Source: a virus. Taken from it: a DNA stretch of 42,210 nucleotides. Every line of letters starts with the position of its first letter. Position 1 is the stretch's first letter. The notes beneath the pieces were generated by a model. That model saw nothing but the letters and a program-made list of their open reading frames with translations. It searched no databases and was not told the DNA's origin. The position numbers and the translations under genes were made by a program. The stretch lies in the IMG/VR virus record IMGVR_UViG_3300007351_000027; one strand, 5' to 3'. Below, in pieces: positions 1 through 42,210 of this stretch.

Positions 1-99
1 TGGCATGGGTTGAGGAAATGACGTTTGCAGGGAAGTCGCTATCAGATAAGAAGCGGCATTTGAAGGCGAATGAGCGTATGGCGGTAAGGGGAATCCTGT
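1..99. repeat. Terminal exact duplicate of 42112-42210 (circular-assembly overlap or terminal redundancy)
   Basis: Read by eye: tggcatgggttgaggaaatgacg...ggggaatcctgt is identical at both window ends (99 bp). Confidence 0.9.
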
Positions 100-101
100 A
101 A
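1..101 (+). CDS. 3' end of the junction-spanning Zn-ribbon ORF (same gene as 41823-42210); stop TAA at 99-101
   Basis: The frame from GTG 41823 continues through the repeat. TAA (99-101) overlaps the ATG (101-103) of the tail-fibre gene (TAATG coupling). Confidence 0.55.
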   Translation, partial: AWVEEMTFAGKSLSDKKRHLKANERMAVRGIL

Positions 102-1885
102 TGGGCGGCAATTACTCGTTAGTTGAAACAGTAGTGACCGGACAGACGATTACAGCGGCTGAACGGAACACGGAGCACCAAAACCACATTGATAATGCTA
201 CACCGTCCGGGTGTGACGATTATTCAGCAACCGTGACGGAAATGCGGACGGTCACAGACCCCTACCCGGCTTCGTCTGAGTCTCAGGCCACGTCGTTGGC
301 TGGTGAGTTAGAGCGCATTCGCTATCTGATCAAGCAAATTACTGGTGAAGCACAGTGGTACATTGATCCCGAGTCGGCGCTGACGGGTTATCGCCTTGAG
401 TCAGCCGACCACTCGCATCAGTCAACTGGAGCGCAGGCCGGCACGTTAGATCACGGTCTTGCGACGACCGGACTGACGGACGATGACCACACGCAGTATG
501 CGCTGTTAGCGGGAAGAGCGACAGGGCAGGTGATTTTTGGCGGCACAGCAGCCAGCGAAACATTGACGTTGAAATCAACGTCACACGCTACCAAAGGCAA
601 AGTCATTTTCGGCAATGCTGGTACGACAGCCTACGATGAAGTCAACGAGCGATTTGGTATAGGTACGGCGTCTCCTTCAACTGTTATAGAGGCATCTAGG
701 GCCGGCAGTCTTGCAGTACGTGCTACTAATTTGTCTACGTCTTCGTACGCTGAATTAGGAGAGGATGCGACTGGAGCTTATGTTGAAGCTTCTAATAGTA
801 AACCGCTGCGTTTTTATACCGGAGTTGCAGAACGGTGGAGAATTGATGCAAATGGTCATTTAATTGGCGGGGATGATAACACCTACGACATCGGCGCTTC
901 TGGTGCTACTCGTCCCCGCACACTATATCTCGGGACGAGTGCTTTTGTGCCGACAATTACTGGTAGTGAGTCGGCCAGCGGCACGCTAACGCTGAAGTCT
1001 ACGTCTGATGCAACTAAAGGCAAAGTGATCTTTGGTGCCGCAGGCACCACAGCCTACGATGAAGTCAATGAGCGGTTCGGCATTGGTACTGCATCTCCTA
1101 CTACACCATTGCACGTGGAGAGTGCCACAGGAATTATTAAACTTGTTTCTTCTACCGGAACGAATAGTGCCCGTGTTCAAATTGAGAATACGGGCGGCGC
1201 ACTATATGTGGGGAGAGAATCAAGTTCAGGTGGCGCTTTATTTACTTCTTCTGCCGCCTATAGTGGCGTCATTGGAGTAGCATCAGCTCACGCTTTTGAG
1301 TTGGCGACTACTGGAGTTTCACGATGGAAAATTTCGTCCAGTGGGCATTTGCTTGGAGTTGTTGACAATACTTACGATATTGGTGCTCCCGGTGCCACTC
1401 GCCCTCGCAATGTATACATTGCCGGGAATCTTGTAGTGGGCGGGACAATTTCTGGTGCTACGGCAATACCGACTCCTGGTGTTGATACATCAGCCAGAGA
1501 CGTGACAGCCTGGACGACGACAGAGACTGATTTAATCACTTTAGGCTCAGTAACAGTTGCGACTGGTGATATTATTCAGTTGCATTTGTTTATGCAGGCA
1601 ACTGGAGCAGCCACGACGACATGGCTTCAGACAAGGATTCGTCAATCAGCTGGCACAGCGGTGGTTAGATATGTCACCAGCTCTTCAACGGCATTAAGTG
1701 GCACTTCAAATACGCTTTGGACAGATATTGCATCAAGTGGTATCCCGATTGGTGGACCAATGACGCTGCTGTTGAAATGCGCGACTGGCGGCACACTAAC
1801 TCTAGTTATCTCGGCATGGTGCGGAACAGCAAACTGTTCGGCATCTAATATCGAAGCCCGACTGATTGCGTACGGGACAGCGTAA
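101..1885 (+). CDS. Tail fibre / receptor-binding protein
   Basis: 594 aa. HSHQ...GLTDDDHTQY motif typical of phage fibre proteins. Gly/Ser/Thr-rich beta-type sequence with an internal duplicated module. Position is just before the lysin and internal virion proteins. Confidence 0.75.
   Translation: MGGNYSLVETVVTGQTITAAERNTEHQNHIDNATPSGCDDYSATVTEMRTVTDPYPASSESQATSLAGELERIRYLIKQITGEAQWYIDPESALTGYRLESADHSHQSTGAQAGTLDHGLATTGLTDDDHTQYALLAGRATGQVIFGGTAASETLTLKSTSHATKGKVIFGNAGTTAYDEVNERFGIGTASPSTVIEASRAGSLAVRATNLSTSSYAELGEDATGAYVEASNSKPLRFYTGVAERWRIDANGHLIGGDDNTYDIGASGATRPRTLYLGTSAFVPTITGSESASGTLTLKSTSDATKGKVIFGAAGTTAYDEVNERFGIGTASPTTPLHVESATGIIKLVSSTGTNSARVQIENTGGALYVGRESSSGGALFTSSAAYSGVIGVASAHAFELATTGVSRWKISSSGHLLGVVDNTYDIGAPGATRPRNVYIAGNLVVGGTISGATAIPTPGVDTSARDVTAWTTTETDLITLGSVTVATGDIIQLHLFMQATGAATTTWLQTRIRQSAGTAVVRYVTSSSTALSGTSNTLWTDIASSGIPIGGPMTLLLKCATGGTLTLVISAWCGTANCSASNIEARLIAYGTA
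560..1430 (+). repeat. Intragenic tandem duplication of a ~140-aa module in the tail fibre
   Basis: TLTLKSTS(H/D)ATKGKVIFG.AGTTAYDEVNERFGIGTASP...NTYDIGA.GATRPR occurs twice (starting at nt 560 and nt 983). By eye the copies are diverged, not identical, at nucleotide level. Confidence 0.8.
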
Positions 1886-1887
1886 TT

Positions 1888-2400
1888 ATGAGTACAACGT
1901 GGCCTATTGCTTTGAAGCATGTCTTGAAATATGAGGGCGGCTTCGTGAATCATCCGCAAGACCCTGGAGGGGCAACCAATCTCGGTATCACAGATCGGCG
2001 TGACGGCAAGGTTGACGGCATGGTAGATGTCGATGGTAACGGCTCTGGAGATGTCGCTATTCGCAATCTCACGGCAGAGCAGGCTGGAGAGATTTATCGT
2101 CGAGAGTACTGGGCGCCGTCTGGTTGCGACGATCTTCCGGCAGGCTTCGACGTATGCGTATTTGACGCAGCGGTGAATTGCGGAGTGCGGAGAGCCCGAG
2201 GCTGGAAGTTGCTGGTAGAAGCTAGCATGACGAAGTTGAATGTAGAGCAGATGATCTGCGAGTACATGGCGGCACGGAGAGCGTACTATCGTACTCGACC
2301 CCACTTTCCGACATTCGGCAAGGGGTGGTTCAACCGATGTGATCAGGTGGAACGACTCTGCCTGAGTTTGGCAAAGGAAGCACAGAGCAATGGCAATTAA
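1888..2400 (+). CDS. GH108-family lysozyme/muramidase with PG_binding_3-like C-terminus (endolysin or virion-associated lysin)
   Basis: YEGGFVNHPQDPGGATNLGIT matches the GH108 signature. The C-terminal ...GKGWFNR... resembles the associated peptidoglycan-binding domain. Confidence 0.8.
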   Translation: MSTTWPIALKHVLKYEGGFVNHPQDPGGATNLGITDRRDGKVDGMVDVDGNGSGDVAIRNLTAEQAGEIYRREYWAPSGCDDLPAGFDVCVFDAAVNCGVRRARGWKLLVEASMTKLNVEQMICEYMAARRAYYRTRPHFPTFGKGWFNRCDQVERLCLSLAKEAQSNGN

Positions 2401-3763
2401 TCCGAGGGATGTATTTAATCGTAACCGAAGTGGGATAACACGCGGCGTACTGTCTCAAGAGCAGCAACCCGCAGCCGCTTCTGCTCCTGAAATCAATTCG
2501 GCATACGCAGACTCGCTGTCTCGATACACTCCTGAGCAGCAGGCGGCACTGAGTCAAGCCCTGGATGCGGTTGCTAAGTCGCTGAACGTAGCGACCCTTT
2601 CTCCTGAGCAAGTGGGAGCTGTTCTATCGAAGTCGTCTGACTTCCTCAAGGATATTGGTCAAGGTCGAGAATCCGTCGAAGCTCGAATTAATCGAGGGCT
2701 CTCTTCGTGGGTGAATCTGGCTCGGACGACCGGCACAGAGCAGCGGCAAGAAGAATTTGCCGGCAGAGTTCAGGAACAAATTGAAGAAGCGATGCGATCC
2801 GGCAGAGAGTTGTCGGAGCGTCAACTTGCGATTCTTGAAGAGCAGCTGAATCTCTCTCGGGAAGAAATCAAGTCGCTGCAGGCATCTCGCCAAGAGGCGC
2901 TGGGCCTGGCGAAGCAGGAAGCCGCGTCTGCTCGCACGGTGCAGGATGAGCTGTACCGGCGTGCCGGTCTCACGCCGGAGTACGACGAGTCCGGAACACT
3001 GATTGGCCTGAATCCCATGTCGGAAGAAGACATGGTATCGCAAATGACGCCGTTGCAGCAGCAGCAGTATCAGCTGGCGAAGACGACAACGCAGAAACAA
3101 CTCGATGCATTGGCGGGCAAATTCGACATGGACCCTGCGCTCACGAAGTCGCTGCAGGATCAAGAAGAGCAGTTGAAAGCGGTGTTGGCTCAAAAGCTTG
3201 GGCCGAATTTCATGAAGAGCACGGCTGGCATCCAAGCAATGAATAAATTTATGGAAGCCAAAACTCGCATCGAGGAATCGGCTCGTCTTTCGTGGATTCA
3301 GACTGGGCAGGGGCTGGTGTCGTCGGCCCTTGGGACGCAGATTGCGTCTGAAGAGGCTGGACGGGCTCCTGTGGCGCAGGCAGCGGGTGTCGGAGCTGGA
3401 CTTCGACAGGTGGGCATTACCGCACCATTGGCGGCAGGACCGATTGCTCGTCAAGCAGGGGCTGGAGAAGTCGGCGGTGTATTAAGTACGATCTTGGCTC
3501 CGACGACGCAAGCTGGAGCAGGCTTTGAGGGCTTTCAGAATATTCTGGCTCCACGGTACGCACAGACGAATTATGAGCGGCAGCTTGGATTGATTCAGGC
3601 GCAAGCTGAGGCTCAGGATTCCGGCTCTCCGTGGTCTGGTGTACTGACCGGCTTACTGGGCACAGCCGTGGGAGCCGGGACCGGAGCGTTACTTGGGCCG
3701 GCAGCCGGATTGACGGCTGGGCAGGGAGCCTTTGCCGGCGTCACTGGTGTTCTTCCCCGATAA
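2390..3763 (+). CDS. Internal virion / ejection-type structural protein (coiled-coil, Gly/Ala-rich C-terminus)
   Basis: 457 aa. Long Q/E/L-rich helical segments followed by a GAGxG-rich tail. Start overlaps the lysin stop. Function inferred from position only. Confidence 0.5.
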   Translation: MAINPRDVFNRNRSGITRGVLSQEQQPAAASAPEINSAYADSLSRYTPEQQAALSQALDAVAKSLNVATLSPEQVGAVLSKSSDFLKDIGQGRESVEARINRGLSSWVNLARTTGTEQRQEEFAGRVQEQIEEAMRSGRELSERQLAILEEQLNLSREEIKSLQASRQEALGLAKQEAASARTVQDELYRRAGLTPEYDESGTLIGLNPMSEEDMVSQMTPLQQQQYQLAKTTTQKQLDALAGKFDMDPALTKSLQDQEEQLKAVLAQKLGPNFMKSTAGIQAMNKFMEAKTRIEESARLSWIQTGQGLVSSALGTQIASEEAGRAPVAQAAGVGAGLRQVGITAPLAAGPIARQAGAGEVGGVLSTILAPTTQAGAGFEGFQNILAPRYAQTNYERQLGLIQAQAEAQDSGSPWSGVLTGLLGTAVGAGTGALLGPAAGLTAGQGAFAGVTGVLPR

Positions 3764-3772
3764 GAGAGTGAG

Positions 3773-4933
3773 ATGGCACGAGCAGATTTAGCATCCCCGT
3801 TCCTGCAAGGACTGCAGCTTGGGGCATCCATGATGGTCAATCTCCGCGAGATCCGACAGCGCGAGATGAAGCAGAAATCAGACGAGGCTTTGGAAGTCCT
3901 GAAGCAGGAAGTTGAGCTGACGAAGGCGCAGATGGATCAGCAGAAGGCTATCGCTGAGACAGCTTTGAAATTTGTGGCCGACGAGAAGATTACGGCTCCA
4001 CAAGCGAAGCTTGAGTTATTTAATAAATCGTTGCTGCCGTTTCTCAACAGCCTCTTGCCGGCTGAGCAGCAGGTGCAGCCGCTGACAGAGTGGAATGATA
4101 AAGCCTCTCAGCTAACAAAAGCGATGCAGGCTGTGGTAAATCTGCCTGAAGAAGTCCCGCAGGATGTGCGGATGCAGGCGCTGGCTGAGCAGCTGGCATT
4201 CTTTGGACTAGGCGAAGAGGCGTTGAAGACGCAACAGAAAGCTCTGGAGCCGTTGTCGGCTGAGCAGCAAGAGCTGGCGACGTTGACTCCGGATGAAATC
4301 CGGAAGCGGGCGTTGAAAGGCACAGAGCCTCCGGCTCCTGAAATTCGCACTGGCGTCAAGATTGATGACAAAGGTACGGAGGCAGCCATCGAGCGAGATC
4401 CGGCAACCGGAGCTTGGAAGATTATCACGGTGGGCGGGAAAGAGGTTAAAGGCCGAAGTCCGAAGGGCGAGGGCGACGGCAAGATTAGCGAGAGTGAACG
4501 CAAAGCTGCAGTCTTGGCGACTCGACTGCAGGACTCATTGAATGTGTTGGACTCATTGCCTGATGCAGCTGGTAAACCAGGAGCATTTGAGCGAATGTTT
4601 CAAACCGCGGGCGCAGAATCACTGGCTAATTTCTTTCGTTCTGCTAATCGTCAACAAGCGAATGCTGCACAGTTGGATGCACTTGATGCGGCGCTGACAT
4701 TGGCGACAGGAGCGGCATATACCAAAGAGCAGATACAGAATTTGAGTACGGCGTACTTCCCACAATTAAATGATAGTCCACAAGCGGCGGCAGACAAGAA
4801 TCGGCGGTTCTCTACAATCGTGGAGGCTGCAAAGCTGGCAGCCGGGAAAGCCGCTCCGTTTGTTGAGCAGATTACAGGCACACCGCAAGAAACTGATCTA
4901 GATGCACTGTATCAGCAGTTCACGAGGCCCTAA
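3773..4933 (+). CDS. Internal virion-like structural protein
   Basis: 386 aa, helical and charged, in the late operon between two similar large proteins. No motif recognised. Confidence 0.45.
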   Translation: MARADLASPFLQGLQLGASMMVNLREIRQREMKQKSDEALEVLKQEVELTKAQMDQQKAIAETALKFVADEKITAPQAKLELFNKSLLPFLNSLLPAEQQVQPLTEWNDKASQLTKAMQAVVNLPEEVPQDVRMQALAEQLAFFGLGEEALKTQQKALEPLSAEQQELATLTPDEIRKRALKGTEPPAPEIRTGVKIDDKGTEAAIERDPATGAWKIITVGGKEVKGRSPKGEGDGKISESERKAAVLATRLQDSLNVLDSLPDAAGKPGAFERMFQTAGAESLANFFRSANRQQANAAQLDALDAALTLATGAAYTKEQIQNLSTAYFPQLNDSPQAAADKNRRFSTIVEAAKLAAGKAAPFVEQITGTPQETDLDALYQQFTRP

Positions 4934-6793
4934 ATGGCATTTGATGAAGCTGGATTTCGTCAAGCGGCAAAAGCAGCTGGGAAAACAGACGAAGAGATTG
5001 ATGCGTACTTGGCGTCGAAGCAAGCTCCGACTGGTGGCTTGAGTGCGCTGGCTCCTGCTGCAGAACGTGCTGTGCAGAAGGGAGAGCAAGCAATTGGCGA
5101 GTCTGATGCCCGCACGCTGACCGAGTTAGCTGGAGGGATTGCAGGGGCAGCGGTAGCTGGCCGCATTCCTGGAGCGGCAAAAGTCGGGCAGGCCGTAGGC
5201 CGTATGGCTGGAGCCGCTGTCGGTGGAGCAGCCAGTGAAGCCGGATTTCAGGCTGCGACAGGTGAGCAGCTTGACCCCGGAAAAATGGTTGCAGCCGGAG
5301 GCCGGCAGGCAGCGTTTGAAGGCGTGGGCCAGGTGGCCATGCGAGCGATCAATCGGCTGATCAAGCCCACCCGTATGCCGATTGAGGCCGGCACAGAGCA
5401 GGCGGCACAGGCGTTCAAAGAAGTGGGCGGGGAATTCCTCCCGCATCAGTTGGTGCCTGAACACCGAGGAATCGGATTTGTCTCCGGCGTAGCGGAAAGC
5501 GGTATCGGTGGCGCTGGCCGCATGGCGGCAGCGGGGAAACGCCAGCAAATCGCGGTTCAAAAGCTTTCTGAGCGCACAGCTGAGAAATTGGCCGATCAAT
5601 CGTTGCGCGAGTTAACCGATGAGGAAATCGGTGCGTTGCTGCAGGATACACTGCAGGGCGGTAAAGCAGCGTACGAAGCGGCGGGGCACAAGATGTATCA
5701 GGCGCTTGATACGTCTGGTGTAAAAGTGGATATGACGCCGGCTGTGGATGTGGCTGCTGGCGTGCTCAAGCGATTTGCTGAGATCAAGAATGTCGGCAAA
5801 ACAGGAGCTGCTTCGCAGATGATGAAACGTCTGCAGGGTTTTGCATCGGTTGATCCGACAACGAAGCAGCGAACGGTACAGTCTATTACGTTTGAGCAGG
5901 CGCAGTCACTTCGGTCTGAAATTGCAGCTGCCAAGCGGCAAGCCAAGAATCCCGGCGAGCGTCGAGCCTATGCAGAGCTGGTAACAGCTGTTGATGAGTC
6001 AATGGAAGCGGCAGCGATCAACTCCGGCCATGCGACACTGGCGGATGATTGGCGTGCGGCTAATGCGTTCTATAAAGAAGGCAAACGAGTCTTCGACAAC
6101 AAATTCCTCGCCAGGCTATTGAAGGAAGAAATGCCGGCAGAGAAAATTGGCGAGACGATTGCGGCTTCCGGCAATGTCACGACGATCAAACAGGTGCAGG
6201 AGGCGCTGAAATACGCGAAGCAGGTTGATCCTTCATTGAACGTCGAGAAAGCTATGAACGCCGTTCGCGCAGGATGGTTCACTAATGCGCTGGCCACTGC
6301 ATCAACGAAAGGTCCATTGTCCGGCGAAGTCCTGGCCACGAGACTGTCGAATCCCAAAGTCCAGCGAACGATGCACACACTCTACACCCCCGAGCAGCGG
6401 GAAGCCATCATGCAATTCGCTCAGGTAGCGAAGATGACGCAAGCTTCCCCCAAGGGAGGCGGTGAAGTGCTGATCAAGCTGACACAGGCCGGGCAGGGTG
6501 CAGCTGTAGGTGCCATGCTGCTGGGCGGCTCTGCCGCGTCTCCGGTTGCTGTGCCAATCCTTATTGCGCCGAATCTGCTGTCCAGGATGCTGACGAATCC
6601 GAAGACGGCCAGTTGGCTGACGCGGGGAGCGAAGCTCCCGCTGGGCAGTCCGGCTCGTGCTGGCCTGGCCACACGTATTTTGAATGCTGCCGTTGAGATT
6701 GCACAGGACGGCGAGTTGACCATTGATCCTAGCTGGCAGGCTCCGGCAGCGGCACAGCCTGGCAGTCCAGCGAATATGATTCAGGAGCGGTAA
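4934..6793 (+). CDS. Large internal virion-like structural protein
   Basis: 619 aa. Abuts the previous stop (TAA then ATG). Ala/Gly-rich with a hydrophobic C-terminal segment. Function inferred from position only. Confidence 0.45.
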   Translation: MAFDEAGFRQAAKAAGKTDEEIDAYLASKQAPTGGLSALAPAAERAVQKGEQAIGESDARTLTELAGGIAGAAVAGRIPGAAKVGQAVGRMAGAAVGGAASEAGFQAATGEQLDPGKMVAAGGRQAAFEGVGQVAMRAINRLIKPTRMPIEAGTEQAAQAFKEVGGEFLPHQLVPEHRGIGFVSGVAESGIGGAGRMAAAGKRQQIAVQKLSERTAEKLADQSLRELTDEEIGALLQDTLQGGKAAYEAAGHKMYQALDTSGVKVDMTPAVDVAAGVLKRFAEIKNVGKTGAASQMMKRLQGFASVDPTTKQRTVQSITFEQAQSLRSEIAAAKRQAKNPGERRAYAELVTAVDESMEAAAINSGHATLADDWRAANAFYKEGKRVFDNKFLARLLKEEMPAEKIGETIAASGNVTTIKQVQEALKYAKQVDPSLNVEKAMNAVRAGWFTNALATASTKGPLSGEVLATRLSNPKVQRTMHTLYTPEQREAIMQFAQVAKMTQASPKGGGEVLIKLTQAGQGAAVGAMLLGGSAASPVAVPILIAPNLLSRMLTNPKTASWLTRGAKLPLGSPARAGLATRILNAAVEIAQDGELTIDPSWQAPAAAQPGSPANMIQER

Positions 6794-7255
6794 ATGCGAA
6801 TTCCACAGAGTCTTGATGAAGTCAGGCGGATGCGACCCGAGGAACAGCGACAGGCCGGAGAAATGCTGGGCCGGCTGATGGTCATGAGCCCTGAGCAGCT
6901 GGCACAGGTGACGAAAATCACTCCCGAAGAGCTGCAAGGATTGCTGCAACCGGGGCAGCAGGAGACACCAGGAGCTGCGACACCGACAGAATCTGCGCCA
7001 GTGAAGGGGTATGCTGGGGAACGGCTCCCAGCGAGGCGTTCTGACAGGAATTTGAAAGGAAATTACGGTGTTTTGAGCAACCTGACGCAGGAGCCGGAGG
7101 GCTTAACGATCCGTGATACACGTACTGGCGCGTCTCGTCCAGCCGCGCCTGGTGATCCGCTAGGACCGACTGAAGTCCTGATGTCAGGAAAGCAGATCCT
7201 GCGAGCGGGATTGCGAGCGCAGGCCAATCTCCGTATTCAACGGAGGGCCGAATAA
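6794..7255 (+). CDS. Hypothetical late protein
   Basis: 153 aa. Starts directly after the previous stop, and its stop overlaps the next ATG. Confidence 0.5.
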   Translation: MRIPQSLDEVRRMRPEEQRQAGEMLGRLMVMSPEQLAQVTKITPEELQGLLQPGQQETPGAATPTESAPVKGYAGERLPARRSDRNLKGNYGVLSNLTQEPEGLTIRDTRTGASRPAAPGDPLGPTEVLMSGKQILRAGLRAQANLRIQRRAE

Positions 7256-7485
7256 TGGACCTGTCCGTACTGCCCTCGTGGGCATGGGATTTCGCCTTTG
7301 TGGGCTTCCTGTTTGCGATGTTCTACTGGATGGTGTCTCGTACTGACAGAGTGGGAGAGAAGATCCATGCCGTGCTGACGAAGCTGACAGACGAGTTTCA
7401 CTCGCATCAGCTGCAGGATGCTCAGATGTTCGCAGAGATGAAAGCAGCCACGAAGAAACCGAGAAAGCGAGCGAAAGCGAAATAA
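7255..7485 (+). CDS. Small single-TM protein (holin/antiholin or spanin-like lysis accessory)
   Basis: 76 aa. N-terminal hydrophobic helix WDFAFVGFLFAMFYWMV and a Lys-rich C-terminus. Coupled (ATAATG) to the holin-like gene. Confidence 0.45.
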   Translation: MDLSVLPSWAWDFAFVGFLFAMFYWMVSRTDRVGEKIHAVLTKLTDEFHSHQLQDAQMFAEMKAATKKPRKRAKAK

Positions 7486-7877
7486 TGAATATCTTTAGCG
7501 CCCTGATCGGGCCAGTTGTCGATGTGCTCAAGGGAGCGGGGATCTTGAAAGATCCGAAAGCGGAAGCCGAAGCCATGTCCGCACTCTTGGCCGCTCAGAG
7601 CAAATTTGCTGAAGTCGAATCCAAGCTCGTTGAATCGGTGAATGCCACGATGCGAGCGGAGGCAGCGTCTGACAGTTGGATGCAAAAGTCGTGGCGTCCC
7701 ATTGTTGGTTTCTCGTTTGCCGGCACGATTGTCAATAACTACATGCTGCTGCCGTATTTCAAAAATGCCGGCCTGCAGCCGGTCGATATTCCGTCAGAAG
7801 TGTGGTTGGCAATGATGGCAGTGTTGGGAGTGGCTGCTTATACCAGAGGGCAAGAAAAGATCCAGCGAGGGAAGTAA
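7485..7877 (+). CDS. Holin, 3-TM GTA-holin-like family
   Basis: 130 aa. An amphipathic N-terminal part, then SWMQKSWRPIVGF... and hydrophobic helices, resembling the 'holin of 3TMs for gene-transfer release' family. Confidence 0.55.
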   Translation: MNIFSALIGPVVDVLKGAGILKDPKAEAEAMSALLAAQSKFAEVESKLVESVNATMRAEAASDSWMQKSWRPIVGFSFAGTIVNNYMLLPYFKNAGLQPVDIPSEVWLAMMAVLGVAAYTRGQEKIQRGK

Positions 7878-8243
7878 ATGGAGGCTCCTACCTTCTTTCT
7901 CGATGTCTCTGGAATTATTACACCAGGCTGCGGCCCCACATTGAAGGGGTGCGACTACTATTGGTCTGGAGAGCCCTGGAATCGCCTCTCAATGGTCGTC
8001 ATTCGAGAAGCGGGCACAAGCCCCTCTTGCTCTGTGAATATGCAAGTCTTACTGGGCAACGACACATGGGTGACGCTGACCGGAGCACCAGGGTATGGAA
8101 TGGGAGGGCCGTTAGCTGTCACATACCTGGCTTATGGCCCTGCATACGCCTGTGCAAGTCTTGGCCCATTTCGACAAGCCCGATGGTGGGTGCAGAGCAC
8201 TGGCGGCAACACCCTCCGAATTCAAATGTTAGCCGGTCGTTAA
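7878..8243 (+). CDS. Hypothetical Cys-containing protein; last gene of the rightward block (possible moron)
   Basis: 121 aa. Starts 1 nt after the holin stop. Its 3' end converges on and overlaps the leftward wHTH gene by 15 nt. Confidence 0.45.
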   Translation: MEAPTFFLDVSGIITPGCGPTLKGCDYYWSGEPWNRLSMVVIREAGTSPSCSVNMQVLLGNDTWVTLTGAPGYGMGGPLAVTYLAYGPAYACASLGPFRQARWWVQSTGGNTLRIQMLAGR

Positions 8244-8612
8244 TTTCGCTTCTTGCCCATCCGCCCGCAATCCAATCTTCCCATCCGGGAGCTGCTTCAC
8301 AGGTGATCCCTTCTTTTTGATCAGGTAGTAGACGGTGCTCCACCCCACGTTGAGATGCCGCTTCACGTCTCCCGGCATGGCAGGTCCATGCTTCGAGAGA
8401 TACGACACTAGCTGCTTCTCTCGTGTCTGTTTCCCTTTCGAGTGCGTTGCGGTATCCTCTGGTGGCGGTGGCACCAATTTCTCCAACAGAGACGGCTCGA
8501 TGCCAGTGTCTAGCTCTTCCAACATGAGATTTCGAAGCTGCTGCAGCTTAGCAATGCGCTCGTTAATTTCGCTCATCACTTCTGCCAGGGCCTCTTTCCG
8601 TTTTCCGTCCAT
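8229..8612 (-). CDS. Winged-HTH DNA-binding protein beside attP (regulator or directionality-factor candidate)
   Basis: Start placed at the internal ATG 8612 with SD GGAGGG 7 nt upstream; the track start 8672 lies inside the -35 box. Coiled-coil N-terminus, and C-terminal LVSYLSKHGPAMPGDVKRHLNVGWSTVYYLIKKKG is HTH-like. Confidence 0.6.
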   Translation of the reverse strand: MDGKRKEALAEVMSEINERIAKLQQLRNLMLEELDTGIEPSLLEKLVPPPPEDTATHSKGKQTREKQLVSYLSKHGPAMPGDVKRHLNVGWSTVYYLIKKKGSPVKQLPDGKIGLRADGQEAKLTTG

Positions 8613-8643
8613 TGTTGTACCCTCCGTAGTCAAAGAGAATTCC

Positions 8644-8672
8644 ATCCTAGCAGAGTGTAAAACCACTGTCAA
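8644..8672 (-). promoter_or_regulatory. Sigma70-type promoter for the wHTH gene
   Basis: Minus strand reads TTGACA (8667-8672), 17-nt spacer, TAGGAT (8644-8649). The -35 context TTGACAGTG is shared with other promoters in this genome. Confidence 0.5.
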
Positions 8673-8700
8673 CAGGATTTATTCCGTCAGAGAGTGGGCT

Positions 8701-8721
8701 TGTGCTACCACTGTGCTACCA
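8701..8721 (+). repeat. Tandem direct repeat TGTGCTACCA x2 (candidate integrase arm-type sites, P arm)
   Basis: TGTGCTACCA-c-TGTGCTACCA, perfect copies with 11-bp phasing, in the non-coding region next to int. Confidence 0.55.
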
Positions 8722-8787
8722 GGCTTGACTAAATTAGCCCAACAGCAAACAATGTGCCACAATAAGGAAATCGCAGGGATGCGGGTT

Positions 8788-8816
8788 TTGACGCAGGTGA
8801 CAGCGAATTATATAAG
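8788..8816 (+). promoter_or_regulatory. Candidate promoter inside the attP region, reading toward the int 3' end
   Basis: TTGACG (8788-8793), 17 nt, TATAAG (8811-8816). A strong plus-strand terminator lies about 215 nt downstream. Confidence 0.35.
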
Positions 8817-8880
8817 TGCGAACATCCGGCTGGATTTCATGTGAAGAAACAACGCATTGCGTAGTGCAGGATGTGGCCGA

Positions 8881-8898
8881 TGCTACCGGATTGCTACC
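8881..8898 (+). repeat. Tandem direct repeat TGCTACC x2 (candidate arm-type sites, P' arm)
   Basis: TGCTACCggatTGCTACC, with 11-bp phasing and the same orientation and core as the 8701-8721 pair. Confidence 0.5.
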
Positions 8899-8993
8899 AC
8901 CAAGTTGACAATCTGCCGAGTCTCGGCTACGCTAGTGAGCGCAAGCAGGCTATTCGGATTCGGGTCGCTGCCCTCCGTCTGACCCTGCTTGTG

Positions 8994-9033
8994 GGAGCTT
9001 CAAGTGCGTGCAGGCGCTTGGGGCTCCTTTTTT
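8994..9033 (+). terminator. Rho-independent terminator (plus strand), convergent with the int stop codon
   Basis: 14-bp stem GGAGCTTCAAGTGC/GCGCTTGGGGCTCC (three G-U pairs), 6-nt loop, then TTTTTT (9028-9033). Confidence 0.7.
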
Positions 9034-10102
9034 ATTGGGCAGCATCGAGTCGGTCTACGGCTCCGTGATTGATCGTAGGCAGCCATTTCCCGTACGTGTC
9101 TGACGTAAGCTGGATACTGGCGTGTCCCAATTGCCGTTGGACGTACGTAATGGCCTCCCCCTGCTGTAGGAGCAGGGAGGCGTAGGTATGCCGTAGGCAA
9201 TGCGGCGAGAAGTGCTGAGGGAGCCCAGCCGCCTTCAGGATGCGGGACATGGCCCAGCGGACAAATCCGTCTCGCAAGGTCGCTCCGGCTGAATTAGGGA
9301 ACACCCACGGTACACCAGCGTTCCGCTGATTCTGCCAGTCCGACAGCACGGCAGTCAAATGCATCGACATATCGACTGTTCGACCATGCCCAGACTTGGG
9401 CAGCTGCAGCCGGCCTTTTGAGTAGGACCGAGAGACGCGGATCGTTCGATTCGCCAAGTCCAAGTCATCCCACTGCAGCGCCAGGGCCTCCCCGAGACGT
9501 AGCCCTGTGCCGGCCAGGAGGCAGAACAAAGGATACCAACGCTCGTGATTCTTGGCTTCCGTCAGGAACGTCTGCCGCTGTTGTGCTGTCATAGCCTTGA
9601 TTTGTTCTTGCCGCGTTGTGTGCGACGTAACGAGTCGAAGCTGACGCCCCAGCTTCTCAGCCGGATTAGCCGTCAGCAGACCGTCATCAACGGCTGCCCG
9701 CAGGACGGATCGGATTGTGGCGTGAATGCTTCGGACGGTGCTTTTGGAGAGTCCTGCAGAAAGTTTATCGACCAGCAGGGACTTAATGCGGCCTCGGTGG
9801 ATCTGGCGAACGGGTTGTGTGCCAAAAGTGGGAAGGAGATGATCCCGCAGCAGCTGCTGGTAGTTATCAGCAGTGCTCTCTCGGACAGTGCTTTTGATGG
9901 TAGCCAACCAGTGCTGCGTGTATGTGTCCAGGCTGATATTCGCTGCCACGACCGGCTGCGACCACTGGCGAGTCTTCGGACGCTCGATATCAAGGAAGTC
10001 TTCGGCTTCTTGTTTGGTGTCAAACGTCTTCCAGCGACGGAGACCAGCTCCGTCACGCCAATCTGCGACCCATTTCCCTCTTCGTTTCCGTACGCACGCC
10101 AT
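9032..10102 (-). CDS. int: Tyrosine recombinase / phage integrase
   Basis: 356 aa. TGLRLGEALAL (Arg I), HCLRHTYAS (H-x-x-R) and LGHASIQLTSDTYGKW (catalytic Tyr region). The N-terminus is SAM-like. Confidence 0.92.
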   Translation of the reverse strand: MACVRKRRGKWVADWRDGAGLRRWKTFDTKQEAEDFLDIERPKTRQWSQPVVAANISLDTYTQHWLATIKSTVRESTADNYQQLLRDHLLPTFGTQPVRQIHRGRIKSLLVDKLSAGLSKSTVRSIHATIRSVLRAAVDDGLLTANPAEKLGRQLRLVTSHTTRQEQIKAMTAQQRQTFLTEAKNHERWYPLFCLLAGTGLRLGEALALQWDDLDLANRTIRVSRSYSKGRLQLPKSGHGRTVDMSMHLTAVLSDWQNQRNAGVPWVFPNSAGATLRDGFVRWAMSRILKAAGLPQHFSPHCLRHTYASLLLQQGEAITYVQRQLGHASIQLTSDTYGKWLPTINHGAVDRLDAAQ

Positions 10103-10310
10103 GTAGGAAGCCCTCCAACTGTTCTGCTGTCACTCGTACCAGTCGGCCTATCTTAACATGCGGAAGCTTGCCTTGTCTAGCCAATTCGTAGGCTCGATAT
10201 TCAGAGATTTGCAGGATCTGTGCCACCTGTGGCAGTGTGTAAACTCTACGTTCTGGCTGTTCGGGGATGTAGTCACGCTCCCATTCTGCTTGTTCGTTAT
10301 ACTCACCCAT
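10053..10310 (-). CDS. xis: Excisionase-family (MerR-like HTH) DNA-binding protein
   Basis: 85 aa. YTLPQVAQILQISEYRAYELARQGKLPHVKIGRLVRV matches the excisionase/HTH_17 pattern. Lies immediately upstream of and overlapping int. Confidence 0.75.
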   Translation of the reverse strand: MGEYNEQAEWERDYIPEQPERRVYTLPQVAQILQISEYRAYELARQGKLPHVKIGRLVRVTAEQLEGFLHGVRTETKREMGRRLA

Positions 10311-10311
10311 G

Positions 10312-10539
10312 TTACGGGCTGTCTCCCAGCTCTCCGTTGATCAGCTTCTTGTAGTGCTCAATCTCTGCCCGCTGTTCCGCCACGATGTCACGCAGGTCGT
10401 AGTAGGCTGCACGGAAGTAATCCCTATCACCTTCTAGCTGAGTAAATTGACGCTGTAACAGCACAAACGCGCCTAACAAAGTGTTGTAATCGTCTGTCCT
10501 GTATTTTAGCCATTTACGATTCACCCACGGCCACTTCAT
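10312..10539 (-). CDS. Hypothetical protein
   Basis: 75 aa. Overlaps the upstream gene by 4 nt (ATGA-type coupling). Helical and charged. Confidence 0.5.
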   Translation of the reverse strand: MKWPWVNRKWLKYRTDDYNTLLGAFVLLQRQFTQLEGDRDYFRAAYYDLRDIVAEQRAEIEHYKKLINGELGDSP

Positions 10540-10805
10540 TTGCCCACCAGCTGCGATAGTTTGAGAGGCTTAAACATCTGAGCCAGAACCTTATTCCACG
10601 TAGACGACAGTAAACACTCGGGGTAAAGTGCGTCATCTAGAAATCGAGCTGGCATATTGCCGCTTTTCAATGTCTCAATTTCTGTCTCTCTCACCCACTC
10701 TTCCAACCTACTGTATTTTGACTTTAATTCTTCAATCGTTGCAGTAAGTTGAGATACTGCACCAGAGTCGTATCCGCCCAGTAATTCAATTAGCCAGCGT
10801 CTCAT
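10536..10805 (-). CDS. Hypothetical protein
   Basis: 89 aa, in the co-directional early block. No motif recognised. Confidence 0.5.
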   Translation of the reverse strand: MRRWLIELLGGYDSGAVSQLTATIEELKSKYSRLEEWVRETEIETLKSGNMPARFLDDALYPECLLSSTWNKVLAQMFKPLKLSQLVGK

Positions 10806-10817
10806 TTGTAACCCACT

Positions 10818-11030
10818 TCAGCATCCCCCTGCCACAAGCCACCACATGAACGACATCACGGCCAGCGTATACACCAGTACGCCGGCAGCAAATACCAGTA
10901 GTACCGTTCGCAGCACGCCGGCAAGAATGTTCCGCAACGGCTCAGAGTCGTTGCTACCGACTGCCGATTCGGGTGTTTCGTGCTGGAAAATGCTCTTCAA
11001 ATGTCTTTCCAGTGTCCGCATGATACTCAT
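10818..11030 (-). CDS. Small membrane protein (start uncertain)
   Basis: C-terminal TM LRTVLLVFAAGVLVYTLAVMSFMWWLV. Internal ATG 11030 is preferred (GAGG 9 nt upstream) because the track start 11069 overlaps the conserved part of the SLOG gene. Confidence 0.4.
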   Translation of the reverse strand: MSIMRTLERHLKSIFQHETPESAVGSNDSEPLRNILAGVLRTVLLVFAAGVLVYTLAVMSFMWWLVAGGC

Positions 11031-11373
11031 AGACAAAAACCTCGGCTCCATCTCGCTTCGCAATCGCAATCATGTGCCGCGTGCCAGGACTCTGCCCATC
11101 CCACACAGCCAACACTCGATTCGCTAGCCCGAGCATGTATTCATTTCTCAGTCGTCCAGCAGCCTGCCCGTACCGCTTCCACTCTGCCGGACATACCTTT
11201 AGCGGCAACCCGCAGTCCCTGGCAAACTCTTCAGCCCGGGTATCGACTCCGGCTGCTCCACCACTGATCACGGACGTGATTTCCCACGGACACGCCTCAA
11301 TCGCCGCTGCCAGTATCTGCCAGTCGGTGATTGTGCGACTCCCGGCAATGATAGTCTTCACTCTTTCGTCCAC
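10954..11373 (-). CDS. SLOG-superfamily / DUF2493-like nucleotide-binding protein
   Basis: IIAGSR...VISGGAAGVDTRAEEFA...PAEWKRYGQAAGRLRNEYM...VWDGQSPGTRHMI matches the DUF2493 (DprA/LOG-like Rossmann) pattern. GTG start. Confidence 0.65.
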   Translation of the reverse strand: MDERVKTIIAGSRTITDWQILAAAIEACPWEITSVISGGAAGVDTRAEEFARDCGLPLKVCPAEWKRYGQAAGRLRNEYMLGLANRVLAVWDGQSPGTRHMIAIAKRDGAEVFVYEYHADTGKTFEEHFPARNTRIGSR

Positions 11374-11525
11374 CTATTACCAAAACACAAGTACTGCATT
11401 GTTCTCCAAAACCAATTCGGCTCTTTGCCTTTTAACGGCCTCCACACAATACCGTCGCCCTGATGAGCACCAAACAACGAACACTTCCACTCAGAAAAAT
11501 CTGGATGCTGAATGGCGTTCATCAT
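11358..11525 (-). CDS. Small Trp-rich protein (55 aa, below the track cutoff)
   Basis: Hand-translated: MMNAIQHPDFSEWKCSLFGAHQGDGIVWRPLKGKEPNWFWRTMQYLCFGNRWTKE. ATGA overlap with the upstream stop, and overlaps the SLOG GTG start. Confidence 0.5.
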   Translation of the reverse strand: MMNAIQHPDFSEWKCSLFGAHQGDGIVWRPLKGKEPNWFWRTMQYLCFGNRWTKE

Positions 11526-11704
11526 TTCATTGCTCCGACAATCGCCGTCTGTTTGCCAGTCGGTGCCACGATCAGCCGATTCTGCTCTTCTGCCGCCTCT
11601 TGAGCGATATGCGTTAACAGCTTCTCAATCCGCTGCAGCCGGCCTTCATGGTCCTTCAATGTGGCCATGGTGTCTACTCGTCGCTTCTTAATTGGTCTGG
11701 GCAT
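11522..11704 (-). CDS. Hypothetical basic protein
   Basis: Start moved to ATG 11704 (MPRPIKKRRV...), preceded by GGAGAGAGGA. The track start is 11749. Confidence 0.5.
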   Translation of the reverse strand: MPRPIKKRRVDTMATLKDHEGRLQRIEKLLTHIAQEAAEEQNRLIVAPTGKQTAIVGAMK

Positions 11705-11847
11705 CGATTTTCCTCTCTCCAAAATCTGCTGAAAATGTAGCGCCGTCATTAAATTTAACTATTATTTGAGAAGGCACTTCCCCTATTTCATCCGAGATTA
11801 TTAACGCAGCCTTTGCCATACCGTGTGCAGCAGCTACTGCACGCGCA

Positions 11848-12123
11848 CTATTCTCCACTTTGCCTCTCTTTCACGTTGGACAACCAGGATTCCAGCATCT
11901 TTGTCTCTTTCTCGATCTGCTGGAAACTGAACGGCTCCACTTCGTAGCCCCGCGCTTCCGCCGTTTTCACAATCTGCTGTCGGACAGCAGCTAGTGCTGA
12001 GATCCACGCACTCACAATCAGCTCTTCTTCCTCGGCTGTCAGGGAGCCGCCACAGCGTTCTCGTTGACAAAAGATGAAATCCTGGCTCGCTCGATAAATA
12101 TGCTGCCACGCATCTATAATCAT
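11848..12123 (-). CDS. Hypothetical protein (start uncertain)
   Basis: Internal ATG 12123 (MIIDAWQ...) avoids a 70-nt overlap with the HAD gene. No clear SD. Confidence 0.4.
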   Translation of the reverse strand: MIIDAWQHIYRASQDFIFCQRERCGGSLTAEEEELIVSAWISALAAVRQQIVKTAEARGYEVEPFSFQQIEKETKMLESWLSNVKERQSGE

Positions 12124-12145
12124 GTCATTAAATTGCTTTAATCGA

Positions 12146-12625
12146 TCAGCTTCCACTCTGGACTCCAAACGTTGTCGGCGTGACTTCCCGCTGCCAGTTC
12201 TGCAGCTTATGCCCAAATCGCGCTTTTACAGTAGCTACAACATCTTGCCAATACATCTCGTGATCCATACTCGGATCTGGCGGATTTACAATGGAAATGG
12301 CACGATCATCGATACCAAACAATATGTGCGTTGGTTTCGGCAACGGAAACACGTAGTCAATTGGAATGTCATTGTGCTGAGCCCACGCTTTAATTTCTTC
12401 AATGACTTGATTCACGTCTTGATATTTTCCATCAAGCCCAAGCATTGCAGTACGAGCAGTGAAAACCATAATACGTAGGCCCATGTGTTTAAATTCATAT
12501 AGGGCTTTTCGTGCTCCCGGCCTCGGCTTTCCAAAGCGGGGATAGTGATTATCTTCGCAAAGTGTTCCATCCATATCCACCCAGCACCACGGATGGCTTA
12601 CGGGAATATTCGTTTGCTGGCTCAT
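12146..12625 (-). CDS. HAD-superfamily phosphatase (nucleotidase / polynucleotide-3'-phosphatase-like)
   Basis: WVDMDGTL (DxDxT motif I), VFTART (motif II) and GIDDR (motif IV). ATG 12625 shares an ATGA overlap with the upstream micro-ORF. Confidence 0.65.
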   Translation of the reverse strand: MSQQTNIPVSHPWCWVDMDGTLCEDNHYPRFGKPRPGARKALYEFKHMGLRIMVFTARTAMLGLDGKYQDVNQVIEEIKAWAQHNDIPIDYVFPLPKPTHILFGIDDRAISIVNPPDPSMDHEMYWQDVVATVKARFGHKLQNWQREVTPTTFGVQSGS

Positions 12626-12762
12626 TTTCCCACCCACAGCAGACAGAAGTTAGAAGCTGCGTACGTCATCAGAAGTGCAGCTACCCACACAGAACCACGC
12701 AGCCCTTCATACACAGCTCCACCGATGTAGAGTAGTACTGATGCCACCAGAAACCAGTTCAT
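12622..12762 (-). CDS. Small 2-TM membrane protein (46 aa, below the track cutoff)
   Basis: Hand-translated: MNWFLVASVLLYIGGAVYEGLRGSVWVAALLMTYAASNFCLLWVGK. ATGA overlaps at both ends indicate translational coupling. Confidence 0.55.
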   Translation of the reverse strand: MNWFLVASVLLYIGGAVYEGLRGSVWVAALLMTYAASNFCLLWVGK

Positions 12763-13271
12763 ACTTCACCATACCCATCAGGTCGAATATCTGTGCTACG
12801 ACGGCCCCATGAAGGAAATGAAAAACGCCTACCGCCGCCCTTCAAGGAACAATGGTATTCAAAATCGTATTTTATACGACGATCTGCAGGCCCTTCTCTG
12901 CGTTCTAGTGACACTGTTCTGCCGTATTCTAAAATACTCTCCTGCCTCTCCTGCTCTTTCGCAATGCCTAGTCCCAGAGGCATATAGAGGCGCACGTCAA
13001 ATGCCCGGCTCTTCAGTCCCTCAGACTCCACCTTGCCAGTCTTCGCCCATGCCAGCAGTGCCAGAATGTGCTTCATCACGTAGACTGCCCACACAGCCCG
13101 AGGGCCTACCGGCTTCTGACAGTGCGGACAGCAGACCAGCTCGCCTACGGTTTTGAAGTTGTTAAGCCGGTCAGAGTTACCAATTGTGTAATCGGCTCCT
13201 TTCGTCTCCCCGAGCTTCTTATCCTGCTCGATGCACTCGTTTAGTAATTCATTAAATTCTGCAGCTTCCAT
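12759..13271 (-). CDS. DUF1599/MazG-like all-alpha NTP-pyrophosphohydrolase-fold protein (tentative)
   Basis: KGADYT..NSDRLNNFK...AVWAVYVMKHILALLAWAKTG resembles nucleotide-modification-associated domain 1 / MazG-like proteins. Has a basic C-terminal tail. Confidence 0.4.
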   Translation of the reverse strand: MEAAEFNELLNECIEQDKKLGETKGADYTIGNSDRLNNFKTVGELVCCPHCQKPVGPRAVWAVYVMKHILALLAWAKTGKVESEGLKSRAFDVRLYMPLGLGIAKEQERQESILEYGRTVSLERREGPADRRIKYDFEYHCSLKGGGRRFSFPSWGRRSTDIRPDGYGEV

Positions 13272-13627
13272 TCATCACCCTTTCGTGCCAGGTACATCAG
13301 TGTCAGCAAGTGTTCTAGTGTCACAACAGCCAATGCTTCACTGTTATTCCGCCGTGTTACCAGTACTGGACGCCGGCCTACAGCTCTGGCATTCGTCTCT
13401 GCCTGCTTCCAGCAGGCGGGGAGTGAGAACGACTCCACGGCTTTCGCCTCGAATGCCACATGAAGCGGATCTGCCAGCACCGTGTTCAGCGCCATAACAT
13501 CGACGCCCTTCTCGCCCATGATGGCGCACTTCACCAACTCAGGATCATAATTAAACACTTGGATAATTAGATCCCGAATATGCTGTTGCAACCGCCTACC
13601 TTTGGCCTTTGCGCTTTTAGGTTTCAT
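13241..13627 (-). CDS. PD-(D/E)XK nuclease, Holliday-junction-resolvase-like
   Basis: 128 aa. N-terminal KAKGRRLQQ, then GVDVMA...VAFEAKAV (D...E-x-K), then a basic RRPVLVTRRN segment. Confidence 0.5.
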   Translation of the reverse strand: MKPKSAKAKGRRLQQHIRDLIIQVFNYDPELVKCAIMGEKGVDVMALNTVLADPLHVAFEAKAVESFSLPACWKQAETNARAVGRRPVLVTRRNNSEALAVVTLEHLLTLMYLARKGDEWKLQNLMNY

Positions 13628-13946
13628 TGATACACAATCCTTGAAATGCGATTTTCCGCATATCAGCCAAATGTGCTCTGACTGCTTCTATTTGGCCCAC
13701 AGAGCCCAACCCCTGCGTTGGACGAATACCAGCCTCGTAAAGCTGATCCATCAACCGTTGCGCTTGCTCTGGATCTAATCGCAACGTAGGAACATACGGT
13801 TGGCCCGGTCTATATTCAGTTAACGTCAAAGGTTGAGCGACACTACGAGAAATGCCTTCGACTTCCGAATAGAATATGATCTTGTACGTGGGATCAAAAA
13901 AAGTAACTGGCTCCACGAAGCACTTGAGCCTGATGTCTCCTATCAT
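13617..13946 (-). CDS. Hypothetical protein
   Basis: 109 aa, co-directional, short overlaps with both neighbours. Confidence 0.5.
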   Translation of the reverse strand: MIGDIRLKCFVEPVTFFDPTYKIIFYSEVEGISRSVAQPLTLTEYRPGQPYVPTLRLDPEQAQRLMDQLYEAGIRPTQGLGSVGQIEAVRAHLADMRKIAFQGLCINET

Positions 13947-14170
13947 TTACCCCACTCCTTTTGCGACCACTTCTCGTTCAATTCTTCAAGGTCGTGTAAA
14001 ATTTCAAGCACGCCTCGGCCCGAGTCAGTCTTAGGGGTATACGCAGCTCCAAGCAATAAATCATCAGCCACCAGCTTTATTACCTGCTTAAGAATCGTGC
14101 GTTTTGTCTGCCGATACTTTCGGCTTGTCGGAATACCTATGTTGTCCAAAACGTATCTTGGAACACTCAT
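13943..14170 (-). CDS. Hypothetical protein
   Basis: 75 aa. 4-nt overlap with the downstream gene. Confidence 0.5.
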   Translation of the reverse strand: MSVPRYVLDNIGIPTSRKYRQTKRTILKQVIKLVADDLLLGAAYTPKTDSGRGVLEILHDLEELNEKWSQKEWGK

Positions 14171-14175
14171 TTACT

Positions 14176-14412
14176 TCACTTTCTCTTAAACAACAGGCTC
14201 ATTCGCACTTCCCGAGAGTCTGTTAGCACGTCAATGTGTGATTCAAGTTGAGAGTACACACGGCCTGCAATACTTGCAGTGGCTTCCTCCAAATCCCGTT
14301 CAAATTTTGTTATAGCTTCTTTCCGCAATCGCTCAGCCTCTTTGCTGATAGTGCTACGCAGAGCTTCGCTCAAAGCAGACATCAACGTCTCTGTTGTAAT
14401 TTGCGAAGCCAT
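14176..14412 (-). CDS. Hypothetical helical protein
   Basis: 78 aa. Starts directly after the exonuclease stop. Confidence 0.5.
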   Translation of the reverse strand: MASQITTETLMSALSEALRSTISKEAERLRKEAITKFERDLEEATASIAGRVYSQLESHIDVLTDSREVRMSLLFKRK

Positions 14413-15153
14413 CTACTTCTTCTCCCCTTTCCTCGCCCTGAACCAGTGGCCGCAATCATTGCATCGGAATCTGCGATACTTGTTCTGCGTCGTGTACGTA
14501 AACCCGCGAGACTGAAGCGACCGGCTGCCGCAATTCTCGCACGCAGGACGCTCCTGAAACAGCCGAGCGTTCAACCGCGCAGGCACCCACGGAGCCAGCT
14601 TCTTGTACACTCTCGGCAACAATGCCACGTCTCGTCGGTTATACCGCAGCATTTTCAGCAGAGCTAATTCATCACCCCTGATGCAATCCTTCCACAAGTC
14701 GAAATCAGTTTTCAGTTTCTTGCCGACTTTCAATCGCTCTGCCAGATAAACCAGCCTGTTGCTATTGAAGTTAAACACCTTCTTTGCCATCTTCTTCGTG
14801 TCGATTTGCACACACGGAGGAAGAGGCGGAAGTCCATGTATAAGACACTGAGTCATAATCCAACGTATATCGAAGTTGTCTCCGTTATGAGCGCACCAAG
14901 CATCGGCTTGACTCATCACTTCATGCAGCTTCAGCGTCACCTGCCGGTCATCTTTCGGGCTTGCCGGATCAACGCAGACAGACTCAACCTTTGAGCTGCC
15001 ATACCATAGCCAGCTTGCACAAATGATCGTCGCTTCTTCATCTATGTTCTCAGGCGATAAGTACCCGCCGTTGACTTTGAGACGCCAAAAGTATCCTTTA
15101 TTTGGCGTCGTCTCAATGTCCAAAAACAGAATCTTTGGTTTAGAACCACTCAT
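14413..15153 (-). CDS. DnaQ-like DEDD 3'-5' exonuclease with C-terminal zinc ribbon
   Basis: FLDIET (Exo I), HNGDNFD (Exo II), YNRRDV (Exo III), C-terminal CENCG...CNDCG. Start set at ATG 15153 (MSGSKPK) with GGAGAAGG upstream. Confidence 0.7.
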   Translation of the reverse strand: MSGSKPKILFLDIETTPNKGYFWRLKVNGGYLSPENIDEEATIICASWLWYGSSKVESVCVDPASPKDDRQVTLKLHEVMSQADAWCAHNGDNFDIRWIMTQCLIHGLPPLPPCVQIDTKKMAKKVFNFNSNRLVYLAERLKVGKKLKTDFDLWKDCIRGDELALLKMLRYNRRDVALLPRVYKKLAPWVPARLNARLFQERPACENCGSRSLQSRGFTYTTQNKYRRFRCNDCGHWFRARKGEKK

Positions 15154-15253
15154 CACCTTCTCCAGGTCGAGCCGGGGGATCATCTCCCGGCCATGCACCT
15201 AACAGCAGAATGCCGAAGAGCACTGCCGCAAACAGATACAACTCTGAATACAT
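15140..15253 (-). CDS. Possible 37-aa hydrophobic micro-protein
   Basis: Hand-translated: MYSELYLFAAVLFGILLLGAWPGDDPPARPGEGDEWF. ATG directly follows the upstream TAG. Weak evidence. Confidence 0.3.
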   Translation of the reverse strand: MYSELYLFAAVLFGILLLGAWPGDDPPARPGEGDEWF

Positions 15254-15643
15254 CTAGCAATCCTTCCAGTAGCCATTATCAGCAGCCCAATGAATCAAAT
15301 GTTGCTGCTCATACGGCGTGAGTATTCGCATCACGTCCTGCTCTACCGCGTATACACGGTTGTGGTGCCAGCCTGGTTCAAGGCAGTGGATAGCCTCGTG
15401 AACCAGTGTTTCGATCATCTTCACCAGGGATTGCCGAGGATTGATCAGGACTCGGCTGGACGCCATATCAGCCTCACCATACAGTGTCGGCTTAGACAAC
15501 TCCTTGACCGTGAAGACAACTGTGAGCTTGCCATAGCGATAGGCAGCCAAGATACGTTCTTTAATGCTGTCTCGACGTTGCGCTCGCTCAGGGCTAAGCT
15601 TTCTTTCTGCCACGGCTTGCACCTTTCGGCTTTGGCTCTCCAA
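15254..15643 (-). CDS. Small HExxH zinc-metallopeptidase-like protein
   Basis: 129 aa with TLVHEAIHCLEPGWHH (HExxH plus downstream His). Start overlaps the Cas4-like gene end, so the exact start is uncertain. Confidence 0.5.
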   Translation of the reverse strand: MESQSRKVQAVAERKLSPERAQRRDSIKERILAAYRYGKLTVVFTVKELSKPTLYGEADMASSRVLINPRQSLVKMIETLVHEAIHCLEPGWHHNRVYAVEQDVMRILTPYEQQHLIHWAADNGYWKDC

Positions 15644-16349
15644 CCAGCACTCTCAGTGGATAGCGTCCTTCCGGTTTGCAATTTTCGTAGAACGGGCACA
15701 CAGACTGCACTTCACCCTTGTAGATGTTCGCGCACATCCAATCCGGGCACAGGTCTACTTTCGTCGGCTGCTTCGTGTTAACCGCATCGAGCAGCCTATC
15801 TTTCTCCGCAACCAATGCATCCCGGATGTCTTTACGCTCTTGCGCCGTTAACTCGATGCGCCACGACACGATCTCAAGCGTTGAAGGCTTGGAGCCGTCC
15901 CAGCGTCTGCCTGAATTGGTGTAGAGCACGACCACATGGCCGATTGGAGCATCTTCCATAGCCATGTACGCCGTAATCTGATCCACGTACCGGGGCTCGC
16001 ATTCCTCCGGCACAGTGTACTTGCGGGAAGTCTTTAGCTCTGTAGACTCACCGTCAGGCGGGCGTAAGTCTTGCGTACCGACCACTCCACAATGCTTAAC
16101 CTTCTGCTCTGCATACTCAATGCCGCACACATGTTGAAACAGAAGATGCCACGCCTCACCAGCCGCAAAAAGGCCCACCATTTCGTCAGTGACACGTTCC
16201 CCGAGTAGTCGCACCCAATAAGCTTTCCGTGGTGCCAAAAGCTCAGATACATGGACTTCATCAGGTTTCAGCTCCCTCGGCTTACTGAACGCTTCTTTGA
16301 CGAATGACCAGATTTCGTTAGCTCTCGCATTATCTTTTGTAATCCTCAC
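15594..16349 (-). CDS. PD-(D/E)XK exonuclease, Cas4/RecB-like with C-terminal Cys cluster
   Basis: GTQDL...STELKTS (D...E-x-K) and CPDWMC...CPFYENC (four Cys, Fe-S type arrangement). Confidence 0.65.
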   Translation of the reverse strand: MRITKDNARANEIWSFVKEAFSKPRELKPDEVHVSELLAPRKAYWVRLLGERVTDEMVGLFAAGEAWHLLFQHVCGIEYAEQKVKHCGVVGTQDLRPPDGESTELKTSRKYTVPEECEPRYVDQITAYMAMEDAPIGHVVVLYTNSGRRWDGSKPSTLEIVSWRIELTAQERKDIRDALVAEKDRLLDAVNTKQPTKVDLCPDWMCANIYKGEVQSVCPFYENCKPEGRYPLRVLVGEPKPKGASRGRKKA

Positions 16350-16861
16350 GCAACATTCTTTCTCTTGTTCTCTGACTGCTGACGGTTAGTTGCCCATCGG
16401 CAGTTGCTAGGCTCGTAATTGCCATTGACATTAACGCGATCTAGCGTCATACCCGCAGGACGTTCGCCCATGTCTGCCAGGAAGTTTTCAAACTGCAACC
16501 AACGCTCACAGACCTTAATGCCTCTACCTCCGTAATGATGCCAGTCGTGGCGTTTAGCTTGTGTACAACGAGCCACCATACTGCGCCACGATTGATACGT
16601 TGAAGAGGGAGAAGATCCCTGCAAACTATGCCCATGCTTAAATAGCTTACGTCTACCTTCTTTAGTTGCGACCAACCTTCTGCGACACCCACATGATTTT
16701 ATTTCTCCTGATTTGATGTGAGTATACCTCGCGATAAACCACTCTCCGCAGTGACACTCGCACCACCATTGGCTGTGTCCAGAATTAGCAATAGAATGCT
16801 GGCGAACAAGGAGAGAGTTGTCCTTAATTACCTTCATTCCCGCCGCCCTGCTCGCTGCCAT
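16346..16861 (-). CDS. HNH-like (degenerate beta-beta-alpha-Me) endonuclease-family protein, paralogue 1
   Basis: WWCECHCGE...SCGC Zn-cluster and YGGRGIKVCERWLQFENFLADMGERPAGMTLDRVNVNGNYEPSNCRWAT. Clear paralogue of 17405-17887 and 30884-31348. Confidence 0.65.
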   Translation of the reverse strand: MAASRAAGMKVIKDNSLLVRQHSIANSGHSQWWCECHCGEWFIARYTHIKSGEIKSCGCRRRLVATKEGRRKLFKHGHSLQGSSPSSTYQSWRSMVARCTQAKRHDWHHYGGRGIKVCERWLQFENFLADMGERPAGMTLDRVNVNGNYEPSNCRWATNRQQSENKRKNVA

Positions 16862-17174
16862 CTGAGAGCATGACGGAGAGATTCAGCATGTCGCTGTTCT
16901 TACGCTGCCCGACGTACAGCATGTCACCCACCTGCAGGCTTTGCAGGCACTCCAAGATTTCTTCATTGATAAATACCGAATGCCCACTCTTGCCAGGGAA
17001 CAAGCCCGTAATGTTCTTCCACTCACGGTCCTGCTGCTCCTGTTGCTGTTGCCGGCCACGACCTTTGAAGTTGCTTTTGCCGCCGCCGCTATTCCCGCCA
17101 CGGCGGAAGTTGCTGCCTCCACCGCCACGATTGCCGCCACCACTGTAGCTCTTTCGACCATTCCCCCAAGCCAT
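16824..17174 (-). CDS. RGG/Gly-rich low-complexity protein with a compact C-terminal domain (possible nucleic-acid-binding protein)
   Basis: N-terminal GNGRKSYSGGGNRGGGGSNFRRGGNSGGGKSNFKGRGRQQQQEQQ, followed by about 60 ordered residues. Overlaps the HNH paralogue 1 start by 38 nt. Confidence 0.5.
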   Translation of the reverse strand: MAWGNGRKSYSGGGNRGGGGSNFRRGGNSGGGKSNFKGRGRQQQQEQQDREWKNITGLFPGKSGHSVFINEEILECLQSLQVGDMLYVGQRKNSDMLNLSVMLSDGSEQGGGNEGN

Positions 17175-17401
17175 TATTCAACAACCTCCATACTCAGCGT
17201 ATTATCACCATCAAACACCAATCCATACTGTTTCAGATATTCAACTTCACGAGGCCACAGTCTGACCGACCTTCCGGGGGTCAATGTCAACAATAGATGC
17301 TCTGTGCCATCGGAAGTTTCTGCCAGCAAATCAACATCCTGTCCGTCTTCTCTCAAAAAGAAGTGAAGATCATCTTTGCTATTCCGTACTTTGAATCCCA
17401 C
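17174..17401 (-). CDS. Hypothetical acidic protein
   Basis: 75 aa. Its stop overlaps the RGG-protein start by one base. Confidence 0.5.
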   Translation of the reverse strand: MGFKVRNSKDDLHFFLREDGQDVDLLAETSDGTEHLLLTLTPGRSVRLWPREVEYLKQYGLVFDGDNTLSMEVVE

Positions 17402-17404
17402 TGC

Positions 17405-17887
17405 TTATCCCTCCTTACTTGTCTTTCGTTTGTTATACGCCTGTTGACTCCATGTTGCCCATCGGCAATTGCCAGGCTCATAATTGCCATCTACATTAAT
17501 TCTATCTATCGTCATGCCTACAGACGGCTTTTCGCCCATATCTGCTAAGAAGTTTTCAAACAACATCCAGCGTTCGCAGACACTAATCCCCCTCCCACCG
17601 TAATGAATATAAGCATCATGCTTAGGATTAAAACAGCGTTGCTTCATCGCATACCAAGAAAGGTATGTGCTCCCTTTCCCTTTTTGGCTTTGACCATGCT
17701 TAAAACTTCTAGTAGCTGTAGCTTCCCGATGTAAGCATCCACAAGATTTAGTGTTGCCTGACTGCAAGTTGTACTCAAGAACAATCAGGATCTCACCGCA
17801 CGAACACTCACACCAATAACGAGCTTGCCATCGTTTGCTGGATTTAGCTCGGTTAATGACAGTCAGCCTGCCAAAATTAGCCTTCAC
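17405..17887 (-). CDS. HNH-like endonuclease-family protein, paralogue 2
   Basis: YWCECSCGE...SCGC and YGGRGISVCERWMLFENFLADMGEKPSVGMTIDRINVDGNYEPGNCRWAT. GTG start. Confidence 0.65.
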   Translation of the reverse strand: MKANFGRLTVINRAKSSKRWQARYWCECSCGEILIVLEYNLQSGNTKSCGCLHREATATRSFKHGQSQKGKGSTYLSWYAMKQRCFNPKHDAYIHYGGRGISVCERWMLFENFLADMGEKPSVGMTIDRINVDGNYEPGNCRWATWSQQAYNKRKTSKEG

Positions 17888-17984
17888 GGCTAGTCAGAAA
17901 CCATTGCACCAATCGCTGATCCGCGTTTGGACTGATGATCAGCCTCATCCCATTCTTCAGCAAGATCACTGTTTTGCCGTTCAT
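17877..17984 (-). CDS. Possible 35-aa micro-protein
   Basis: Hand-translated: MNGKTVILLKNGMRLIISPNADQRLVQWFLTSREG. ATGA overlap with the upstream stop. Its end overlaps the GTG of HNH paralogue 2. Confidence 0.35.
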   Translation of the reverse strand: MNGKTVILLKNGMRLIISPNADQRLVQWFLTSREG

Positions 17985-18193
17985 ACCAGTACCTCATCGT
18001 ATTCAGCAACAAGTGAGATGCCATTCGGCGGCTCTACCTCATTGATACCGCAGTCATTTTCCTTACAAATAACATCGCGCCACTTGTCTAGAGCCTCTTC
18101 GTATGTCTTAGCTAAAACGAACAACGGCCTATCTGAATCCTGAACATAGTAGAGATTTCGGTTTTCAGAATCGCAATGCATTTTAGGATGCAT
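17981..18193 (-). CDS. Hypothetical protein
   Basis: Start set at ATG 18193 (MHPKMHCDSEN...), sharing a TAATG overlap with the upstream gene. The track start is 18226. Confidence 0.5.
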   Translation of the reverse strand: MHPKMHCDSENRNLYYVQDSDRPLFVLAKTYEEALDKWRDVICKENDCGINEVEPPNGISLVAEYDEVLV

Positions 18194-18537
18194 TACGCCG
18201 TCCCCCGAGGCTTCCGAGCCGGCCATGACCGCTTCGGAGCTTCTGCAGGTCCAGCAGTCTCAGTCGCAGGAGCAGCGGCCTCTTCCACCTGAGCCGTGTC
18301 TGCCGTATCCGGCGTAGGGTATTTGGGAGCCCCCGTCACATCTCGCAACGTCTGCTTCCGAGGCCGGCCCACTGGACGCGGAGCCTGCTCAGCAGCAGCT
18401 TCCTTCGTATTCCGAATGTCGGCATTTAGCACCGCCTGCCGATACTCATGTACCAGGTCAATTAACTTACCCGGCACATTCACCGAGTCGATCATCTGCA
18501 ACGCCAATTCTTGATGCTCTTGCTTGTCAAACTGCAT
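18193..18537 (-). CDS. Hypothetical protein with AT-hook-like GRPRK motif and Pro/Ala-rich tail
   Basis: 114 aa. Helical N-terminal domain, then PRPVGRPRKQ and low-complexity PTPDTADTAQVEEAAAPATE. Confidence 0.5.
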   Translation of the reverse strand: MQFDKQEHQELALQMIDSVNVPGKLIDLVHEYRQAVLNADIRNTKEAAAEQAPRPVGRPRKQTLRDVTGAPKYPTPDTADTAQVEEAAAPATETAGPAEAPKRSWPARKPRGTA

Positions 18538-18808
18538 ACGATTTAGCCTCCGACTTAGTAGTTACAACATGTTCAACGACAAGCCTACCAATAACCCGGC
18601 GCAGGTTATGGCTGATTACACATCTAGTAACCTGCTCCAAAGACCCCCTAGAAGAGAAGTACGACGACACCCCATCCAAATCCGCTAAAATGTACATTAC
18701 GTCTGTGCCATTTAACGGAGATCCGGCGTTTACAACAATATAGTGCTCGTTATTTTCATCCACAAAAATCTGCCCCGGCTTCACAGTTTCCGTGTTATCA
18801 CACGGCAT
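18527..18808 (-). CDS. Hypothetical protein
   Basis: 93 aa. ATG preceded by GGAGGAAAGGGG, which lies in the end of the upstream micro-ORF. Confidence 0.5.
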   Translation of the reverse strand: MPCDNTETVKPGQIFVDENNEHYIVVNAGSPLNGTDVMYILADLDGVSSYFSSRGSLEQVTRCVISHNLRRVIGRLVVEHVVTTKSEAKSYAV

Positions 18809-18811
18809 GGT

Positions 18812-18973
18812 TTACCCCTTTCCTCCAAGATGGTCCATTTCAGCCTTAATGAACATATCCGCTACTTCATTCGCTGTCGGCACAGGGCGGTTAGGATCTG
18901 CCAGTGCCGAGGCGTACTCGTTGTAAAACTGCCGCTGCGCCCGAGCCAGCGCATTCTTGTCTACTTTCTCCAT
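18812..18973 (-). CDS. Small protein (53 aa, below the track cutoff)
   Basis: Hand-translated: MEKVDKNALARAQRQFYNEYASALADPNRPVPTANEVADMFIKAEMDHLGGKG. SD AAAGGAGAAG upstream. Confidence 0.5.
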   Translation of the reverse strand: MEKVDKNALARAQRQFYNEYASALADPNRPVPTANEVADMFIKAEMDHLGGKG

Positions 18974-19093
18974 CTATTTCTTCTCCTTTCCGCATAACAA
19001 CGCATGGTCCTTGATTTCCTTAGCAGTGAATTGGAACACTTCAGTGCAATGATCACACTTTCGATCTTTCACAGCTTTAGCTTCTCGTCCCAT
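18974..19093 (-). CDS. Small protein (39 aa) with a CDHC...C motif
   Basis: Hand-translated: MGREAKAVKDRKCDHCTEVFQFTAKEIKDHALLCGKEKK. Perfect SD AGGAGG 4 nt upstream. First gene after the 19111-19137 terminator. Confidence 0.5.
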   Translation of the reverse strand: MGREAKAVKDRKCDHCTEVFQFTAKEIKDHALLCGKEKK

Positions 19094-19110
19094 TACGCCT
19101 CCTTCAAGTA

Positions 19111-19137
19111 ATAAAAAACCCTGCCACCTGAGCAGGG
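19111..19137 (-). terminator. Rho-independent terminator (minus strand)
   Basis: Minus strand reads CCCTGC-tcaggtg-GCAGGG followed by TTTTTTAT. Confidence 0.7.
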
Positions 19138-19428
19138 TCTAGGTTGTTGCTGGGAGCCGCCAGCGGTCCTTGCGTCCTTCAGCTATTGGCCCCAGCTAAG
19201 CTTTTTTACCAGCACTCCTAAAATTTAAGCCCACTTCCGGCGTCCTATAAGGGAACGCTCGCCTCGTGACAGGCACTCCGATTTGAGCAGGCTGATACGC
19301 CACGGCCACCTGCTATTTGTCGGCTCTTCCGCATCAAAGTGTCAGCGTACCCGGGGTCTGACACTGGCGTTAGTTTATAATACGGAAGCGGGCTTACTGC
19401 TTTATGCTGATATTCTCTACTCGTTTAA
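19111..19428 (-). ncRNA. Candidate structured ncRNA or long structured polA 3' UTR (~315 nt)
   Basis: No ORF with an SD. Nested stems seen by eye: CTTCCG/CGGAAG enclosing GTGTCAG/CTGACAC, AGCAGG/CCTGCT, and GCTGGGGCC/GGCTCCCAGC. Bounded by a candidate promoter and the terminator. Confidence 0.3.
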
Positions 19429-19433
19429 CAGTC

Positions 19434-19462
19434 ACTATAACAGCTTTATTCCCACCTATCCA
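19434..19462 (-). promoter_or_regulatory. Candidate extended -10 promoter overlapping the polA stop
   Basis: Minus strand reads TGGATA (19457-19462), 17 nt, TGtTATAGT (-10 at 19434-19439). The -35 is weak. Confidence 0.3.
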
Positions 19463-21839
19463 GCACTGCTACCTCTGCTGTAATCGGCACTGCCATATCC
19501 ACGCCAAAAGCTGCCTTGATCAGCCCATTCAAATTACCAGCTACCCGCTCAACAGCTGCAAGTGCAATTGCGTCATCCTTCGGAGCCACATCATCTATAA
19601 ACGCATCGTGTCCCTCTTGCACCATCAGCGGAAGCCCCCGATGCCACACAAGCCGCTTATACTCGTCCTGCACTGCCAGCCGGTAAATCACCAGAATCGA
19701 ATGCCCGGCTGACTGCACGATACGATTGATCGCCTCTCGCTCGATGGCCGGCGTAATTGCCTGATCAAACTCCCACCACTGGCCAAACGGATTCTCGATC
19801 TCACCAGTCGAGTGTAACTTCTGCAGCACATGCTCTTTCCAGCGGCTAACGCCGGGGTAGAGATTCTGCACCTTATGGTACAGCCTCCAATCCTCCTTCC
19901 CCGCTACTGCAAATAGCTTCTCTGGCCCAGCTCCGTACACGCCGGCAAAGTTAAACGTCTTGCCGATCTTCCGTTGCTCCGGCGTCACTTGCTCAGGCCG
20001 GATGCCAAATACACGAGCAGCAGCGTCCCTATGGATATCGACACCATCAATAAAAAGCTGACAAAGTTTCGGATCTGCACTGAGATGGGAAATGATGCGG
20101 TACTCGATGGCAGACAAGTCGCTGACAAGCAACTTACCGCCGATATAACGAGAAGTAAATAGTCCACGTAGCGGTTTCTCCACATTCTGCATGTTCGGCT
20201 GCTTACATCGCAGCCTAGTTGTCTCTGCCCCTGACACCTGGTAGTGAGCATGAATCAGTCCGTCACCGTCAGGATGCCAAATCTTGCGCCGGTACTCGTA
20301 GCAATTCGTATTCAGCTTCTTATGCGTGCTCTTGACTTCGAGCAGCAACTTCGCAGCCGGACACTTGTCTTGGATCTCGCCCAACACCTGCTCATTTGTC
20401 GCATCAACATCAAAGCCCATCGCATGAAATAGCGCCTTCATCTGCTGAGGGCTATCGACGTTAATCCCTGCTTCCTCAAATCGAGCCACAAAGTCAGCCT
20501 GCTTCTTCGGCAACTTCGACGGATCTTTCGACTTGATTTGCGCCGTGGCGATATGTAAGAAGTCAGCCTTGTAACGCCAAGCCAGCTCCTGCAGCTCCTT
20601 CTCTTTTACTGCTGCATACGTCTCCAGCTCTGCGATCTTGTTATCAAGTGCTGCCGGATCAACCGCAATACCGTTCAGCTCCGTGTCGCGGATTGCCGGC
20701 AGATAATCCATTGCCAGCTGAAAGCTTGATGACGGATGCTCTTCCTTCTGCTGATCCCTGAATAGGGCATAGTGATACATCAAATCCAGCGTCAAGTACG
20801 GTTCAATCAGCTCCGGCATTTGACTGGATAAGATGCCTCGATCCCACTCCGTATGCACCTTGGCTTCATATGCTGAGGCTCCGTACATTGACTTTGCCAG
20901 CCACTTCAAGCCAACACTATGACGACTCCGCTTCGGCTGCGTCGTATGCCACAAATACGTGTCGTGAAACGTGGCTTTTGGAAACTCGATGCCTTCAGCT
21001 CCGAGGAACACCACGTCGCCCTTGATGTTGTGGCCATAGATAACGCCAGTATATTCAGCAGCCAACTTCTTCAGCAGGGAATAGAAGCCGGGATGATCGG
21101 ACGGATGTAACTCAGGAATCAAACAGAACCACGTTCCGTCCGTCAGCCCGAGCATGGCTAGCTTGCCGCCCTCGTAAGGATAGACAAACTGCTCATCCCG
21201 ATCACGAGCATCTTTAGGCACGTCGATTTCAATATCCAAACCAATGGCCGGCTGTTGAAACAGCTCGATTAAATACTGATCCATAGGCAGCCCCGGCACA
21301 ATAAACTTTCGATCTGGTAACTCATACTGAAATGGGCGCAGCACCGTCTCTAGTACTACTCGTGCGTGCTCTCGCTTCTCATCAAACTGCCATTGGCTGA
21401 TGCCATACGTATGCTGAACAAGGTGCTGATCCTTCATGCGGGCTTTGTACAGCAGCCCACCCTTGCCTTCCAGCTTCCGCACGCCGCCATAGAGCGAGCT
21501 AACAGCTTCCTCGCCAATCGTCACAATCGGCAGAGTCGGGTATTGCAGTAGCAGCGGGTTGACGTACGCTTCCCGGCATTCTTTGATCACCGGCAAATCC
21601 GGCTTGTACCGATTGCGGCAATTCGCCGCAGCTACGATCACCGGAGTAATGTCAAGCCCGTCACACACCTGCTGCAACGTGTCCAGCTCATTCTGCGTCA
21701 ACGGCTGCGTCACCAACAGAATGATGTTAGGGGCCATCTCAGGGTCATCAAACGGCTCAACAAACTGCTTCTCCTTCTGTACACCCCAAGGGCAACTTGC
21801 ACAGCCGGGAATCTTCAATGGCTTCTTAGCCTTTGACAC
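19446..21839 (-). CDS. Family-A DNA polymerase with 3'-5' exonuclease domain and an N-terminal UDG-fold-like domain
   Basis: Exo motifs GLDIEID, HNIKGDVVFL, YLTLDLMY. Pol motifs DLSAIEYR (A), RKIGKTFNFAGVYG (B), GHDAF (C). The N-terminal ~190 aa (GCASCPW...IILLVTQP...IVTIGEEA) has a family-4 UDG-like layout (tentative). Confidence 0.9.
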   Translation of the reverse strand: MSKAKKPLKIPGCASCPWGVQKEKQFVEPFDDPEMAPNIILLVTQPLTQNELDTLQQVCDGLDITPVIVAAANCRNRYKPDLPVIKECREAYVNPLLLQYPTLPIVTIGEEAVSSLYGGVRKLEGKGGLLYKARMKDQHLVQHTYGISQWQFDEKREHARVVLETVLRPFQYELPDRKFIVPGLPMDQYLIELFQQPAIGLDIEIDVPKDARDRDEQFVYPYEGGKLAMLGLTDGTWFCLIPELHPSDHPGFYSLLKKLAAEYTGVIYGHNIKGDVVFLGAEGIEFPKATFHDTYLWHTTQPKRSRHSVGLKWLAKSMYGASAYEAKVHTEWDRGILSSQMPELIEPYLTLDLMYHYALFRDQQKEEHPSSSFQLAMDYLPAIRDTELNGIAVDPAALDNKIAELETYAAVKEKELQELAWRYKADFLHIATAQIKSKDPSKLPKKQADFVARFEEAGINVDSPQQMKALFHAMGFDVDATNEQVLGEIQDKCPAAKLLLEVKSTHKKLNTNCYEYRRKIWHPDGDGLIHAHYQVSGAETTRLRCKQPNMQNVEKPLRGLFTSRYIGGKLLVSDLSAIEYRIISHLSADPKLCQLFIDGVDIHRDAAARVFGIRPEQVTPEQRKIGKTFNFAGVYGAGPEKLFAVAGKEDWRLYHKVQNLYPGVSRWKEHVLQKLHSTGEIENPFGQWWEFDQAITPAIEREAINRIVQSAGHSILVIYRLAVQDEYKRLVWHRGLPLMVQEGHDAFIDDVAPKDDAIALAAVERVAGNLNGLIKAAFGVDMAVPITAEVAVLDRWE

Positions 21840-22986
21840 ACAGCACCTGTCGCAATTGCGTGACTATTTTGACTAGATCCTCTTGCTGCTGAATAACTGA
21901 TTCAATCGGTTTGTAAGCACCAGGAATCTCGTCAAGCACAGCAGCATCCTTACGGCACTCGACCCCATGGGTCTGGGCTGCCAGATCGTCGATGGTGAAC
22001 GATCGCTTGGCCTGCCCACGAGACATCTTTCGCCCGGCCCCATGCGACGCAGAGCAGAACGACTCGGGATTGCCGAGACCGCGCACAATGAACGACGAGG
22101 TACCCATTGAGCCCGGGATAATGCCGAATTCGCCTTCTCGGGCGCTGATCGCACCCTTCCGGGTGACGAAGACTTCTTCCCCGAAATGGACTTCCTCCGA
22201 GACATAGTTGTGGTGGCACTGAATCGGCGGATCGAAGTTAACCATCAGGCCATGAAACGCCGCGCTGACCACGGCCATAAGACGCGCCAGCATCACCGAC
22301 CGGTTCAGGTACGCATACCGCTGTGCCCACAGCAGATCATGGCGGTACGCGGCCATTTCTGGCGTGCCAGCCAAGAACACGGCGAGGTCTCGATCGGGCA
22401 GGTCATGATTGTGTGCGAGCGTCTTGGCAGTCTCAATATGGATCTCGGCCAGCGTTTTGCCGATGTTGCGTGACCCCGAGTGCAGCATGATCCACACCGT
22501 GTCGTGGGTATCCAGGCATACCTCAATGAAGTGATTCCCGCCCCCGAGCGTCCCGAGCTGGCGCCGTGCCCGGCCTTCCAGATCCTGGACCTCACGCGCT
22601 AAGCACTCGAAGGTCTCAAACAGGTCCGCCCCGCTATGGACGGGATCGGGATGGTCACTGAACCCTACCGGAATGGTCGCCTCTATCTCAGCGCGCAAGG
22701 CAGAGAGGGTATCTGGAAGCTGTGCGGCCGTCAGGGAGGTCTTCACCGCCGCCATGCCGCATCCAATGTCCACGCCCACGGCTGCGGGGCTTATGGCGTT
22801 CTTCATCGCAATGACGGAGCCAACGGTAGCACCCTTCCCGTAATGCACATCTGGCATGACTGCAACGTGGTGATACGCCCACGGCAACGCAGCGATGTTC
22901 TTCAACTGATCAAGTGCCTGTAACTCCACTTCATACACAGGAGCCCACAGCTTAATCGGCACTACCTTTCCTTGAAGAGTATCCAT
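21826..22986 (-). CDS. rtcB: RtcB 3'-phosphate/5'-hydroxyl RNA ligase
   Basis: 386 aa carrying the RtcB signature blocks VDIGCGM, GGGNHFIE, LHSGSRNIG, CHHNY and SASHGAGR. SD TAGGAGAAA. Overlaps the polA start by 14 nt. Confidence 0.93.
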   Translation of the reverse strand: MDTLQGKVVPIKLWAPVYEVELQALDQLKNIAALPWAYHHVAVMPDVHYGKGATVGSVIAMKNAISPAAVGVDIGCGMAAVKTSLTAAQLPDTLSALRAEIEATIPVGFSDHPDPVHSGADLFETFECLAREVQDLEGRARRQLGTLGGGNHFIEVCLDTHDTVWIMLHSGSRNIGKTLAEIHIETAKTLAHNHDLPDRDLAVFLAGTPEMAAYRHDLLWAQRYAYLNRSVMLARLMAVVSAAFHGLMVNFDPPIQCHHNYVSEEVHFGEEVFVTRKGAISAREGEFGIIPGSMGTSSFIVRGLGNPESFCSASHGAGRKMSRGQAKRSFTIDDLAAQTHGVECRKDAAVLDEIPGAYKPIESVIQQQEDLVKIVTQLRQVLCVKG

Positions 22987-23003
22987 CCGTTTTTCTCCTA
23001 AAA

Positions 23004-23080
23004 TGGTCTGCGAGGCAGGATTTGAACCTGCGGCCTCCTGGTTCCAAGCCAGGTCGTCTACCAGACTGACTTACTCGCAG
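23004..23080 (-). tRNA. tRNA-Pro: tRNA-Pro (anticodon UGG), CCA-encoded, 77 nt
   Basis: Hand-folded: acceptor CTGCGAG/CTCGCAG, anticodon stem CCTGG/CCAGG with loop CTTGGAA, T-arm GCAGG-TTCAAAT-CCTGC, A73, CCA. C1:G72 and A73 are as in bacterial tRNA-Pro. D-stem has one A-G mismatch, and position 37 is A. Confidence 0.85.
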
Positions 23081-23845
23081 TTAACTAAGCATCTCCTGCA
23101 CCTGCGCTTCGCTAAAATCCGTGGGGTCTTTCCCGTCTACGCTATAAATCTTTACCGTCTTTGCTACGGTGGACAACTGCTCCGCAATCTCCACCGAGCC
23201 GGCAAAGCCGGGCAAATCTCCGTCCAGCGCAATCACCACATCCCGGCCTGCCAATTGAGCATTGAGACTACCGTTGTAGTGCCTACCACACAAGCCCACG
23301 CTATCAGCCCATTGCGAAATGTAGGCTGCGTCTCCGATGCCTTCACAGAGTACGACCTTGCCGTACTTCTTCGGCCCCAGCGCCCAGCTGATCCAATGGT
23401 GCCGAGGGCCGGGCGGATTAAGATAGGGGCGAGGGGCGTCACCCATTGCCCGAGCCACGAACCATTTGCACTGTTGCTGCTCGTCGTAGACGGGAAGAAT
23501 CAGGTACCAACAATCACCAATGAACCGTTCAAGCTCCGGATACGTAGCAGATAACACATCAGGTAAGCACCAACCAATTCTATGCTGCAGTATCGTCGTC
23601 ATCGGAACAGGCCACGGTTGCAGATTTGCCCACTCGTCATCAGCCACAAACTGTTTTGTGGGTGGCAGCCCTCGCCACTCTCCAGCCACCCGCATCGAGT
23701 GCTCTGATTCCTCTGCTTCCCACACCGAGCCGCAACCAAAGCACTTCATCAGCTTATTACCGTCTCGGCTAAACTCTGACCAATAGCTCTCTCTACGGCA
23801 GCTACACGTCACGTTCCACCTGTCCTTCAATCTGCATGGTGTCAA
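23081..23845 (-). CDS. DNA primase (zinc finger plus Toprim domain)
   Basis: N-terminal CSC...CFGCG, Toprim VVLCEGIGDAAY and IALDGDLPG. Stop codon abuts tRNA nucleotide 1. Start overlaps the helicase end, so the exact start is uncertain. Confidence 0.8.
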   Translation of the reverse strand: MTPCRLKDRWNVTCSCRRESYWSEFSRDGNKLMKCFGCGSVWEAEESEHSMRVAGEWRGLPPTKQFVADDEWANLQPWPVPMTTILQHRIGWCLPDVLSATYPELERFIGDCWYLILPVYDEQQQCKWFVARAMGDAPRPYLNPPGPRHHWISWALGPKKYGKVVLCEGIGDAAYISQWADSVGLCGRHYNGSLNAQLAGRDVVIALDGDLPGFAGSVEIAEQLSTVAKTVKIYSVDGKDPTDFSEAQVQEMLS

Positions 23846-24701
23846 AATTACATTCCCATGCGCTATACCGATGCTTAATCCTCCGGCCCTTCCCCTTGCC
23901 CAGCTCCAGCTGGTAGTACGTGTCGTGGTTCTCTACCAGCAACAGCATCACGTCTGCGTGAGACGATTTGCCGACTCGACTACGATACAACCGCGTCATG
24001 GCCGAGCGTCGAAAGCTACTCCGCTGCCGGCCTTGAGCATCGGGCGGATAATTCAGCTGCGTGCCGGTAATCACCGTAGTCTGGTACTTCTTCGCCAGGC
24101 CACGCAGGGCTTTTGTGGTGTAGCTCACATCCAGCCAATCGGCCTCATGCCCGCTACCAGTAATCAGGTCCAAGTAATCCACTACCACGAAGTCAGGCGG
24201 CGCTGTCTTCGCCAGCTCGCCAATCGTGGCGTCTATCGACGCAATACTAAAGCTCTGATCCTGAACATCGGCCACGTACAAATTCTCCGGCCGCTGATCC
24301 AGCGTCGAAGCCTTCTCATAGATTTCCAGTACGTCACCTACCAGATCCTCGCCATTGAAATGCAGGATGGTGGCTCCCTGATTCAGGTAACAGCTCGCCG
24401 TGAAGACCATGAAGTGTGTCTTCCCCTGGTGAGGCACTCCGCCGATGATCATTAGCTCTTCTTGGCGCAGACCACCACCAAGAATTTCGTCGTACCAGTC
24501 TAGGCCGGTACTGAGGAACGGCTTTTTAAGACCTTCAGGAGGGAGTTCATTAACGCGATATATAGGAATAGCCGCGTGAGTACTGTCTTCCCCGATTGCC
24601 TGCTCAAGCGTAGCGATTGCACGGCGTACGTCGGCCTCTGATCCGCTCGTCCAAGCTTGCTGTATGTGTTTAGCTCCGTCACTCAGTTTCCCTTTGTCCA
24701 C
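23802..24701 (-). CDS. DnaB-like / RecA-fold replicative helicase
   Basis: GLDWYDEILGGGL...IIGGVPHQGKTHF (Walker A) and DFVVVDYLDLI (Walker B). GTG start. Confidence 0.8.
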   Translation of the reverse strand: MDKGKLSDGAKHIQQAWTSGSEADVRRAIATLEQAIGEDSTHAAIPIYRVNELPPEGLKKPFLSTGLDWYDEILGGGLRQEELMIIGGVPHQGKTHFMVFTASCYLNQGATILHFNGEDLVGDVLEIYEKASTLDQRPENLYVADVQDQSFSIASIDATIGELAKTAPPDFVVVDYLDLITGSGHEADWLDVSYTTKALRGLAKKYQTTVITGTQLNYPPDAQGRQRSSFRRSAMTRLYRSRVGKSSHADVMLLLVENHDTYYQLELGKGKGRRIKHRYSAWECNFDTMQIEGQVERDV

Positions 24702-24855
24702 TCTTTTTCACTCGTTCCAGCTCATGAATCAGCCCAATGACATCATCGTTATTATAGCTTTCGTACAACCCAAATTCTGCATCAACAGACTCAAACATAT
24801 GACAACTGAGCACATCCAGAATCTTATCCATCAATTCTTGAGAGATGTTGTACAT
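24679..24855 (-). CDS. Small acidic protein (58 aa, below the track cutoff)
   Basis: Hand-translated: MYNISQELMDKILDVLSCHMFESVDAEFGLYESYNNDDVIGLIHELERVKKSGQRETE. TAATG overlap with the upstream gene. Confidence 0.5.
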   Translation of the reverse strand: MYNISQELMDKILDVLSCHMFESVDAEFGLYESYNNDDVIGLIHELERVKKSGQRETE

Positions 24856-25235
24856 TAGACCGCTCCATCTAATCTACGCTGCAACTTTCTCACAATTGAT
24901 GGTGCCGCGGTACGTATTGCGTGCTCCTGCGCCCAGTTTTCAACCCACCGCAAGGTAGATGTCCCTGCCGGCAGCCGGGGAGTGGCCGAATCTTGCAACA
25001 ACCCTCCGTCTACCAAGTCCCGCAACCGGCGTCCAGTACTGTGTGCTTCCGCTCCTTCCTCGTACAAGGTAACTGGCAGACGCACAGAATCCAGAGTAAG
25101 TATGCCACGATTTAAGTAACAATTAACCGCACGCCGCATTTCTCGTCGTACTTCTTCTACTTCTATAGCGGTCATCTCGCTGGGGTTAACCGCCATATCT
25201 ATCCCCATGTAGTAGCGTGCTGCATCACCGTACAA
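24855..25235 (-). CDS. Hypothetical protein
   Basis: 126 aa. TTG start with GGGAGG 8 nt upstream. Confidence 0.5.
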   Translation of the reverse strand: MYGDAARYYMGIDMAVNPSEMTAIEVEEVRREMRRAVNCYLNRGILTLDSVRLPVTLYEEGAEAHSTGRRLRDLVDGGLLQDSATPRLPAGTSTLRWVENWAQEHAIRTAAPSIVRKLQRRLDGAV

Positions 25236-25336
25236 AGTACCTACCTCCCATGAGCGTACTTCCTGCTCGACCGCGTGTTCCCGCCTCGCTTGCGTTGTAG
25301 TCTCTGCTTCCGGTCACATGCCGGATGTGTGACTAC

Positions 25337-25711
25337 TTATGCTTCTAATCCCAGCTTCTGCCGCTTCGCTTTCGTCCCGAACAGCTGCTTTACCCTCCGC
25401 TCGATGGCGCGATAGGTGCGCTTTGCTTTGCCATAAAAATAATAGTCTACTTCATCAAAAAAGCGCATACCAAGATGCTCTAACTGTGTTGTAGGATCAA
25501 AAATTCCACTGCAACTAGCAATCTTAGGATCGCGCTGATAAAGCTCCTTCGGATCAACCTTCAATTTCATAGCCTGCTCACCAACAGCGCAGGTGTCCCA
25601 ATTTCTTGCCCTTTCGTAGATCTCTTCTTGGGCATTCTTATCCCCAGCTTGCGCCAGGTCCAGCAATGCCATACACTTCAATTTTGACGCTTGCTTCTTC
25701 GTAATCGCCAT
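25337..25711 (-). CDS. Hypothetical protein
   Basis: Start moved to ATG 25711 (MAITKKQ...) with AAGGAGGG upstream. Follows the upstream TGA by 1 nt. Confidence 0.55.
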   Translation of the reverse strand: MAITKKQASKLKCMALLDLAQAGDKNAQEEIYERARNWDTCAVGEQAMKLKVDPKELYQRDPKIASCSGIFDPTTQLEHLGMRFFDEVDYYFYGKAKRTYRAIERRVKQLFGTKAKRQKLGLEA

Positions 25712-25712
25712 G

Positions 25713-25985
25713 TCACGATCCCTCCTTCTCACCTTCACGCTTCACAATCACTTCAGATCCCCCGAAATCGTAGTCCGACAGGGGGATACCACCATTCCGA
25801 AACGTCGGGATTGCTGTTGCTCCCCCGACCTGCTCTGACTTCGGAGGCTTCGGGTACTCGACAAATCCGCAATTGACACACTTCCAATGCCCGTCCAACC
25901 GTTCCCCAGCGCCTTCTGTTGCAAACTCATAGATAACGTCCGACACCCACCCGTAGGCACTGCCACCGCACTTGGGACACTGCAC
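25713..25985 (-). CDS. Zinc-ribbon protein; first gene of the middle (replication) transcription unit
   Basis: CPKCGG...CVNCG. GTG start about 18 nt downstream of the predicted TSS of the 26010-26039 promoter. Confidence 0.55.
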   Translation of the reverse strand: MQCPKCGGSAYGWVSDVIYEFATEGAGERLDGHWKCVNCGFVEYPKPPKSEQVGGATAIPTFRNGGIPLSDYDFGGSEVIVKREGEKEGS

Positions 25986-26009
25986 GCTGTTTCCTTTCGC
26001 TGTGACAGT

Positions 26010-26039
26010 ACTATATCACATCCCTGACAGCACTGTCAA
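26010..26039 (-). promoter_or_regulatory. Strong sigma70-type extended -10 promoter (middle/replication operon)
   Basis: Minus strand reads TTGACA (26034-26039), 18 nt, TGaTATAGT (-10 at 26010-15). The -35 is part of the TGACAG-tg-CTGTCA inverted repeat. Confidence 0.65.
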
Positions 26040-26198
26040 GAGAAATCGTGCAACCTCCATGCCACAAACAAACCCGAATGCGGCTCCTGTTGCACAGCCG
26101 ATAATAAACCAGGCCACTATTGCACCAACCGCTCGAACCACTGTGCCAGTGCCACCGCCACCGCTGACGCCAATGCAACCGGCCACGACTCGCGCCAA
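26016..26198 (-). CDS. Possible Gly-rich small membrane protein (frame ambiguous)
   Basis: 60 aa, TTG start, glycine-zipper-like TM. A competing 29-aa ATG frame exists, and the 3' end contains the promoter. Confidence 0.3.
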   Translation of the reverse strand: MARVVAGCIGVSGGGGTGTVVRAVGAIVAWFIIGCATGAAFGFVCGMEVARFLLTVLSGM

Positions 26199-26210
26199 TA
26201 ACTCATGCTG

Positions 26211-26405
26211 TCACCCTTTCAAGGCTTCCCCGCCCTCGACGTTGCCAAACCGCTTTTTCAGGGCTCGCAACTCAGCTTTAATTTCCTTGAATCGCCCCAC
26301 TAACCAGTGTTCTGTGTCTTCCTGTATGCTGGGAAGATGCAACAACGCGGCAGTAAACAGTAAGCGTTTCCTTAATTCTGCCATTCTATGATGTATGTTT
26401 ACCAT
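26211..26405 (-). CDS. Hypothetical helical protein
   Basis: Start set at ATG 26405 (MVNIHHRMAELRK...), overlapping the upstream stop (ATGGTAA). The track start is 26525. Confidence 0.45.
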   Translation of the reverse strand: MVNIHHRMAELRKRLLFTAALLHLPSIQEDTEHWLVGRFKEIKAELRALKKRFGNVEGGEALKG

Positions 26406-26800
26406 GTCGCCGTCACCACTGGAAACACCACCGCTACCGGCACATCCGGCCATCGTTCTTTGTTCAGTGCCACCGCTCGCACATGTAACACTGTCCATGT
26501 CAGCATAACAGCTTTCGCTTGCCAATTATTCCACCGCTCTAGCCGCTGTGCTGCCACCACTGCCACTATGCCGGCTGCGATCTCTCCGTAGGCCGTCCGG
26601 CTCCGTACCAAAGGTCGTGCAAATGGATCATTCTCCGGGTAGTCATGCCGAGTAACTTGATAACGCAAGACTTGACCGGATGGACTACGTACCGGAGTCA
26701 CGGACTCGTACTGCCTCGCGGTAAAGTGCGCGGTCTGCGACAAATCCGAGAGATTCGCAGAGAGTAGCGTTAGCACGAGACAGCACACGTCAATGGTCAT
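26399..26800 (-). CDS. Membrane/secreted hypothetical protein
   Basis: 133 aa. Hydrophobic N-terminus MTIDVCCLVLTLLSA and an internal hydrophobic segment IAAGIVAVVAA. Confidence 0.5.
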   Translation of the reverse strand: MTIDVCCLVLTLLSANLSDLSQTAHFTARQYESVTPVRSPSGQVLRYQVTRHDYPENDPFARPLVRSRTAYGEIAAGIVAVVAAQRLERWNNWQAKAVMLTWTVLHVRAVALNKERWPDVPVAVVFPVVTATW

Positions 26801-27081
26801 ATTTCGTAGTCCTTCTCCCTTGCTTTCTCAATTGCCAATTCGCAGTGAAGAGCGATATTCATTTCTCCTTTAGCCCGCAGCACTTCACACGCCAATTTAC
26901 ATGCTGCCAGCAAATCAGGAGCGGCAGCGATCAAACGTGCGTTTGCTTCATCGTTCTCGTCATTGTTGCCAGTAAGAGTAGTAGCTACTACACTAATACC
27001 GCCCATTGGTTGCCTTGTGTCTACTTCTGCCCATACGGTAGTGCCTCTTGCTATCCACGGACCAGGAGTATGCTTAGACAT
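26797..27081 (-). CDS. Conserved phage protein with TPGPW...ANARLIAAAPDLL motifs (Ead/Ea22-like C-terminal type)
   Basis: 94 aa. HTPGPW and EANARLIAAAPDLLAA are recurrent motifs in uncharacterised early phage proteins. Confidence 0.55.
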   Translation of the reverse strand: MSKHTPGPWIARGTTVWAEVDTRQPMGGISVVATTLTGNNDENDEANARLIAAAPDLLAACKLACEVLRAKGEMNIALHCELAIEKAREKDYEI

Positions 27082-27430
27082 TGTTGCCTCCGCTTTTGTC
27101 TACGTCTTCCAGGAACGCATCCGCAATTTCAAACCATTCCACACGGCCTAACGCATGGTTAAGCAGGTCATGGTATACACCAAGCTGTTCCGGTAAAAAC
27201 TGTCCTGCGCCCTCGTCCAAATCTTCTTTCAATTCATCCGCGAGTCGAATTCTAGCGTTCTGCTCATGGTTCGCAAACTCATTCGGGTGCTTGTCCCCGG
27301 TCTCGTCGAATGCCGCTTGCGCTCGCTCGCGCCAATGGTTATAGCTACCTTGATCGTTTGTTAACCAAAGGTTGACACACCATGTTTCATAATTTGCCCA
27401 TCCGTTGTAACGTTCACCTTCTCCGCTCAT
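27074..27430 (-). CDS. Hypothetical protein with NGWANYETW motif
   Basis: 118 aa, acidic. The W-N-Y-E-T-W N-terminal motif recurs in phage/plasmid proteins of unknown function. Confidence 0.5.
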   Translation of the reverse strand: MSGEGERYNGWANYETWCVNLWLTNDQGSYNHWRERAQAAFDETGDKHPNEFANHEQNARIRLADELKEDLDEGAGQFLPEQLGVYHDLLNHALGRVEWFEIADAFLEDVDKSGGNNV

Positions 27431-27433
27431 GAT

Positions 27434-27649
27434 TTACGCTCCTTCCTGGGTTAAGCTGGACGCTGTTCCAAGTTTCACTTCCAATTTGGTGTACTGCCGA
27501 ATCTTACGGCGTATTTCCCTTTCTTCATCCGCTGTATAATCATCGAAATGAGAGTGATCTAGCTTGTCCTGCAAGTCTTCGCAAGCACGTTGCAAAGCTT
27601 CGCAAATCTTACTGCATTCGGATTTTGTTAGCTTAATTTCTACAACCAT
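27434..27649 (-). CDS. Hypothetical helical protein
   Basis: Start set at ATG 27649 (MVVEIKLTKSE...) with AAAGGAG upstream. The upstream part of the track ORF is occupied by a better micro-ORF. Confidence 0.5.
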   Translation of the reverse strand: MVVEIKLTKSECSKICEALQRACEDLQDKLDHSHFDDYTADEEREIRRKIRQYTKLEVKLGTASSLTQEGA

Positions 27650-27650
27650 G

Positions 27651-27791
27651 CTAGGCTCCTTTCTTCTCGATGTTCGCTTCACGAATTGCGCGGAAATCGA
27701 TAACCCAGCCTGTTCCTTCACACTGGGGACAGTTATCGCGGTATATCCCCGGTTTGCATCCACAGCGTTGACCAGTCTTCGGTTGATACAT
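27651..27791 (-). CDS. DnaJ-type CxxCxGxG zinc-finger micro-protein (46 aa)
   Basis: Hand-translated: MYQPKTGQRCGCKPGIYRDNCPQCEGTGWVIDFRAIREANIEKKGA. Fills the gap exactly between neighbouring genes. Confidence 0.6.
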   Translation of the reverse strand: MYQPKTGQRCGCKPGIYRDNCPQCEGTGWVIDFRAIREANIEKKGA

Positions 27792-27794
27792 GGC

Positions 27795-28130
27795 TCAATC
27801 CTCACTTTCGCCGTAAAAGTCTCCGTAAAAGTCTCTCAAATTCCGTTCAAGGCGTTTGAGATTGCGGTCATAATGCCAGTCCGTGCAATCGAGATAACCG
27901 GGCATCGAATAGCGACCAGCATACCAAGATTTTCCTAAGAATTGAAACGTGTCAGGATCGGCCCTACCAACGCGACATTCGTAACATGCCAATGTTCCGG
28001 CTTGCATAGCGTCCCTACGCTCGTTATGATCCACGTATGCCCATTCGTGCGTATACAACGTCGCTCCACATCGCTTACACTCAGCGGAATACAAGTGTCC
28101 CTTGACCGTGATTTCAAGCTCCATGCTCAT
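27795..28130 (-). CDS. Hypothetical Cys-containing protein
   Basis: 111 aa, with CKRCG...CYEC zinc-ribbon-like pairs. Confidence 0.5.
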   Translation of the reverse strand: MSMELEITVKGHLYSAECKRCGATLYTHEWAYVDHNERRDAMQAGTLACYECRVGRADPDTFQFLGKSWYAGRYSMPGYLDCTDWHYDRNLKRLERNLRDFYGDFYGESED

Positions 28131-28132
28131 AG

Positions 28133-28294
28133 CTACGCCTTGCCTTTCTGCCAGTCCGTTTTCTGCAAGCCGGATACTGGCCGATGGGGTGTGGCGCTAT
28201 CCTGCTTCACTTCTGCCGGACGTTTGAGTAACGAGCCCGTCACAGCGTTTAGCACAGCCTTTGCGTAGGCTTTCTTTTCGTCGATGGTTAACAC
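28133..28294 (-). CDS. Small basic protein (53 aa)
   Basis: Hand-translated: VLTIDEKKAYAKAVLNAVTGSLLKRPAEVKQDSATPHRPVSGLQKTDWQKGKA. GTG start with GGAGG 6 nt upstream. Replaces the track ORF 28197-28403. Confidence 0.45.
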   Translation of the reverse strand: MLTIDEKKAYAKAVLNAVTGSLLKRPAEVKQDSATPHRPVSGLQKTDWQKGKA

Positions 28295-28362
28295 GGTCTG
28301 CCTCCGTTGTTAACACGTATAGTAAAGCACTGACAGCGCAAACCCGAACCAAAACCAGGGAC

Positions 28363-28530
28363 TCATGACTCCCTTTCTTCCAGTTTAAATTCATAATAGT
28401 CATTGAGGTACTTTGAAATTGCGTTGAATACTAAAGTTTCTGCATCCATAAACCCCATTTCGGTGGATACTCGGTTAATCTCTTTAGCCATGCGTTCAGG
28501 TACGATCATGTGAATTTCACGGTTTATCAT
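28363..28530 (-). CDS. Ribbon-helix-helix (CopG/Arc-like) DNA-binding protein (55 aa)
   Basis: Hand-translated: MINREIHMIVPERMAKEINRVSTEMGFMDAETLVFNAISKYLNDYYEFKLEERES. Beta-strand then two helices, as in RHH proteins. SD GAAAGAGGTG. Confidence 0.55.
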   Translation of the reverse strand: MINREIHMIVPERMAKEINRVSTEMGFMDAETLVFNAISKYLNDYYEFKLEERES

Positions 28531-28543
28531 TTGACACCTCTTT

Positions 28544-28771
28544 CTATAAAAGCTCAGTAAATGAGGCTACATTGTTGGTGCAACATTCCGTAGTGATAAC
28601 AAGTAACCGCGCTCCGCTATTGTCAACCTGGACGTACCATTTGTCTAACAGCAATTTGTGGCAATGTTGTTTTGATGTGCTTTTCGGTAAAAGGGATTGC
28701 TGAAAGCGAACAATCGAACGTGCAGCATTGGCTAATTCTTTTCCAGTGTAAGATGTTTGGCCTTGGCCCAT
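28544..28771 (-). CDS. Hypothetical early protein
   Basis: 75 aa. GGAGG 9 nt upstream of the ATG. Confidence 0.5.
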   Translation of the reverse strand: MGQGQTSYTGKELANAARSIVRFQQSLLPKSTSKQHCHKLLLDKWYVQVDNSGARLLVITTECCTNNVASFTELL

Positions 28772-28773
28772 TG

Positions 28774-28899
28774 TTATTTACCTCCACGTTGCACACTCAT
28801 GGCGTAACCAGGAGTAGCAGTCTTAAAGAGATAGCCCACAGCTGCGTGAACACTGAACAGGACTGCCAAAAACAGCGCCAGACCGACTAGAGCTTTCAT
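28774..28899 (-). CDS. Small signal-peptide/TM protein (41 aa)
   Basis: Hand-translated: MKALVGLALFLAVLFSVHAAVGYLFKTATPGYAMSVQRGGK. ATGA overlap with the upstream gene. Confidence 0.45.
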   Translation of the reverse strand: MKALVGLALFLAVLFSVHAAVGYLFKTATPGYAMSVQRGGK

Positions 28900-29060
28900 G
28901 ACTCGCCGTCCTTTCCTTCACACGCCTTAAGGAAGCGTTTAGCATTGAATCGGGGATACCTGGAAGCAAAAGCAATAGCTAGATTGTGAGCAGAAATACT
29001 CCCCCTGTTACCACACACACGAATCAAATTAGCGATCAATTCAAAGTCTTTTTTCGTCAT
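28896..29060 (-). CDS. Small early protein (54 aa)
   Basis: Hand-translated: MTKKDFELIANLIRVCGNRGSISAHNLAIAFASRYPRFNAKRFLKACEGKDGES. GGAGG 8 nt upstream. Confidence 0.5.
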   Translation of the reverse strand: MTKKDFELIANLIRVCGNRGSISAHNLAIAFASRYPRFNAKRFLKACEGKDGES

Positions 29061-29063
29061 GGC

Positions 29064-29219
29064 TTAATCCTCCACAGTGTCGCGGATATCTTCAAGCCAA
29101 TTGAGCCCTATTGCCAGTCCGCGACGAAACCCCGATTGAAACCGGGTATTGCTTGCTTGCCCCTCTTGCCACGCTTTCAAGTCTTCAATGGCTTTCAGTA
29201 TCATTTCTTGCTTCTTCAT
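29064..29219 (-). CDS. Small early protein (51 aa); first gene of the leftward early operon
   Basis: Hand-translated: MKKQEMILKAIEDLKAWQEGQASNTRFQSGFRRGLAIGLNWLEDIRDTVED. GGAGGG 8 nt upstream. About 50 nt downstream of the predicted TSS. Confidence 0.5.
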   Translation of the reverse strand: MKKQEMILKAIEDLKAWQEGQASNTRFQSGFRRGLAIGLNWLEDIRDTVED

Positions 29220-29275
29220 CGTTCGCGCCCTCCTGCCACTGTGATAGTGCTAGAGTCATGCCACACTGTAGTGCC

Positions 29276-29304
29276 ATTCTAGCGTCCCGCTGTCACAGTG
29301 TCAA
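29276..29304 (-). promoter_or_regulatory. Strong sigma70-type promoter (leftward early operon, PL-like)
   Basis: Minus strand reads TTGACA (29299-29304), 17 nt, TAGAAT (29276-29281). The spacer contains TGTGACAG. Confidence 0.65.
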
Positions 29305-29326
29305 GGGAAAATATGTAGGCTGTTAC

Positions 29327-29350
29327 TGTCATAGCTGACAATAGTTGTCA
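29327..29350. promoter_or_regulatory. Operator-like cluster of alternating TGTCA/TGACA half-sites
   Basis: TGTCA-tagc-TGACA-atagt-TGTCA, just upstream of the -35 of the leftward promoter and overlapping the stop of the 67-aa gene. Confidence 0.45.
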
Positions 29351-29532
29351 GTGCAGGCAATACAGACCTGAGAGCCGGAACGAAATGAAGCACGGAGCTT
29401 AACCTTGCCGCATTGCTGGCAAGTCTTCGGTTGTCGTTCCTGATGCCGTTTGTTCCAGTCTTCTGGAACACGTAAGGACTCTGTAATACGTTGCTTAATG
29501 TCGTGAATGGCATCCACGTGCTTTTGTCGCAT
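29329..29532 (-). CDS. 67-aa zinc-ribbon protein in the cI-equivalent position (immunity-regulator candidate)
   Basis: Start set at ATG 29532 (MRQKHVD...) with GGGAG 8 nt upstream. C-terminal CQQCG...CIAC. Lies between divergent strong promoters. Confidence 0.5.
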   Translation of the reverse strand: MRQKHVDAIHDIKQRITESLRVPEDWNKRHQERQPKTCQQCGKVKLRASFRSGSQVCIACTDNYCQL

Positions 29533-29560
29533 CTTTTTTACTCCCACTGTCATTTTTTGC

Positions 29561-29590
29561 TTGACAAATGACTGTCAACTGTGCTATAGT
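29561..29590 (+). promoter_or_regulatory. Strong sigma70-type extended -10 promoter (rightward, PR-like)
   Basis: TTGACA (29561-66), 18 nt, TGcTATAGT (-10 at 29585-90). TTGACA-aatgac-TGTCAA inverted repeat covers the -35 and spacer. The palindrome GCTATAGT gives a -10-like TATAGC on the other strand. Confidence 0.65.
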
Positions 29591-29720
29591 AGGTCTTGAC
29601 AGGCATGCTACCCTAGCGAAGTCGCGCACGAGCAGCGAATACGGCGCTGCCACACAAGCAGACGGCGCGCAAGGCGCCGAAGCAGCGCGAAGCAATCGCT
29701 CCAAAGCAGCTGATAGGTGC

Positions 29721-29741
29721 GTCCTGTCATACTGACAGGAC
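29721..29741. repeat. Perfect 9-bp inverted repeat GTCCTGTCA-tac-TGACAGGAC
   Basis: Read directly. Contains the TGTCA/TGACA half-sites. No U-tract follows, so it is not a canonical terminator. Confidence 0.8.
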
Positions 29742-29768
29742 CATTGAGTGGCAGCTTATATTGCAGTA

Positions 29769-29811
29769 ACTACATCTAGTGCTATAAGCTACTGTAAGCA
29801 CTAGCTGTAGT
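29769..29811. repeat. Long imperfect hairpin/inverted repeat (ACTACAtCTAGTGCT ... AGCACTAGcTGTAGT)
   Basis: 8-bp perfect core CTAGTGCT/AGCACTAG extended by ACTACA/TGTAGT around a single mismatch. 13-nt loop. Confidence 0.7.
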
Positions 29812-29837
29812 ATTCGCAGATAATAGCAAGACCCCCG

Positions 29838-29854
29838 AATGACACTGTGTCATT
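29838..29854. repeat. Perfect palindrome AATGACAC-t-GTGTCATT
   Basis: Read directly. 8-bp arms and a 1-nt centre. Operator-like. Confidence 0.8.
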
Positions 29855-29900
29855 AGTAGCAACATGCAGGCAGGCGCAAGTGGTAGCAGAATAGTAGCAA

Positions 29901-30066
29901 TCCGGCAGTAAAAGCACTGCAAGCTATTGTATTTATTGCATATATAAGCTATATAGCTGCAATTCCAATATCTGCACACAGAGAAATCCGGCAGAAAATC
30001 AACAGCTTGAACCCCGTCCGGCAGAAATGACGGGGGATAGAGCCCCCAGCTCCCCCCGGCAAAAGC
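29901..30066 (+). repeat. Iteron-like direct repeats TCCGGCAG(t/a)AAA flanking an AT-rich core (candidate ori or pac element)
   Basis: Copies at 29901-29914, 29987-30000 and 30017-30030, plus a degenerate one at 30055-30066. AT-rich 29924-29972 contains the palindrome AGCTATATAGCT (29947-29958). TAGTAGCAA occurs at 29854 and 29893. Confidence 0.5.
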
Positions 30067-30145
30067 TGTAGTAGTCCTCCCCTTACCATTTTTGCCGTTT
30101 TTGACAGTATGTTGCGAAATTGTGACAGGCGCGTGCATTTTGTGC

Positions 30146-30175
30146 TTGACAGTGGGGGTTGAAGTGTGATATAAT
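30146..30175 (+). promoter_or_regulatory. Strong sigma70-type extended -10 promoter (late/structural operon)
   Basis: TTGACA (30146-51), 18 nt, TGaTATAAT (-10 at 30170-75). Preceded by further TGACAG copies at 30102 and 30123. Confidence 0.7.
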
Positions 30176-30245
30176 GCTGTTACAAAGTGGCAAAGTGTCA
30201 CTGACGGTGCCCTCGACCGGATCGGGGAGAGTGGAGAGTAAGGGA

Positions 30246-30845
30246 GTGGCAACACAGGCAGAGCGGTTAGCGCGTCTTCGGAAGCGGTACGGGACGCGGA
30301 ATGAGAGTTTTGAGGCTGATTTGGTTTCAATGCTCGTGGGGCGGAATTTTTCGACAGCGGCGCAGTCGGTGACAGACACGACTCGTGTCATGCTGACGGG
30401 CTCAGACATCTTGGTGCCCAAATTTGTGGCAGGGGCGCAGTTTCGTTGGCGGATCGCCATGACGAAGACAGCGGCTGGGACGGCTGCCAGTACGTTCGAC
30501 ATTGGCGTGGGTAAGACAGCTTCAGCGGCTGGATTGACGGCGCGGGTGTCGTTTACGAAGCCGGCTGGCACGGCGGCGGCGGACGAGGCGTTGATTGAAA
30601 TCGTGTGTACGTGCCGTAGTGTGGGCGCGTCCGGGGTGCTCGTGGGTCAGTTTCAGTTGACGCACAATTTGGCTTCGACTGGTCATGCGACGATTCCCTG
30701 TGTAGTGGTGAATACGGTGTCGTCTGGTTTCGACAATGCCGGCTATGATAATTACGTCGGTGTTATGGTGACGGCTGGGGCATCAGATAGCTTGACGTTT
30801 GAGTTAGTGCAGGCTGAAGCGGTATACGTCAGCACGGTGGGGTAA
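30246..30845 (+). CDS. Hypothetical beta-rich protein; first gene of the late operon
   Basis: The track ORF starts inside the promoter. GTG 30246 is preferred (GGAGAG 7 nt upstream). Ala/Thr/Gly/Val-rich, with no motif recognised. Confidence 0.5.
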   Translation: MATQAERLARLRKRYGTRNESFEADLVSMLVGRNFSTAAQSVTDTTRVMLTGSDILVPKFVAGAQFRWRIAMTKTAAGTAASTFDIGVGKTASAAGLTARVSFTKPAGTAAADEALIEIVCTCRSVGASGVLVGQFQLTHNLASTGHATIPCVVVNTVSSGFDNAGYDNYVGVMVTAGASDSLTFELVQAEAVYVSTVG

Positions 30846-30860
30846 GCTGGAATAAAGCAG

Positions 30861-30877
30861 CTGTCAGAGACTGTCAG
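30861..30877 (+). promoter_or_regulatory. Tandem CTGTCAG-aga-CTGTCAG overlapping the RBS of the HNH-like gene
   Basis: Two direct copies with 10-bp phasing. The second runs into AGGAGGG, 7 nt before ATG 30884. Confidence 0.35.
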
Positions 30878-30883
30878 GAGGGT

Positions 30884-31348
30884 ATGAAGGGGTTGCACGG
30901 ACAGCAGTTTGACAGACTATTTGTGATGAGGCCATGGTCAGTTAGACACGGCTCTATGGCTACGTGGTTGTGTGAGTGCTGTTGCGGCGAATTTACAATA
31001 GCTTATCAGAAGCACTTGCTGAAAGGTGTTACGCGGTCGTGCGGGTGTCTAAGGCGACAAACAAAGAAAAAGCACGGCCATAGTCCTGACGGCCACAAAA
31101 GCCGCACATATAATTCGTGGTCTGCGATGATTCAGCGTTGTACAAATGCTCAGCATATCAGTTTCGAGTATTATGGCCGTCGTGGTATTGCGGTGTGTGG
31201 GCGTTGGCAAGAATTTAAAAACTTTTTAGCTGACATGGGTGTAAGACCGGTTGGCAAGACGCTTGATCGCATTGATGTAGACGGCAACTATGAGCCGGGT
31301 AATTGTCGATGGGCAACGCCGGCAGAACAGATTGATAACCAGCGGTAA
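30884..31348 (+). CDS. HNH-like endonuclease-family protein, paralogue 3 (packaging-associated position)
   Basis: WLCECCCGE...SCGC and YGRRGIAVCGRWQEFKNFLADMGVRPVGKTLDRIDVDGNYEPGNCRWAT. Immediately upstream of the terminase genes. Confidence 0.65.
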   Translation: MKGLHGQQFDRLFVMRPWSVRHGSMATWLCECCCGEFTIAYQKHLLKGVTRSCGCLRRQTKKKHGHSPDGHKSRTYNSWSAMIQRCTNAQHISFEYYGRRGIAVCGRWQEFKNFLADMGVRPVGKTLDRIDVDGNYEPGNCRWATPAEQIDNQR

Positions 31349-31356
31349 AGTGCTGT

Positions 31357-32196
31357 ATGGCATTAAGTGTGGAGGTGGTTTGCCCGGAATGTAAGCAAGT
31401 CCGGCGCATAGGCCGACAGCAGGCCCGAAACCGGAAGTCAGACGTATGTGCGGCCTGCTACCGGAAGAATCCATACAAGGGCGGGGCGGTCAAGAAAGAC
31501 CGGAAAGCGGAGAAGGCCACTGTCAACGAACGGACGCTCGATGCGCTGGCGTTGGCAGCGATGGGGTTGCCCACGGCTGAAGCGGTCGCGCAGGCCGGTA
31601 TTACGTTTACGCAGTTTGAGGAAGCGAAGCAGCAAGTCGAACGGCTGAAGCCAATGGCTGAGGCCGTGAAGACGCACCAGGCGGATAAGCTGTACATCTT
31701 GGCACAGGTCTTGTTGGACTCGATTGATTCCGGCGACCTGGCCGAGATGGACGCGAAAGAGAAGATCCAGGCGGCGGCGAAAGCGATTGATACAGCCCGC
31801 ATCCTGGAGGGCAAGCCGACTGAGATTGTGGCGCAGTTTAAGGCCGTCATGGAGAAATACCACGTCAAGGTCGAAACGACGAACGGAGCAGCAGCTTCAG
31901 GTGAGCATCAACGCCAGGGTGGAGAAGAGGCAGGAGTAGTCGATGGTGAAGCGGTGGTTGTCGAAGAAGGCGATGGTGCTGGGGGTGGTACTGGGGCTGC
32001 TGCTCCCGATGTCTTGCAACAGTACAGCGGAAGCGGAGAAGCCGGTCCAGATTCGGTTGGTGGATCAGGAGAATCCAGCGATGCAGGCGCTGATGGCGCA
32101 GGTGCTGTATCAGTATCACGTCAGGTTTGGCCGTTCTCGCGTGAATGCGTCGTTCCCGGAGGATCTGCTGATCGTCAAGTGGCAGGGGAGCGATAG
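31357..32196 (+). CDS. terS: Terminase small subunit-like protein (Zn ribbon plus HTH plus helical core) with a low-complexity tail
   Basis: CPEC...CAAC, HTH-like LALAAMGLPTAEAVAQAGITFTQF, helical oligomerisation-type region. Position upstream of TerL. The last ~85 aa are Gly/Ala/Glu/Ser-rich and overlap the next gene. Confidence 0.5.
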   Translation: MALSVEVVCPECKQVRRIGRQQARNRKSDVCAACYRKNPYKGGAVKKDRKAEKATVNERTLDALALAAMGLPTAEAVAQAGITFTQFEEAKQQVERLKPMAEAVKTHQADKLYILAQVLLDSIDSGDLAEMDAKEKIQAAAKAIDTARILEGKPTEIVAQFKAVMEKYHVKVETTNGAAASGEHQRQGGEEAGVVDGEAVVVEEGDGAGGGTGAAAPDVLQQYSGSGEAGPDSVGGSGESSDAGADGAGAVSVSRQVWPFSRECVVPGGSADRQVAGER

Positions 32197-32494
32197 TGCG
32201 CTGGTGCAGAAGGTGTGCCAGTGCTATGGCGTGACGAATGGACACATCAGCGGCACGTCGTTTACGGTGCAGTTGACGGAAGATACCGGCGATTGGACGG
32301 CTGACTTCGTGCTGGCGCACGAGTTGGTTCATGTGCTGCATGTGCTGGACGGTCGGTGGAATCCGGCCAAGCGGGGTGATTTCGAGGCTGAGGCTGATGG
32401 GATTGCCTGGTTAGCGATTACGGAATTGCGGGCGGCTGGAGTGCCACCTGTGTTTGAGGAAAGCGGAACGGATGCCATTCGGAAAACGTCCTAA
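31943..32494 (+). CDS. Secreted or lipid-anchored HExxH metalloprotease-like protein
   Basis: MVKRWLSKKAMVLGVVLGLLLPMSC signal peptide with Cys, and AHELVHVLH motif. AGGAG 6 nt upstream of the ATG. Overlaps the TerS frame by 254 nt. Confidence 0.6.
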   Translation: MVKRWLSKKAMVLGVVLGLLLPMSCNSTAEAEKPVQIRLVDQENPAMQALMAQVLYQYHVRFGRSRVNASFPEDLLIVKWQGSDSALVQKVCQCYGVTNGHISGTSFTVQLTEDTGDWTADFVLAHELVHVLHVLDGRWNPAKRGDFEAEADGIAWLAITELRAAGVPPVFEESGTDAIRKTS

Positions 32495-32666
32495 GCCCAG
32501 CATGTTGGGTACTGGCGGGGCGGCGCAAGCCGGCTCCGCATTGCAGTTGCGGAAACAGATTCAGGAAATCGAATTACGCATGACTGATCCTGACTACGTG
32601 CCTACGGAAGCAGAAAAGGCGCGGTTGAGACAGTTACGCGGCGCCCTCGAAAACCTCCGCAAATAA
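32472..32666 (+). CDS. Small basic/helical hypothetical protein
   Basis: Start set at ATG 32472 (MPFGKRPKP...) with GAGGAAAG upstream. The track start is 32454. Confidence 0.45.
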   Translation: MPFGKRPKPSMLGTGGAAQAGSALQLRKQIQEIELRMTDPDYVPTEAEKARLRQLRGALENLRK

Positions 32667-32678
32667 GCCGACAACGTA

Positions 32679-34067
32679 GTGCAGTTTGACTCCGCGAGAT
32701 TCTTCAAGGATCTCGGGGTAGCCACCGATGACTTTCAAGATCGGATCTGTCAGTCTCCGGCTCGGTTTATCCTCAATCGCGCTGCTCGTCGAACGGGCAA
32801 AAGCTTTGTGGCTGCGAAGTGGGCTGTGGCCCATCGACGCGGCATTCTTGTGCCTAACACCCGAGGCTGGATTGTCGGCCCGACATATGACTTGGCGGAA
32901 AAAGAGTTTCGCTACGTGGTCGAGATTCTGGAGCGGGCGCACAAGAAAGTGGGGCTGCCGAGGCCCGACGTGCTGCACCATAACGCCAAGATGGGTGACC
33001 TGTATATCAGGATGCCTTGGGGCGCGGAAGTCATCGGCAAGTCGGCAGAGCGTCCGCTGAGTTTGGTCGGAGAAGAGAACGACTGGATCATCATGTCGGA
33101 GGCGGCGCAGCAGAAGGAAGATACCTGGTATCGGTATCTGCGTCCGACTCTTTCATCGAGAATGGGAAGTGTGATCTTCCCGACGACGCCTGATATTTCC
33201 GGGGCGTGGCTCTACGAGTTAGAGCTAAAAATGCCGGAGATGAATGCAGACGCCCGGAAAGAAGAATGGGCGTTGTACCACCGTGCGGCATGGGATACGC
33301 CGCACTACAACAAAGAGGAAATTGAGGCAGCTCGACGCGAGCTGTCTGAAGACGCCTTCCTGGAGCAATTCGGCGGGGAGTGGACGTTTCACGAGGGCCG
33401 CGTGTTCAAGGCGTATAGCCCTCTGGTGCATCTTGTTGATCCGTTCCCGCTGCCGTCGAGTTGGAAATACTGGAGTGGAGTTGATTTCGGGCATCGAGAC
33501 GCCACGGCGGTGTTGTGGGCCGGGCAGTCGAGTGCCGGCGACTTTTATATCTTTCGGGAATACTACGCGAGTAATCGCCCTACGGAAGTCCACACGGCGG
33601 TGGTCAAGGCCACGGATCGGCCTCTTCCGAGGGTTATCAGAGTGTCGGACCATCATGCGCTCGGAAAGCAGTTGGCCCATGATTGGCGGACATACGGCGT
33701 CCCGACACTTGATGCCGGCGTAGACCGGAAGTCGCGGAGGGATCGCGTGATGGCGATGTTGGAGCCCCGCGACTATCACTCGCCCTACCATGTGCAGATG
33801 CGCGGGGGTGGCGTAGCGAAGTATCCCCGTTTGTACATCTTCCGTGGTCGATGTCCCAACTTGATCCGCGAGATACAGCTGCTGAAGTGGAAAGAAGGTA
33901 CGCGGCAGGAAGGGACATACGGCGATACGGTCGGAGACGATCACGCCGTTGATGCGTTGGAATACATGATCTATTACGCGACTCGCGGGCGGAAGTATCG
34001 GAAGCCGGCCAGTGAGTACGCGACACCAGGACGGCGGGCTCCGGTGTCGAGCCTGACAGGGTATTAA
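32679..34067 (+). CDS. terL: Terminase large subunit
   Basis: 462 aa. ATPase motifs AARRTGKSF (Walker A-like) and DWIIMSEAA (Walker B-like). Nuclease-domain acidic motifs VDFGHRDATAV and GDDHAVDALEY. Confidence 0.88.
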   Translation: MQFDSARFFKDLGVATDDFQDRICQSPARFILNRAARRTGKSFVAAKWAVAHRRGILVPNTRGWIVGPTYDLAEKEFRYVVEILERAHKKVGLPRPDVLHHNAKMGDLYIRMPWGAEVIGKSAERPLSLVGEENDWIIMSEAAQQKEDTWYRYLRPTLSSRMGSVIFPTTPDISGAWLYELELKMPEMNADARKEEWALYHRAAWDTPHYNKEEIEAARRELSEDAFLEQFGGEWTFHEGRVFKAYSPLVHLVDPFPLPSSWKYWSGVDFGHRDATAVLWAGQSSAGDFYIFREYYASNRPTEVHTAVVKATDRPLPRVIRVSDHHALGKQLAHDWRTYGVPTLDAGVDRKSRRDRVMAMLEPRDYHSPYHVQMRGGGVAKYPRLYIFRGRCPNLIREIQLLKWKEGTRQEGTYGDTVGDDHAVDALEYMIYYATRGRKYRKPASEYATPGRRAPVSSLTGY

Positions 34068-34079
34068 CACAGGGATGTA

Positions 34080-35765
34080 ATGGCTGAGTATAACGGAGAT
34101 CCGCAAAAGGTTGTTGAATACGTTGTCGATGCGTACGAACGGTGGAAAGAGCAGCGACTAAGTAAAGAAGCGGTGTGGCAGGAGTGCTTGTACAACTATT
34201 TGTGCTGGGTTGATCCTGCGAAGTATCAGGGGTGGCCGTGGCGCAGTAAGGTGTGCGACACGATGAGCCAAGAGATTGCGGATGCCATTGGCTCGGCGCT
34301 GGTGACGCAGATGCTCCCTCTGGATGAAGACTATTTCTCCATCCAGCATCTCTCTCCTGGCGGTGAAGCGTATCGAGAGATCGTCAAGGAAGAGCTGAAG
34401 CGCCGGCTTGTGCAGGCGAATTTCTCTGAGCGATTGCTGCCAGTGGCTTCACAGCTTGCGGTGCTTGGCAATACAGCATTTACGATGCCGTGGCGTCGGA
34501 AGACGCGGATGCGCCGGATGCGTCGTGGACGCAATATCGAGCGCGTTGAGGAAGTGAAGTACGACAACTTTGCGTTTGAGCCGCTGGACGTGCTTGACGT
34601 GGTGGTTGATCCGCACGCAGTTGTCTCGCCCAGCTCTATGATGATCTGGCGAGTGCAGACGAGCCTCGATGAGCTGAAGCAGCATAAAGAGCTGTACAAA
34701 AATCTTGATCAGCTCGAAGCGACGATTGGCCTTCCAGATGATCGAAGCCGGTCAGACAAGGTTAGTCGAGCAGCAATCTTTGGTTTCGAGTACAAGCCGG
34801 AAGACCAATTCGACATTGAGCTGTTGGTGTGCTACGGCGACATCGTGATTGATGGCGAGATGCACCAGGACTCGCTTGCGGTGATCGGCAATCGCGGGGT
34901 ATGCCTGCGTTTTGAAGAGAATCCGTACTTCGGTGGGCGTCCGTGTTTTCTCGGCACGTATAGCAGCCTCTGGTTCACGCCGTATGGCCGTGGGCCATTG
35001 GAGGCGTTGCGAGGGCAACAGGCGCTTATCAATACGTTCTTGAATCAGAAGGCAGACATCCTCAACCTGATCATCATGGGCGCCTTTGCCTATGTAGACG
35101 ACGGGACGATTGAGCCGTCTGATTTGGTGTTGGAGCCCGGCAAGGGCATTCCGGTTGGTGACATCAACAACATCAAGCCACTGACGCCGCCTGGCAATCC
35201 TGCGTTGGCCTATCAGGAAATTGCGATGCTGCGCGATAGAGGCGATCAGTCGTCAGGAGCGAGCGATTACATGCGGGGTGTCTTCCCCGGAGGGCGGAAG
35301 ACAGCGTATGAGACGCAGCAAATTGTGGCAGGGTCGTCTGCGCGGTTGAATGCGACACTCCGTCATTTGGGCGAGAGCATGATTGAGCCTGCGCTGAATT
35401 TTGCTCTGGAGTCTATTCAGCAATTTACGTACGGGCGCAACCCGGAGATTCCTGACGAGGCGTTAGAGGAACGGTACTACGCGCAGTATACCGGAGCGCA
35501 GACGGCCATTCTTCGAGAGGAACAGAAGCAGGCATTGCGAGAATTCCTGGCAGTAATGGCGCAAGATCCAGAGATGTCGGCAGCGTTGAATCGACGGGAA
35601 GTAGCTGAGGAAGTACGGCGGCTGTCTCGAATCACGAATCGCCGGCTGATCCTGACAGAAGAACAGATGAAGGCGAAGCAGGCAATGGATATGGCGTTGG
35701 CTGAGGCGCAGCGGTTTATGAATGCGCCGGCAGCGAATCCGATGGCTGAGGCTCAGAATGCGTAA
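34080..35765 (+). CDS. Portal protein
   Basis: 561 aa, immediately downstream of TerL. Size and position are typical. No enzyme motif. Confidence 0.75.
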   Translation: MAEYNGDPQKVVEYVVDAYERWKEQRLSKEAVWQECLYNYLCWVDPAKYQGWPWRSKVCDTMSQEIADAIGSALVTQMLPLDEDYFSIQHLSPGGEAYREIVKEELKRRLVQANFSERLLPVASQLAVLGNTAFTMPWRRKTRMRRMRRGRNIERVEEVKYDNFAFEPLDVLDVVVDPHAVVSPSSMMIWRVQTSLDELKQHKELYKNLDQLEATIGLPDDRSRSDKVSRAAIFGFEYKPEDQFDIELLVCYGDIVIDGEMHQDSLAVIGNRGVCLRFEENPYFGGRPCFLGTYSSLWFTPYGRGPLEALRGQQALINTFLNQKADILNLIIMGAFAYVDDGTIEPSDLVLEPGKGIPVGDINNIKPLTPPGNPALAYQEIAMLRDRGDQSSGASDYMRGVFPGGRKTAYETQQIVAGSSARLNATLRHLGESMIEPALNFALESIQQFTYGRNPEIPDEALEERYYAQYTGAQTAILREEQKQALREFLAVMAQDPEMSAALNRREVAEEVRRLSRITNRRLILTEEQMKAKQAMDMALAEAQRFMNAPAANPMAEAQNA

Positions 35766-36105
35766 GGTGTGGCAGTGGTTGCTGGCGGTGATTCGCAAGT
35801 ACCGGGTAGTGCGAGTGACGCCGCCTGCAATGGAGCCAGAAGACTTCTACCGGACGCTGAAGTCTCCACAGACGGATGCGTTCTTGGTGGCATTCGAGCA
35901 GCATTTGCGGACAAATGGCTCGATGGATCTTCGCCTCAATCGTATCAAGAAGTCGGATGGCCAAGAGGGATACTGGTACACGCTGGGGTATTGTAAAGCC
36001 CATCAAGATTTACTGGGCTTTATCAAACGAGCGCGGAGAGCAGAAGGAGCGCCGGAAGTGGCAGAGCGGGCAGTTAAACGAGGGGGAGTTGCACAGTGGG
36101 CGTAA
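35758..36105 (+). CDS. Hypothetical head-module protein
   Basis: Start set at ATG 35758 (MRKVWQW...), overlapping the portal stop. The track start is 35722. Confidence 0.45.
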   Translation: MRKVWQWLLAVIRKYRVVRVTPPAMEPEDFYRTLKSPQTDAFLVAFEQHLRTNGSMDLRLNRIKKSDGQEGYWYTLGYCKAHQDLLGFIKRARRAEGAPEVAERAVKRGGVAQWA

Positions 36106-36626
36106 GTCACAAATTGCCGTATGGATCGTTGATCCATCTTGGGACGGCGCTGAATCTTTCAAAGAGTGCCAATTTCAGCGAGTACGATAGCCGAGAGATT
36201 GGCCACATCCAGAATTTGCTGGTCGTGTTGGATATTGCGTCGGCGGATCGCACTGATGCGAACGAGACGTATGACTTCTATGTCACGACTCGTATAAAGC
36301 GTGGTGGATTGGTTTATGAATGGGACTTGATTCATTTTCCGCAAATCGCTTCGACTGGAGCGAAGCAGTATGTGGCGATGCTGCAGCATAACTCTGGCAT
36401 CGGTGGTCCGAACCGCGTGACTACGGCAGTGCCCGGCGTGTCTTCGTTGGAATCCGGCACGATGAAAGTGGATACCGCTGGGGCGGATCAGGGCGTGAAG
36501 ACCTTGGCGGCTGGCAATATTCGCAATGGATGGTTTGGGCAGGAGCTTGGGCACTACTTGGTTGTGGGTGGCACGACTCCTGGCCCCGTAGTCTACAGTA
36601 TTTACGTGTACGCCTTCCCTGAGTAA
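36096..36626 (+). CDS. Hypothetical beta-rich head-module protein (decoration-type candidate)
   Basis: 176 aa. GTG start overlapping the upstream stop. Lies between portal and scaffold. Confidence 0.45.
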   Translation: MGVSHKLPYGSLIHLGTALNLSKSANFSEYDSREIGHIQNLLVVLDIASADRTDANETYDFYVTTRIKRGGLVYEWDLIHFPQIASTGAKQYVAMLQHNSGIGGPNRVTTAVPGVSSLESGTMKVDTAGADQGVKTLAAGNIRNGWFGQELGHYLVVGGTTPGPVVYSIYVYAFPE

Positions 36627-36667
36627 GGCAACGTAATCCTTACAACGTATGTAAGTTTGTTGCGGTC

Positions 36668-37606
36668 TTGATCAAAGGCCCGCGTGCAATGTCGCATGTG
36701 GATAACCCGAAGAAGGAGAGACGAGTAGTGGAAGCAGTGATCGAAGGAAAGCCTGAGCAGCGCGTGATTGGCCCAGTAGACGAATCGGAGTTGCCTGAAG
36801 TGCGTGATACCGCGATTCGGGCGTCGTCGGCTCGGTATCGCGGAGCTGAGGCAGTGGAGGCGGAAGAGAAGGAAGAGCAGAAGAAAGCCGAGGAAGCCCC
36901 GAAAGGACAAGCTAAATCGGAAGAGCAGGTGCAGTCGGAGCTGCTGTTAGGGAAATTCAAGACGGTTGAGGAAATGGGCAAGTCGTATCAAGAGTTGGAG
37001 GCTCATGCGACACGGCTTGCACAGGAGATGGCGAGCCTGAAACAGCCTCAATCGCAGTCGTCGGACGAGGATGAACAGCTGGAGATTCCGAAAGAGCTGG
37101 AACAGGAATTGTTCGACAGTCCGAAGACGGCGGTAGCAAAGATCGTCGATTTGGCTGCGAAACATGCGGTGGGCAAAGTCAGGGGCGAGCAGAAAGCTAA
37201 GACTAAGGAACAGCAGGTCAAAGAAGTCCAAGGCTGGTTTGAGAAAGAATGCTCGGACTTGAAAGGCAACCGCGCAGCGGCATTGGCGATTGAAGGGTTG
37301 GCGTCGGAAGCAGAAGGTTCGACGTTGCTGGAGAAGTTTCAAAACGCGACGAAGACCTACCGAGAATTGGTGCAAGCGGCGAAAGTAGAAGCCGGCACGC
37401 AAGCTCGGGAAACGGCGTCAGAAACGCAACGACAAGTGGATAGGGCGACGATGCCTGAAGGCAAAAAGGCGTCAGGTAACGGACGCAAGATTTGGAAAGC
37501 TTCTGATATTGAGTGGATGATGGAGCATGACACGGCTCAATATCAGCGGCTGCAGAACGAGATCGTCAAGGCTCGGCAAGAAGGGCGAGTACGGGAAGAC
37601 CTGTAA
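36668..37606 (+). CDS. Scaffolding protein
   Basis: 312 aa, highly charged (E/K/Q-rich) and helical, directly upstream of the major capsid gene. Exact start uncertain (TTG 36668 or ATG 36689). Confidence 0.65.
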   Translation: MIKGPRAMSHVDNPKKERRVVEAVIEGKPEQRVIGPVDESELPEVRDTAIRASSARYRGAEAVEAEEKEEQKKAEEAPKGQAKSEEQVQSELLLGKFKTVEEMGKSYQELEAHATRLAQEMASLKQPQSQSSDEDEQLEIPKELEQELFDSPKTAVAKIVDLAAKHAVGKVRGEQKAKTKEQQVKEVQGWFEKECSDLKGNRAAALAIEGLASEAEGSTLLEKFQNATKTYRELVQAAKVEAGTQARETASETQRQVDRATMPEGKKASGNGRKIWKASDIEWMMEHDTAQYQRLQNEIVKARQEGRVREDL

Positions 37607-37659
37607 CACGCAAGACTTGTAAGGAGCCTTGCCGACAACGCTAAGGAGGGCGTTGGGCA

Positions 37660-38562
37660 ATGGCTGCAGGAAATGTAACTACTACCACAGCTGCGAATTT
37701 TATTCCTGAGCTGTGGGGACCGGAGATTCGGTATTTTCTCCGGAAGAAGTTGATCATGGCGAATTTGGTCAAGCGGATCAATTTCGTCGGGAAAGCGGGG
37801 GATACGCTTCATATCCCGGATCTGTCTGAGCTTGGTACGACTGCGAAGTCGGCTTCGACGGATGTAAGTTTTGAGACGTTCACTGAGACGAAGTTTGATC
37901 TCAACATCGACAAGCACTTCTACGCGGCGTTTAAAGTTGAAGACATCGCGGAAGTGCAGAGCTTCGCGGATCTCCGGGCGGAATATACCCGCTCGGCTGG
38001 GTACGCGATGGCTCGCAAGATCGACTCGACGTTGCACGATCTGCAGTCTTCGATGACGCGAGTCATCGGAGGCGACGGTAGCACGTCGTGGTCTGCGAGC
38101 GCCGCTTCTAACGCGGGCAATGGGACGGATCTGACCGAAGAGGGTCTTCGGAATGCGTTGGAGACTTTGGATCTGGCGGATGTCCCGAAAGAGGATCGCT
38201 ACCTCGTGATCAATCCTCGGCAGCTGAACGTGCTGCGTGGGATTGCTCGGCTGAGCGAGATGCAGACGGTCGGTTTTTCGAGCCCGCTGGTGAGCGGCAT
38301 GTTCGAGATGCCGGTCTTCGGGTTGCGTGTTCTGGTGACGACCAATACCGCCACGATTACGGCGGACGACACGACCACGGATTATGACGCGAATCTCCTG
38401 TTTCACAAGGATGCGATGATCCTGGCGATGCAGAAGGGTGTTCGCACTCAGGCGCAGTATTTTGTGGACAGCCTGGCGTGGAAGGTGGTCGTAGACGCAA
38501 TTTGGGGCGTGGGGCTGTATCGCTCTAATCATGCGTTGGTGCTGGTCACGCCGCAAGCGTAA
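37660..38562 (+). CDS. Major capsid protein (HK97-fold type)
   Basis: 300 aa. N-terminal ...ANFIPELWGPEI... is typical of podoviral/N4-gp56-like capsid proteins. SD AAGGAGGG. Followed by a terminator. Confidence 0.8.
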   Translation: MAAGNVTTTTAANFIPELWGPEIRYFLRKKLIMANLVKRINFVGKAGDTLHIPDLSELGTTAKSASTDVSFETFTETKFDLNIDKHFYAAFKVEDIAEVQSFADLRAEYTRSAGYAMARKIDSTLHDLQSSMTRVIGGDGSTSWSASAASNAGNGTDLTEEGLRNALETLDLADVPKEDRYLVINPRQLNVLRGIARLSEMQTVGFSSPLVSGMFEMPVFGLRVLVTTNTATITADDTTTDYDANLLFHKDAMILAMQKGVRTQAQYFVDSLAWKVVVDAIWGVGLYRSNHALVLVTPQA

Positions 38563-38575
38563 GGAAAGGAAGGTT

Positions 38576-38608
38576 CCCGAGGGAGCAGTAGCCCCTCGGG
38601 GCTTTCTG
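38576..38608 (+). terminator. Rho-independent (probably partial) terminator after the capsid gene
   Basis: CCCGAGGG-agcagtagc-CCCTCGGG followed by GCTTTCTGT. Confidence 0.6.
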
Positions 38609-38609
38609 T

Positions 38610-38684
38610 AATTCCCTAATGAATGACCTGGTGACAGGGCGACATAGTGAAACGAGGGGAGCCGGCCAGCTTCGTTAGGGAATT
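38610..38684. repeat. 10-bp perfect inverted repeat AATTCCCTAA ... TTAGGGAATT enclosing 55 nt
   Basis: Read directly in the capsid-adaptor intergenic region. Confidence 0.7.
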
Positions 38685-38719
38685 TCAGAAGGCAGTAACC
38701 GCGCAATGGAGGCGCAATA

Positions 38720-39361
38720 GTGACACGACAGCAATTGATGGATCGCTGCTTGGAAACGGTTGGCGATTCGACGCTCACAACTCAAGCTTCTGAATGGTTG
38801 GATAACATCCTACTTGAGATTGATGGACTTGGTTATTGGCGCTTCAACGAAGACACAGACACAATTACGACAGTAGACAGCATAGGAGACTACGCGCAGC
38901 CTGCGTCGTATAGCAAGGGCCTGATTATTACTCCGGGCACAATCGGCAAGCCTCTCGATCAAGTATCACTTCACACGTTGCTTGATGCGCGATCAGACAG
39001 TGCGACAGGCACGCCCACGATGTTTGCTCTCTTTAACGGGCGAGTCTACGTTTATCCAACTCCGGTTACAGGCTCGTTGCCTGTGCTGCAGTGCTATTTC
39101 TACGAGCAGATTACGTTGCCGACTGATAGCGTGACAGACATTGAAACATTGGTAGGCATCAAGAAGAAATGGCACAAGTACCTGCTGGACGGCATGATTG
39201 CACAGGGGTTGAAGCACATCGACGATGAGCGGCAGGGTGAAGCCCAAGCACTGTGGGATCAAGACAAGGTGATTATGATGGCGGATAACGAGGAATTTGT
39301 CACGCCCCGAGAGAAGGAAATGGACCGGCCTACTGAGGTAATTAAGCCGAGGGAACAATAA
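38720..39361 (+). CDS. Virion structural protein (head-tail adaptor candidate)
   Basis: 213 aa. GTG start with GGAGG 7 nt upstream. First gene after the capsid. N-terminal pattern is loosely shared with the next gene. Confidence 0.5.
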   Translation: MTRQQLMDRCLETVGDSTLTTQASEWLDNILLEIDGLGYWRFNEDTDTITTVDSIGDYAQPASYSKGLIITPGTIGKPLDQVSLHTLLDARSDSATGTPTMFALFNGRVYVYPTPVTGSLPVLQCYFYEQITLPTDSVTDIETLVGIKKKWHKYLLDGMIAQGLKHIDDERQGEAQALWDQDKVIMMADNEEFVTPREKEMDRPTEVIKPREQ

Positions 39362-39364
39362 GAC

Positions 39365-40234
39365 ATGGCTGCACCATCTGCACCGACACAAGCCAGCTTA
39401 ATTCGGGAAGCCCTCAACGAGTCGAATTCTATTGAGAAGTACGCCCGGGCTCGGGACGAGTGGTTTCCGCAGATTTTGCGTGACGTGGCCAGCCGTCGAG
39501 ACTGGAAAGCGCTTGAAGCCACAGCTGTGATCTTGCTGACGGAGAACAAGGTGACGGCGAGTCTGCCGTCTGACTACTCGCGTTGGATTCGTTTCGTACT
39601 GTATTACGGGCACGATGGTCTGATGCAAACCGGCAGTGTTAGCTCGTTCACGCTTGCGGCTGATGAAGATGTGACGGAAGCAGACGCCGAAGGGCGTTAC
39701 ATTATTACGACTAGCGGGACAGGCGCGAGCCAGTACCGGGTAATTTCATCGTATAACGATTCAACGAAAGTCGGATCTCCTGATTCGAATTTTACGACGG
39801 GGGTTGCAGCGAGTACGGGCTATGTGATCGGTACGACGCAACGAGAGCTGGGCTTGGCCTTTTGGGAAGACCGAGAATTGAATAACAAGCCTGGCATTCC
39901 AGACTCGTGGTCGGAATTCAATAAAGAGATCGTCTTCAATTGTCCGCCCGATGACACGGGAATGGCTGGGCTGCTCGACTACTACATCGACATTGATTTG
40001 CTGGATTTAAGTAGTGCAGAGATGACTGACATCTATTACCGATGGCGGCTGATCCTACATTGGGGTCTGTGTTATCGGGCCTGGCTTGAGCGGGGTGACG
40101 GTCGGGCGGTGAAGGCAGAAGCTGACTATGAACGAGCGATTTTGACGGCGGCAAAGCTGGATGAGCGGCAGCGTCGTGGACGACGCACGATGAAGTTTAC
40201 ATCTGGCGGCGGTTTGCCGGTACATGGGATTTAA
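39365..40234 (+). CDS. Virion structural protein (adaptor/tail candidate)
   Basis: 289 aa. Follows the previous stop by 3 nt. Confidence 0.5.
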   Translation: MAAPSAPTQASLIREALNESNSIEKYARARDEWFPQILRDVASRRDWKALEATAVILLTENKVTASLPSDYSRWIRFVLYYGHDGLMQTGSVSSFTLAADEDVTEADAEGRYIITTSGTGASQYRVISSYNDSTKVGSPDSNFTTGVAASTGYVIGTTQRELGLAFWEDRELNNKPGIPDSWSEFNKEIVFNCPPDDTGMAGLLDYYIDIDLLDLSSAEMTDIYYRWRLILHWGLCYRAWLERGDGRAVKAEADYERAILTAAKLDERQRRGRRTMKFTSGGGLPVHGI

Positions 40235-40237
40235 GCG

Positions 40238-41812
40238 ATGGGGATGAAGGGCGTTACGCACAGCCTCCTTCTGGACCGGGGAGGCTTTCAGTTTCCACAG
40301 AATATCGACGTGGCTGCTGAGACGGCTATGATGGACCCCACCCGCAATATCATCTTTGTAGATGGTGGACGCCAAAAACGTCGAGGGACGACGCACTCTG
40401 TCACGGCTCCCGACAATGGTTTTCTGCAGGTGGTATTGCCATACAAGAAGCTTGATGGGACGACGTATTTGATGGGTGTAACGGACGTAGGCAATGCCTA
40501 TGATCTGTTGACGGGCACGGCGAAAGGTACGTACGCCGCAGCCAATAACCCGGTTTCCGGTGTTGTGTTCAATGATACGGCGTATATCACATGCGTGGAA
40601 GCGACACCGAGGAAGTCCACAGGCGGCTCGTTCGCGGCACTCTCGAATATTCCGACTGACTGGGGTATGGTAGGCCCGAAGCAATTTCTGATTCGACGCG
40701 CAGGCAATAGCAATCGGCTCGTCGCTATCGGCGTTCCTGGCCATGAGAACGAAGTGTATTACTCTGACGCAGACTCAGATGATTTTTCTGATGTGAACGT
40801 GGAGATTGTGTCTGTCGAAGTTGGAGAAGCCGGCGGGTTAATTGGCGGGGTGGAATTTGGGAATCGGTTGATTGTGTTCTCGAAGACGCAGGCATTCATT
40901 ATCGACGACTCAGATGCTACTCCGGCGAATTGGACGTGGGACCGGGCGCAGTGGACAGGCGGGGCTGAGTACTGGCGGTTGATTTGTCGCACACAGAATG
41001 ACCTATTTGCAATGGTCGGTGAGGGCGACATTTATAGCGTGGTGACGGCGCAAGAATACGGAGACTACCGGGCGGCATCGGTGGCTCGTCCGGCTTGGGT
41101 ACATCGGTGGATTAAAGACAACATCGACTTGACGAGATTGGACGAGGCGCATTCGGTCTACGATCCTGAATTGCGCTGTGTCTATTGGTTTCTTCCTCGG
41201 GACGGCTCGTCGTTTGTCGATATGGCGCTGCTGTATTTCATCGACCGTCCGGCTGAAGAGGCGTGGATGCTGCAGGATAATCTCGCGTCAGACTCAGGTT
41301 TCCGGGCGACATGCTCTGCGTACGGGCAAGTGCCGTCCGAGTCATTCTCTCGTGTATTGACAGGTGGCCCGGTTGGCAAAGTCTGGTATCTCAACTCTGA
41401 TGAGTCGCTGTTATCTGACGACAGTGCTGATTATGAAGCTGGCTTTTCAACAACGCATTTGCACCAGGGAAATCCGAGATCCAGAAAGCGATACAAGTAT
41501 GGCCATGTGCTTTCGGTGGTTGAAGGTGACTTCGAGCTGGAAATTGACATTTATGTGGACGGGATTTACAAAACCACGAAGTCAGTCAGCCTCGGTACGG
41601 AGGCCGGCTCGTATGGTTCTGGATTGTATGGTACAGCAACATATGGCGGTGACGATTATTTGATTGCAGATTTCCCGATCAACTACATCGGCACTCGGCT
41701 GCAGTATCGTGTGCGGAATAACAATGCCGGCGAAGACTTCTTTGCGGCACGGTTGATGACAGATTTCAAGGAGCTGGGGTTGCGGCCCCTGAGTACCATT
41801 GCCAACCGATAA
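40238..41812 (+). CDS. Tail structural protein (nozzle/tubular-type candidate, beta-rich)
   Basis: 524 aa. Beta-strand-rich repeats. Lies between the adaptor candidates and the tail fibre. Confidence 0.5.
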   Translation: MGMKGVTHSLLLDRGGFQFPQNIDVAAETAMMDPTRNIIFVDGGRQKRRGTTHSVTAPDNGFLQVVLPYKKLDGTTYLMGVTDVGNAYDLLTGTAKGTYAAANNPVSGVVFNDTAYITCVEATPRKSTGGSFAALSNIPTDWGMVGPKQFLIRRAGNSNRLVAIGVPGHENEVYYSDADSDDFSDVNVEIVSVEVGEAGGLIGGVEFGNRLIVFSKTQAFIIDDSDATPANWTWDRAQWTGGAEYWRLICRTQNDLFAMVGEGDIYSVVTAQEYGDYRAASVARPAWVHRWIKDNIDLTRLDEAHSVYDPELRCVYWFLPRDGSSFVDMALLYFIDRPAEEAWMLQDNLASDSGFRATCSAYGQVPSESFSRVLTGGPVGKVWYLNSDESLLSDDSADYEAGFSTTHLHQGNPRSRKRYKYGHVLSVVEGDFELEIDIYVDGIYKTTKSVSLGTEAGSYGSGLYGTATYGGDDYLIADFPINYIGTRLQYRVRNNNAGEDFFAARLMTDFKELGLRPLSTIANR

Positions 41813-41822
41813 ATCAAGTTAT

Positions 41823-42210
41823 GTGACGTTCGATGAATATGGACTCGCAGAGATCCGGTGCATGGATTGCGGCGTGCCAATGAAACGCCGGGTGCTACGA
41901 AAACAGGCCATTGTAGACGAAAAGAAGAACCTGCTTGGATATGTCACTGACGAAGCTGGAAACCGAGTGGTCGTTCCAATCTTGGTACGGACTCGTCACT
42001 TTCACGAGCAGAAAGTCTCAACCGGATCAAACTCGTTCGCAAGAATCTTCCGCTGCAAGGAATGCAGTAGTGTACCGGTGGACAAGGATAAGTTGACGCG
42101 GCAAATCAAGCTGGCATGGGTTGAGGAAATGACGTTTGCAGGGAAGTCGCTATCAGATAAGAAGCGGCATTTGAAGGCGAATGAGCGTATGGCGGTAAGG
42201 GGAATCCTGT
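41823..42210 (+). CDS. Zinc-ribbon protein upstream of the tail fibre (runs off the window and finishes at 99-101 after circularisation)
   Basis: Hand-translated from GTG 41823: (V)TFDEYGLAEIRCMDCGVPMKRR...FRCKECSSVPVDKD...MAVRGIL. Missing from the ORF track because it has no in-window stop. Confidence 0.55.
   Translation, partial: MTFDEYGLAEIRCMDCGVPMKRRVLRKQAIVDEKKNLLGYVTDEAGNRVVVPILVRTRHFHEQKVSTGSNSFARIFRCKECSSVPVDKDKLTRQIKLAWVEEMTFAGKSLSDKKRHLKANERMAVRGIL
42112..42210. repeat. Terminal exact duplicate of 1-99
   Basis: See feature 1-99. Confidence 0.9.

Follow-up and report, generated by a model that had tools for sequence, protein, structure and literature searches.

Why would a 42-kb temperate phage keep one tRNA gene directly in front of an RNA ligase gene, inside its replication operon? 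The window analysed here, the whole 42,210-nt stretch of viral DNA, carries on its minus strand the order helicase, primase, tRNA, rtcB and polA (Table 1), as the initial annotation had read it. The tRNA-rtcB cassette is fitted in without spare nucleotides: the primase TAA (23083-23081) touches tRNA nucleotide 1 (C1, 23080), the encoded CCA end (23006-23004) lies 17 nt from the rtcB ATG (22986) across a gap that carries the Shine-Dalgarno sequence, both as earlier described, and the rtcB 3' end feeds the PolA start, a GTG that overlaps rtcB by 14 nt. The primase identity is to be read as the PHROG 47 match plus Toprim, dnaG and PDB 5GUJ matches that are all sub-threshold; alternative starts range from 23749 to 23845, the actual one probably lying between 23749 and 23812, and as called in the database the gene encodes 222 aa.

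Table 1. Features of the tRNA-rtcB locus and its surroundings, in minus-strand order.
Feature	Position	Strand	Evidence
Sigma-70-like promoter candidate, TTGACA-18-TATAGT, 11/12 matches	26010..26039	-	Consensus scan, best upstream of block
DnaB-like replicative helicase, upstream operon gene	23802..24701	-	Pfam DnaB_C 3e-15; PHROG 19 1e-25
Toprim/DnaG-like primase (maximal ORF)	23081..23845	-	PHROG 47 'DNA primase' 2.4e-16
Acquired cassette tRNA-Pro + rtcB, ~1.25 kb	21836..23087	-	blastn homology break vs siblings
tRNA-Pro(UGG), 77 nt, CCA encoded	23004..23080	-	ARAGORN; Rfam RF00005
Spacer TTTTAGGAGAAAAACGG, 17 nt	22987..23003	-	Contains rtcB Shine-Dalgarno AGGAG; read directly
RtcB 3'-phosphate/5'-hydroxyl RNA ligase, 386 aa	21826..22986	-	Pfam PF01139 420 bits; PHROG 1075 1e-138
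Family A DNA polymerase (PolA)	19446..21839	-	Pfam DNA_pol_A 8e-46
Intrinsic-terminator-like hairpin downstream of polA	19116..19140	-	10-bp stem, then TTTATTACTT (T-run)

On the minus strand from 26039 to 19140, scanning found no terminator-like or strong promoter-like site, and the hairpin at 19140-19116 is the first terminator-like site past the promoter candidate. Excision of the tRNA would therefore sever the helicase-to-polA transcript. The earlier proposal that RNase P and RNase Z cut the polycistronic mRNA here thus stands in part: a single transcript without internal terminator agrees with it, but CCA is an anti-determinant for RNase Z, and since the tRNA gene encodes CCA, this enzyme is unlikely to process the 3' end.

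The tRNA is structurally intact. ARAGORN finds a single tRNA in the whole window, tRNA-Pro(UGG), and Rfam RF00005 matches its full length at 66.3 bits, well above the gathering score of 29 (E=2e-12). A tRNA-Pro-specific pattern has one match in the window and 0.00 in shuffles. C1:G72 and A73 are present, as are the A37 in place of G37 and the D-stem mismatch that the initial annotation had pointed out; the latter, A10:G25 (flagged 'v' in the Rfam alignment), is the sole non-standard pair. The anticodon loop reads C32-U33-U34-G35-G36-A37-A38, with G35 and G36 present, and U8, A14, G18G19, G15:C48, T54-T55-C56 and A58 are all in place. The E. coli counterpart proM, 74% identical, has G37.

The ligase likewise possesses every catalytic residue. 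Its five signature blocks (DIGCG at residue 73, GGGNHF at 148, HSGSR at 169, HHNY at 258 and SHGAGR at 314) are those that the initial annotation listed, and in PDB alignments they match the conserved active-site motifs DINCG, GSGNHF, HTGSR, HN and HGAGR of P. horikoshii RtcB. RtcB joins 3'-phosphate or 2',3'-cyclic-phosphate ends directly to 5'-OH ends, using GTP and Mn2+. The window protein does not reach the NCBIfam cut-off for either named subfamily, so family assignment does not define its substrate. It is conceivable, if improbable, that this RtcB acts on a non-tRNA target (nicked rRNA, mRNA or nucleic-acid end capping) while the upstream tRNA is mainly a processing and expression element that would set the 5' end of the rtcB-polA message. 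Bacterial PrfH-coupled RtcB paralogs are reported to repair 16S rRNA (PMC9304027), the tRNAs found upstream of rtcB span many isotypes (Phe, Asp, Leu, Arg, Cys, Pro), and in some arrays (L101, L145, L209) rtcB lies upstream of the tRNAs, which would suit a gene lodged within a tRNA operon better than one paired with a specific substrate. Yet the window RtcB reaches 150 bits against the PrfH-coupled family cut-off of 272, no prfH was found near rtcB, and the tRNA keeps all tertiary and identity nucleotides conserved in E. coli tRNA-Pro bar G37, which a mere processing signal would not need.

How the two genes came to lie here is suggested by sibling phages. Three of them have the order helicase, primase, an 87-aa gene and PolA, the small gene being a DUF4326 member in L025/L026 (5.5e-25), and siblings L024-L027 have neither tRNA nor RtcB in the primase-PolA slot. 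The helicase is ~71% identical in nucleotides to those of L024, L025 and L027; blastn homology to these phages stops at 23088 and restarts at 21835 (L025), leaving the cassette as the sole part of the helicase-to-polA block without homology to siblings. These breaks identify tRNA and rtcB as one acquired cassette, and its GC content (57.7%) exceeds the genome's 53.1%. At the PolA junction siblings read ATG GCT AAG AAG and the window AAG GCT AAG AAG, overlapping rtcB GGC TAA; to judge from this alignment, the ancestral PolA ATG was lost through the insertion and the rtcB 3' end supplies the new GTG start. By the same comparisons, the cassette was horizontally acquired and replaced the small gene kept by siblings, and the data support physically coupled tRNA and RtcB genes, both intact, that arrived as a single accessory unit. 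Since siblings carry a DUF4326-type gene between primase and PolA, this slot is variable, and the place of tRNA and rtcB inside the replication operon reflects a swap into it rather than a link to replication. None of the cultured phages compared is similar (PolA at most 26.5% and portal at most 30.5% identity).

Such a history raises the question of whether the cassette is of use. It might be a fragment of a mobile long tRNA array, its last tRNA and rtcB, tolerated with little contribution to the phage, and it might have been captured by illegitimate or homing-associated recombination; we consider this account, capture route included, unlikely. The cassette limits coincide exactly with those of genes, the PolA junction shows GGCTAA microhomology, the GC content is raised, arrays such as L156, L048, L072 and L119 have the same tRNA-Pro-to-rtcB junction, and the window has HNH endonuclease genes close by, as such genes adjoin RtcB in L151 and L156. 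However, the window HNH proteins have no homologs near arrays, and neither gene has decayed in a 42-kb genome whose size is limited by packaging. Because translation of PolA has come to rely on the cassette 3' end, the arrangement would be kept under selection, and since RtcB is only ~70% identical to any known homolog (70-72% for the best), the capture was not recent.

The pairing itself is found elsewhere. Same-strand tRNAs lie upstream of rtcB in six of 20 viral RtcB loci, and tRNA-Pro lies 23-50 nt upstream of rtcB, with a Shine-Dalgarno sequence in the spacer, in L064, L095, L048, L072, L119 and L156. An RtcB homolog occurs within 8 kb or less in 34/120 bacterial A37 tRNA-Pro loci (among the loci listed), always on the tRNA strand (34/34), and in matched viral sets at 6/120 A37 loci compared with 0/120 G37 loci (Fisher p=0.029). 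These neighbourhood comparisons show the co-oriented layout in other phages as well as in mobile long tRNA arrays, the tRNAs of which also have A37. Conversely, no tRNA lies within 3 kb of rtcB in 74 of the 80 metagenomic relatives compared (60-71% identity), the closest phage-like homologs (L151, L154) lack one too, and the cultured phages ANB28 and PHB04 have none annotated within 3 kb, Floof having one tRNA 2 kb away. RtcB can thus do without an adjacent tRNA, and the association could reflect co-mobility rather than joint function.

TrmD methylates G37, and a tRNA with A37 is therefore a putative decoder independent of TrmD. The suggestion that A37 is a bespoke escape variant was not borne out: A37 tRNA-Pro(UGG) occurs on at least 120 contigs each of bacteria and of viruses, mostly in large accessory tRNA arrays, and other normally G37 tRNAs of bacterial arrays also prefer A over G at this position (36 vs 2 for Leu-UAG, 13 vs 2 for Leu-CAG, 15 vs 1 for Arg-CCG). 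All three normally m1G37-bearing E. coli tRNAs checked (Arg-CCG, Leu-CAG, Pro-UGG) have G37, as does the tRNA-Pro of both T4 and T5, so A37 is not required of a phage tRNA-Pro. These patterns point to a general property, which may be TrmD independence or divergence of the loop, and away from an escape mutation made to measure. Unmodified G37 tRNA-Pro is charged poorly (PMC8643618), altered anticodon loops in phage tRNAs have been proposed as an escape from anticodon nucleases (PMC10264068), and a text search of the long-array (L-array) paper (PMC8421152) for 'A37', 'G37' and 'anticodon loop' gave no A37 pattern.

Codon supplementation, the classical account of phage tRNAs, would have the tRNA aid decoding of proline codons for which the host provides poorly, with RtcB an unrelated neighbour. 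CCG, the commonest proline codon of this phage (45%), is within reach of a U34 tRNA-Pro, as is CCA. Against this, CCA, the exact UGG match, is the rarest (15% genome-wide, 8% in helicase, primase and PolA) and rarer than in the tRNA-less siblings (19-30%), so that codon compensation is not supported by comparison within the phage and with its siblings. At 4.5%, proline content is unremarkable, early genes resemble late ones in this respect, and the tRNA came in together with rtcB; we therefore hold supplementation alone to be unlikely.

A further use of a single phage tRNA is tRNA-dependent lysogeny, a mechanism reportedly due to Guerrero-Bustamante and Hatfull (2024), in which integration destroys the host tRNA-Pro gene and the phage tRNA substitutes for it. 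The phage is temperate (tyrosine integrase at 9032-10102), has exactly one tRNA, and chromosomal homologs of its integrase sit on tRNA genes. Those homologs, however, overlap intact tRNA-Thr or tRNA-Lys genes, so integration restores its target, which is a tRNA other than tRNA-Pro. The source contigs of L027 and L026 encode an orthologous integrase (63-66% identity) with no tRNA in the 16-kb stretches scanned. Moreover, the tRNA shares no 12-mer or longer with the rest of the genome, no tRNA fragment lies near int, and the tRNA stands within a lytic replication operon without a promoter-like site just upstream. This explanation is very improbable.

Among known systems, the L-arrays described in 2021 (NAR, PMC8421152) come closest: horizontally spread accessory tRNA genes, divergent from housekeeping copies, adjoin a same-strand rtcB with HNH endonucleases in the vicinity, and their A37 tRNA-Pro genes are 79-82% identical to that of the window (nearest: L075, L038 and a Variovorax family). 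Their tRNA-rtcB co-orientation had already been noted, 23/26 array tRNAs are aminoacylated in vivo, and the Anabaena array is co-induced with rtcB (PMC8421152). Arrays, however, hold 10-43 tRNAs, whereas the window cassette has one, lies in a phage replication operon and has no evident stress-responsive direct-repeat promoter. In T4, Pnkp and Rnl1 act on PrrC-cleaved tRNA-Lys, and this phage RNA sealing reportedly undoes anticodon-nuclease damage (cited in PMC10264068); but that pair heals and seals, with a kinase-phosphatase and an ATP ligase, and makes 3'-OH/5'-P ends, whereas the window RtcB belongs to a direct-sealing family, and the G37 tRNA-Pro of T4 does not adjoin the ligase. T5 tRNAs, also with altered anticodon loops, neutralise PARIS and Retron-Eco7 by replacing host tRNAs depleted by immune nucleases (PMC11464382, PMC11555353). 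T5 differs in having no RtcB beside its tRNAs, a G37 tRNA-Pro and known targets Lys and Tyr, not Pro; its non-canonical residues at position 37 are in Leu-UAG (A) and Phe (G). Y RNA mimics tRNA, and L156 combines Ro60/TROVE, 22 tRNAs and an RtcB 70% identical to the window's. In rsr (Ro60)-Y RNA-rtcBA and RtcR-regulated rtcBA operons, too, a tRNA or tRNA-like RNA gene precedes the RtcB gene (PMC7790460), but the tRNA of the window is a complete and genuine one (66 bits), Ro60, RtcA and RtcR are absent, and RtcB falls below the E. coli-type equivalog cut-off. RtcB is annotated in 690 of 50,697 GenBank phage records; cultured-phage proteins of the same family, 52-67% identical and annotated RtcB-like or tRNA-splicing ligase, come mostly from large tRNA-rich phages, and in the neighbourhoods sampled ANB28, Floof and PHB04 have no directly adjacent tRNA. 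The window cassette is thus a one-tRNA version of a known tRNA-plus-RtcB pairing, not a new kind of system.

We lean, with somewhat better than even confidence, towards an acquired tRNA-Pro(A37) and RtcB cassette whose parts together sustain translation during infection, by replacement and repair. This reading is plausible from sequence and agrees with published L-array/rtcB neighbourhood data (PMC8421152). Both genes would lie on one early transcript with the replication genes; RNase P would cut at the primase stop codon, the CCA end would be freed by an endonuclease followed by exonuclease trimming, and release of the tRNA would leave an rtcB-polA mRNA with its 5' end just upstream of the rtcB Shine-Dalgarno sequence. 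The tRNA, not modifiable by TrmD and with an anticodon loop that would differ from that of host tRNA-Pro, may then serve as a putative proline decoder, while RtcB may reseal RNAs (tRNAs most likely) left with 2',3'-cyclic-phosphate/5'-OH ends by toxins or defence nucleases of the host. Jointly, tRNA and ligase would keep translation going in the infected cell.

The replication operon of the phage differs from that of its siblings by one compact cassette. In the gene order read in the initial annotation, the tRNA and rtcB genes are bordered on one side by a Toprim/DnaG-like primase gene, beyond which lies that of a DnaB-like helicase, and on the other by a family A polymerase gene, the primase being identified by a PHROG match (2e-16) with all other matches sub-threshold. 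Only four relatives of this primase were recovered among 5.8 billion proteins, and three of them lie on 39-42 kb contigs that represent sibling phages. All siblings carry, in this order, a helicase, a primase, an 87-aa gene (DUF4326 in siblings L025 and L026; 5.5e-25) and PolA, and neither a tRNA nor RtcB was found in the 16-kb replication-region loci of the siblings L024-L027. By blastn against the siblings, identity of ~70% extends through helicase and primase to window position 23088 (flanking genes 70-73%, protein or DNA), and restarts at 21835 with L025 and further into PolA with the others. The unmatched 1.25 kb is exactly the tRNA plus rtcB, with a GC content of 57.7% compared with 53.1% for the genome. 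At the left edge, the primase C-terminus (...QEMLS*) is kept and the tRNA follows directly, its nucleotide 1 (23080) abutting the TAA stop codon (23083-23081). At the right edge, the ATG GCT AAG AAG that opens PolA in the siblings has become AAG GCT AAG AAG, because the end of rtcB (...GTC AAA GGC TAA) overlaps the PolA start. Since the cassette junction destroyed the ancestral ATG, PolA must start inside rtcB at GTG 21839, the only in-frame start, which is preceded at 4 nt by the SD-like motif AGGTG (window 21826-21839). Homology breaks this precise with respect to gene ends argue that a variable slot received tRNA and rtcB together, in a single step. Judging from the junction, expression of PolA has come to depend on the cassette, and PolA translation is probably coupled to that of rtcB.

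Coordinates of features in the window, in sibling phages (L024, L025, L027, L244) and in other bacterial and viral loci (remaining L-numbers)
Feature	Sequence	Coordinates	Strand
tRNA-Pro(UGG)	window	23004-23080	-
rtcB	window	21826-22986	-
Primase	window	23081-23845	-
polA	window	19446-21839	-
Tyrosine integrase	window	9032-10102	-
HNH endonuclease genes	window	16346-16861; 17405-17887	-
Protein with weak DEDDh match	window	14413-15198	
First large plus-strand ORF	window	101-1885	+
131-nt direct repeat	window	551-681; 974-1104	
411-aa ORF	window	37543-38778	-
Identical terminal repeat	window	1-99; 42112-42210	
Promoter-like site	window	26039	
Hairpin and T-run	window	19140-19116	
tRNA-like sequence with shared 20-nt anticodon arm	L022	3150-3245	
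tRNA-like sequence with shared 20-nt anticodon arm	L023	480-575	
Tyrosine recombinase	L024	4364-5458	
Tyrosine recombinase	L025	5644-6693	
Tyrosine recombinase	L027	4955-5998	
Tyrosine recombinase	L244	3001-4104	
22-tRNA array with Ro60/TROVE, HNH and rtcB genes	L156	1-6593	
Long-arm tRNA-Ile(UAU)	L038	4541-4636	
Long-arm tRNA-Ile(UAU)	L047	3960-4053	
Long-arm tRNA-Ile(UAU)	L069	4083-4176	
Long-arm tRNA-Ile(UAU)	L075	4025-4119	
Long-arm tRNA-Ile(UAU)	L094	5117-5212	
tRNA-Thr(UGU) or tRNA-Lys(CUU) at integrase 3' end	L239	4202-4277	
tRNA-Thr(UGU) or tRNA-Lys(CUU) at integrase 3' end	L241	1812-1887	
tRNA-Thr(UGU) or tRNA-Lys(CUU) at integrase 3' end	L242	4164-4239	

The proposal that tRNA excision cuts a polycistronic mRNA may hold in part. 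A consensus scan found a promoter-like site (11/12 matches) upstream of the block and a strong hairpin with T-run beyond it; between the two, the minus strand showed no terminator in the same scan, and its one promoter-like site was weak, which would fit a single transcript from helicase to polA, out of which the tRNA would have to be cut. RNase Z is the less likely processing enzyme, since the tRNA gene encodes its CCA, a feature that favours 3' maturation by endonuclease cleavage and exonuclease trimming. Conceivably, an RNase P cut at tRNA nucleotide 1 would end the primase message exactly at the UAA with no 3' nucleotides, and ribosomes stopping there might be prone to rescue by tmRNA or ArfA.

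The tRNA itself has the hallmarks of an intact gene. ARAGORN calls it Pro(UGG) and the single tRNA of the 42-kb genome, the Rfam RF00005 score is 66.3 bits (gathering score 29; full model 1-71), and all usual tertiary nucleotides are present. The encoded CCA ends at 23004 and is separated from the rtcB ATG at 22986 by the 17 nt TTTTAGGAGAAAAACGG. C1:G72, A73, G35 and G36, which make up the bacterial ProRS identity set (E. coli numbering), are all there, as in E. coli proM. The D-stem mismatch noticed earlier is A10:G25, and this unusual D arm is shared with copies in tRNA arrays, to which the gene is 79-82% identical (74% to E. coli proM). All tRNAs that read CCN are regarded as having G37, which TrmD methylates to m1G37; position 37 here is A, in the loop CUUGGAA, whereas tRNA-Pro of E. 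coli (proM), T4 and T5 has G37. The exact 20-nt anticodon arm also occurs in two viral contigs (L022, L023), in tRNA-like sequences with aberrant T arms for which ARAGORN makes no call; these could represent decayed or atypical genes for tRNA-Pro(A37).

Position 37 is no peculiarity of this phage. The pattern CTTGGA-N14-GGTTCRAATCC-N9-GACCA, which has a single match in the window and 0.00 in shuffled sequence, retrieved at least 120 A37 loci from species-representative genomes and at least 120 contigs from IMG/VR, where the G37 pattern also has at least 120. With these numbers of bacterial and viral matches, A37 is seen to recur commonly in mobile tRNA-Pro genes and is not a lesion of this one tRNA-Pro. 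Among the bacterial matches listed (at most 8 kb each), 79 of 120 loci hold at least five tRNAs and 52 at least ten (maximum 28); the tRNA-rich ones are the long accessory tRNA arrays of the literature. The A:G ratio at position 37 in the bacterial loci listed is 36:2 for Leu-UAG, 13:2 for Leu-CAG, 7:3 for Leu-GAG and 15:1 for Arg-CCG, while E. coli argX, leuT and proM all have G37. Phe-GAA, in which A is the expected base, goes the opposite way (23 G, 7 A). The same A37 tendency appears in arrays located via RtcB rather than via tRNA-Pro (L156 and metagenome loci), and phage T5 has A37 in Leu-UAG and G37 in Phe. More generally, position 37 in the accessory arrays (bacterial loci L031-L150, viral loci L246-L365) differs for several isotypes together from the base expected in bacteria: His-GUG has G37 in about a third of cases, and Asp-GUC any base. 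We found no paper describing such departures across array isotypes, and none that connects phage or array tRNAs with A37 or TrmD; from Clifton et al. we ourselves draw a possible rationale for an A37 copy that would need no TrmD. Systematic A37 in mobile copies of normally m1G37 tRNAs is the most interesting by-product of this work.

The second gene of the cassette also recurs beside accessory tRNAs. An RtcB homolog (25-66% identity) is encoded in 34 of the 120 bacterial A37 loci among the matches listed, every time on the tRNA strand. Because genomes of megabase size have few copies of rtcB, we estimate that ~28% occupancy of windows of at most 8 kb is far above expectation. In matched viral samples among the matches listed, RtcB occurs in 6/120 A37 loci and 0/120 G37 loci (Fisher p=0.029). 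Just 23-50 nt separate rtcB from an upstream tRNA-Pro in two solo pairs (L064, L095), in three alphaproteobacterial arrays with an RtcB clade of 30% identity (L048, L072, L119) and in L156 (tRNA-Pro(GGG), 50 nt), and a tRNA-Pro is also found within ~60 nt of an RtcB match in the viral loci L313 and L273. Although this pattern, spread over several RtcB clades, could be taken for a Pro-specific pairing, searches centred on tRNA-Pro are biased towards Pro. In RtcB-centred samples, tRNAs were nearby in only 6/80 metagenomic and 6/20 viral relatives, and no adjacent tRNA was seen at the sampled cultured-phage rtcB genes. Since the tRNA just upstream of rtcB in those samples is Phe, Asp, Leu, Arg or Cys, Pro specificity is not demonstrated. 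The safe conclusion from these genomic neighbourhoods is that rtcB has been repeatedly embedded in accessory tRNA operons. The array in L156 carries a Ro60/TROVE gene, an HNH gene and an RtcB 70% identical to that of the window, joining a Ro-RtcB RNA-repair module with a long tRNA array.

Long mobile tRNA arrays (L-arrays) were defined by Santamaria-Gomez et al. 2021 (PMC8421152), who described their spread by HGT and the HNH and rtcB genes in their neighbourhood. In Anabaena, array and rtcB are co-induced under translational stress, 23 of 26 array tRNAs are charged in vivo, and repair plus sponge or replacement roles were proposed (PMC8421152); a text search of that paper turned up no discussion of position 37. 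The cassette shares several properties with L-arrays: (i) a patchy, HGT-like distribution, being absent from the sibling loci L024-L027; (ii) an adjoining, co-oriented rtcB; and (iii) a tRNA divergent from housekeeping copies. However, L-arrays comprise about 10-43 tRNA genes at anomalous frequency, whereas the window has one in 42 kb. From its gene content, the cassette is a one-tRNA phage member of the known accessory tRNA-rtcB association. The two paralogous HNH genes of the window, downstream of polA, were considered as array-associated HNH genes and rejected, as no homologs occur in the 120 array loci listed. They belong to PHROG 374 and share DNA stretches of 76-80% identity; no HNH family was listed among genes called in sibling loci.

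The encoded RtcB (386 aa) is a full-length match to Pfam PF01139 (420 bits; cut-off 27) and PHROG 1075 (1e-138). The signature blocks DIGCG, GGGNHF, HSGSR, HHNY and SHGAGR, read from the sequence earlier, are all present and align with the active-site motifs of the P. horikoshii enzyme, with the metal-binding Asp/Cys/His and GMP-accepting His positions kept; these we take to be D95, C98, N202/H203, H234, H329 and H404 of P. horikoshii RtcB. The family performs GTP/Mn2+-dependent sealing of 3'-P/2',3'-cP with 5'-OH ends. The protein falls below the cut-offs of the E. coli-type equivalog NF007153 (184 vs 407 bits) and the PrfH-coupled TIGR03073 (150 vs 272 bits), and it scores highest in bits against the extein parts of an intein-containing RtcB model. 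Its best homologs are only 70-72% identical, and the closest ones examined (P0007, P0018; phage-like contigs) carry no tRNA, so that the source of the cassette was not found among them. A splicing role for RtcB, acting on intron-bearing array tRNAs, finds no support: the candidate tRNA-Ile(UAU) genes of 94-96 nt have long variable arms and no introns. These genes, with a class-II-like arm, recur in arrays of different phyla, usually beside tRNA-Arg(UCU).

The identical 99-bp repeat at both ends of the window indicates a complete phage genome of ~42.1 kb, in which the plus strand carries the terminase and portal genes and the minus strand a long early block. Across 50,697 GenBank phage records, nothing exceeds 26.5% identity to its PolA or 30.5% to its portal protein, megablast of the region against GenBank phages gave no match, and by these comparisons the phage is an uncultured lineage. 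A primase-based scan of IMG/VR found nothing, and a PolA-profile scan of one genome from each of 185,579 species gave 63 pattern matches, none genuine, and no prophage. The sole host hint is that integrase homologs 55-60% identical carry the names Nitrospira or Nitrospirales. Several other features stand out: a direct repeat (76% identical) within the large ORF that comes first on the plus strand and finds hardly any match in the databases; a minus-strand ORF in the plus-strand structural block, without PHROG or PADLOC match, that could be a moron or an ORF-calling artefact; and a protein with a weak, Cas-associated PADLOC match. RtcB and eight other unannotated window proteins had no PADLOC match. 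Siblings carry two tyrosine recombinase genes; the one just upstream of helicase shares only 28% identity with the integrase of the window and has no counterpart there, and the second is orthologous to that integrase (63-66%).

That orthology bears on tRNA-dependent lysogeny (Hatfull lab; PMC10865867), in which the attP core matches a host tRNA of the same isotype that integration does not reconstitute, and the phage tRNA would replace it. This is unlikely, as siblings possess the orthologous integrase but no tRNA in the loci examined, chromosomal integrase homologs overlap an intact tRNA-Thr or tRNA-Lys, and a search within the phage genome found no attP-like tRNA fragment near the integrase and no 12-mer shared between the tRNA and the rest of the genome. 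In integrase homologs (57-61%), the tRNA lies on the opposite strand and overlaps the integrase 3' end, which suggests that attP lies within the coding end of int in this family. Codon compensation, in which the phage tRNA would serve phage codon demand, is not supported either, as far as codon use in the phages shows: of the Pro codons of this genome CCA is used least (15%; 8% in replication genes), and siblings that lack the tRNA use it more often (19-30%). The cassette may also be a passenger fragment, or RtcB may act on a substrate other than tRNA.

All sequence features listed in the initial annotation proved correct, and the tRNA and rtcB form a real, acquired and precisely grafted tRNA-Pro(A37)-rtcB cassette, its replace-and-repair function being what we infer. 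As the best available functional reading, the cassette would supply a divergent, TrmD-independent proline decoder, and RtcB would reseal cut RNAs during infection. According to a proposal by van den Berg et al. 2023 (PMC10264068), mutations in the loop let phage tRNAs evade anticodon nucleases. A wider reading, which we regard as rather improbable as a whole, makes the pair a minimal form of a widespread mobile-element strategy, in which phages and tRNA arrays would carry A37-recoded replacements for normally m1G37 tRNAs (Pro, Leu-CUN, Arg-CGG), co-expressed with RtcB. If true, A37 tRNAs would need no TrmD methylation and be functional at once in the expression burst, would be invisible to any nuclease or toxin reading the m1G37 anticodon loop, and RtcB would reseal whatever is cut, implying that hosts possess a defence or stress pathway, so far unrecognised, that operates via TrmD-dependent tRNAs.

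There is continuing debate on which substrates RtcB of bacteria and phages has in the cell, and on what accessory tRNA genes are for. The locus described here offers a stripped-down natural experiment, a single tRNA and a single ligase in a phage of 42 kb whose siblings differ at exactly that slot; with the host found, or the cassette moved to a model system, replace-and-repair and the TrmD independence of A37 would be directly testable. Mobile tRNA sets appear to be systematically A37 where cellular tRNAs have m1G37, which is of interest to the tRNA-modification field and bears on TrmD as an antibiotic target.

Follow-up and report, generated by a model that had tools for sequence, protein, structure and literature searches.

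Genome organization and promoters

The window analyzed here is the whole 42,210-nucleotide stretch of a viral record (IMGVR_UViG_3300007351_000027). It corresponds to a complete genome of ~42.1 kb (99-bp terminal overlap) organized in two divergent arms, which encodes a tyrosine integrase, PolA, a DnaB-like helicase and a terminase. From a leftward promoter, P29304, the minus arm runs through small early genes and replication genes to the integrase, and from a pair of rightward promoters the plus arm runs through an HNH gene and the terminase to the virion genes. On sequence grounds, this is a very novel temperate phage from a lineage without cultured relative. Its terminase and PolA share at most 27% and 23% identity, respectively, with any isolate, and a DNA search with positions 28000-31000 against 50,697 phage records gave zero matches. 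Scans of genome contigs with terL and with the alignment of the zinc-ribbon protein described below were also empty, so that neither a prophage copy nor a host was identified; a search of the putative attP for a tRNA fragment was negative. Relatives of terL (L002-L007, 57% identity) were set aside, as they carry further plus-strand genes upstream and the divergent region is not reached.

Promoters were searched over the entire 42-kb genome by a scan with the sigma-70 consensus, scored out of 12. Only four sites reach at least 11/12, all of which face into downstream genes, and three of the four fall within 29276-30175:

29304->29276, minus strand: early leftward promoter P29304, TTGACA-17-TAGAAT, 11/12
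29561-29590, plus strand: distal rightward promoter P29561, TTGACA-18-TATAGT with TG, 11/12
30146-30175, plus strand: proximal rightward promoter P30146, TTGACA-18-TATAAT with TG, 12/12
26039->26010, minus strand: middle promoter P26039, TTGACA-18-TATAGT with TG, at least 11/12, inside the early arm

The leftward (29276-29304) and rightward (29561-29590) promoters on which a preliminary description of this DNA had been built were both recovered by the scan, each at 11/12 and the latter with its TG. P30146, absent from that description, precedes the first plus-arm gene and is 71% identical to 29551-29588; it forms with P29561 a tandem rightward pair separated by ~555 nt of ORF-free DNA.

The zinc-ribbon gene and its product

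Between P29304 and P29561 lies a small leftward gene, listed here with a candidate promoter in its own sense:

29329-29553, minus strand: zinc-ribbon gene, 67 aa from ATG 29532 or 74 aa from the in-frame ATG 29553
29578->29552, minus strand: possible weak sense promoter of the zinc-ribbon gene, TTGACA-15-AAAAAT

ATG 29532 has a Shine-Dalgarno sequence (GGGAG) 8 nt upstream, and the 67-aa ORF (29329-29532) with a CxxC...CxxC signature stands as initially reported. The protein consists of predicted N-terminal helices followed by a C-terminal CxxC-N15-CxxC motif (CQQC...CIAC). The statement that it lacks an HTH also holds, with zero HTH family matches and neither an HTH nor an S24 match at E <= 0.1 in Pfam, PHROGs and NCBIfam. 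In fact, family searches returned no family match at all, including to Ogr_Delta (PF04606) and, at E <= 0.1, to TraR/DksA (PF01258), the Pfam matches to zinc-ribbon families being weak and sub-threshold. In zinc-ribbon (Cys4 knuckle) proteins, a beta-hairpin zinc site is built from two CxxC knuckles that homologues retain. A single-sequence AlphaFold model (pLDDT 63) has short strands at the second knuckle; this model and that of a 127-aa protein discussed below are too poor for a fold search. PDB sequence searches gave chance-level zinc-finger and H-NS coiled-coil matches only, and a word-indexed protein search with the zinc-ribbon protein returned the query alone.

Apart from the homologue presented in the next section, sequence searches matched the protein only to secreted proteins with generic Cys4 repeat modules. 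One of them, P0003 (520 aa), which combines a signal peptide, tandem Cys4 modules and an FGE-sulfatase domain, was rejected as a generic-knuckle likeness uninformative on function. The first viral-contig match of the 74-aa protein (L001) is antisense within a collagen-like tail-fibre gene and was discarded as spurious.

Conservation in a related phage

The sole real homologue of the zinc-ribbon protein is a 76-aa protein (P0005, 48-51% identity) encoded on L008, a second 42-kb phage contig (Logan SRR33230281_35202), of which 20 kb, comprising the entire promoter-proximal early region, were compared. A profile built from the two members found nothing further, and viral-contig scans with the zinc-ribbon alignment and two conserved DNA blocks gave nothing. 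P0005 keeps DIKQRI, ASFRxGSxxCIxCTD and the four Cys, which are invariant in both known members. The slot of the gene is identical in L008, with the same three promoters (scores of 12/12, 11/12 and 10/12), a noncoding spacer of ~560 nt and the cluster of motifs:

L008 10267-10295: orthologue of P29304
L008 9973->9945: orthologue of P29561
L008 9384->9355: orthologue of P30146, 12/12
L008 13096-13125: orthologue of P26039

Structural proteins are 86-88% identical between the two phages, whereas L008 lacks homologues of the eight early genes following P29304 and of the first plus-arm gene. As these neighbours have been exchanged while the gene and its promoters were kept, the module appears to be retained selectively while the zinc-ribbon protein diverges fast. 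The compared 20 kb of L008 contain no homologue of an RHH candidate. A 90-aa Cys protein is not, as considered, the N-terminal part of the L008 integrase but a separate ORF in another frame.

In neither phage does the zinc-ribbon gene have a strong promoter in its own sense, which fits a regulator made at low level. TTGACA-15-AAAAAT, the sole sense candidate scoring at least 8/12, has a short spacer, is not conserved in L008 and has its -35 within the spacer of P29561. TATAGC had been put forward as the only plausible sense -10, which we could not sustain: by our own reading of the sequence its -35 is just 3/6, and TACTAT (29591->29586) and TTGACA(29578)-15-AAAAAT(29552) are equally plausible or better. 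Likewise, GCTATAGT, called a palindrome, is a near-palindrome only. No terminator was found between the zinc-ribbon stop (29329) and P29304, and the zinc-ribbon transcript would therefore run on into the early genes.

Operator-like sites

The pentamer TGTCA/TGACA (TGWCA) occurs 17 times in 29225-30240 versus 2.1 expected (P ~1e-10), and after removal of the TTGACA/TGTCAA hexamers 11 occurrences are left versus 1.6 expected (P ~8e-7). The paired form TGWCA-N3-TGWCA is found three times in the genome, always in the control region, and 0/100 shuffles reach this number. Every half-site listed in the preliminary description is present, and the enrichment over shuffled genomes by which it proposed to judge them was found (3 versus 0.16 expected for TGWCA-N3-TGWCA). 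The "three alternating half-sites" at 29327-29350 do exist, but they lie within the coding sequence or at its stop, where one of them codes for the conserved Thr-Asp.

A 10-bp word, CAMAGTGNCA, which was derived after inspecting the control region itself, extends the half-site and has six exact genomic copies versus 0.87 expected, five of them within 29234-30200. Spacings between the pentamers are N3, N3, N3, N4, N5 and N6, with mixed orientations. All four promoters scoring at least 11/12 bear extra TGWCA or CAMAGTGNCA sites, which occupy the spacer, cover the -35 or lie between +1 and +20:

29291-29303: operator-like 13-mer TGTCACAGTGTCA, which includes CACAGTGTCA, over the -35 and spacer of P29304
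29234-29243, minus strand: CACAGTGGCA, at ~+27 to +36 of the early transcript, exact CAMAGTGNCA match
P29561, plus strand: CTGTCA in the spacer and TTGACAGG at ~+1
30183-30200, plus strand: tandem CAAAGTGGCA and CAAAGTGTCA, at ~+2 to +19 of P30146
P26039, minus strand: CTGTCA in the spacer and TGTCACAG right after the -10

These data support a region dense in putative operator sites overlapping core promoters, and P26039 is a putative member of the same regulon. In L008, P29304 is conserved at its -35, around +1 and in parts of its spacer, TGACAaagTGGCA stands in place of the 13-mer at 29291-29303, and the early promoter keeps its TGNCA positions. The 10-bp word is common to L008 at non-aligning positions. 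Nine of the 13 one-mismatch motif matches in L008 are inside its 1.1-kb control region, a test that is only partly independent since the two control regions are homologous. Elsewhere in the genome, a pair at 19335/19359 resembles an RNA hairpin, not an operator.

The spacer between the rightward promoters

In agreement with the initial observation that no cro-like ORF follows the rightward promoter for ~650 nt, no plausible ORF was found from 29591 to ~30243. The spacer comprises palindromes, four copies of GTAGCA, three of TCCGGCAG[A/T]AA, an AT-rich core (~29926-29975) and a G5/C5 hairpin. Both palindromes described earlier, at 29721-29741 and 29838-29854, are indeed perfect:

29591-30145: ORF-free spacer/leader, ~555 nt between the rightward promoters
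29721-29741: perfect palindrome (9+3+9), GTCCTGTCA-TAC-TGACAGGAC, not kept as a palindrome in L008
29838-29854: perfect palindrome (8+1+8), AATGACAC-T-GTGTCATT
29987-30048: conserved block, two copies of TCCGGCAGAAA and the hairpin GGGGGCTCTATCCCCC

At the position aligned to 29838-29854, L008 has a different palindrome, GTCACAG-TC-CTGTGAC. TTTNTGCCGGA is confined to the spacer in both phages, and the hairpin GGGGGCTCTATCCCCC is terminator-like when read on the minus strand. The spacer RNA has a fold z-score of -3.2, and an Rfam search of the control region returned no family match. The spacer coincides with the minimum of the cumulative GC skew and precedes the HNH gene, a putative small terminase gene and terL. 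It is a separate conserved DNA element, probably serving for packaging or as a replication origin.

Proposed model and alternatives

The promoters, the site enrichment, the zinc-ribbon gene and its conserved synteny are observed, and we infer from them that the sites act as operators, which protein binds them and in which direction regulation goes. In the proposed model, a host sigma-70-type RNA polymerase would initiate at the three near-consensus promoters, P29304 serving the early, replication and integrase arm and P29561 together with P30146 the arm with the HNH, terminase and virion genes; P26039 is a fourth such promoter within the early arm. At the TGWCA/CAMAGTGNCA sites of all four promoters, a bound protein would block initiation. 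The reader of the sites would be the zinc-ribbon protein, a low-level product of a weak promoter, which would shut early and late promoters either in lysogeny or as part of an early/late switch. Of the proteins considered, it is the likeliest candidate reader of the putative sites and our favoured regulator, and its gene is a credible candidate for encoding a phage switch regulator of a novel kind. We assign a probability of roughly 0.4 to this joint reading, in which 29.2-30.3 kb is a single master early/late control region for the divergent arms and the zinc-ribbon protein its regulator.

A more specific claim is that the Cys4 protein (67/74 aa) is a sequence-specific immunity repressor of non-HTH fold, which reads asymmetric CAMAGTGNCA/TGWCA sites in four consensus promoters, controls both arms and represents a new structural class, so far found in two genomes only; we consider this unlikely. 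Characterised prophage repressors are nearly all HTH proteins, RHH proteins making up a minority, and no described zinc-ribbon prophage repressor was found in the open-access literature. If true, a zinc-ribbon repressor acting on short, asymmetric sites would be a new solution to the lysis-lysogeny decision and would provide a compact orthogonal repressor/operator pair for consensus sigma-70 promoters. Even with another regulator, a mapped promoter set, conserved sites and a conserved putative packaging/origin element would stand, and the control region is a natural entry point for experiments on an uncultured phage lineage.

A less probable alternative is that this is indeed the control region but that the immunity repressor is encoded elsewhere, the zinc-ribbon product being an accessory, for example an RNA-polymerase-binding/anti-host factor or a Cro-like modulator. 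The most likely gene for such a repressor adjoins the integrase and the putative attP:

8229-8612, minus strand: 127-aa protein, with promoter 8672->8644 (P8672; TTGACA-17-TAGGAT with TG)

By eye, this ORFan has an N-terminal, possibly dimerising coiled coil followed by a winged-helix-like C-terminal half with a helix-turn-helix-wing pattern, and AlphaFold predicts its N-terminal helix confidently; it has a promoter of its own and is an equally classical repressor candidate. Its gene forms a separate unit, bounded on one side by the end of the plus arm and on the other by a bidirectional terminator with a 15-bp stem (8993-9028), whereas the zinc-ribbon gene is not set apart from the early operon by a terminator. 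Moreover, P8672 (10/12 with TG) is the sole strong promoter without TGWCA beyond its own -35, as expected if it stays on in a lysogen. However, the 127-aa protein has no HTH family match and no homologue was found for it, either by word-indexed search (query alone) or in the compared 20 kb of L008, even though that phage carries the motif too; a repressor encoded elsewhere would also leave unexplained why the zinc-ribbon slot is retained amid swapped neighbours.

It is improbable that there is no dedicated operator array, the TGWCA excess reflecting real and decoy -35-like elements (cTTGACAGTG) together with packaging or replication sites (cos/pac or origin), and the zinc-ribbon gene being simply the first early gene. 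Six of the 17 pentamers do fall in TTGACA/TGTCAA, TTGACAGTG is the extended form of the -35 at P30146, P26039 and P8672, with TTGACACTG at P29304; the spacer holds other conserved repeat families (GTAGCA, TTTNTGCCGGA, the G5/C5 hairpin), and its position relative to the terminase genes and the GC-skew minimum suits packaging or replication. Decoy -35 elements do not account, however, for the enrichment that survives hexamer removal, for sites in the spacers and at +1 of four promoters, including P26039 3.3 kb off, or for the recurrence of the 10-bp word in L008 at non-aligned positions. Still more improbable is a control based on RNA, in which the palindromes would be RNA hairpins and the ~555-nt untranslated P29561 transcript a structured leader, working either as a put-like antiterminator or as a regulatory RNA after processing. 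The long ORF-free leader of conserved length, its fold z-score, a palindrome kept at one aligned position with changed sequence and, by our own reading, GGCGC-N5-GCGCC hairpins in both leaders are in line with this possibility. Yet there is no Rfam match, the palindrome at 29721-29741 is not conserved, the conserved blocks consist of short direct repeats, as is typical of DNA bound by proteins, two sequences are insufficient to establish covariation, and the sites in promoter spacers would have no explanation.

Comparison with known regulatory systems

The lambda immunity region is organized as PL - cI - PRM/PR - cro with three regular 17-bp dyads, and lambda-like repressors are HTH proteins (HTH_3/Xre-type), most of them with an S24 autocleavage/oligomerisation domain. 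In such modules, PR is immediately followed by a cro-like regulator and early lytic genes, and the repressor maintains lysogeny by binding the operators. The PL/cI/PR layout initially ascribed to this locus is borne out insofar as the gene has a same-direction promoter, P29304, downstream and a divergent one, P29561, upstream, also in L008. Further likenesses are a small gene whose possible weak promoter overlaps a divergent strong one, repeated operator-like sites at both flanking promoters and a phage integrase. The reading as a lambda-like switch can be followed only in part: the divergent control region, the integrase and the conserved slot agree with it, whereas a cro/replication arm behind the rightward promoters and a terminator are missing and the sites are irregular. 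Here, a Cys4 protein of 67/74 aa without HTH or S24 takes the repressor position, nothing cro-like follows the rightward promoters, whose tandem pair leads to virion genes, the zinc-ribbon gene is not isolated from the early operon by a terminator, and the dyads are replaced by words of 5 to 10 bp with irregular spacing and mixed orientation.

In Cluster A mycobacteriophages (L5-type), the repressor gp71, P_left and stoperators have been described, as covered in part in PMC9283540. This phage resembles them by its two arms (virion versus early with family A DNA polymerase, tRNA and integrase), the strong early promoter at the arm junction and the short asymmetric candidate binding word; it differs by the lack of a recognisable HTH repressor, and protein similarity is negligible (PolA 23%, terminase 27%). 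Stoperators are many asymmetric sites distributed genome-wide in one orientation relative to transcription. A stoperator-like reading was rejected here, five of the six exact sites being in 1 kb at promoters and orientations being mixed.

Among zinc-binding regulators, TraR/DksA-type C4 zinc-finger proteins, found in phages and plasmids and often encoded by early genes, bind RNA polymerase. Like them, the zinc-ribbon protein is small and has predicted helical segments and a CxxC...CxxC knuckle, and if it were TraR/DksA-like it would bind RNA polymerase instead of DNA. In contrast to these proteins, it ends seven residues after the second CxxC and so has no helix there, and its synteny with operator-rich promoters would stay unexplained. 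The Ogr/Delta proteins of P2/P4 are Cys4 zinc-finger activators of ~70 aa which act at late promoters without a good -35. They share with the protein proposed here the size, the Cys4 character and, by analogy, a possible action at sigma-70 promoters. Differences are the consensus promoters of this phage, the absence of a PF04606 match and the Cys spacing, CX2CX22CX4C in Ogr/Delta versus CxxC-N15-CxxC here. Another small Cys protein of this genome (25713-25985) reaches only E = 0.06 with PF04606, short of the cut-off.

Genome plan and promoters of the control region

The two ends of the window are identical over 99 bp (direct repeat at 1-99 and 42112-42210), and the assembly therefore closes into a circle that spans the complete phage genome, ~42.1 kb (~42,111 bp) in length. 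Two arms can be recognized both by their genes and by GC skew, and the region holding the zinc-ribbon gene and its promoters is the sole divergent junction of this genome. No close isolate has been found, nor any DNA match for the control region among phage records, the best identity to any isolate being ≤27% for the terminase and ≤23% for PolA. With a probability of about 0.8, this junction is the phage's main operator-controlled early/late region. It is a candidate divergent promoter-operator region, a known kind of phage element, combined with a candidate regulator of a kind not found in this role in the open-access literature searched.

Main features of the window
30243 to 42210, continuing from 1 to 8243, plus strand: plus arm, with HNH endonuclease (30884-31348), large terminase terL (32679-34067) and virion genes
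29553 to 8229, minus strand: minus arm, with small early genes, DnaB-like helicase, primase, tRNA-Pro, RtcB, family A DNA polymerase and tyrosine integrase (9032-10102)
29304 to 29276, minus strand: leftward early promoter P29304, 11/12 (consensus scan)
29561-29590, plus strand: first rightward promoter P29561, 11/12 with extended TG (consensus scan)
30146-30175, plus strand: second rightward promoter P30146, 12/12
26039 to 26010, minus strand: middle promoter P26039, at least 11/12
29532 (ATG, GGGAG 8 nt 5' of the start, 67 aa) or 29553 (ATG, 74 aa) to 29329, minus strand: zinc-ribbon gene

Only four sites of at least 11/12 were found in the whole-genome scan, each directed into downstream genes. 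The two strong promoters of the preliminary description were recovered at the same coordinates, as was the 67-aa ORF, to which an alternative 74-aa start can be added. The 12/12 promoter at 30146-30175 was absent from that description; the rightward side is therefore a tandem pair, 585 bp apart, its two copies having 71% identity in a 38-nt stretch. The first gene of the plus arm begins only downstream of the second copy and the spacer between them (29591-30145) holds no plausible ORF, consistent with the earlier observation that no cro-like ORF follows P29561. The sense -10 previously assigned to the zinc-ribbon gene proved weak, the only sense promoter of at least 8/12 being TTGACA(29578)-15-AAAAAT. 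As this weak promoter overlaps P29561, the two would compete for polymerase.

The zinc-ribbon protein and its homologue in a related phage

In agreement with the earlier statement that the protein shows no HTH, it has no above-threshold match in Pfam, PHROG or NCBIfam, where only sub-threshold zinc-ribbon models were retrieved. No significant relative was found among PDB sequences, and a word-indexed search of 5.8 billion proteins returned the protein alone. In a single-sequence AlphaFold model (pLDDT 63) the N-terminal part forms two helices, and the C-terminal part is poorly defined. One genuine homologue, P0005 (76 aa, E = 2e-9), came out of an exhaustive HMMER scan covering 1.84 billion representatives; its identity to the zinc-ribbon protein is 51% by HMMER and 48-49% by BLAST, and the two have in common all four Cys residues, DIKQRI and ASFRxGSxxCIxCTD. 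The scan also gave proteins with tandem C-T-Q-C-G...S-x-x-C-x-x-C modules, one carrying an FGE-sulfatase domain and, by eye, a signal peptide; this likeness points to a generic Cys4 knuckle and not to a function.

P0005 is encoded on a contig of 42,085 bp, 20 kb of which (L008) were compared with the window and have the same control-region layout.

Control region of L008
9384 to 9355: promoter preceding the virion arm, 12/12
between the rightward-type promoters: ~560 nt of noncoding DNA
9973 to 9945: promoter back-to-back with the zinc-ribbon gene, 11/12
10001-10231: zinc-ribbon gene
10267-10295: early promoter, 10/12, directly 3' of the zinc-ribbon stop codon and into the early genes
13096-13125: counterpart of P26039

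Protein identity between the two phages is 86-88% for terminase, portal and capsid (SU10-type portal, adaptor and capsid families being recorded for the relative's homologous genes), 70-77% for helicase, primase and polymerase, and 48% for the zinc-ribbon protein. No homologue exists in L008 for the eight small genes that follow P29304 (the RHH candidate among them), for the first plus-arm gene or for the window's integrase, nor is there one in this 20-kb stretch for the 127-aa protein (8229-8612). Layout and identities together thus define the zinc-ribbon gene, the three promoters and the spacer as a module kept within a strongly mosaic neighbourhood. The zinc-ribbon protein is itself evolving rapidly while its module stays.

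Candidate operator sites

The enrichment expected of the TGTCA/TGACA half-sites has been found: the control region is the densest in the genome (17 occurrences where 2.1 are expected, P ~1e-10), and 11 against 1.6 expected are left once all TTGACA/TGTCAA hexamers, which resemble the -35, are removed. Similarly, the only three TGWCA-N3-TGWCA arrangements in the genome all lie in the control region (0.16 expected). The three half-sites described at 29327-29350 are present, but they fall inside the 3' end of the zinc-ribbon gene (C-terminal codons and stop), one of them encoding a conserved Thr-Asp. Both palindromes reported further right are perfect; that at 29721-29741 is not conserved in L008, which has, at the position aligned with 29838-29854, another palindrome made from the same word.

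Alignment of the control regions has shown conservation of the early promoter in its -35, in parts of its spacer and up to about base 20 of the transcript. The two phages have TGNCA pentamers at matching positions, although the central base sometimes differs (ctgTGACAgcg vs aagTGGCAgcg). These pentamers extend to the 10-bp word CAMAGTGNCA. Exact copies number six in the window against 0.87 expected, five of them in 29234-30200; in L008, 9 of 13 matches with at most one mismatch fall in its 1.1-kb control region. Since the word was derived from the window's control region itself, to which that of L008 is homologous, this confirmation is only partly independent.

P29304 has candidate sites covering its -35 and spacer, and another at about +30. 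In P29561 they fall within the spacer and on +1, in P30146 from +2 to +19, and in P26039 within the spacer and directly past the -10. This is the placement that a repressor would need. Among the strong promoters only P8672, that of the 127-aa gene, lacks an extra site. As the sites are irregular in orientation and spacing and not genome-wide, they do not form a stoperator-type system (PMC9283540). A further pair (19335/19359) forms a hairpin within an ORF-free stretch and is probably an RNA feature.

Candidate readers of the sites

Three regulator candidates had been named: an RHH-like ORF, the 127-aa protein and the zinc-ribbon protein. The RHH-like ORF (28363-28530), offered earlier as an alternative reader, has no homologue in the promoter-proximal early region of L008, which has the same sites, and is therefore improbable as the regulator common to both phages. 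The 127-aa gene has its own promoter and is an isolated unit beside a strong bidirectional terminator, two GGTAGCA direct-repeat pairs and the integrase, which is a classical setting for a lysogeny gene. In its product, an N-terminal helix is confidently predicted and a helix-turn-helix-wing pattern is seen by eye only; the protein search gave no homologue anywhere. Of the three, only the zinc-ribbon protein is seen alongside the sites in both genomes, and only its gene lies inside the control region. Its weak promoter and its place upstream of the early promoter are also what a regulator made at low level would have. On the other side, no terminator-like site separates its stop codon (29329) from P29304, its fold is poorly modelled, and its binding to the sites is putative. 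Its identification as the regulator is tentative, falling somewhat short of an even chance, and a role specifically in lysogeny maintenance is somewhat less likely still.

The four consensus promoters, observed as sequences, are predicted to be recognized by the host RNA polymerase. A phage protein would bind the TGWCA/CAMAGTGNCA words overlapping core elements and silence both arms, the favoured binder being the zinc-ribbon protein, presumably made at low level from its weak promoter. Relief of binding would allow the early arm to fire, and the tandem late promoters to fire through the packaging or origin element.

The preliminary match to the lambda PL/cI/PR arrangement holds for topology (PL-cI-PRM/PR) and gene position. 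The other features that define the lambda system are missing: an HTH repressor, a cro gene further down, dyad operators of regular geometry and a terminator to isolate the gene. L5-type phages are alike in genome plan and unlike in site distribution. Ogr/Delta and TraR/DksA offer functional analogies only, and the zinc-ribbon protein matches neither family profile. No zinc-ribbon prophage repressor is described in the open-access literature searched; the candidate can be tested by simple biochemistry and, if confirmed, would be the first member of a new class of repressors.

The spacer between the rightward promoters

The spacer has no Rfam match and folds somewhat better than shuffles (z = -3.2). 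Both spacers (window 29591-30145; L008 9385-9945) contain repeat families unrelated to the TGWCA pentamer: GTAGCA occurs in four copies in the window and eight in L008, and in both genomes TTTNTGCCGGA is found nowhere else. Further features are an AT-rich core and, in the block that is the best-conserved noncoding sequence, a G5/C5 hairpin. The spacer lies at the cumulative GC-skew minimum, upstream of HNH, putative small terminase and large terminase. With these repeats and this position, it looks like protein-binding DNA and is a candidate packaging site (cos/pac) or replication origin.

Other observations

The tyrosine integrases of the two related phages are unrelated to each other. That of L008 (13124-14167) is encoded mid-arm, following the middle promoter, and that of the window (9032-10102) at the arm's end, which indicates exchange of the integration module. 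A putative attP region (8640-9030) between the window's integrase and the 127-aa gene contains two TGCTACC direct-repeat pairs 11 bp apart (8703-8724 and 8881-8902), possible arm-type sites for the integrase, and a bidirectional terminator with a 15-bp stem (8993-9028); no tRNA fragment was found there.

Directly after P26039, a second small Cys4 protein (25713-25985, minus strand, 90 aa, CPKC...CVNC) has a counterpart conserved at 56% in L008 (13168-13398). That ORF overlaps the called integrase start in another frame, and this start is therefore probably over-extended. Eight small ORFs follow the early promoter (27434-29219, minus strand), one of them the 55-aa RHH-like ORF recognized by eye only (28363-28530). 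With its strong promoter, hypervariable small genes after it and one small DNA-binding-like ORF, this layout resembles acr-aca-type anti-defence operons.

Between primase and polymerase (21826-23080), the window has an RtcB RNA ligase (E = 1e-125) next to a tRNA-Pro(UGG); the L008 stretch has no RtcB homologue, the ORFs around its primase homologue running almost straight into the polymerase gene. The pair looks like an inserted tRNA-repair or anti-defence cassette. Finally, ~300 nt 3' of the DNA polymerase gene (19116-19446, minus strand; L008 ~19434-19785) are free of ORFs and contain the hairpin CAGTGTCAG...CTGACACT. A weak promoter-like site lies at 19462 to 19434. The stretch, closed by a strong intrinsic terminator with an almost identical counterpart in L008, may be a conserved noncoding RNA.

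Follow-up and report, generated by a model that had tools for sequence, protein, structure and literature searches.

A conserved, promoter-driven non-coding module at the early/late junction of an uncultivated temperate podovirus-like phage: a candidate transcription-activated replication origin and late leader

The question raised by this locus is what role is played by the sole large gene-free stretch (29554-30245) of a phage genome. The window, by which is meant the whole stretch of DNA that was analysed (42,210 nucleotides; IMG/VR record IMGVR_UViG_3300007351_000027), is the circular, 42.1 kb genome of an uncultivated, temperate, podovirus-like phage, with an exact terminal overlap of 99 bp, and the gene-free stretch separates its leftward early arm (minus-strand genes) from its rightward late arm (plus-strand genes). 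The cumulative GC skew reaches its minimum at this early/late junction and the arms are of nearly equal length (20.5 and 20.8 kb), the junction thus sitting opposite the point of convergence; as evidence for an origin, both features are confounded with the direction of transcription. A preliminary description had offered an origin, a packaging site or a regulatory RNA without choosing among the three, and the choice is narrowed here only in part. Judged from its own sequence and that of its relatives, the region is a genuine control module which is non-coding, conserved and driven by a promoter. A role dependent upon transcription, as origin or leader RNA, is favoured over a double-stranded packaging site because P1, the first of two predicted promoters, is retained, its distance from the second, P2, is conserved, hairpins are compensated and, alongside a T7-like replisome, no initiator could be recognised. 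Our tentative reading, to which we assign a probability of roughly 0.38, is that the region may be a transcription-activated replication origin combined with a late-leader control element.

P1 and P2 bracket approximately 550 nt which contain every hairpin, repeat and AT-rich element listed in the preliminary description. P1 (29561-29590, plus strand) is a predicted sigma-70 promoter, TTGACA-18-TATAGT with an extended -10 TG (11 of 12 matches), with a predicted transcription start near 29597, and we infer that it fires. P2 (30146-30175, plus strand), the putative promoter of the late operon, is a perfect consensus match (TTGACA-18-TATAAT, 12 of 12); the contexts of the two promoters have 38 nt in common at 71% identity. 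Back-to-back with P1 lies a predicted leftward early promoter, PL (29276-29304, minus strand; TTGACA-17-TAGAAT), and at 29326-29350 there are operator-like palindromes, CTGTCATAGCTGACA and TGACAATAGTTGTCA, of a TGACA-N5-TGTCA type with three matches against 0.18 expected. Equivalent leftward promoters back-to-back with P1 are present in the related phages L001 and L247, and also, as read from the sequence, in L004; the palindrome type recurs twice inside the L247 module as well as over the -35 element of the L247 P2. Counterparts of P1 itself lie at 5221-5249 in L001 and 4709-4737 in L247, whilst L004 keeps only the extended -10, GTGCTATAGT. P2 was found in every member of the clade to which the window belongs, and although it already serves the late genes, P1 is kept in all four of the members which extend that far, with P1-P2 spacings of 549, 553, 577 and 608 nt and 429-473 nt from transcription start to the G-run described below.

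No gene was found to follow P1. The only plus-strand frame, of 55 aa, starts upstream of the transcription start, and the minus-strand ORFs (29608-29730, 29782-30330, 29801-29917 and 29949-30089) are all of low complexity, which upholds what had been stated from the first inspection. When the region was compared in six frames with five homologous regions, matches were obtained in all frames and on both strands, with frame breaks in close relatives. As the similarity is not frame-specific, conservation is at the level of DNA and the region is non-coding; a hidden small gene was rejected on the same grounds.

The anatomy reported previously, that of a promoter-driven, ORF-free and highly organised region, proved to be correct, with every item present and some coordinates 1-3 nt off. 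A GC-rich 5' domain (29620-29715, plus strand) carries four copies of AGCAG within 29631-29710 and a hairpin, H1 (GGCGC-GCAAG-GCGCC, 29664-29678). It is followed by a perfect 9-bp inverted repeat (29721-29729/29733-29741) containing the operator-like CTGTCATACTGACAG, and by a 15-bp stem (29769-29783/29797-29811) with a 13-nt loop and 93% complementarity. A cluster of (A/G)TAGCA motifs then occupies 29824-29900 (plus strand), with the direct repeat TAGTAGCAA at 29854-29862 and 29892-29900, the palindrome AATGACAC-T-GTGTCATT, and an 8-bp palindrome at 29838-29854. The AT-rich block (29921-29975), a candidate DNA-unwinding element with the palindrome AGCTATATAGCT at 29947-29958, includes the most AT-rich 40-mer of the genome (from 29925; GC 0.23) and is among its three least stable 60-mers, with a stability value approximately 3.4 sd above the genome mean. 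Repeats lie on either side of this block. Iteron-type theta origins pair an AT-rich unwinding element with several direct repeats of 17-22 bp, to which a cognate initiator binds whose gene is usually adjacent; the repeats of the window are short, comprising TAGCA hexamers and an 11-nt CCGGCA box in three copies. These boxes, TCCGGCAG(A/T)AA, lie in one orientation (plus strand) at 29901, 29987 and 30017 (span 29901-30027). The copies at 29987 and 30017 are the only exact occurrences of TCCGGCAGAAA in the genome and that at 29901 has one mismatch, whereas a fourth candidate near 30055 is degenerate (CCCGGCAAAAG). Of the three or four iterons previously claimed, three copies therefore stand, but as short same-orientation boxes rather than classical 17-22-bp iterons. 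The third box sits in the loop of a hairpin, CCCCGTC (30012-30018)/GACGGGG (30029-30035), which leads into a G/C module (30029-30102, plus strand) made up of GACGGGGG-ATAGAG-CCCCC, a C6 run, AAAGCT, CCTCCCC and a T-rich tract that includes CGGCAAAA/TTTTGCCG and TTTTT. Downstream of P2, the predicted late-mRNA 5' UTR (30183-30245, plus strand) contains two hairpins, both of them conserved, and after these the ribosome-binding site of the first late gene, which starts with GTG at 30246.

A phage attachment site was also considered for the region and rejected on position, as the integrase gene (9032-10102) is 20 kb away and no tRNA-like core is present in the region; a better attP candidate lies at 8844-9032.

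The preliminary description had staked its reading on conservation of the repeats and stems in related phages, and the region is indeed kept as a module, which occurs in five related phages from metagenomes with its elements in the same order. At the position of H1 there is a GC hairpin built from other stems (GCGGCGC/GCGCCGC in L001, GGCGTC/GACGCC in L247 and TCGC-GCAA-GCGA in L004), and at that of the 9-bp inverted repeat L001 and L247 have ATAGAGCGTGACAG(C/G)TCTAT. The TAGCA cluster is homologous to a strongly conserved TGTAGCA/TGCTACA cluster in L001, L247, L243 and L002, in which the motifs occur in both orientations, and the AT block (ATATATGCATAATAATGC) is found at the same position in these four phages. 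A hairpin immediately 5' of the relatives' AT block is maintained by two compensatory pairs, GCACTCG-17-CGAGTGC in L001 (5559-5589) against GCGTTCG-17-CGAACGC in L247 (5072-5102); in L243 a different 7-bp stem again encloses a 17-nt loop. The CCGGCA(A/G/T)AA boxes number two to three each in L243, L247, L001 and L004, one of those in L243 being presented in the loop of another stem, CCCCT/AGGGG, such that pairing at both H1 and the box-in-loop hairpin is kept across relatives whose stems differ.

The expectation that the stems would covary was borne out for some of these hairpins, but not for the region as one structure. The predicted fold of 29597-30105 is more stable than expected (z = -4.6 for the plus strand and -3.7 for the minus strand; none of 100 shuffles was as stable), whilst RNAalifold found little covariation (none of five core pairs, and 3 of the 33 pairs of the larger block), with the G/C core invariant and its G and C runs not covarying; a single large folded ncRNA is thus not supported. 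Stem mismatches of the G:T and A:C types number 8 and 13, respectively, and so give no sign of pairing selected specifically in the plus-strand RNA. Rfam 15 covariance models gave no match for the region at gathering thresholds, and at E-values up to 5 only one chance-level match was returned (16.8 bits against a threshold of 41). Elsewhere in the window a tRNA-Pro was identified (Rfam, gathering thresholds).

These results bear upon the proposal that P1 gives rise to a trans-acting regulatory or decoy RNA, either an immunity RNA like P4 CI or P1 c4, or a sponge for a protein. P1 and the early promoter point in opposite directions and have operator-like palindromes lying between them, the position which in classical temperate phages is occupied by the repressor gene, and family scans recognised no repressor, and equally no initiator or antiterminator, among the early proteins; short motifs recurring on one strand (AGCAG, TAGCA and GGCAGAAA) could titrate a protein. 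However, the region has no complementarity of 13 nt or more to the rest of the genome, its three 12-mer matches being at chance level, so that an antisense target within the phage was rejected. There is moreover no discrete conserved terminator and no Rfam match, the relatives have TAGCA in both orientations and the stem mismatches show no strand bias. We therefore consider such an RNA to be highly improbable.

Of more consequence is how far the elements of the module extend beyond the clade. Distant relatives, whose large terminases (TerL) are 53-57% identical, keep three elements 5' of their first late gene: a strong predicted promoter, a TAGCA/TGCTA cluster (in L497 and L499 of the TGTAGCA/TGCTACA form) and a G-run/C-run motif with CACCC after it. 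The G-run/C-run with (C)CACCC/TCCCC 45-52 nt downstream was present in all ten lineages examined, including L499, L497, L248 and L254. In L499, L254 and L248 only one strong promoter was found; it precedes the G/C motif by 50-240 nt and the first late gene by 270-390 nt, and no P2-like promoter was found between motif and gene. The strong promoter of L497 precedes these two by approximately 900 and 1000 nt, respectively, and only a weak candidate, read from the sequence, intervenes between motif and gene. Iteron-like arrays and AT-rich tracts adjoin the same promoter in the distant relatives, a point in favour of an origin; in L499 and L248, however, the AT-rich or iteron part is upstream of it and hence is not transcribed, which counts against one. 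As it is common to relatives with a single promoter, the 3' third of the region (G5/C5, AAAGCT, the C-rich tract and the T-run) is an ancient late-operon leader element which is not specific to this region. As for further relatives, an nhmmer profile of the 3' block matched only the six clade members among approximately 500 fetched loci, the family of the first late gene had only distant members in IMG/VR and metagenomes (with the gene inside an operon and no upstream gap), GTDB genomes yielded nothing, short DNA patterns (15- and 14-mers) were saturated with chance matches, and 50,697 phage records contained no match by DNA similarity.

The rival that draws most upon these observations holds that the whole region is a late-operon leader RNA which governs late transcription but plays no part in replication. 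The G-run, C-run, CACCC and U-rich element would form alternative terminator and anti-terminator hairpins, or a C-rich site for Rho loading, at which transcripts from the upstream promoter would halt until an early phage factor permits read-through, and the upstream hairpins would stabilise the RNA or bind that factor. The lambda pR'-6S-tR' leader with Q and the nut/boxB leaders are precedents for such an arrangement. The strong promoter which precedes the motif in L499, L254, L248 and L497 places the motif within the late leader, and CACCC follows the motif at a constant distance (45-52 nt in ten lineages). In every clade member the C-rich segment gives way to a U-rich tract; the window (CGGCAAAA/UUUUGCCG with UUUUU), L001 and L002 have predicted terminator-like hairpins, and L499 has the same 5' UTR hairpin adjoining the ribosome-binding site as the window. 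When the G-run side is paired with the CACCC side, complementarity is slightly stronger within a lineage than across lineages (-17.4 against -15.7 kcal/mol), a borderline difference (permutation p = 0.054). However, the geometry of the terminator is not conserved, a plausible terminator being found in three of six clade members, each built differently, with the hairpin otherwise variable or absent; the G and C runs show invariance, not covariation, and no antiterminator-like protein was recognised in the family scans. The TAGCA palindromes, the same-orientation CCGGCA boxes and the AT-richest block are left unexplained, and no reason is given for keeping P1 once P2 supplies late transcripts from downstream of the element. 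A mere late-operon leader is the more economical account of the group-wide parts, namely the TAGCA cluster and the G/C module; as an account of the entire region we find it doubtful, though it is the strongest of the alternatives.

A packaging signal, whether a pac site or the junction of a direct terminal repeat, would place the repeat clusters as binding sites of the small terminase and the G/C palindrome at or beside the cut, in a manner resembling the repeat arrays and C5-ATA-G5 palindrome at the ends of T7-type genomes. The module lies immediately upstream of the packaging and structural operon, and a putative small-terminase gene (279 aa) is at 31357-32196. The portal has distant relatives in the cyanopodoviruses PP, Pf-WMP3 and A-4L, of which PP has the same two convergent arms with its 222-bp terminal repeats exactly at the equivalent junction. 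A C-run lies 20-33 nt from the left end in T7, T3, SP6, PP, A-4L and Pf-WMP4, and T7 has CCCCCATAGGGGG together with a leftward host promoter, A0, which reads into the repeat. A 13-mer, TTCCCCCCGTTGG, is common to L254 and the PP repeat; this match is post hoc, with a chance of about 0.004 per comparison amongst many comparisons made. Two short independent contigs, L244 and L245, begin no more than 8 nt apart just past the G/C block, but the G/C homopolymers alone could account for such breaks and four long contigs cross the region unbroken. The T7 analogy drawn in the preliminary description is weak, as TerL is not T7-type: it has no BLASTP similarity to the T7-type terminase of PP (E = 0.09), only a weak Terminase_6N match, and P74-26 TerL as its nearest solved relative. 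A T7-type terminal repeat is correspondingly weakened by the want of a large terminase of the gp19 family. In addition, G5-N6-C5, being self-complementary, would serve poorly as a cohesive end, and neither hairpins that change their stems nor a dedicated promoter would be expected of a site recognised in double-stranded DNA. Packaging is for these reasons an unlikely function of the module.

The preferred reading, a transcription-activated origin with a late-leader element, takes account of what the phage encodes for its replication: a primase, a DnaB-like helicase, PolA (a family A DNA polymerase) and exonucleases, which make up a T7-like replisome, with no Rep- or O-like initiator recognised in family scans. 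Host RNA polymerase would initiate at P1, back-to-back with PL, and read through some 550 nt of untranslated, hairpin-rich DNA, transcribing in turn the TAGCA cluster, the conserved hairpin, the AT-richest block, the same-orientation CCGGCA boxes and the G-run/C-run clamp. Transcription from P1 may then activate or prime the origin, the RNA, or its R-loop at the AT block and G-run, supplying both the opening and the 3' end which a replisome of this type would need, whilst the repeats would be sites bound by a phage or host accessory factor. The 3' G/C-CACCC-T-rich element, older than the rest, would double as part of the late-operon leader and probably limits read-through from P1 into the late genes, which in this clade have their own P2. 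The start of replication at this locus and the role of each repeat are presumed, and against an origin is the position of the AT block, approximately 330 nt from the transcription start and far beyond the spacing in T7 or T4. More speculatively, and improbably in our estimation, the G-run/C-run...CACCC with its upstream TAGCA cluster could be a new cis-element of a broad uncultivated group of podophages with SU10-type portals, one which stops or anchors host-polymerase transcripts from consensus promoters so that they are passed as primers to the T7-like replisome, as at CSB II or in ColE1, with a single RNA coupling the start of replication to the late switch.

Annotations of uncultivated phages hardly ever include origins, packaging signals or late switches, elements on which the rebooting, engineering and classification of a genome depend. 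The region is a concrete, bounded and conserved candidate, with defined putative promoters, an AT-rich core and a short motif kept between phages whose terminases are no more than about 55% identical. Should the region be an origin, the transcription-primed logic of c2, T7 and ColE1 extends to a temperate podovirus group which uses the host polymerase, and the signature of strong promoter, TAGCA cluster, G-run/C-run and CACCC would serve to locate the element in contigs from metagenomes; should it be a leader, a new RNA element controlling late genes has been defined.

With the lambdoid pR'-qut-6S RNA-tR' and nut/boxB systems the region has in common a strong, apparently constitutive promoter, an untranslated late-operon leader and a hairpin that has a GC clamp and a loop rich in purines; it differs in that no conserved intrinsic terminator and no Q- or N-like protein were recognised, the leader is three to five times longer and P2 lies downstream of the element. 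The T7 concatemer junction or terminal repeat likewise combines a G/C-run palindrome with short repeats in arrays, into which a host promoter reads, and the terminal repeats of related cyanopodoviruses are at the equivalent junction, but the window phage has another type of terminase and the reverse order of G and C runs, carries an integrase and assembles as a circle.

Origins consisting of a promoter with an unwinding element or R-loop include the T7 primary origin, T4 ori(uvsY) and ori(34), and ColE1 RNA II. In these, as at the mitochondrial LSP-CSB II, transcription proceeds from a promoter into an AT-rich or G-run element, and a family A polymerase is primed by the RNA; T7 and mitochondria further employ a gp4-type primase-helicase without an initiator protein, as encoded here, and RNA II is similarly about 550 nt long and rich in hairpins. 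The differences are that host RNA polymerase rather than a phage enzyme would be used in the window, and that the T7 and T4 AT elements are tens of nucleotides from the start of transcription as opposed to approximately 330 nt. CSB II is a G-run at which transcripts stop and prime a T7-like replisome (PMC3488243). It comprises a pair of G-runs, like GGGGGAGGGGGAG of L499, L497 and L002, whereas the window has one G5 run with the complementary C5 directly after it, and a hairpin is therefore favoured over a CSB II-like quadruplex.

In layout there is a close likeness to the origin of the lactococcal Ceduovirus (c2-type) phages, a non-coding region between divergent early and late blocks, with two flanking promoters and no ORF or ribosome-binding site, from the first promoter of which, PE1, a non-coding transcript (PE1-T) implicated in transcription-mediated initiation is made (PMC7150918). 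The window, too, has a non-coding region between divergent early and late blocks and two tandem host-type flanking promoters, the first of which is followed by neither an ORF nor a ribosome-binding site, and an untranslated RNA is predicted from that first promoter. The c2 promoters face the early genes whereas both of those here face the late genes, and c2 origins replicate plasmids without phage proteins; there is no sequence similarity between the two, the one belonging to a siphovirus of Gram-positive hosts and the other to an uncultivated podovirus-like phage. The c2 origin types nevertheless differ among themselves in sequence whilst having the same function (PMC7150918), and in the phages related to the window the layout is similarly kept while the lineages differ in sequence.

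The 42,210-nt window assembles as a circle, as its ends share a 99-nt exact overlap (1-99 = 42112-42210) which lies inside a coding region and is an assembler circularisation artefact, the true genome being 42,111 bp. By sequence comparison the phage has no close cultured relative: there was no DNA match among 50,697 phage records, and the polymerase, terminase and portal share at most about 30% identity with those of any deposited phage. An integrase (9032-10102, minus strand), a family A DNA polymerase (19446-21839), a primase (23081-23845), a DnaB-like helicase (23802-24701), a large terminase (32679-34067) and an SU10-type portal (34080-35765) are encoded, as are exonucleases and a capsid protein. 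An RtcB RNA ligase adjoining a tRNA-Pro(UGG) gene (21826-23080, minus strand) could form a pair for tRNA repair or replacement against host anticodon nucleases. Genes occupy the minus strand from about 9.0 to 29.55 kb and the plus strand from 30.15 kb, across the contig ends, up to 8.84 kb, so that the early/replication and late/structural arms are almost equal in size (20.5 and 20.8 kb). Because the gene strands switch there, the junction region is the divergent meeting point of the two arms; it lies at the cumulative GC skew minimum and is the genome's only large non-coding region. The arms converge at 8844-9032, a candidate attP beside the integrase which contains TGCTACCGGATTGCTAC and a strong terminator with a 15-pair stem (8993-9028). 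An attP at the junction region is excluded by position, and the 12-mer common to 8844-9032 and 29894-29905 (reverse complement of GTAGCAATCCGG) is at chance level.

The bracketing promoters, P1 upstream (29561-29590) and the late-operon promoter P2 (30146-30175), are near-perfect matches to the sigma-70 consensus, both with an extended -10 element and similar flanking sequence. All of the features listed in the preliminary description were found between them: four copies of AGCAG, a perfect 9-bp inverted repeat (29721-29741), a 15-bp stem (29769-29811), an 8-bp palindrome (29838-29854), two copies of the direct repeat TAGTAGCAA, and an AT-rich block containing AGCTATATAGCT (29947-29958) which is the most AT-rich 40-mer of the genome. 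There are three TCCGGCAG(A/T)AA boxes, all in the same orientation; two are exact and have no further copy in the genome, and the third lies in the loop of the hairpin CCCCGTC/GACGGGG. The region had also been described as free of ORFs, and indeed no credible ORF start was seen, while none of the long minus-strand frames is kept in frame among relatives. Operator-like palindromes (TGACA-N5-TGTCA / CTGTCA-N3-4-TGACA) occur at 29326-29350, beside the leftward early promoter PL, and at 29724-29738, within the P1 transcript; in the relative L247 they occur at about 4973-5007 and 5353-5369, and the P2 -35 element is covered. They are probably recognised by a phage regulator. A 74-aa zinc-ribbon ORF (29329-29553, minus strand) separates PL from P1 in the window phage only, the two promoters being back-to-back in relatives; no dedicated promoter was seen for it, and its translation probably begins at Met8 (ribosome-binding site GGGAG), directly adjoining P1.

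The few close homologues of the first late protein and the closest terminase homologue led to five metagenomic phages with a homologous gene-free region (L001, L247 and L004; partial in L243 and L002/L003). The whole comparison covers a small set of metagenomic lineages, six of them close and four distant. The preliminary description had tied its reading to conservation of the repeats in related phages, and the elements are kept in the same order: PL back-to-back with P1, a hairpin-bearing GC-rich 5' domain, a TGTAGCA/TGCTACA cluster, a hairpin, the AT-rich block, CCGGCA boxes (two to four) accompanied by a GTGTC/GACAC hairpin, GACGGGGG-loop-CCCCC, an extra G or C run, AAAGCT, a C-rich segment (CCCCTT), a T-rich tract and finally P2. 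Across the clade, P1 and P2 lie 549-608 nt apart, and 429-473 nt separate the transcription start from the G-run. As peptide-level similarity between the junction region and its relatives is equal in all six frames, conservation is at the nucleotide level.

The first late protein (199 aa, GTG start, 30246-30845) is a member of a large family, unannotated and lacking any Pfam or PHROG match, that comprises at least 591 clusters. The majority of phages (loci L005-L048, L169-L242) have its gene inside the structural operon, directly 3' of another gene; a leading position behind a long gap is confined to the window clade. L247 carries the whole module without this gene, and the module is therefore independent of it. 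The late-mRNA 5' UTR downstream of P2 (30183-30245) has two hairpins directly 5' of the ribosome-binding site. Both are conserved in relatives, where compensatory changes maintain the pairing (the first reads CCAGC..GCTGG in L001 and L243, CGGC..GCCG in L002 and CAGCG..CGCTG in L499; the second is CCCUCG..CGGGG), and they may control translation or RNA stability of the first late gene. An HNH homing-type endonuclease (30884-31348), absent in L002, L004 and L247, is inserted between this gene and the putative small terminase, and its CxCxCGE N-terminus recurs in two early-arm ORFs (16346-16861, 17405-17887).

The predicted fold of the junction region is much more stable than that of shuffled sequences (z = -4.6 and -3.7 for the two strands). 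Immediately 5' of the AT block, L001 has the stem GCACTCG/CGAGTGC and L247 the stem GCGTTCG/CGAACGC, a difference of two compensatory pairs; at the same site L243 has GTCCCGC/GCGGGAC, and the loop is 17 nt in all three. Pairing is likewise kept despite sequence change in the GC hairpin of the 5' domain and in the hairpin that holds a box in its loop. Formal consensus folding gave little, however: the G5/C5 stem is invariant (0/5 pairs covary), and covariation was found in 3/33 pairs of a larger block. Stem mismatches have no plus-strand G-U bias (8 G:T vs 13 A:C). This combination points to local hairpins in single-stranded nucleic acid, of either strand, rather than to a single large folded RNA. 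No Rfam family matches the region, and a trans-acting RNA, for which no target was seen in the phage genome, is highly improbable.

In the distant lineages (L254/L255, L248-L253, L497 and L499; terminase 53-57% identical), a 0.6-1.4-kb gene-free stretch precedes the late genes, each with a consensus promoter (TGnTATA(A/C)T) ahead of a long untranslated leader. The leader carries a G-run/C-run motif close to its 3' end (GGGGGAGGGGGAGCCCCCCA in L499, GGGGAGGGGAGCCCCCCA in L497, GGGGGTGGGGGTCCCCCCC in L248 and CCCCCCGTTGGGGG in L254), with (C)CACCC 45-52 nt downstream. TAGCA/TGCTA clusters immediately precede the motif in L497 and L499, and lineage-specific iteron-like arrays and AT-rich tracts adjoin the promoter in L248, L254 and L499. 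The L497 leader (455-1260, roughly 900 nt) is full of perfect 6-8-bp GC hairpins with loops of 4-6 nt, and at about 980-1110 a unit of roughly 62 nt occurs twice in tandem. The interval from the G-run/C-run motif to the first late gene yielded no comparable second promoter in L499, L254 or L248, and only a weak candidate in L497. On these comparisons, the 3' third of the junction region is thus an old late-operon leader element, and P2 seems to have been added in the window clade, between this element and a 5' UTR hairpin that is also present in L499. A purely regulatory late-leader RNA would be the more economical reading of so deeply conserved a 3' element, and is possible, nearly as likely as an origin; however, it does not account for the repeats, for the AT block or for P1 having been retained.

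A packaging or terminal-repeat signal is a further candidate role, and the support for it is real. Cyanophage PP has the same two-arm architecture with its terminal repeats at the equivalent junction, and its repeat has a 13-mer, TTCCCCCCGTTGG, identical to one in L254 (about 5322). In T7 (26-38), T3 (26-33), SP6 (about 28-40), PP (27-32), A-4L (27-32) and Pf-WMP4 (20-25) alike, a C-run lies 20-33 nt inside the left end; in T7-supergroup podoviruses with direct terminal repeats it often reads C-run-ATAG-G-run. However, the window terminase is not T7-type, long contigs read through the junction region, and a dsDNA recognition site would not predict changing hairpin stems or a dedicated promoter, so that a packaging role seems unlikely.

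From anatomy, conservation and analogy, we rank first, at a probability of about 0.38, a transcription-activated replication origin whose G/C-CACCC-T-rich element would double as a late-leader control point. Replication by the T7-like replisome would start at the junction region, which would supply a strong promoter dedicated to a predicted untranslated RNA, the AT-richest block of the genome with repeats on both flanks, and a G/C clamp. An origin is placed first because this replisome comes with no initiator protein recognised in the phage genome, and because the layout matches that of c2-type lactococcal phages. Their experimentally defined origin is non-coding, lies between divergent early and late blocks and has two flanking promoters, the non-coding transcript of the first being implicated in initiation, whilst sequence varies between origin types and function does not (PMC7150918). 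The match to the mitochondrial CSB II origin is looser (PMC3488243). The origins of T7, T4 and ColE1 likewise resemble the junction region more loosely than does the c2-type origin.
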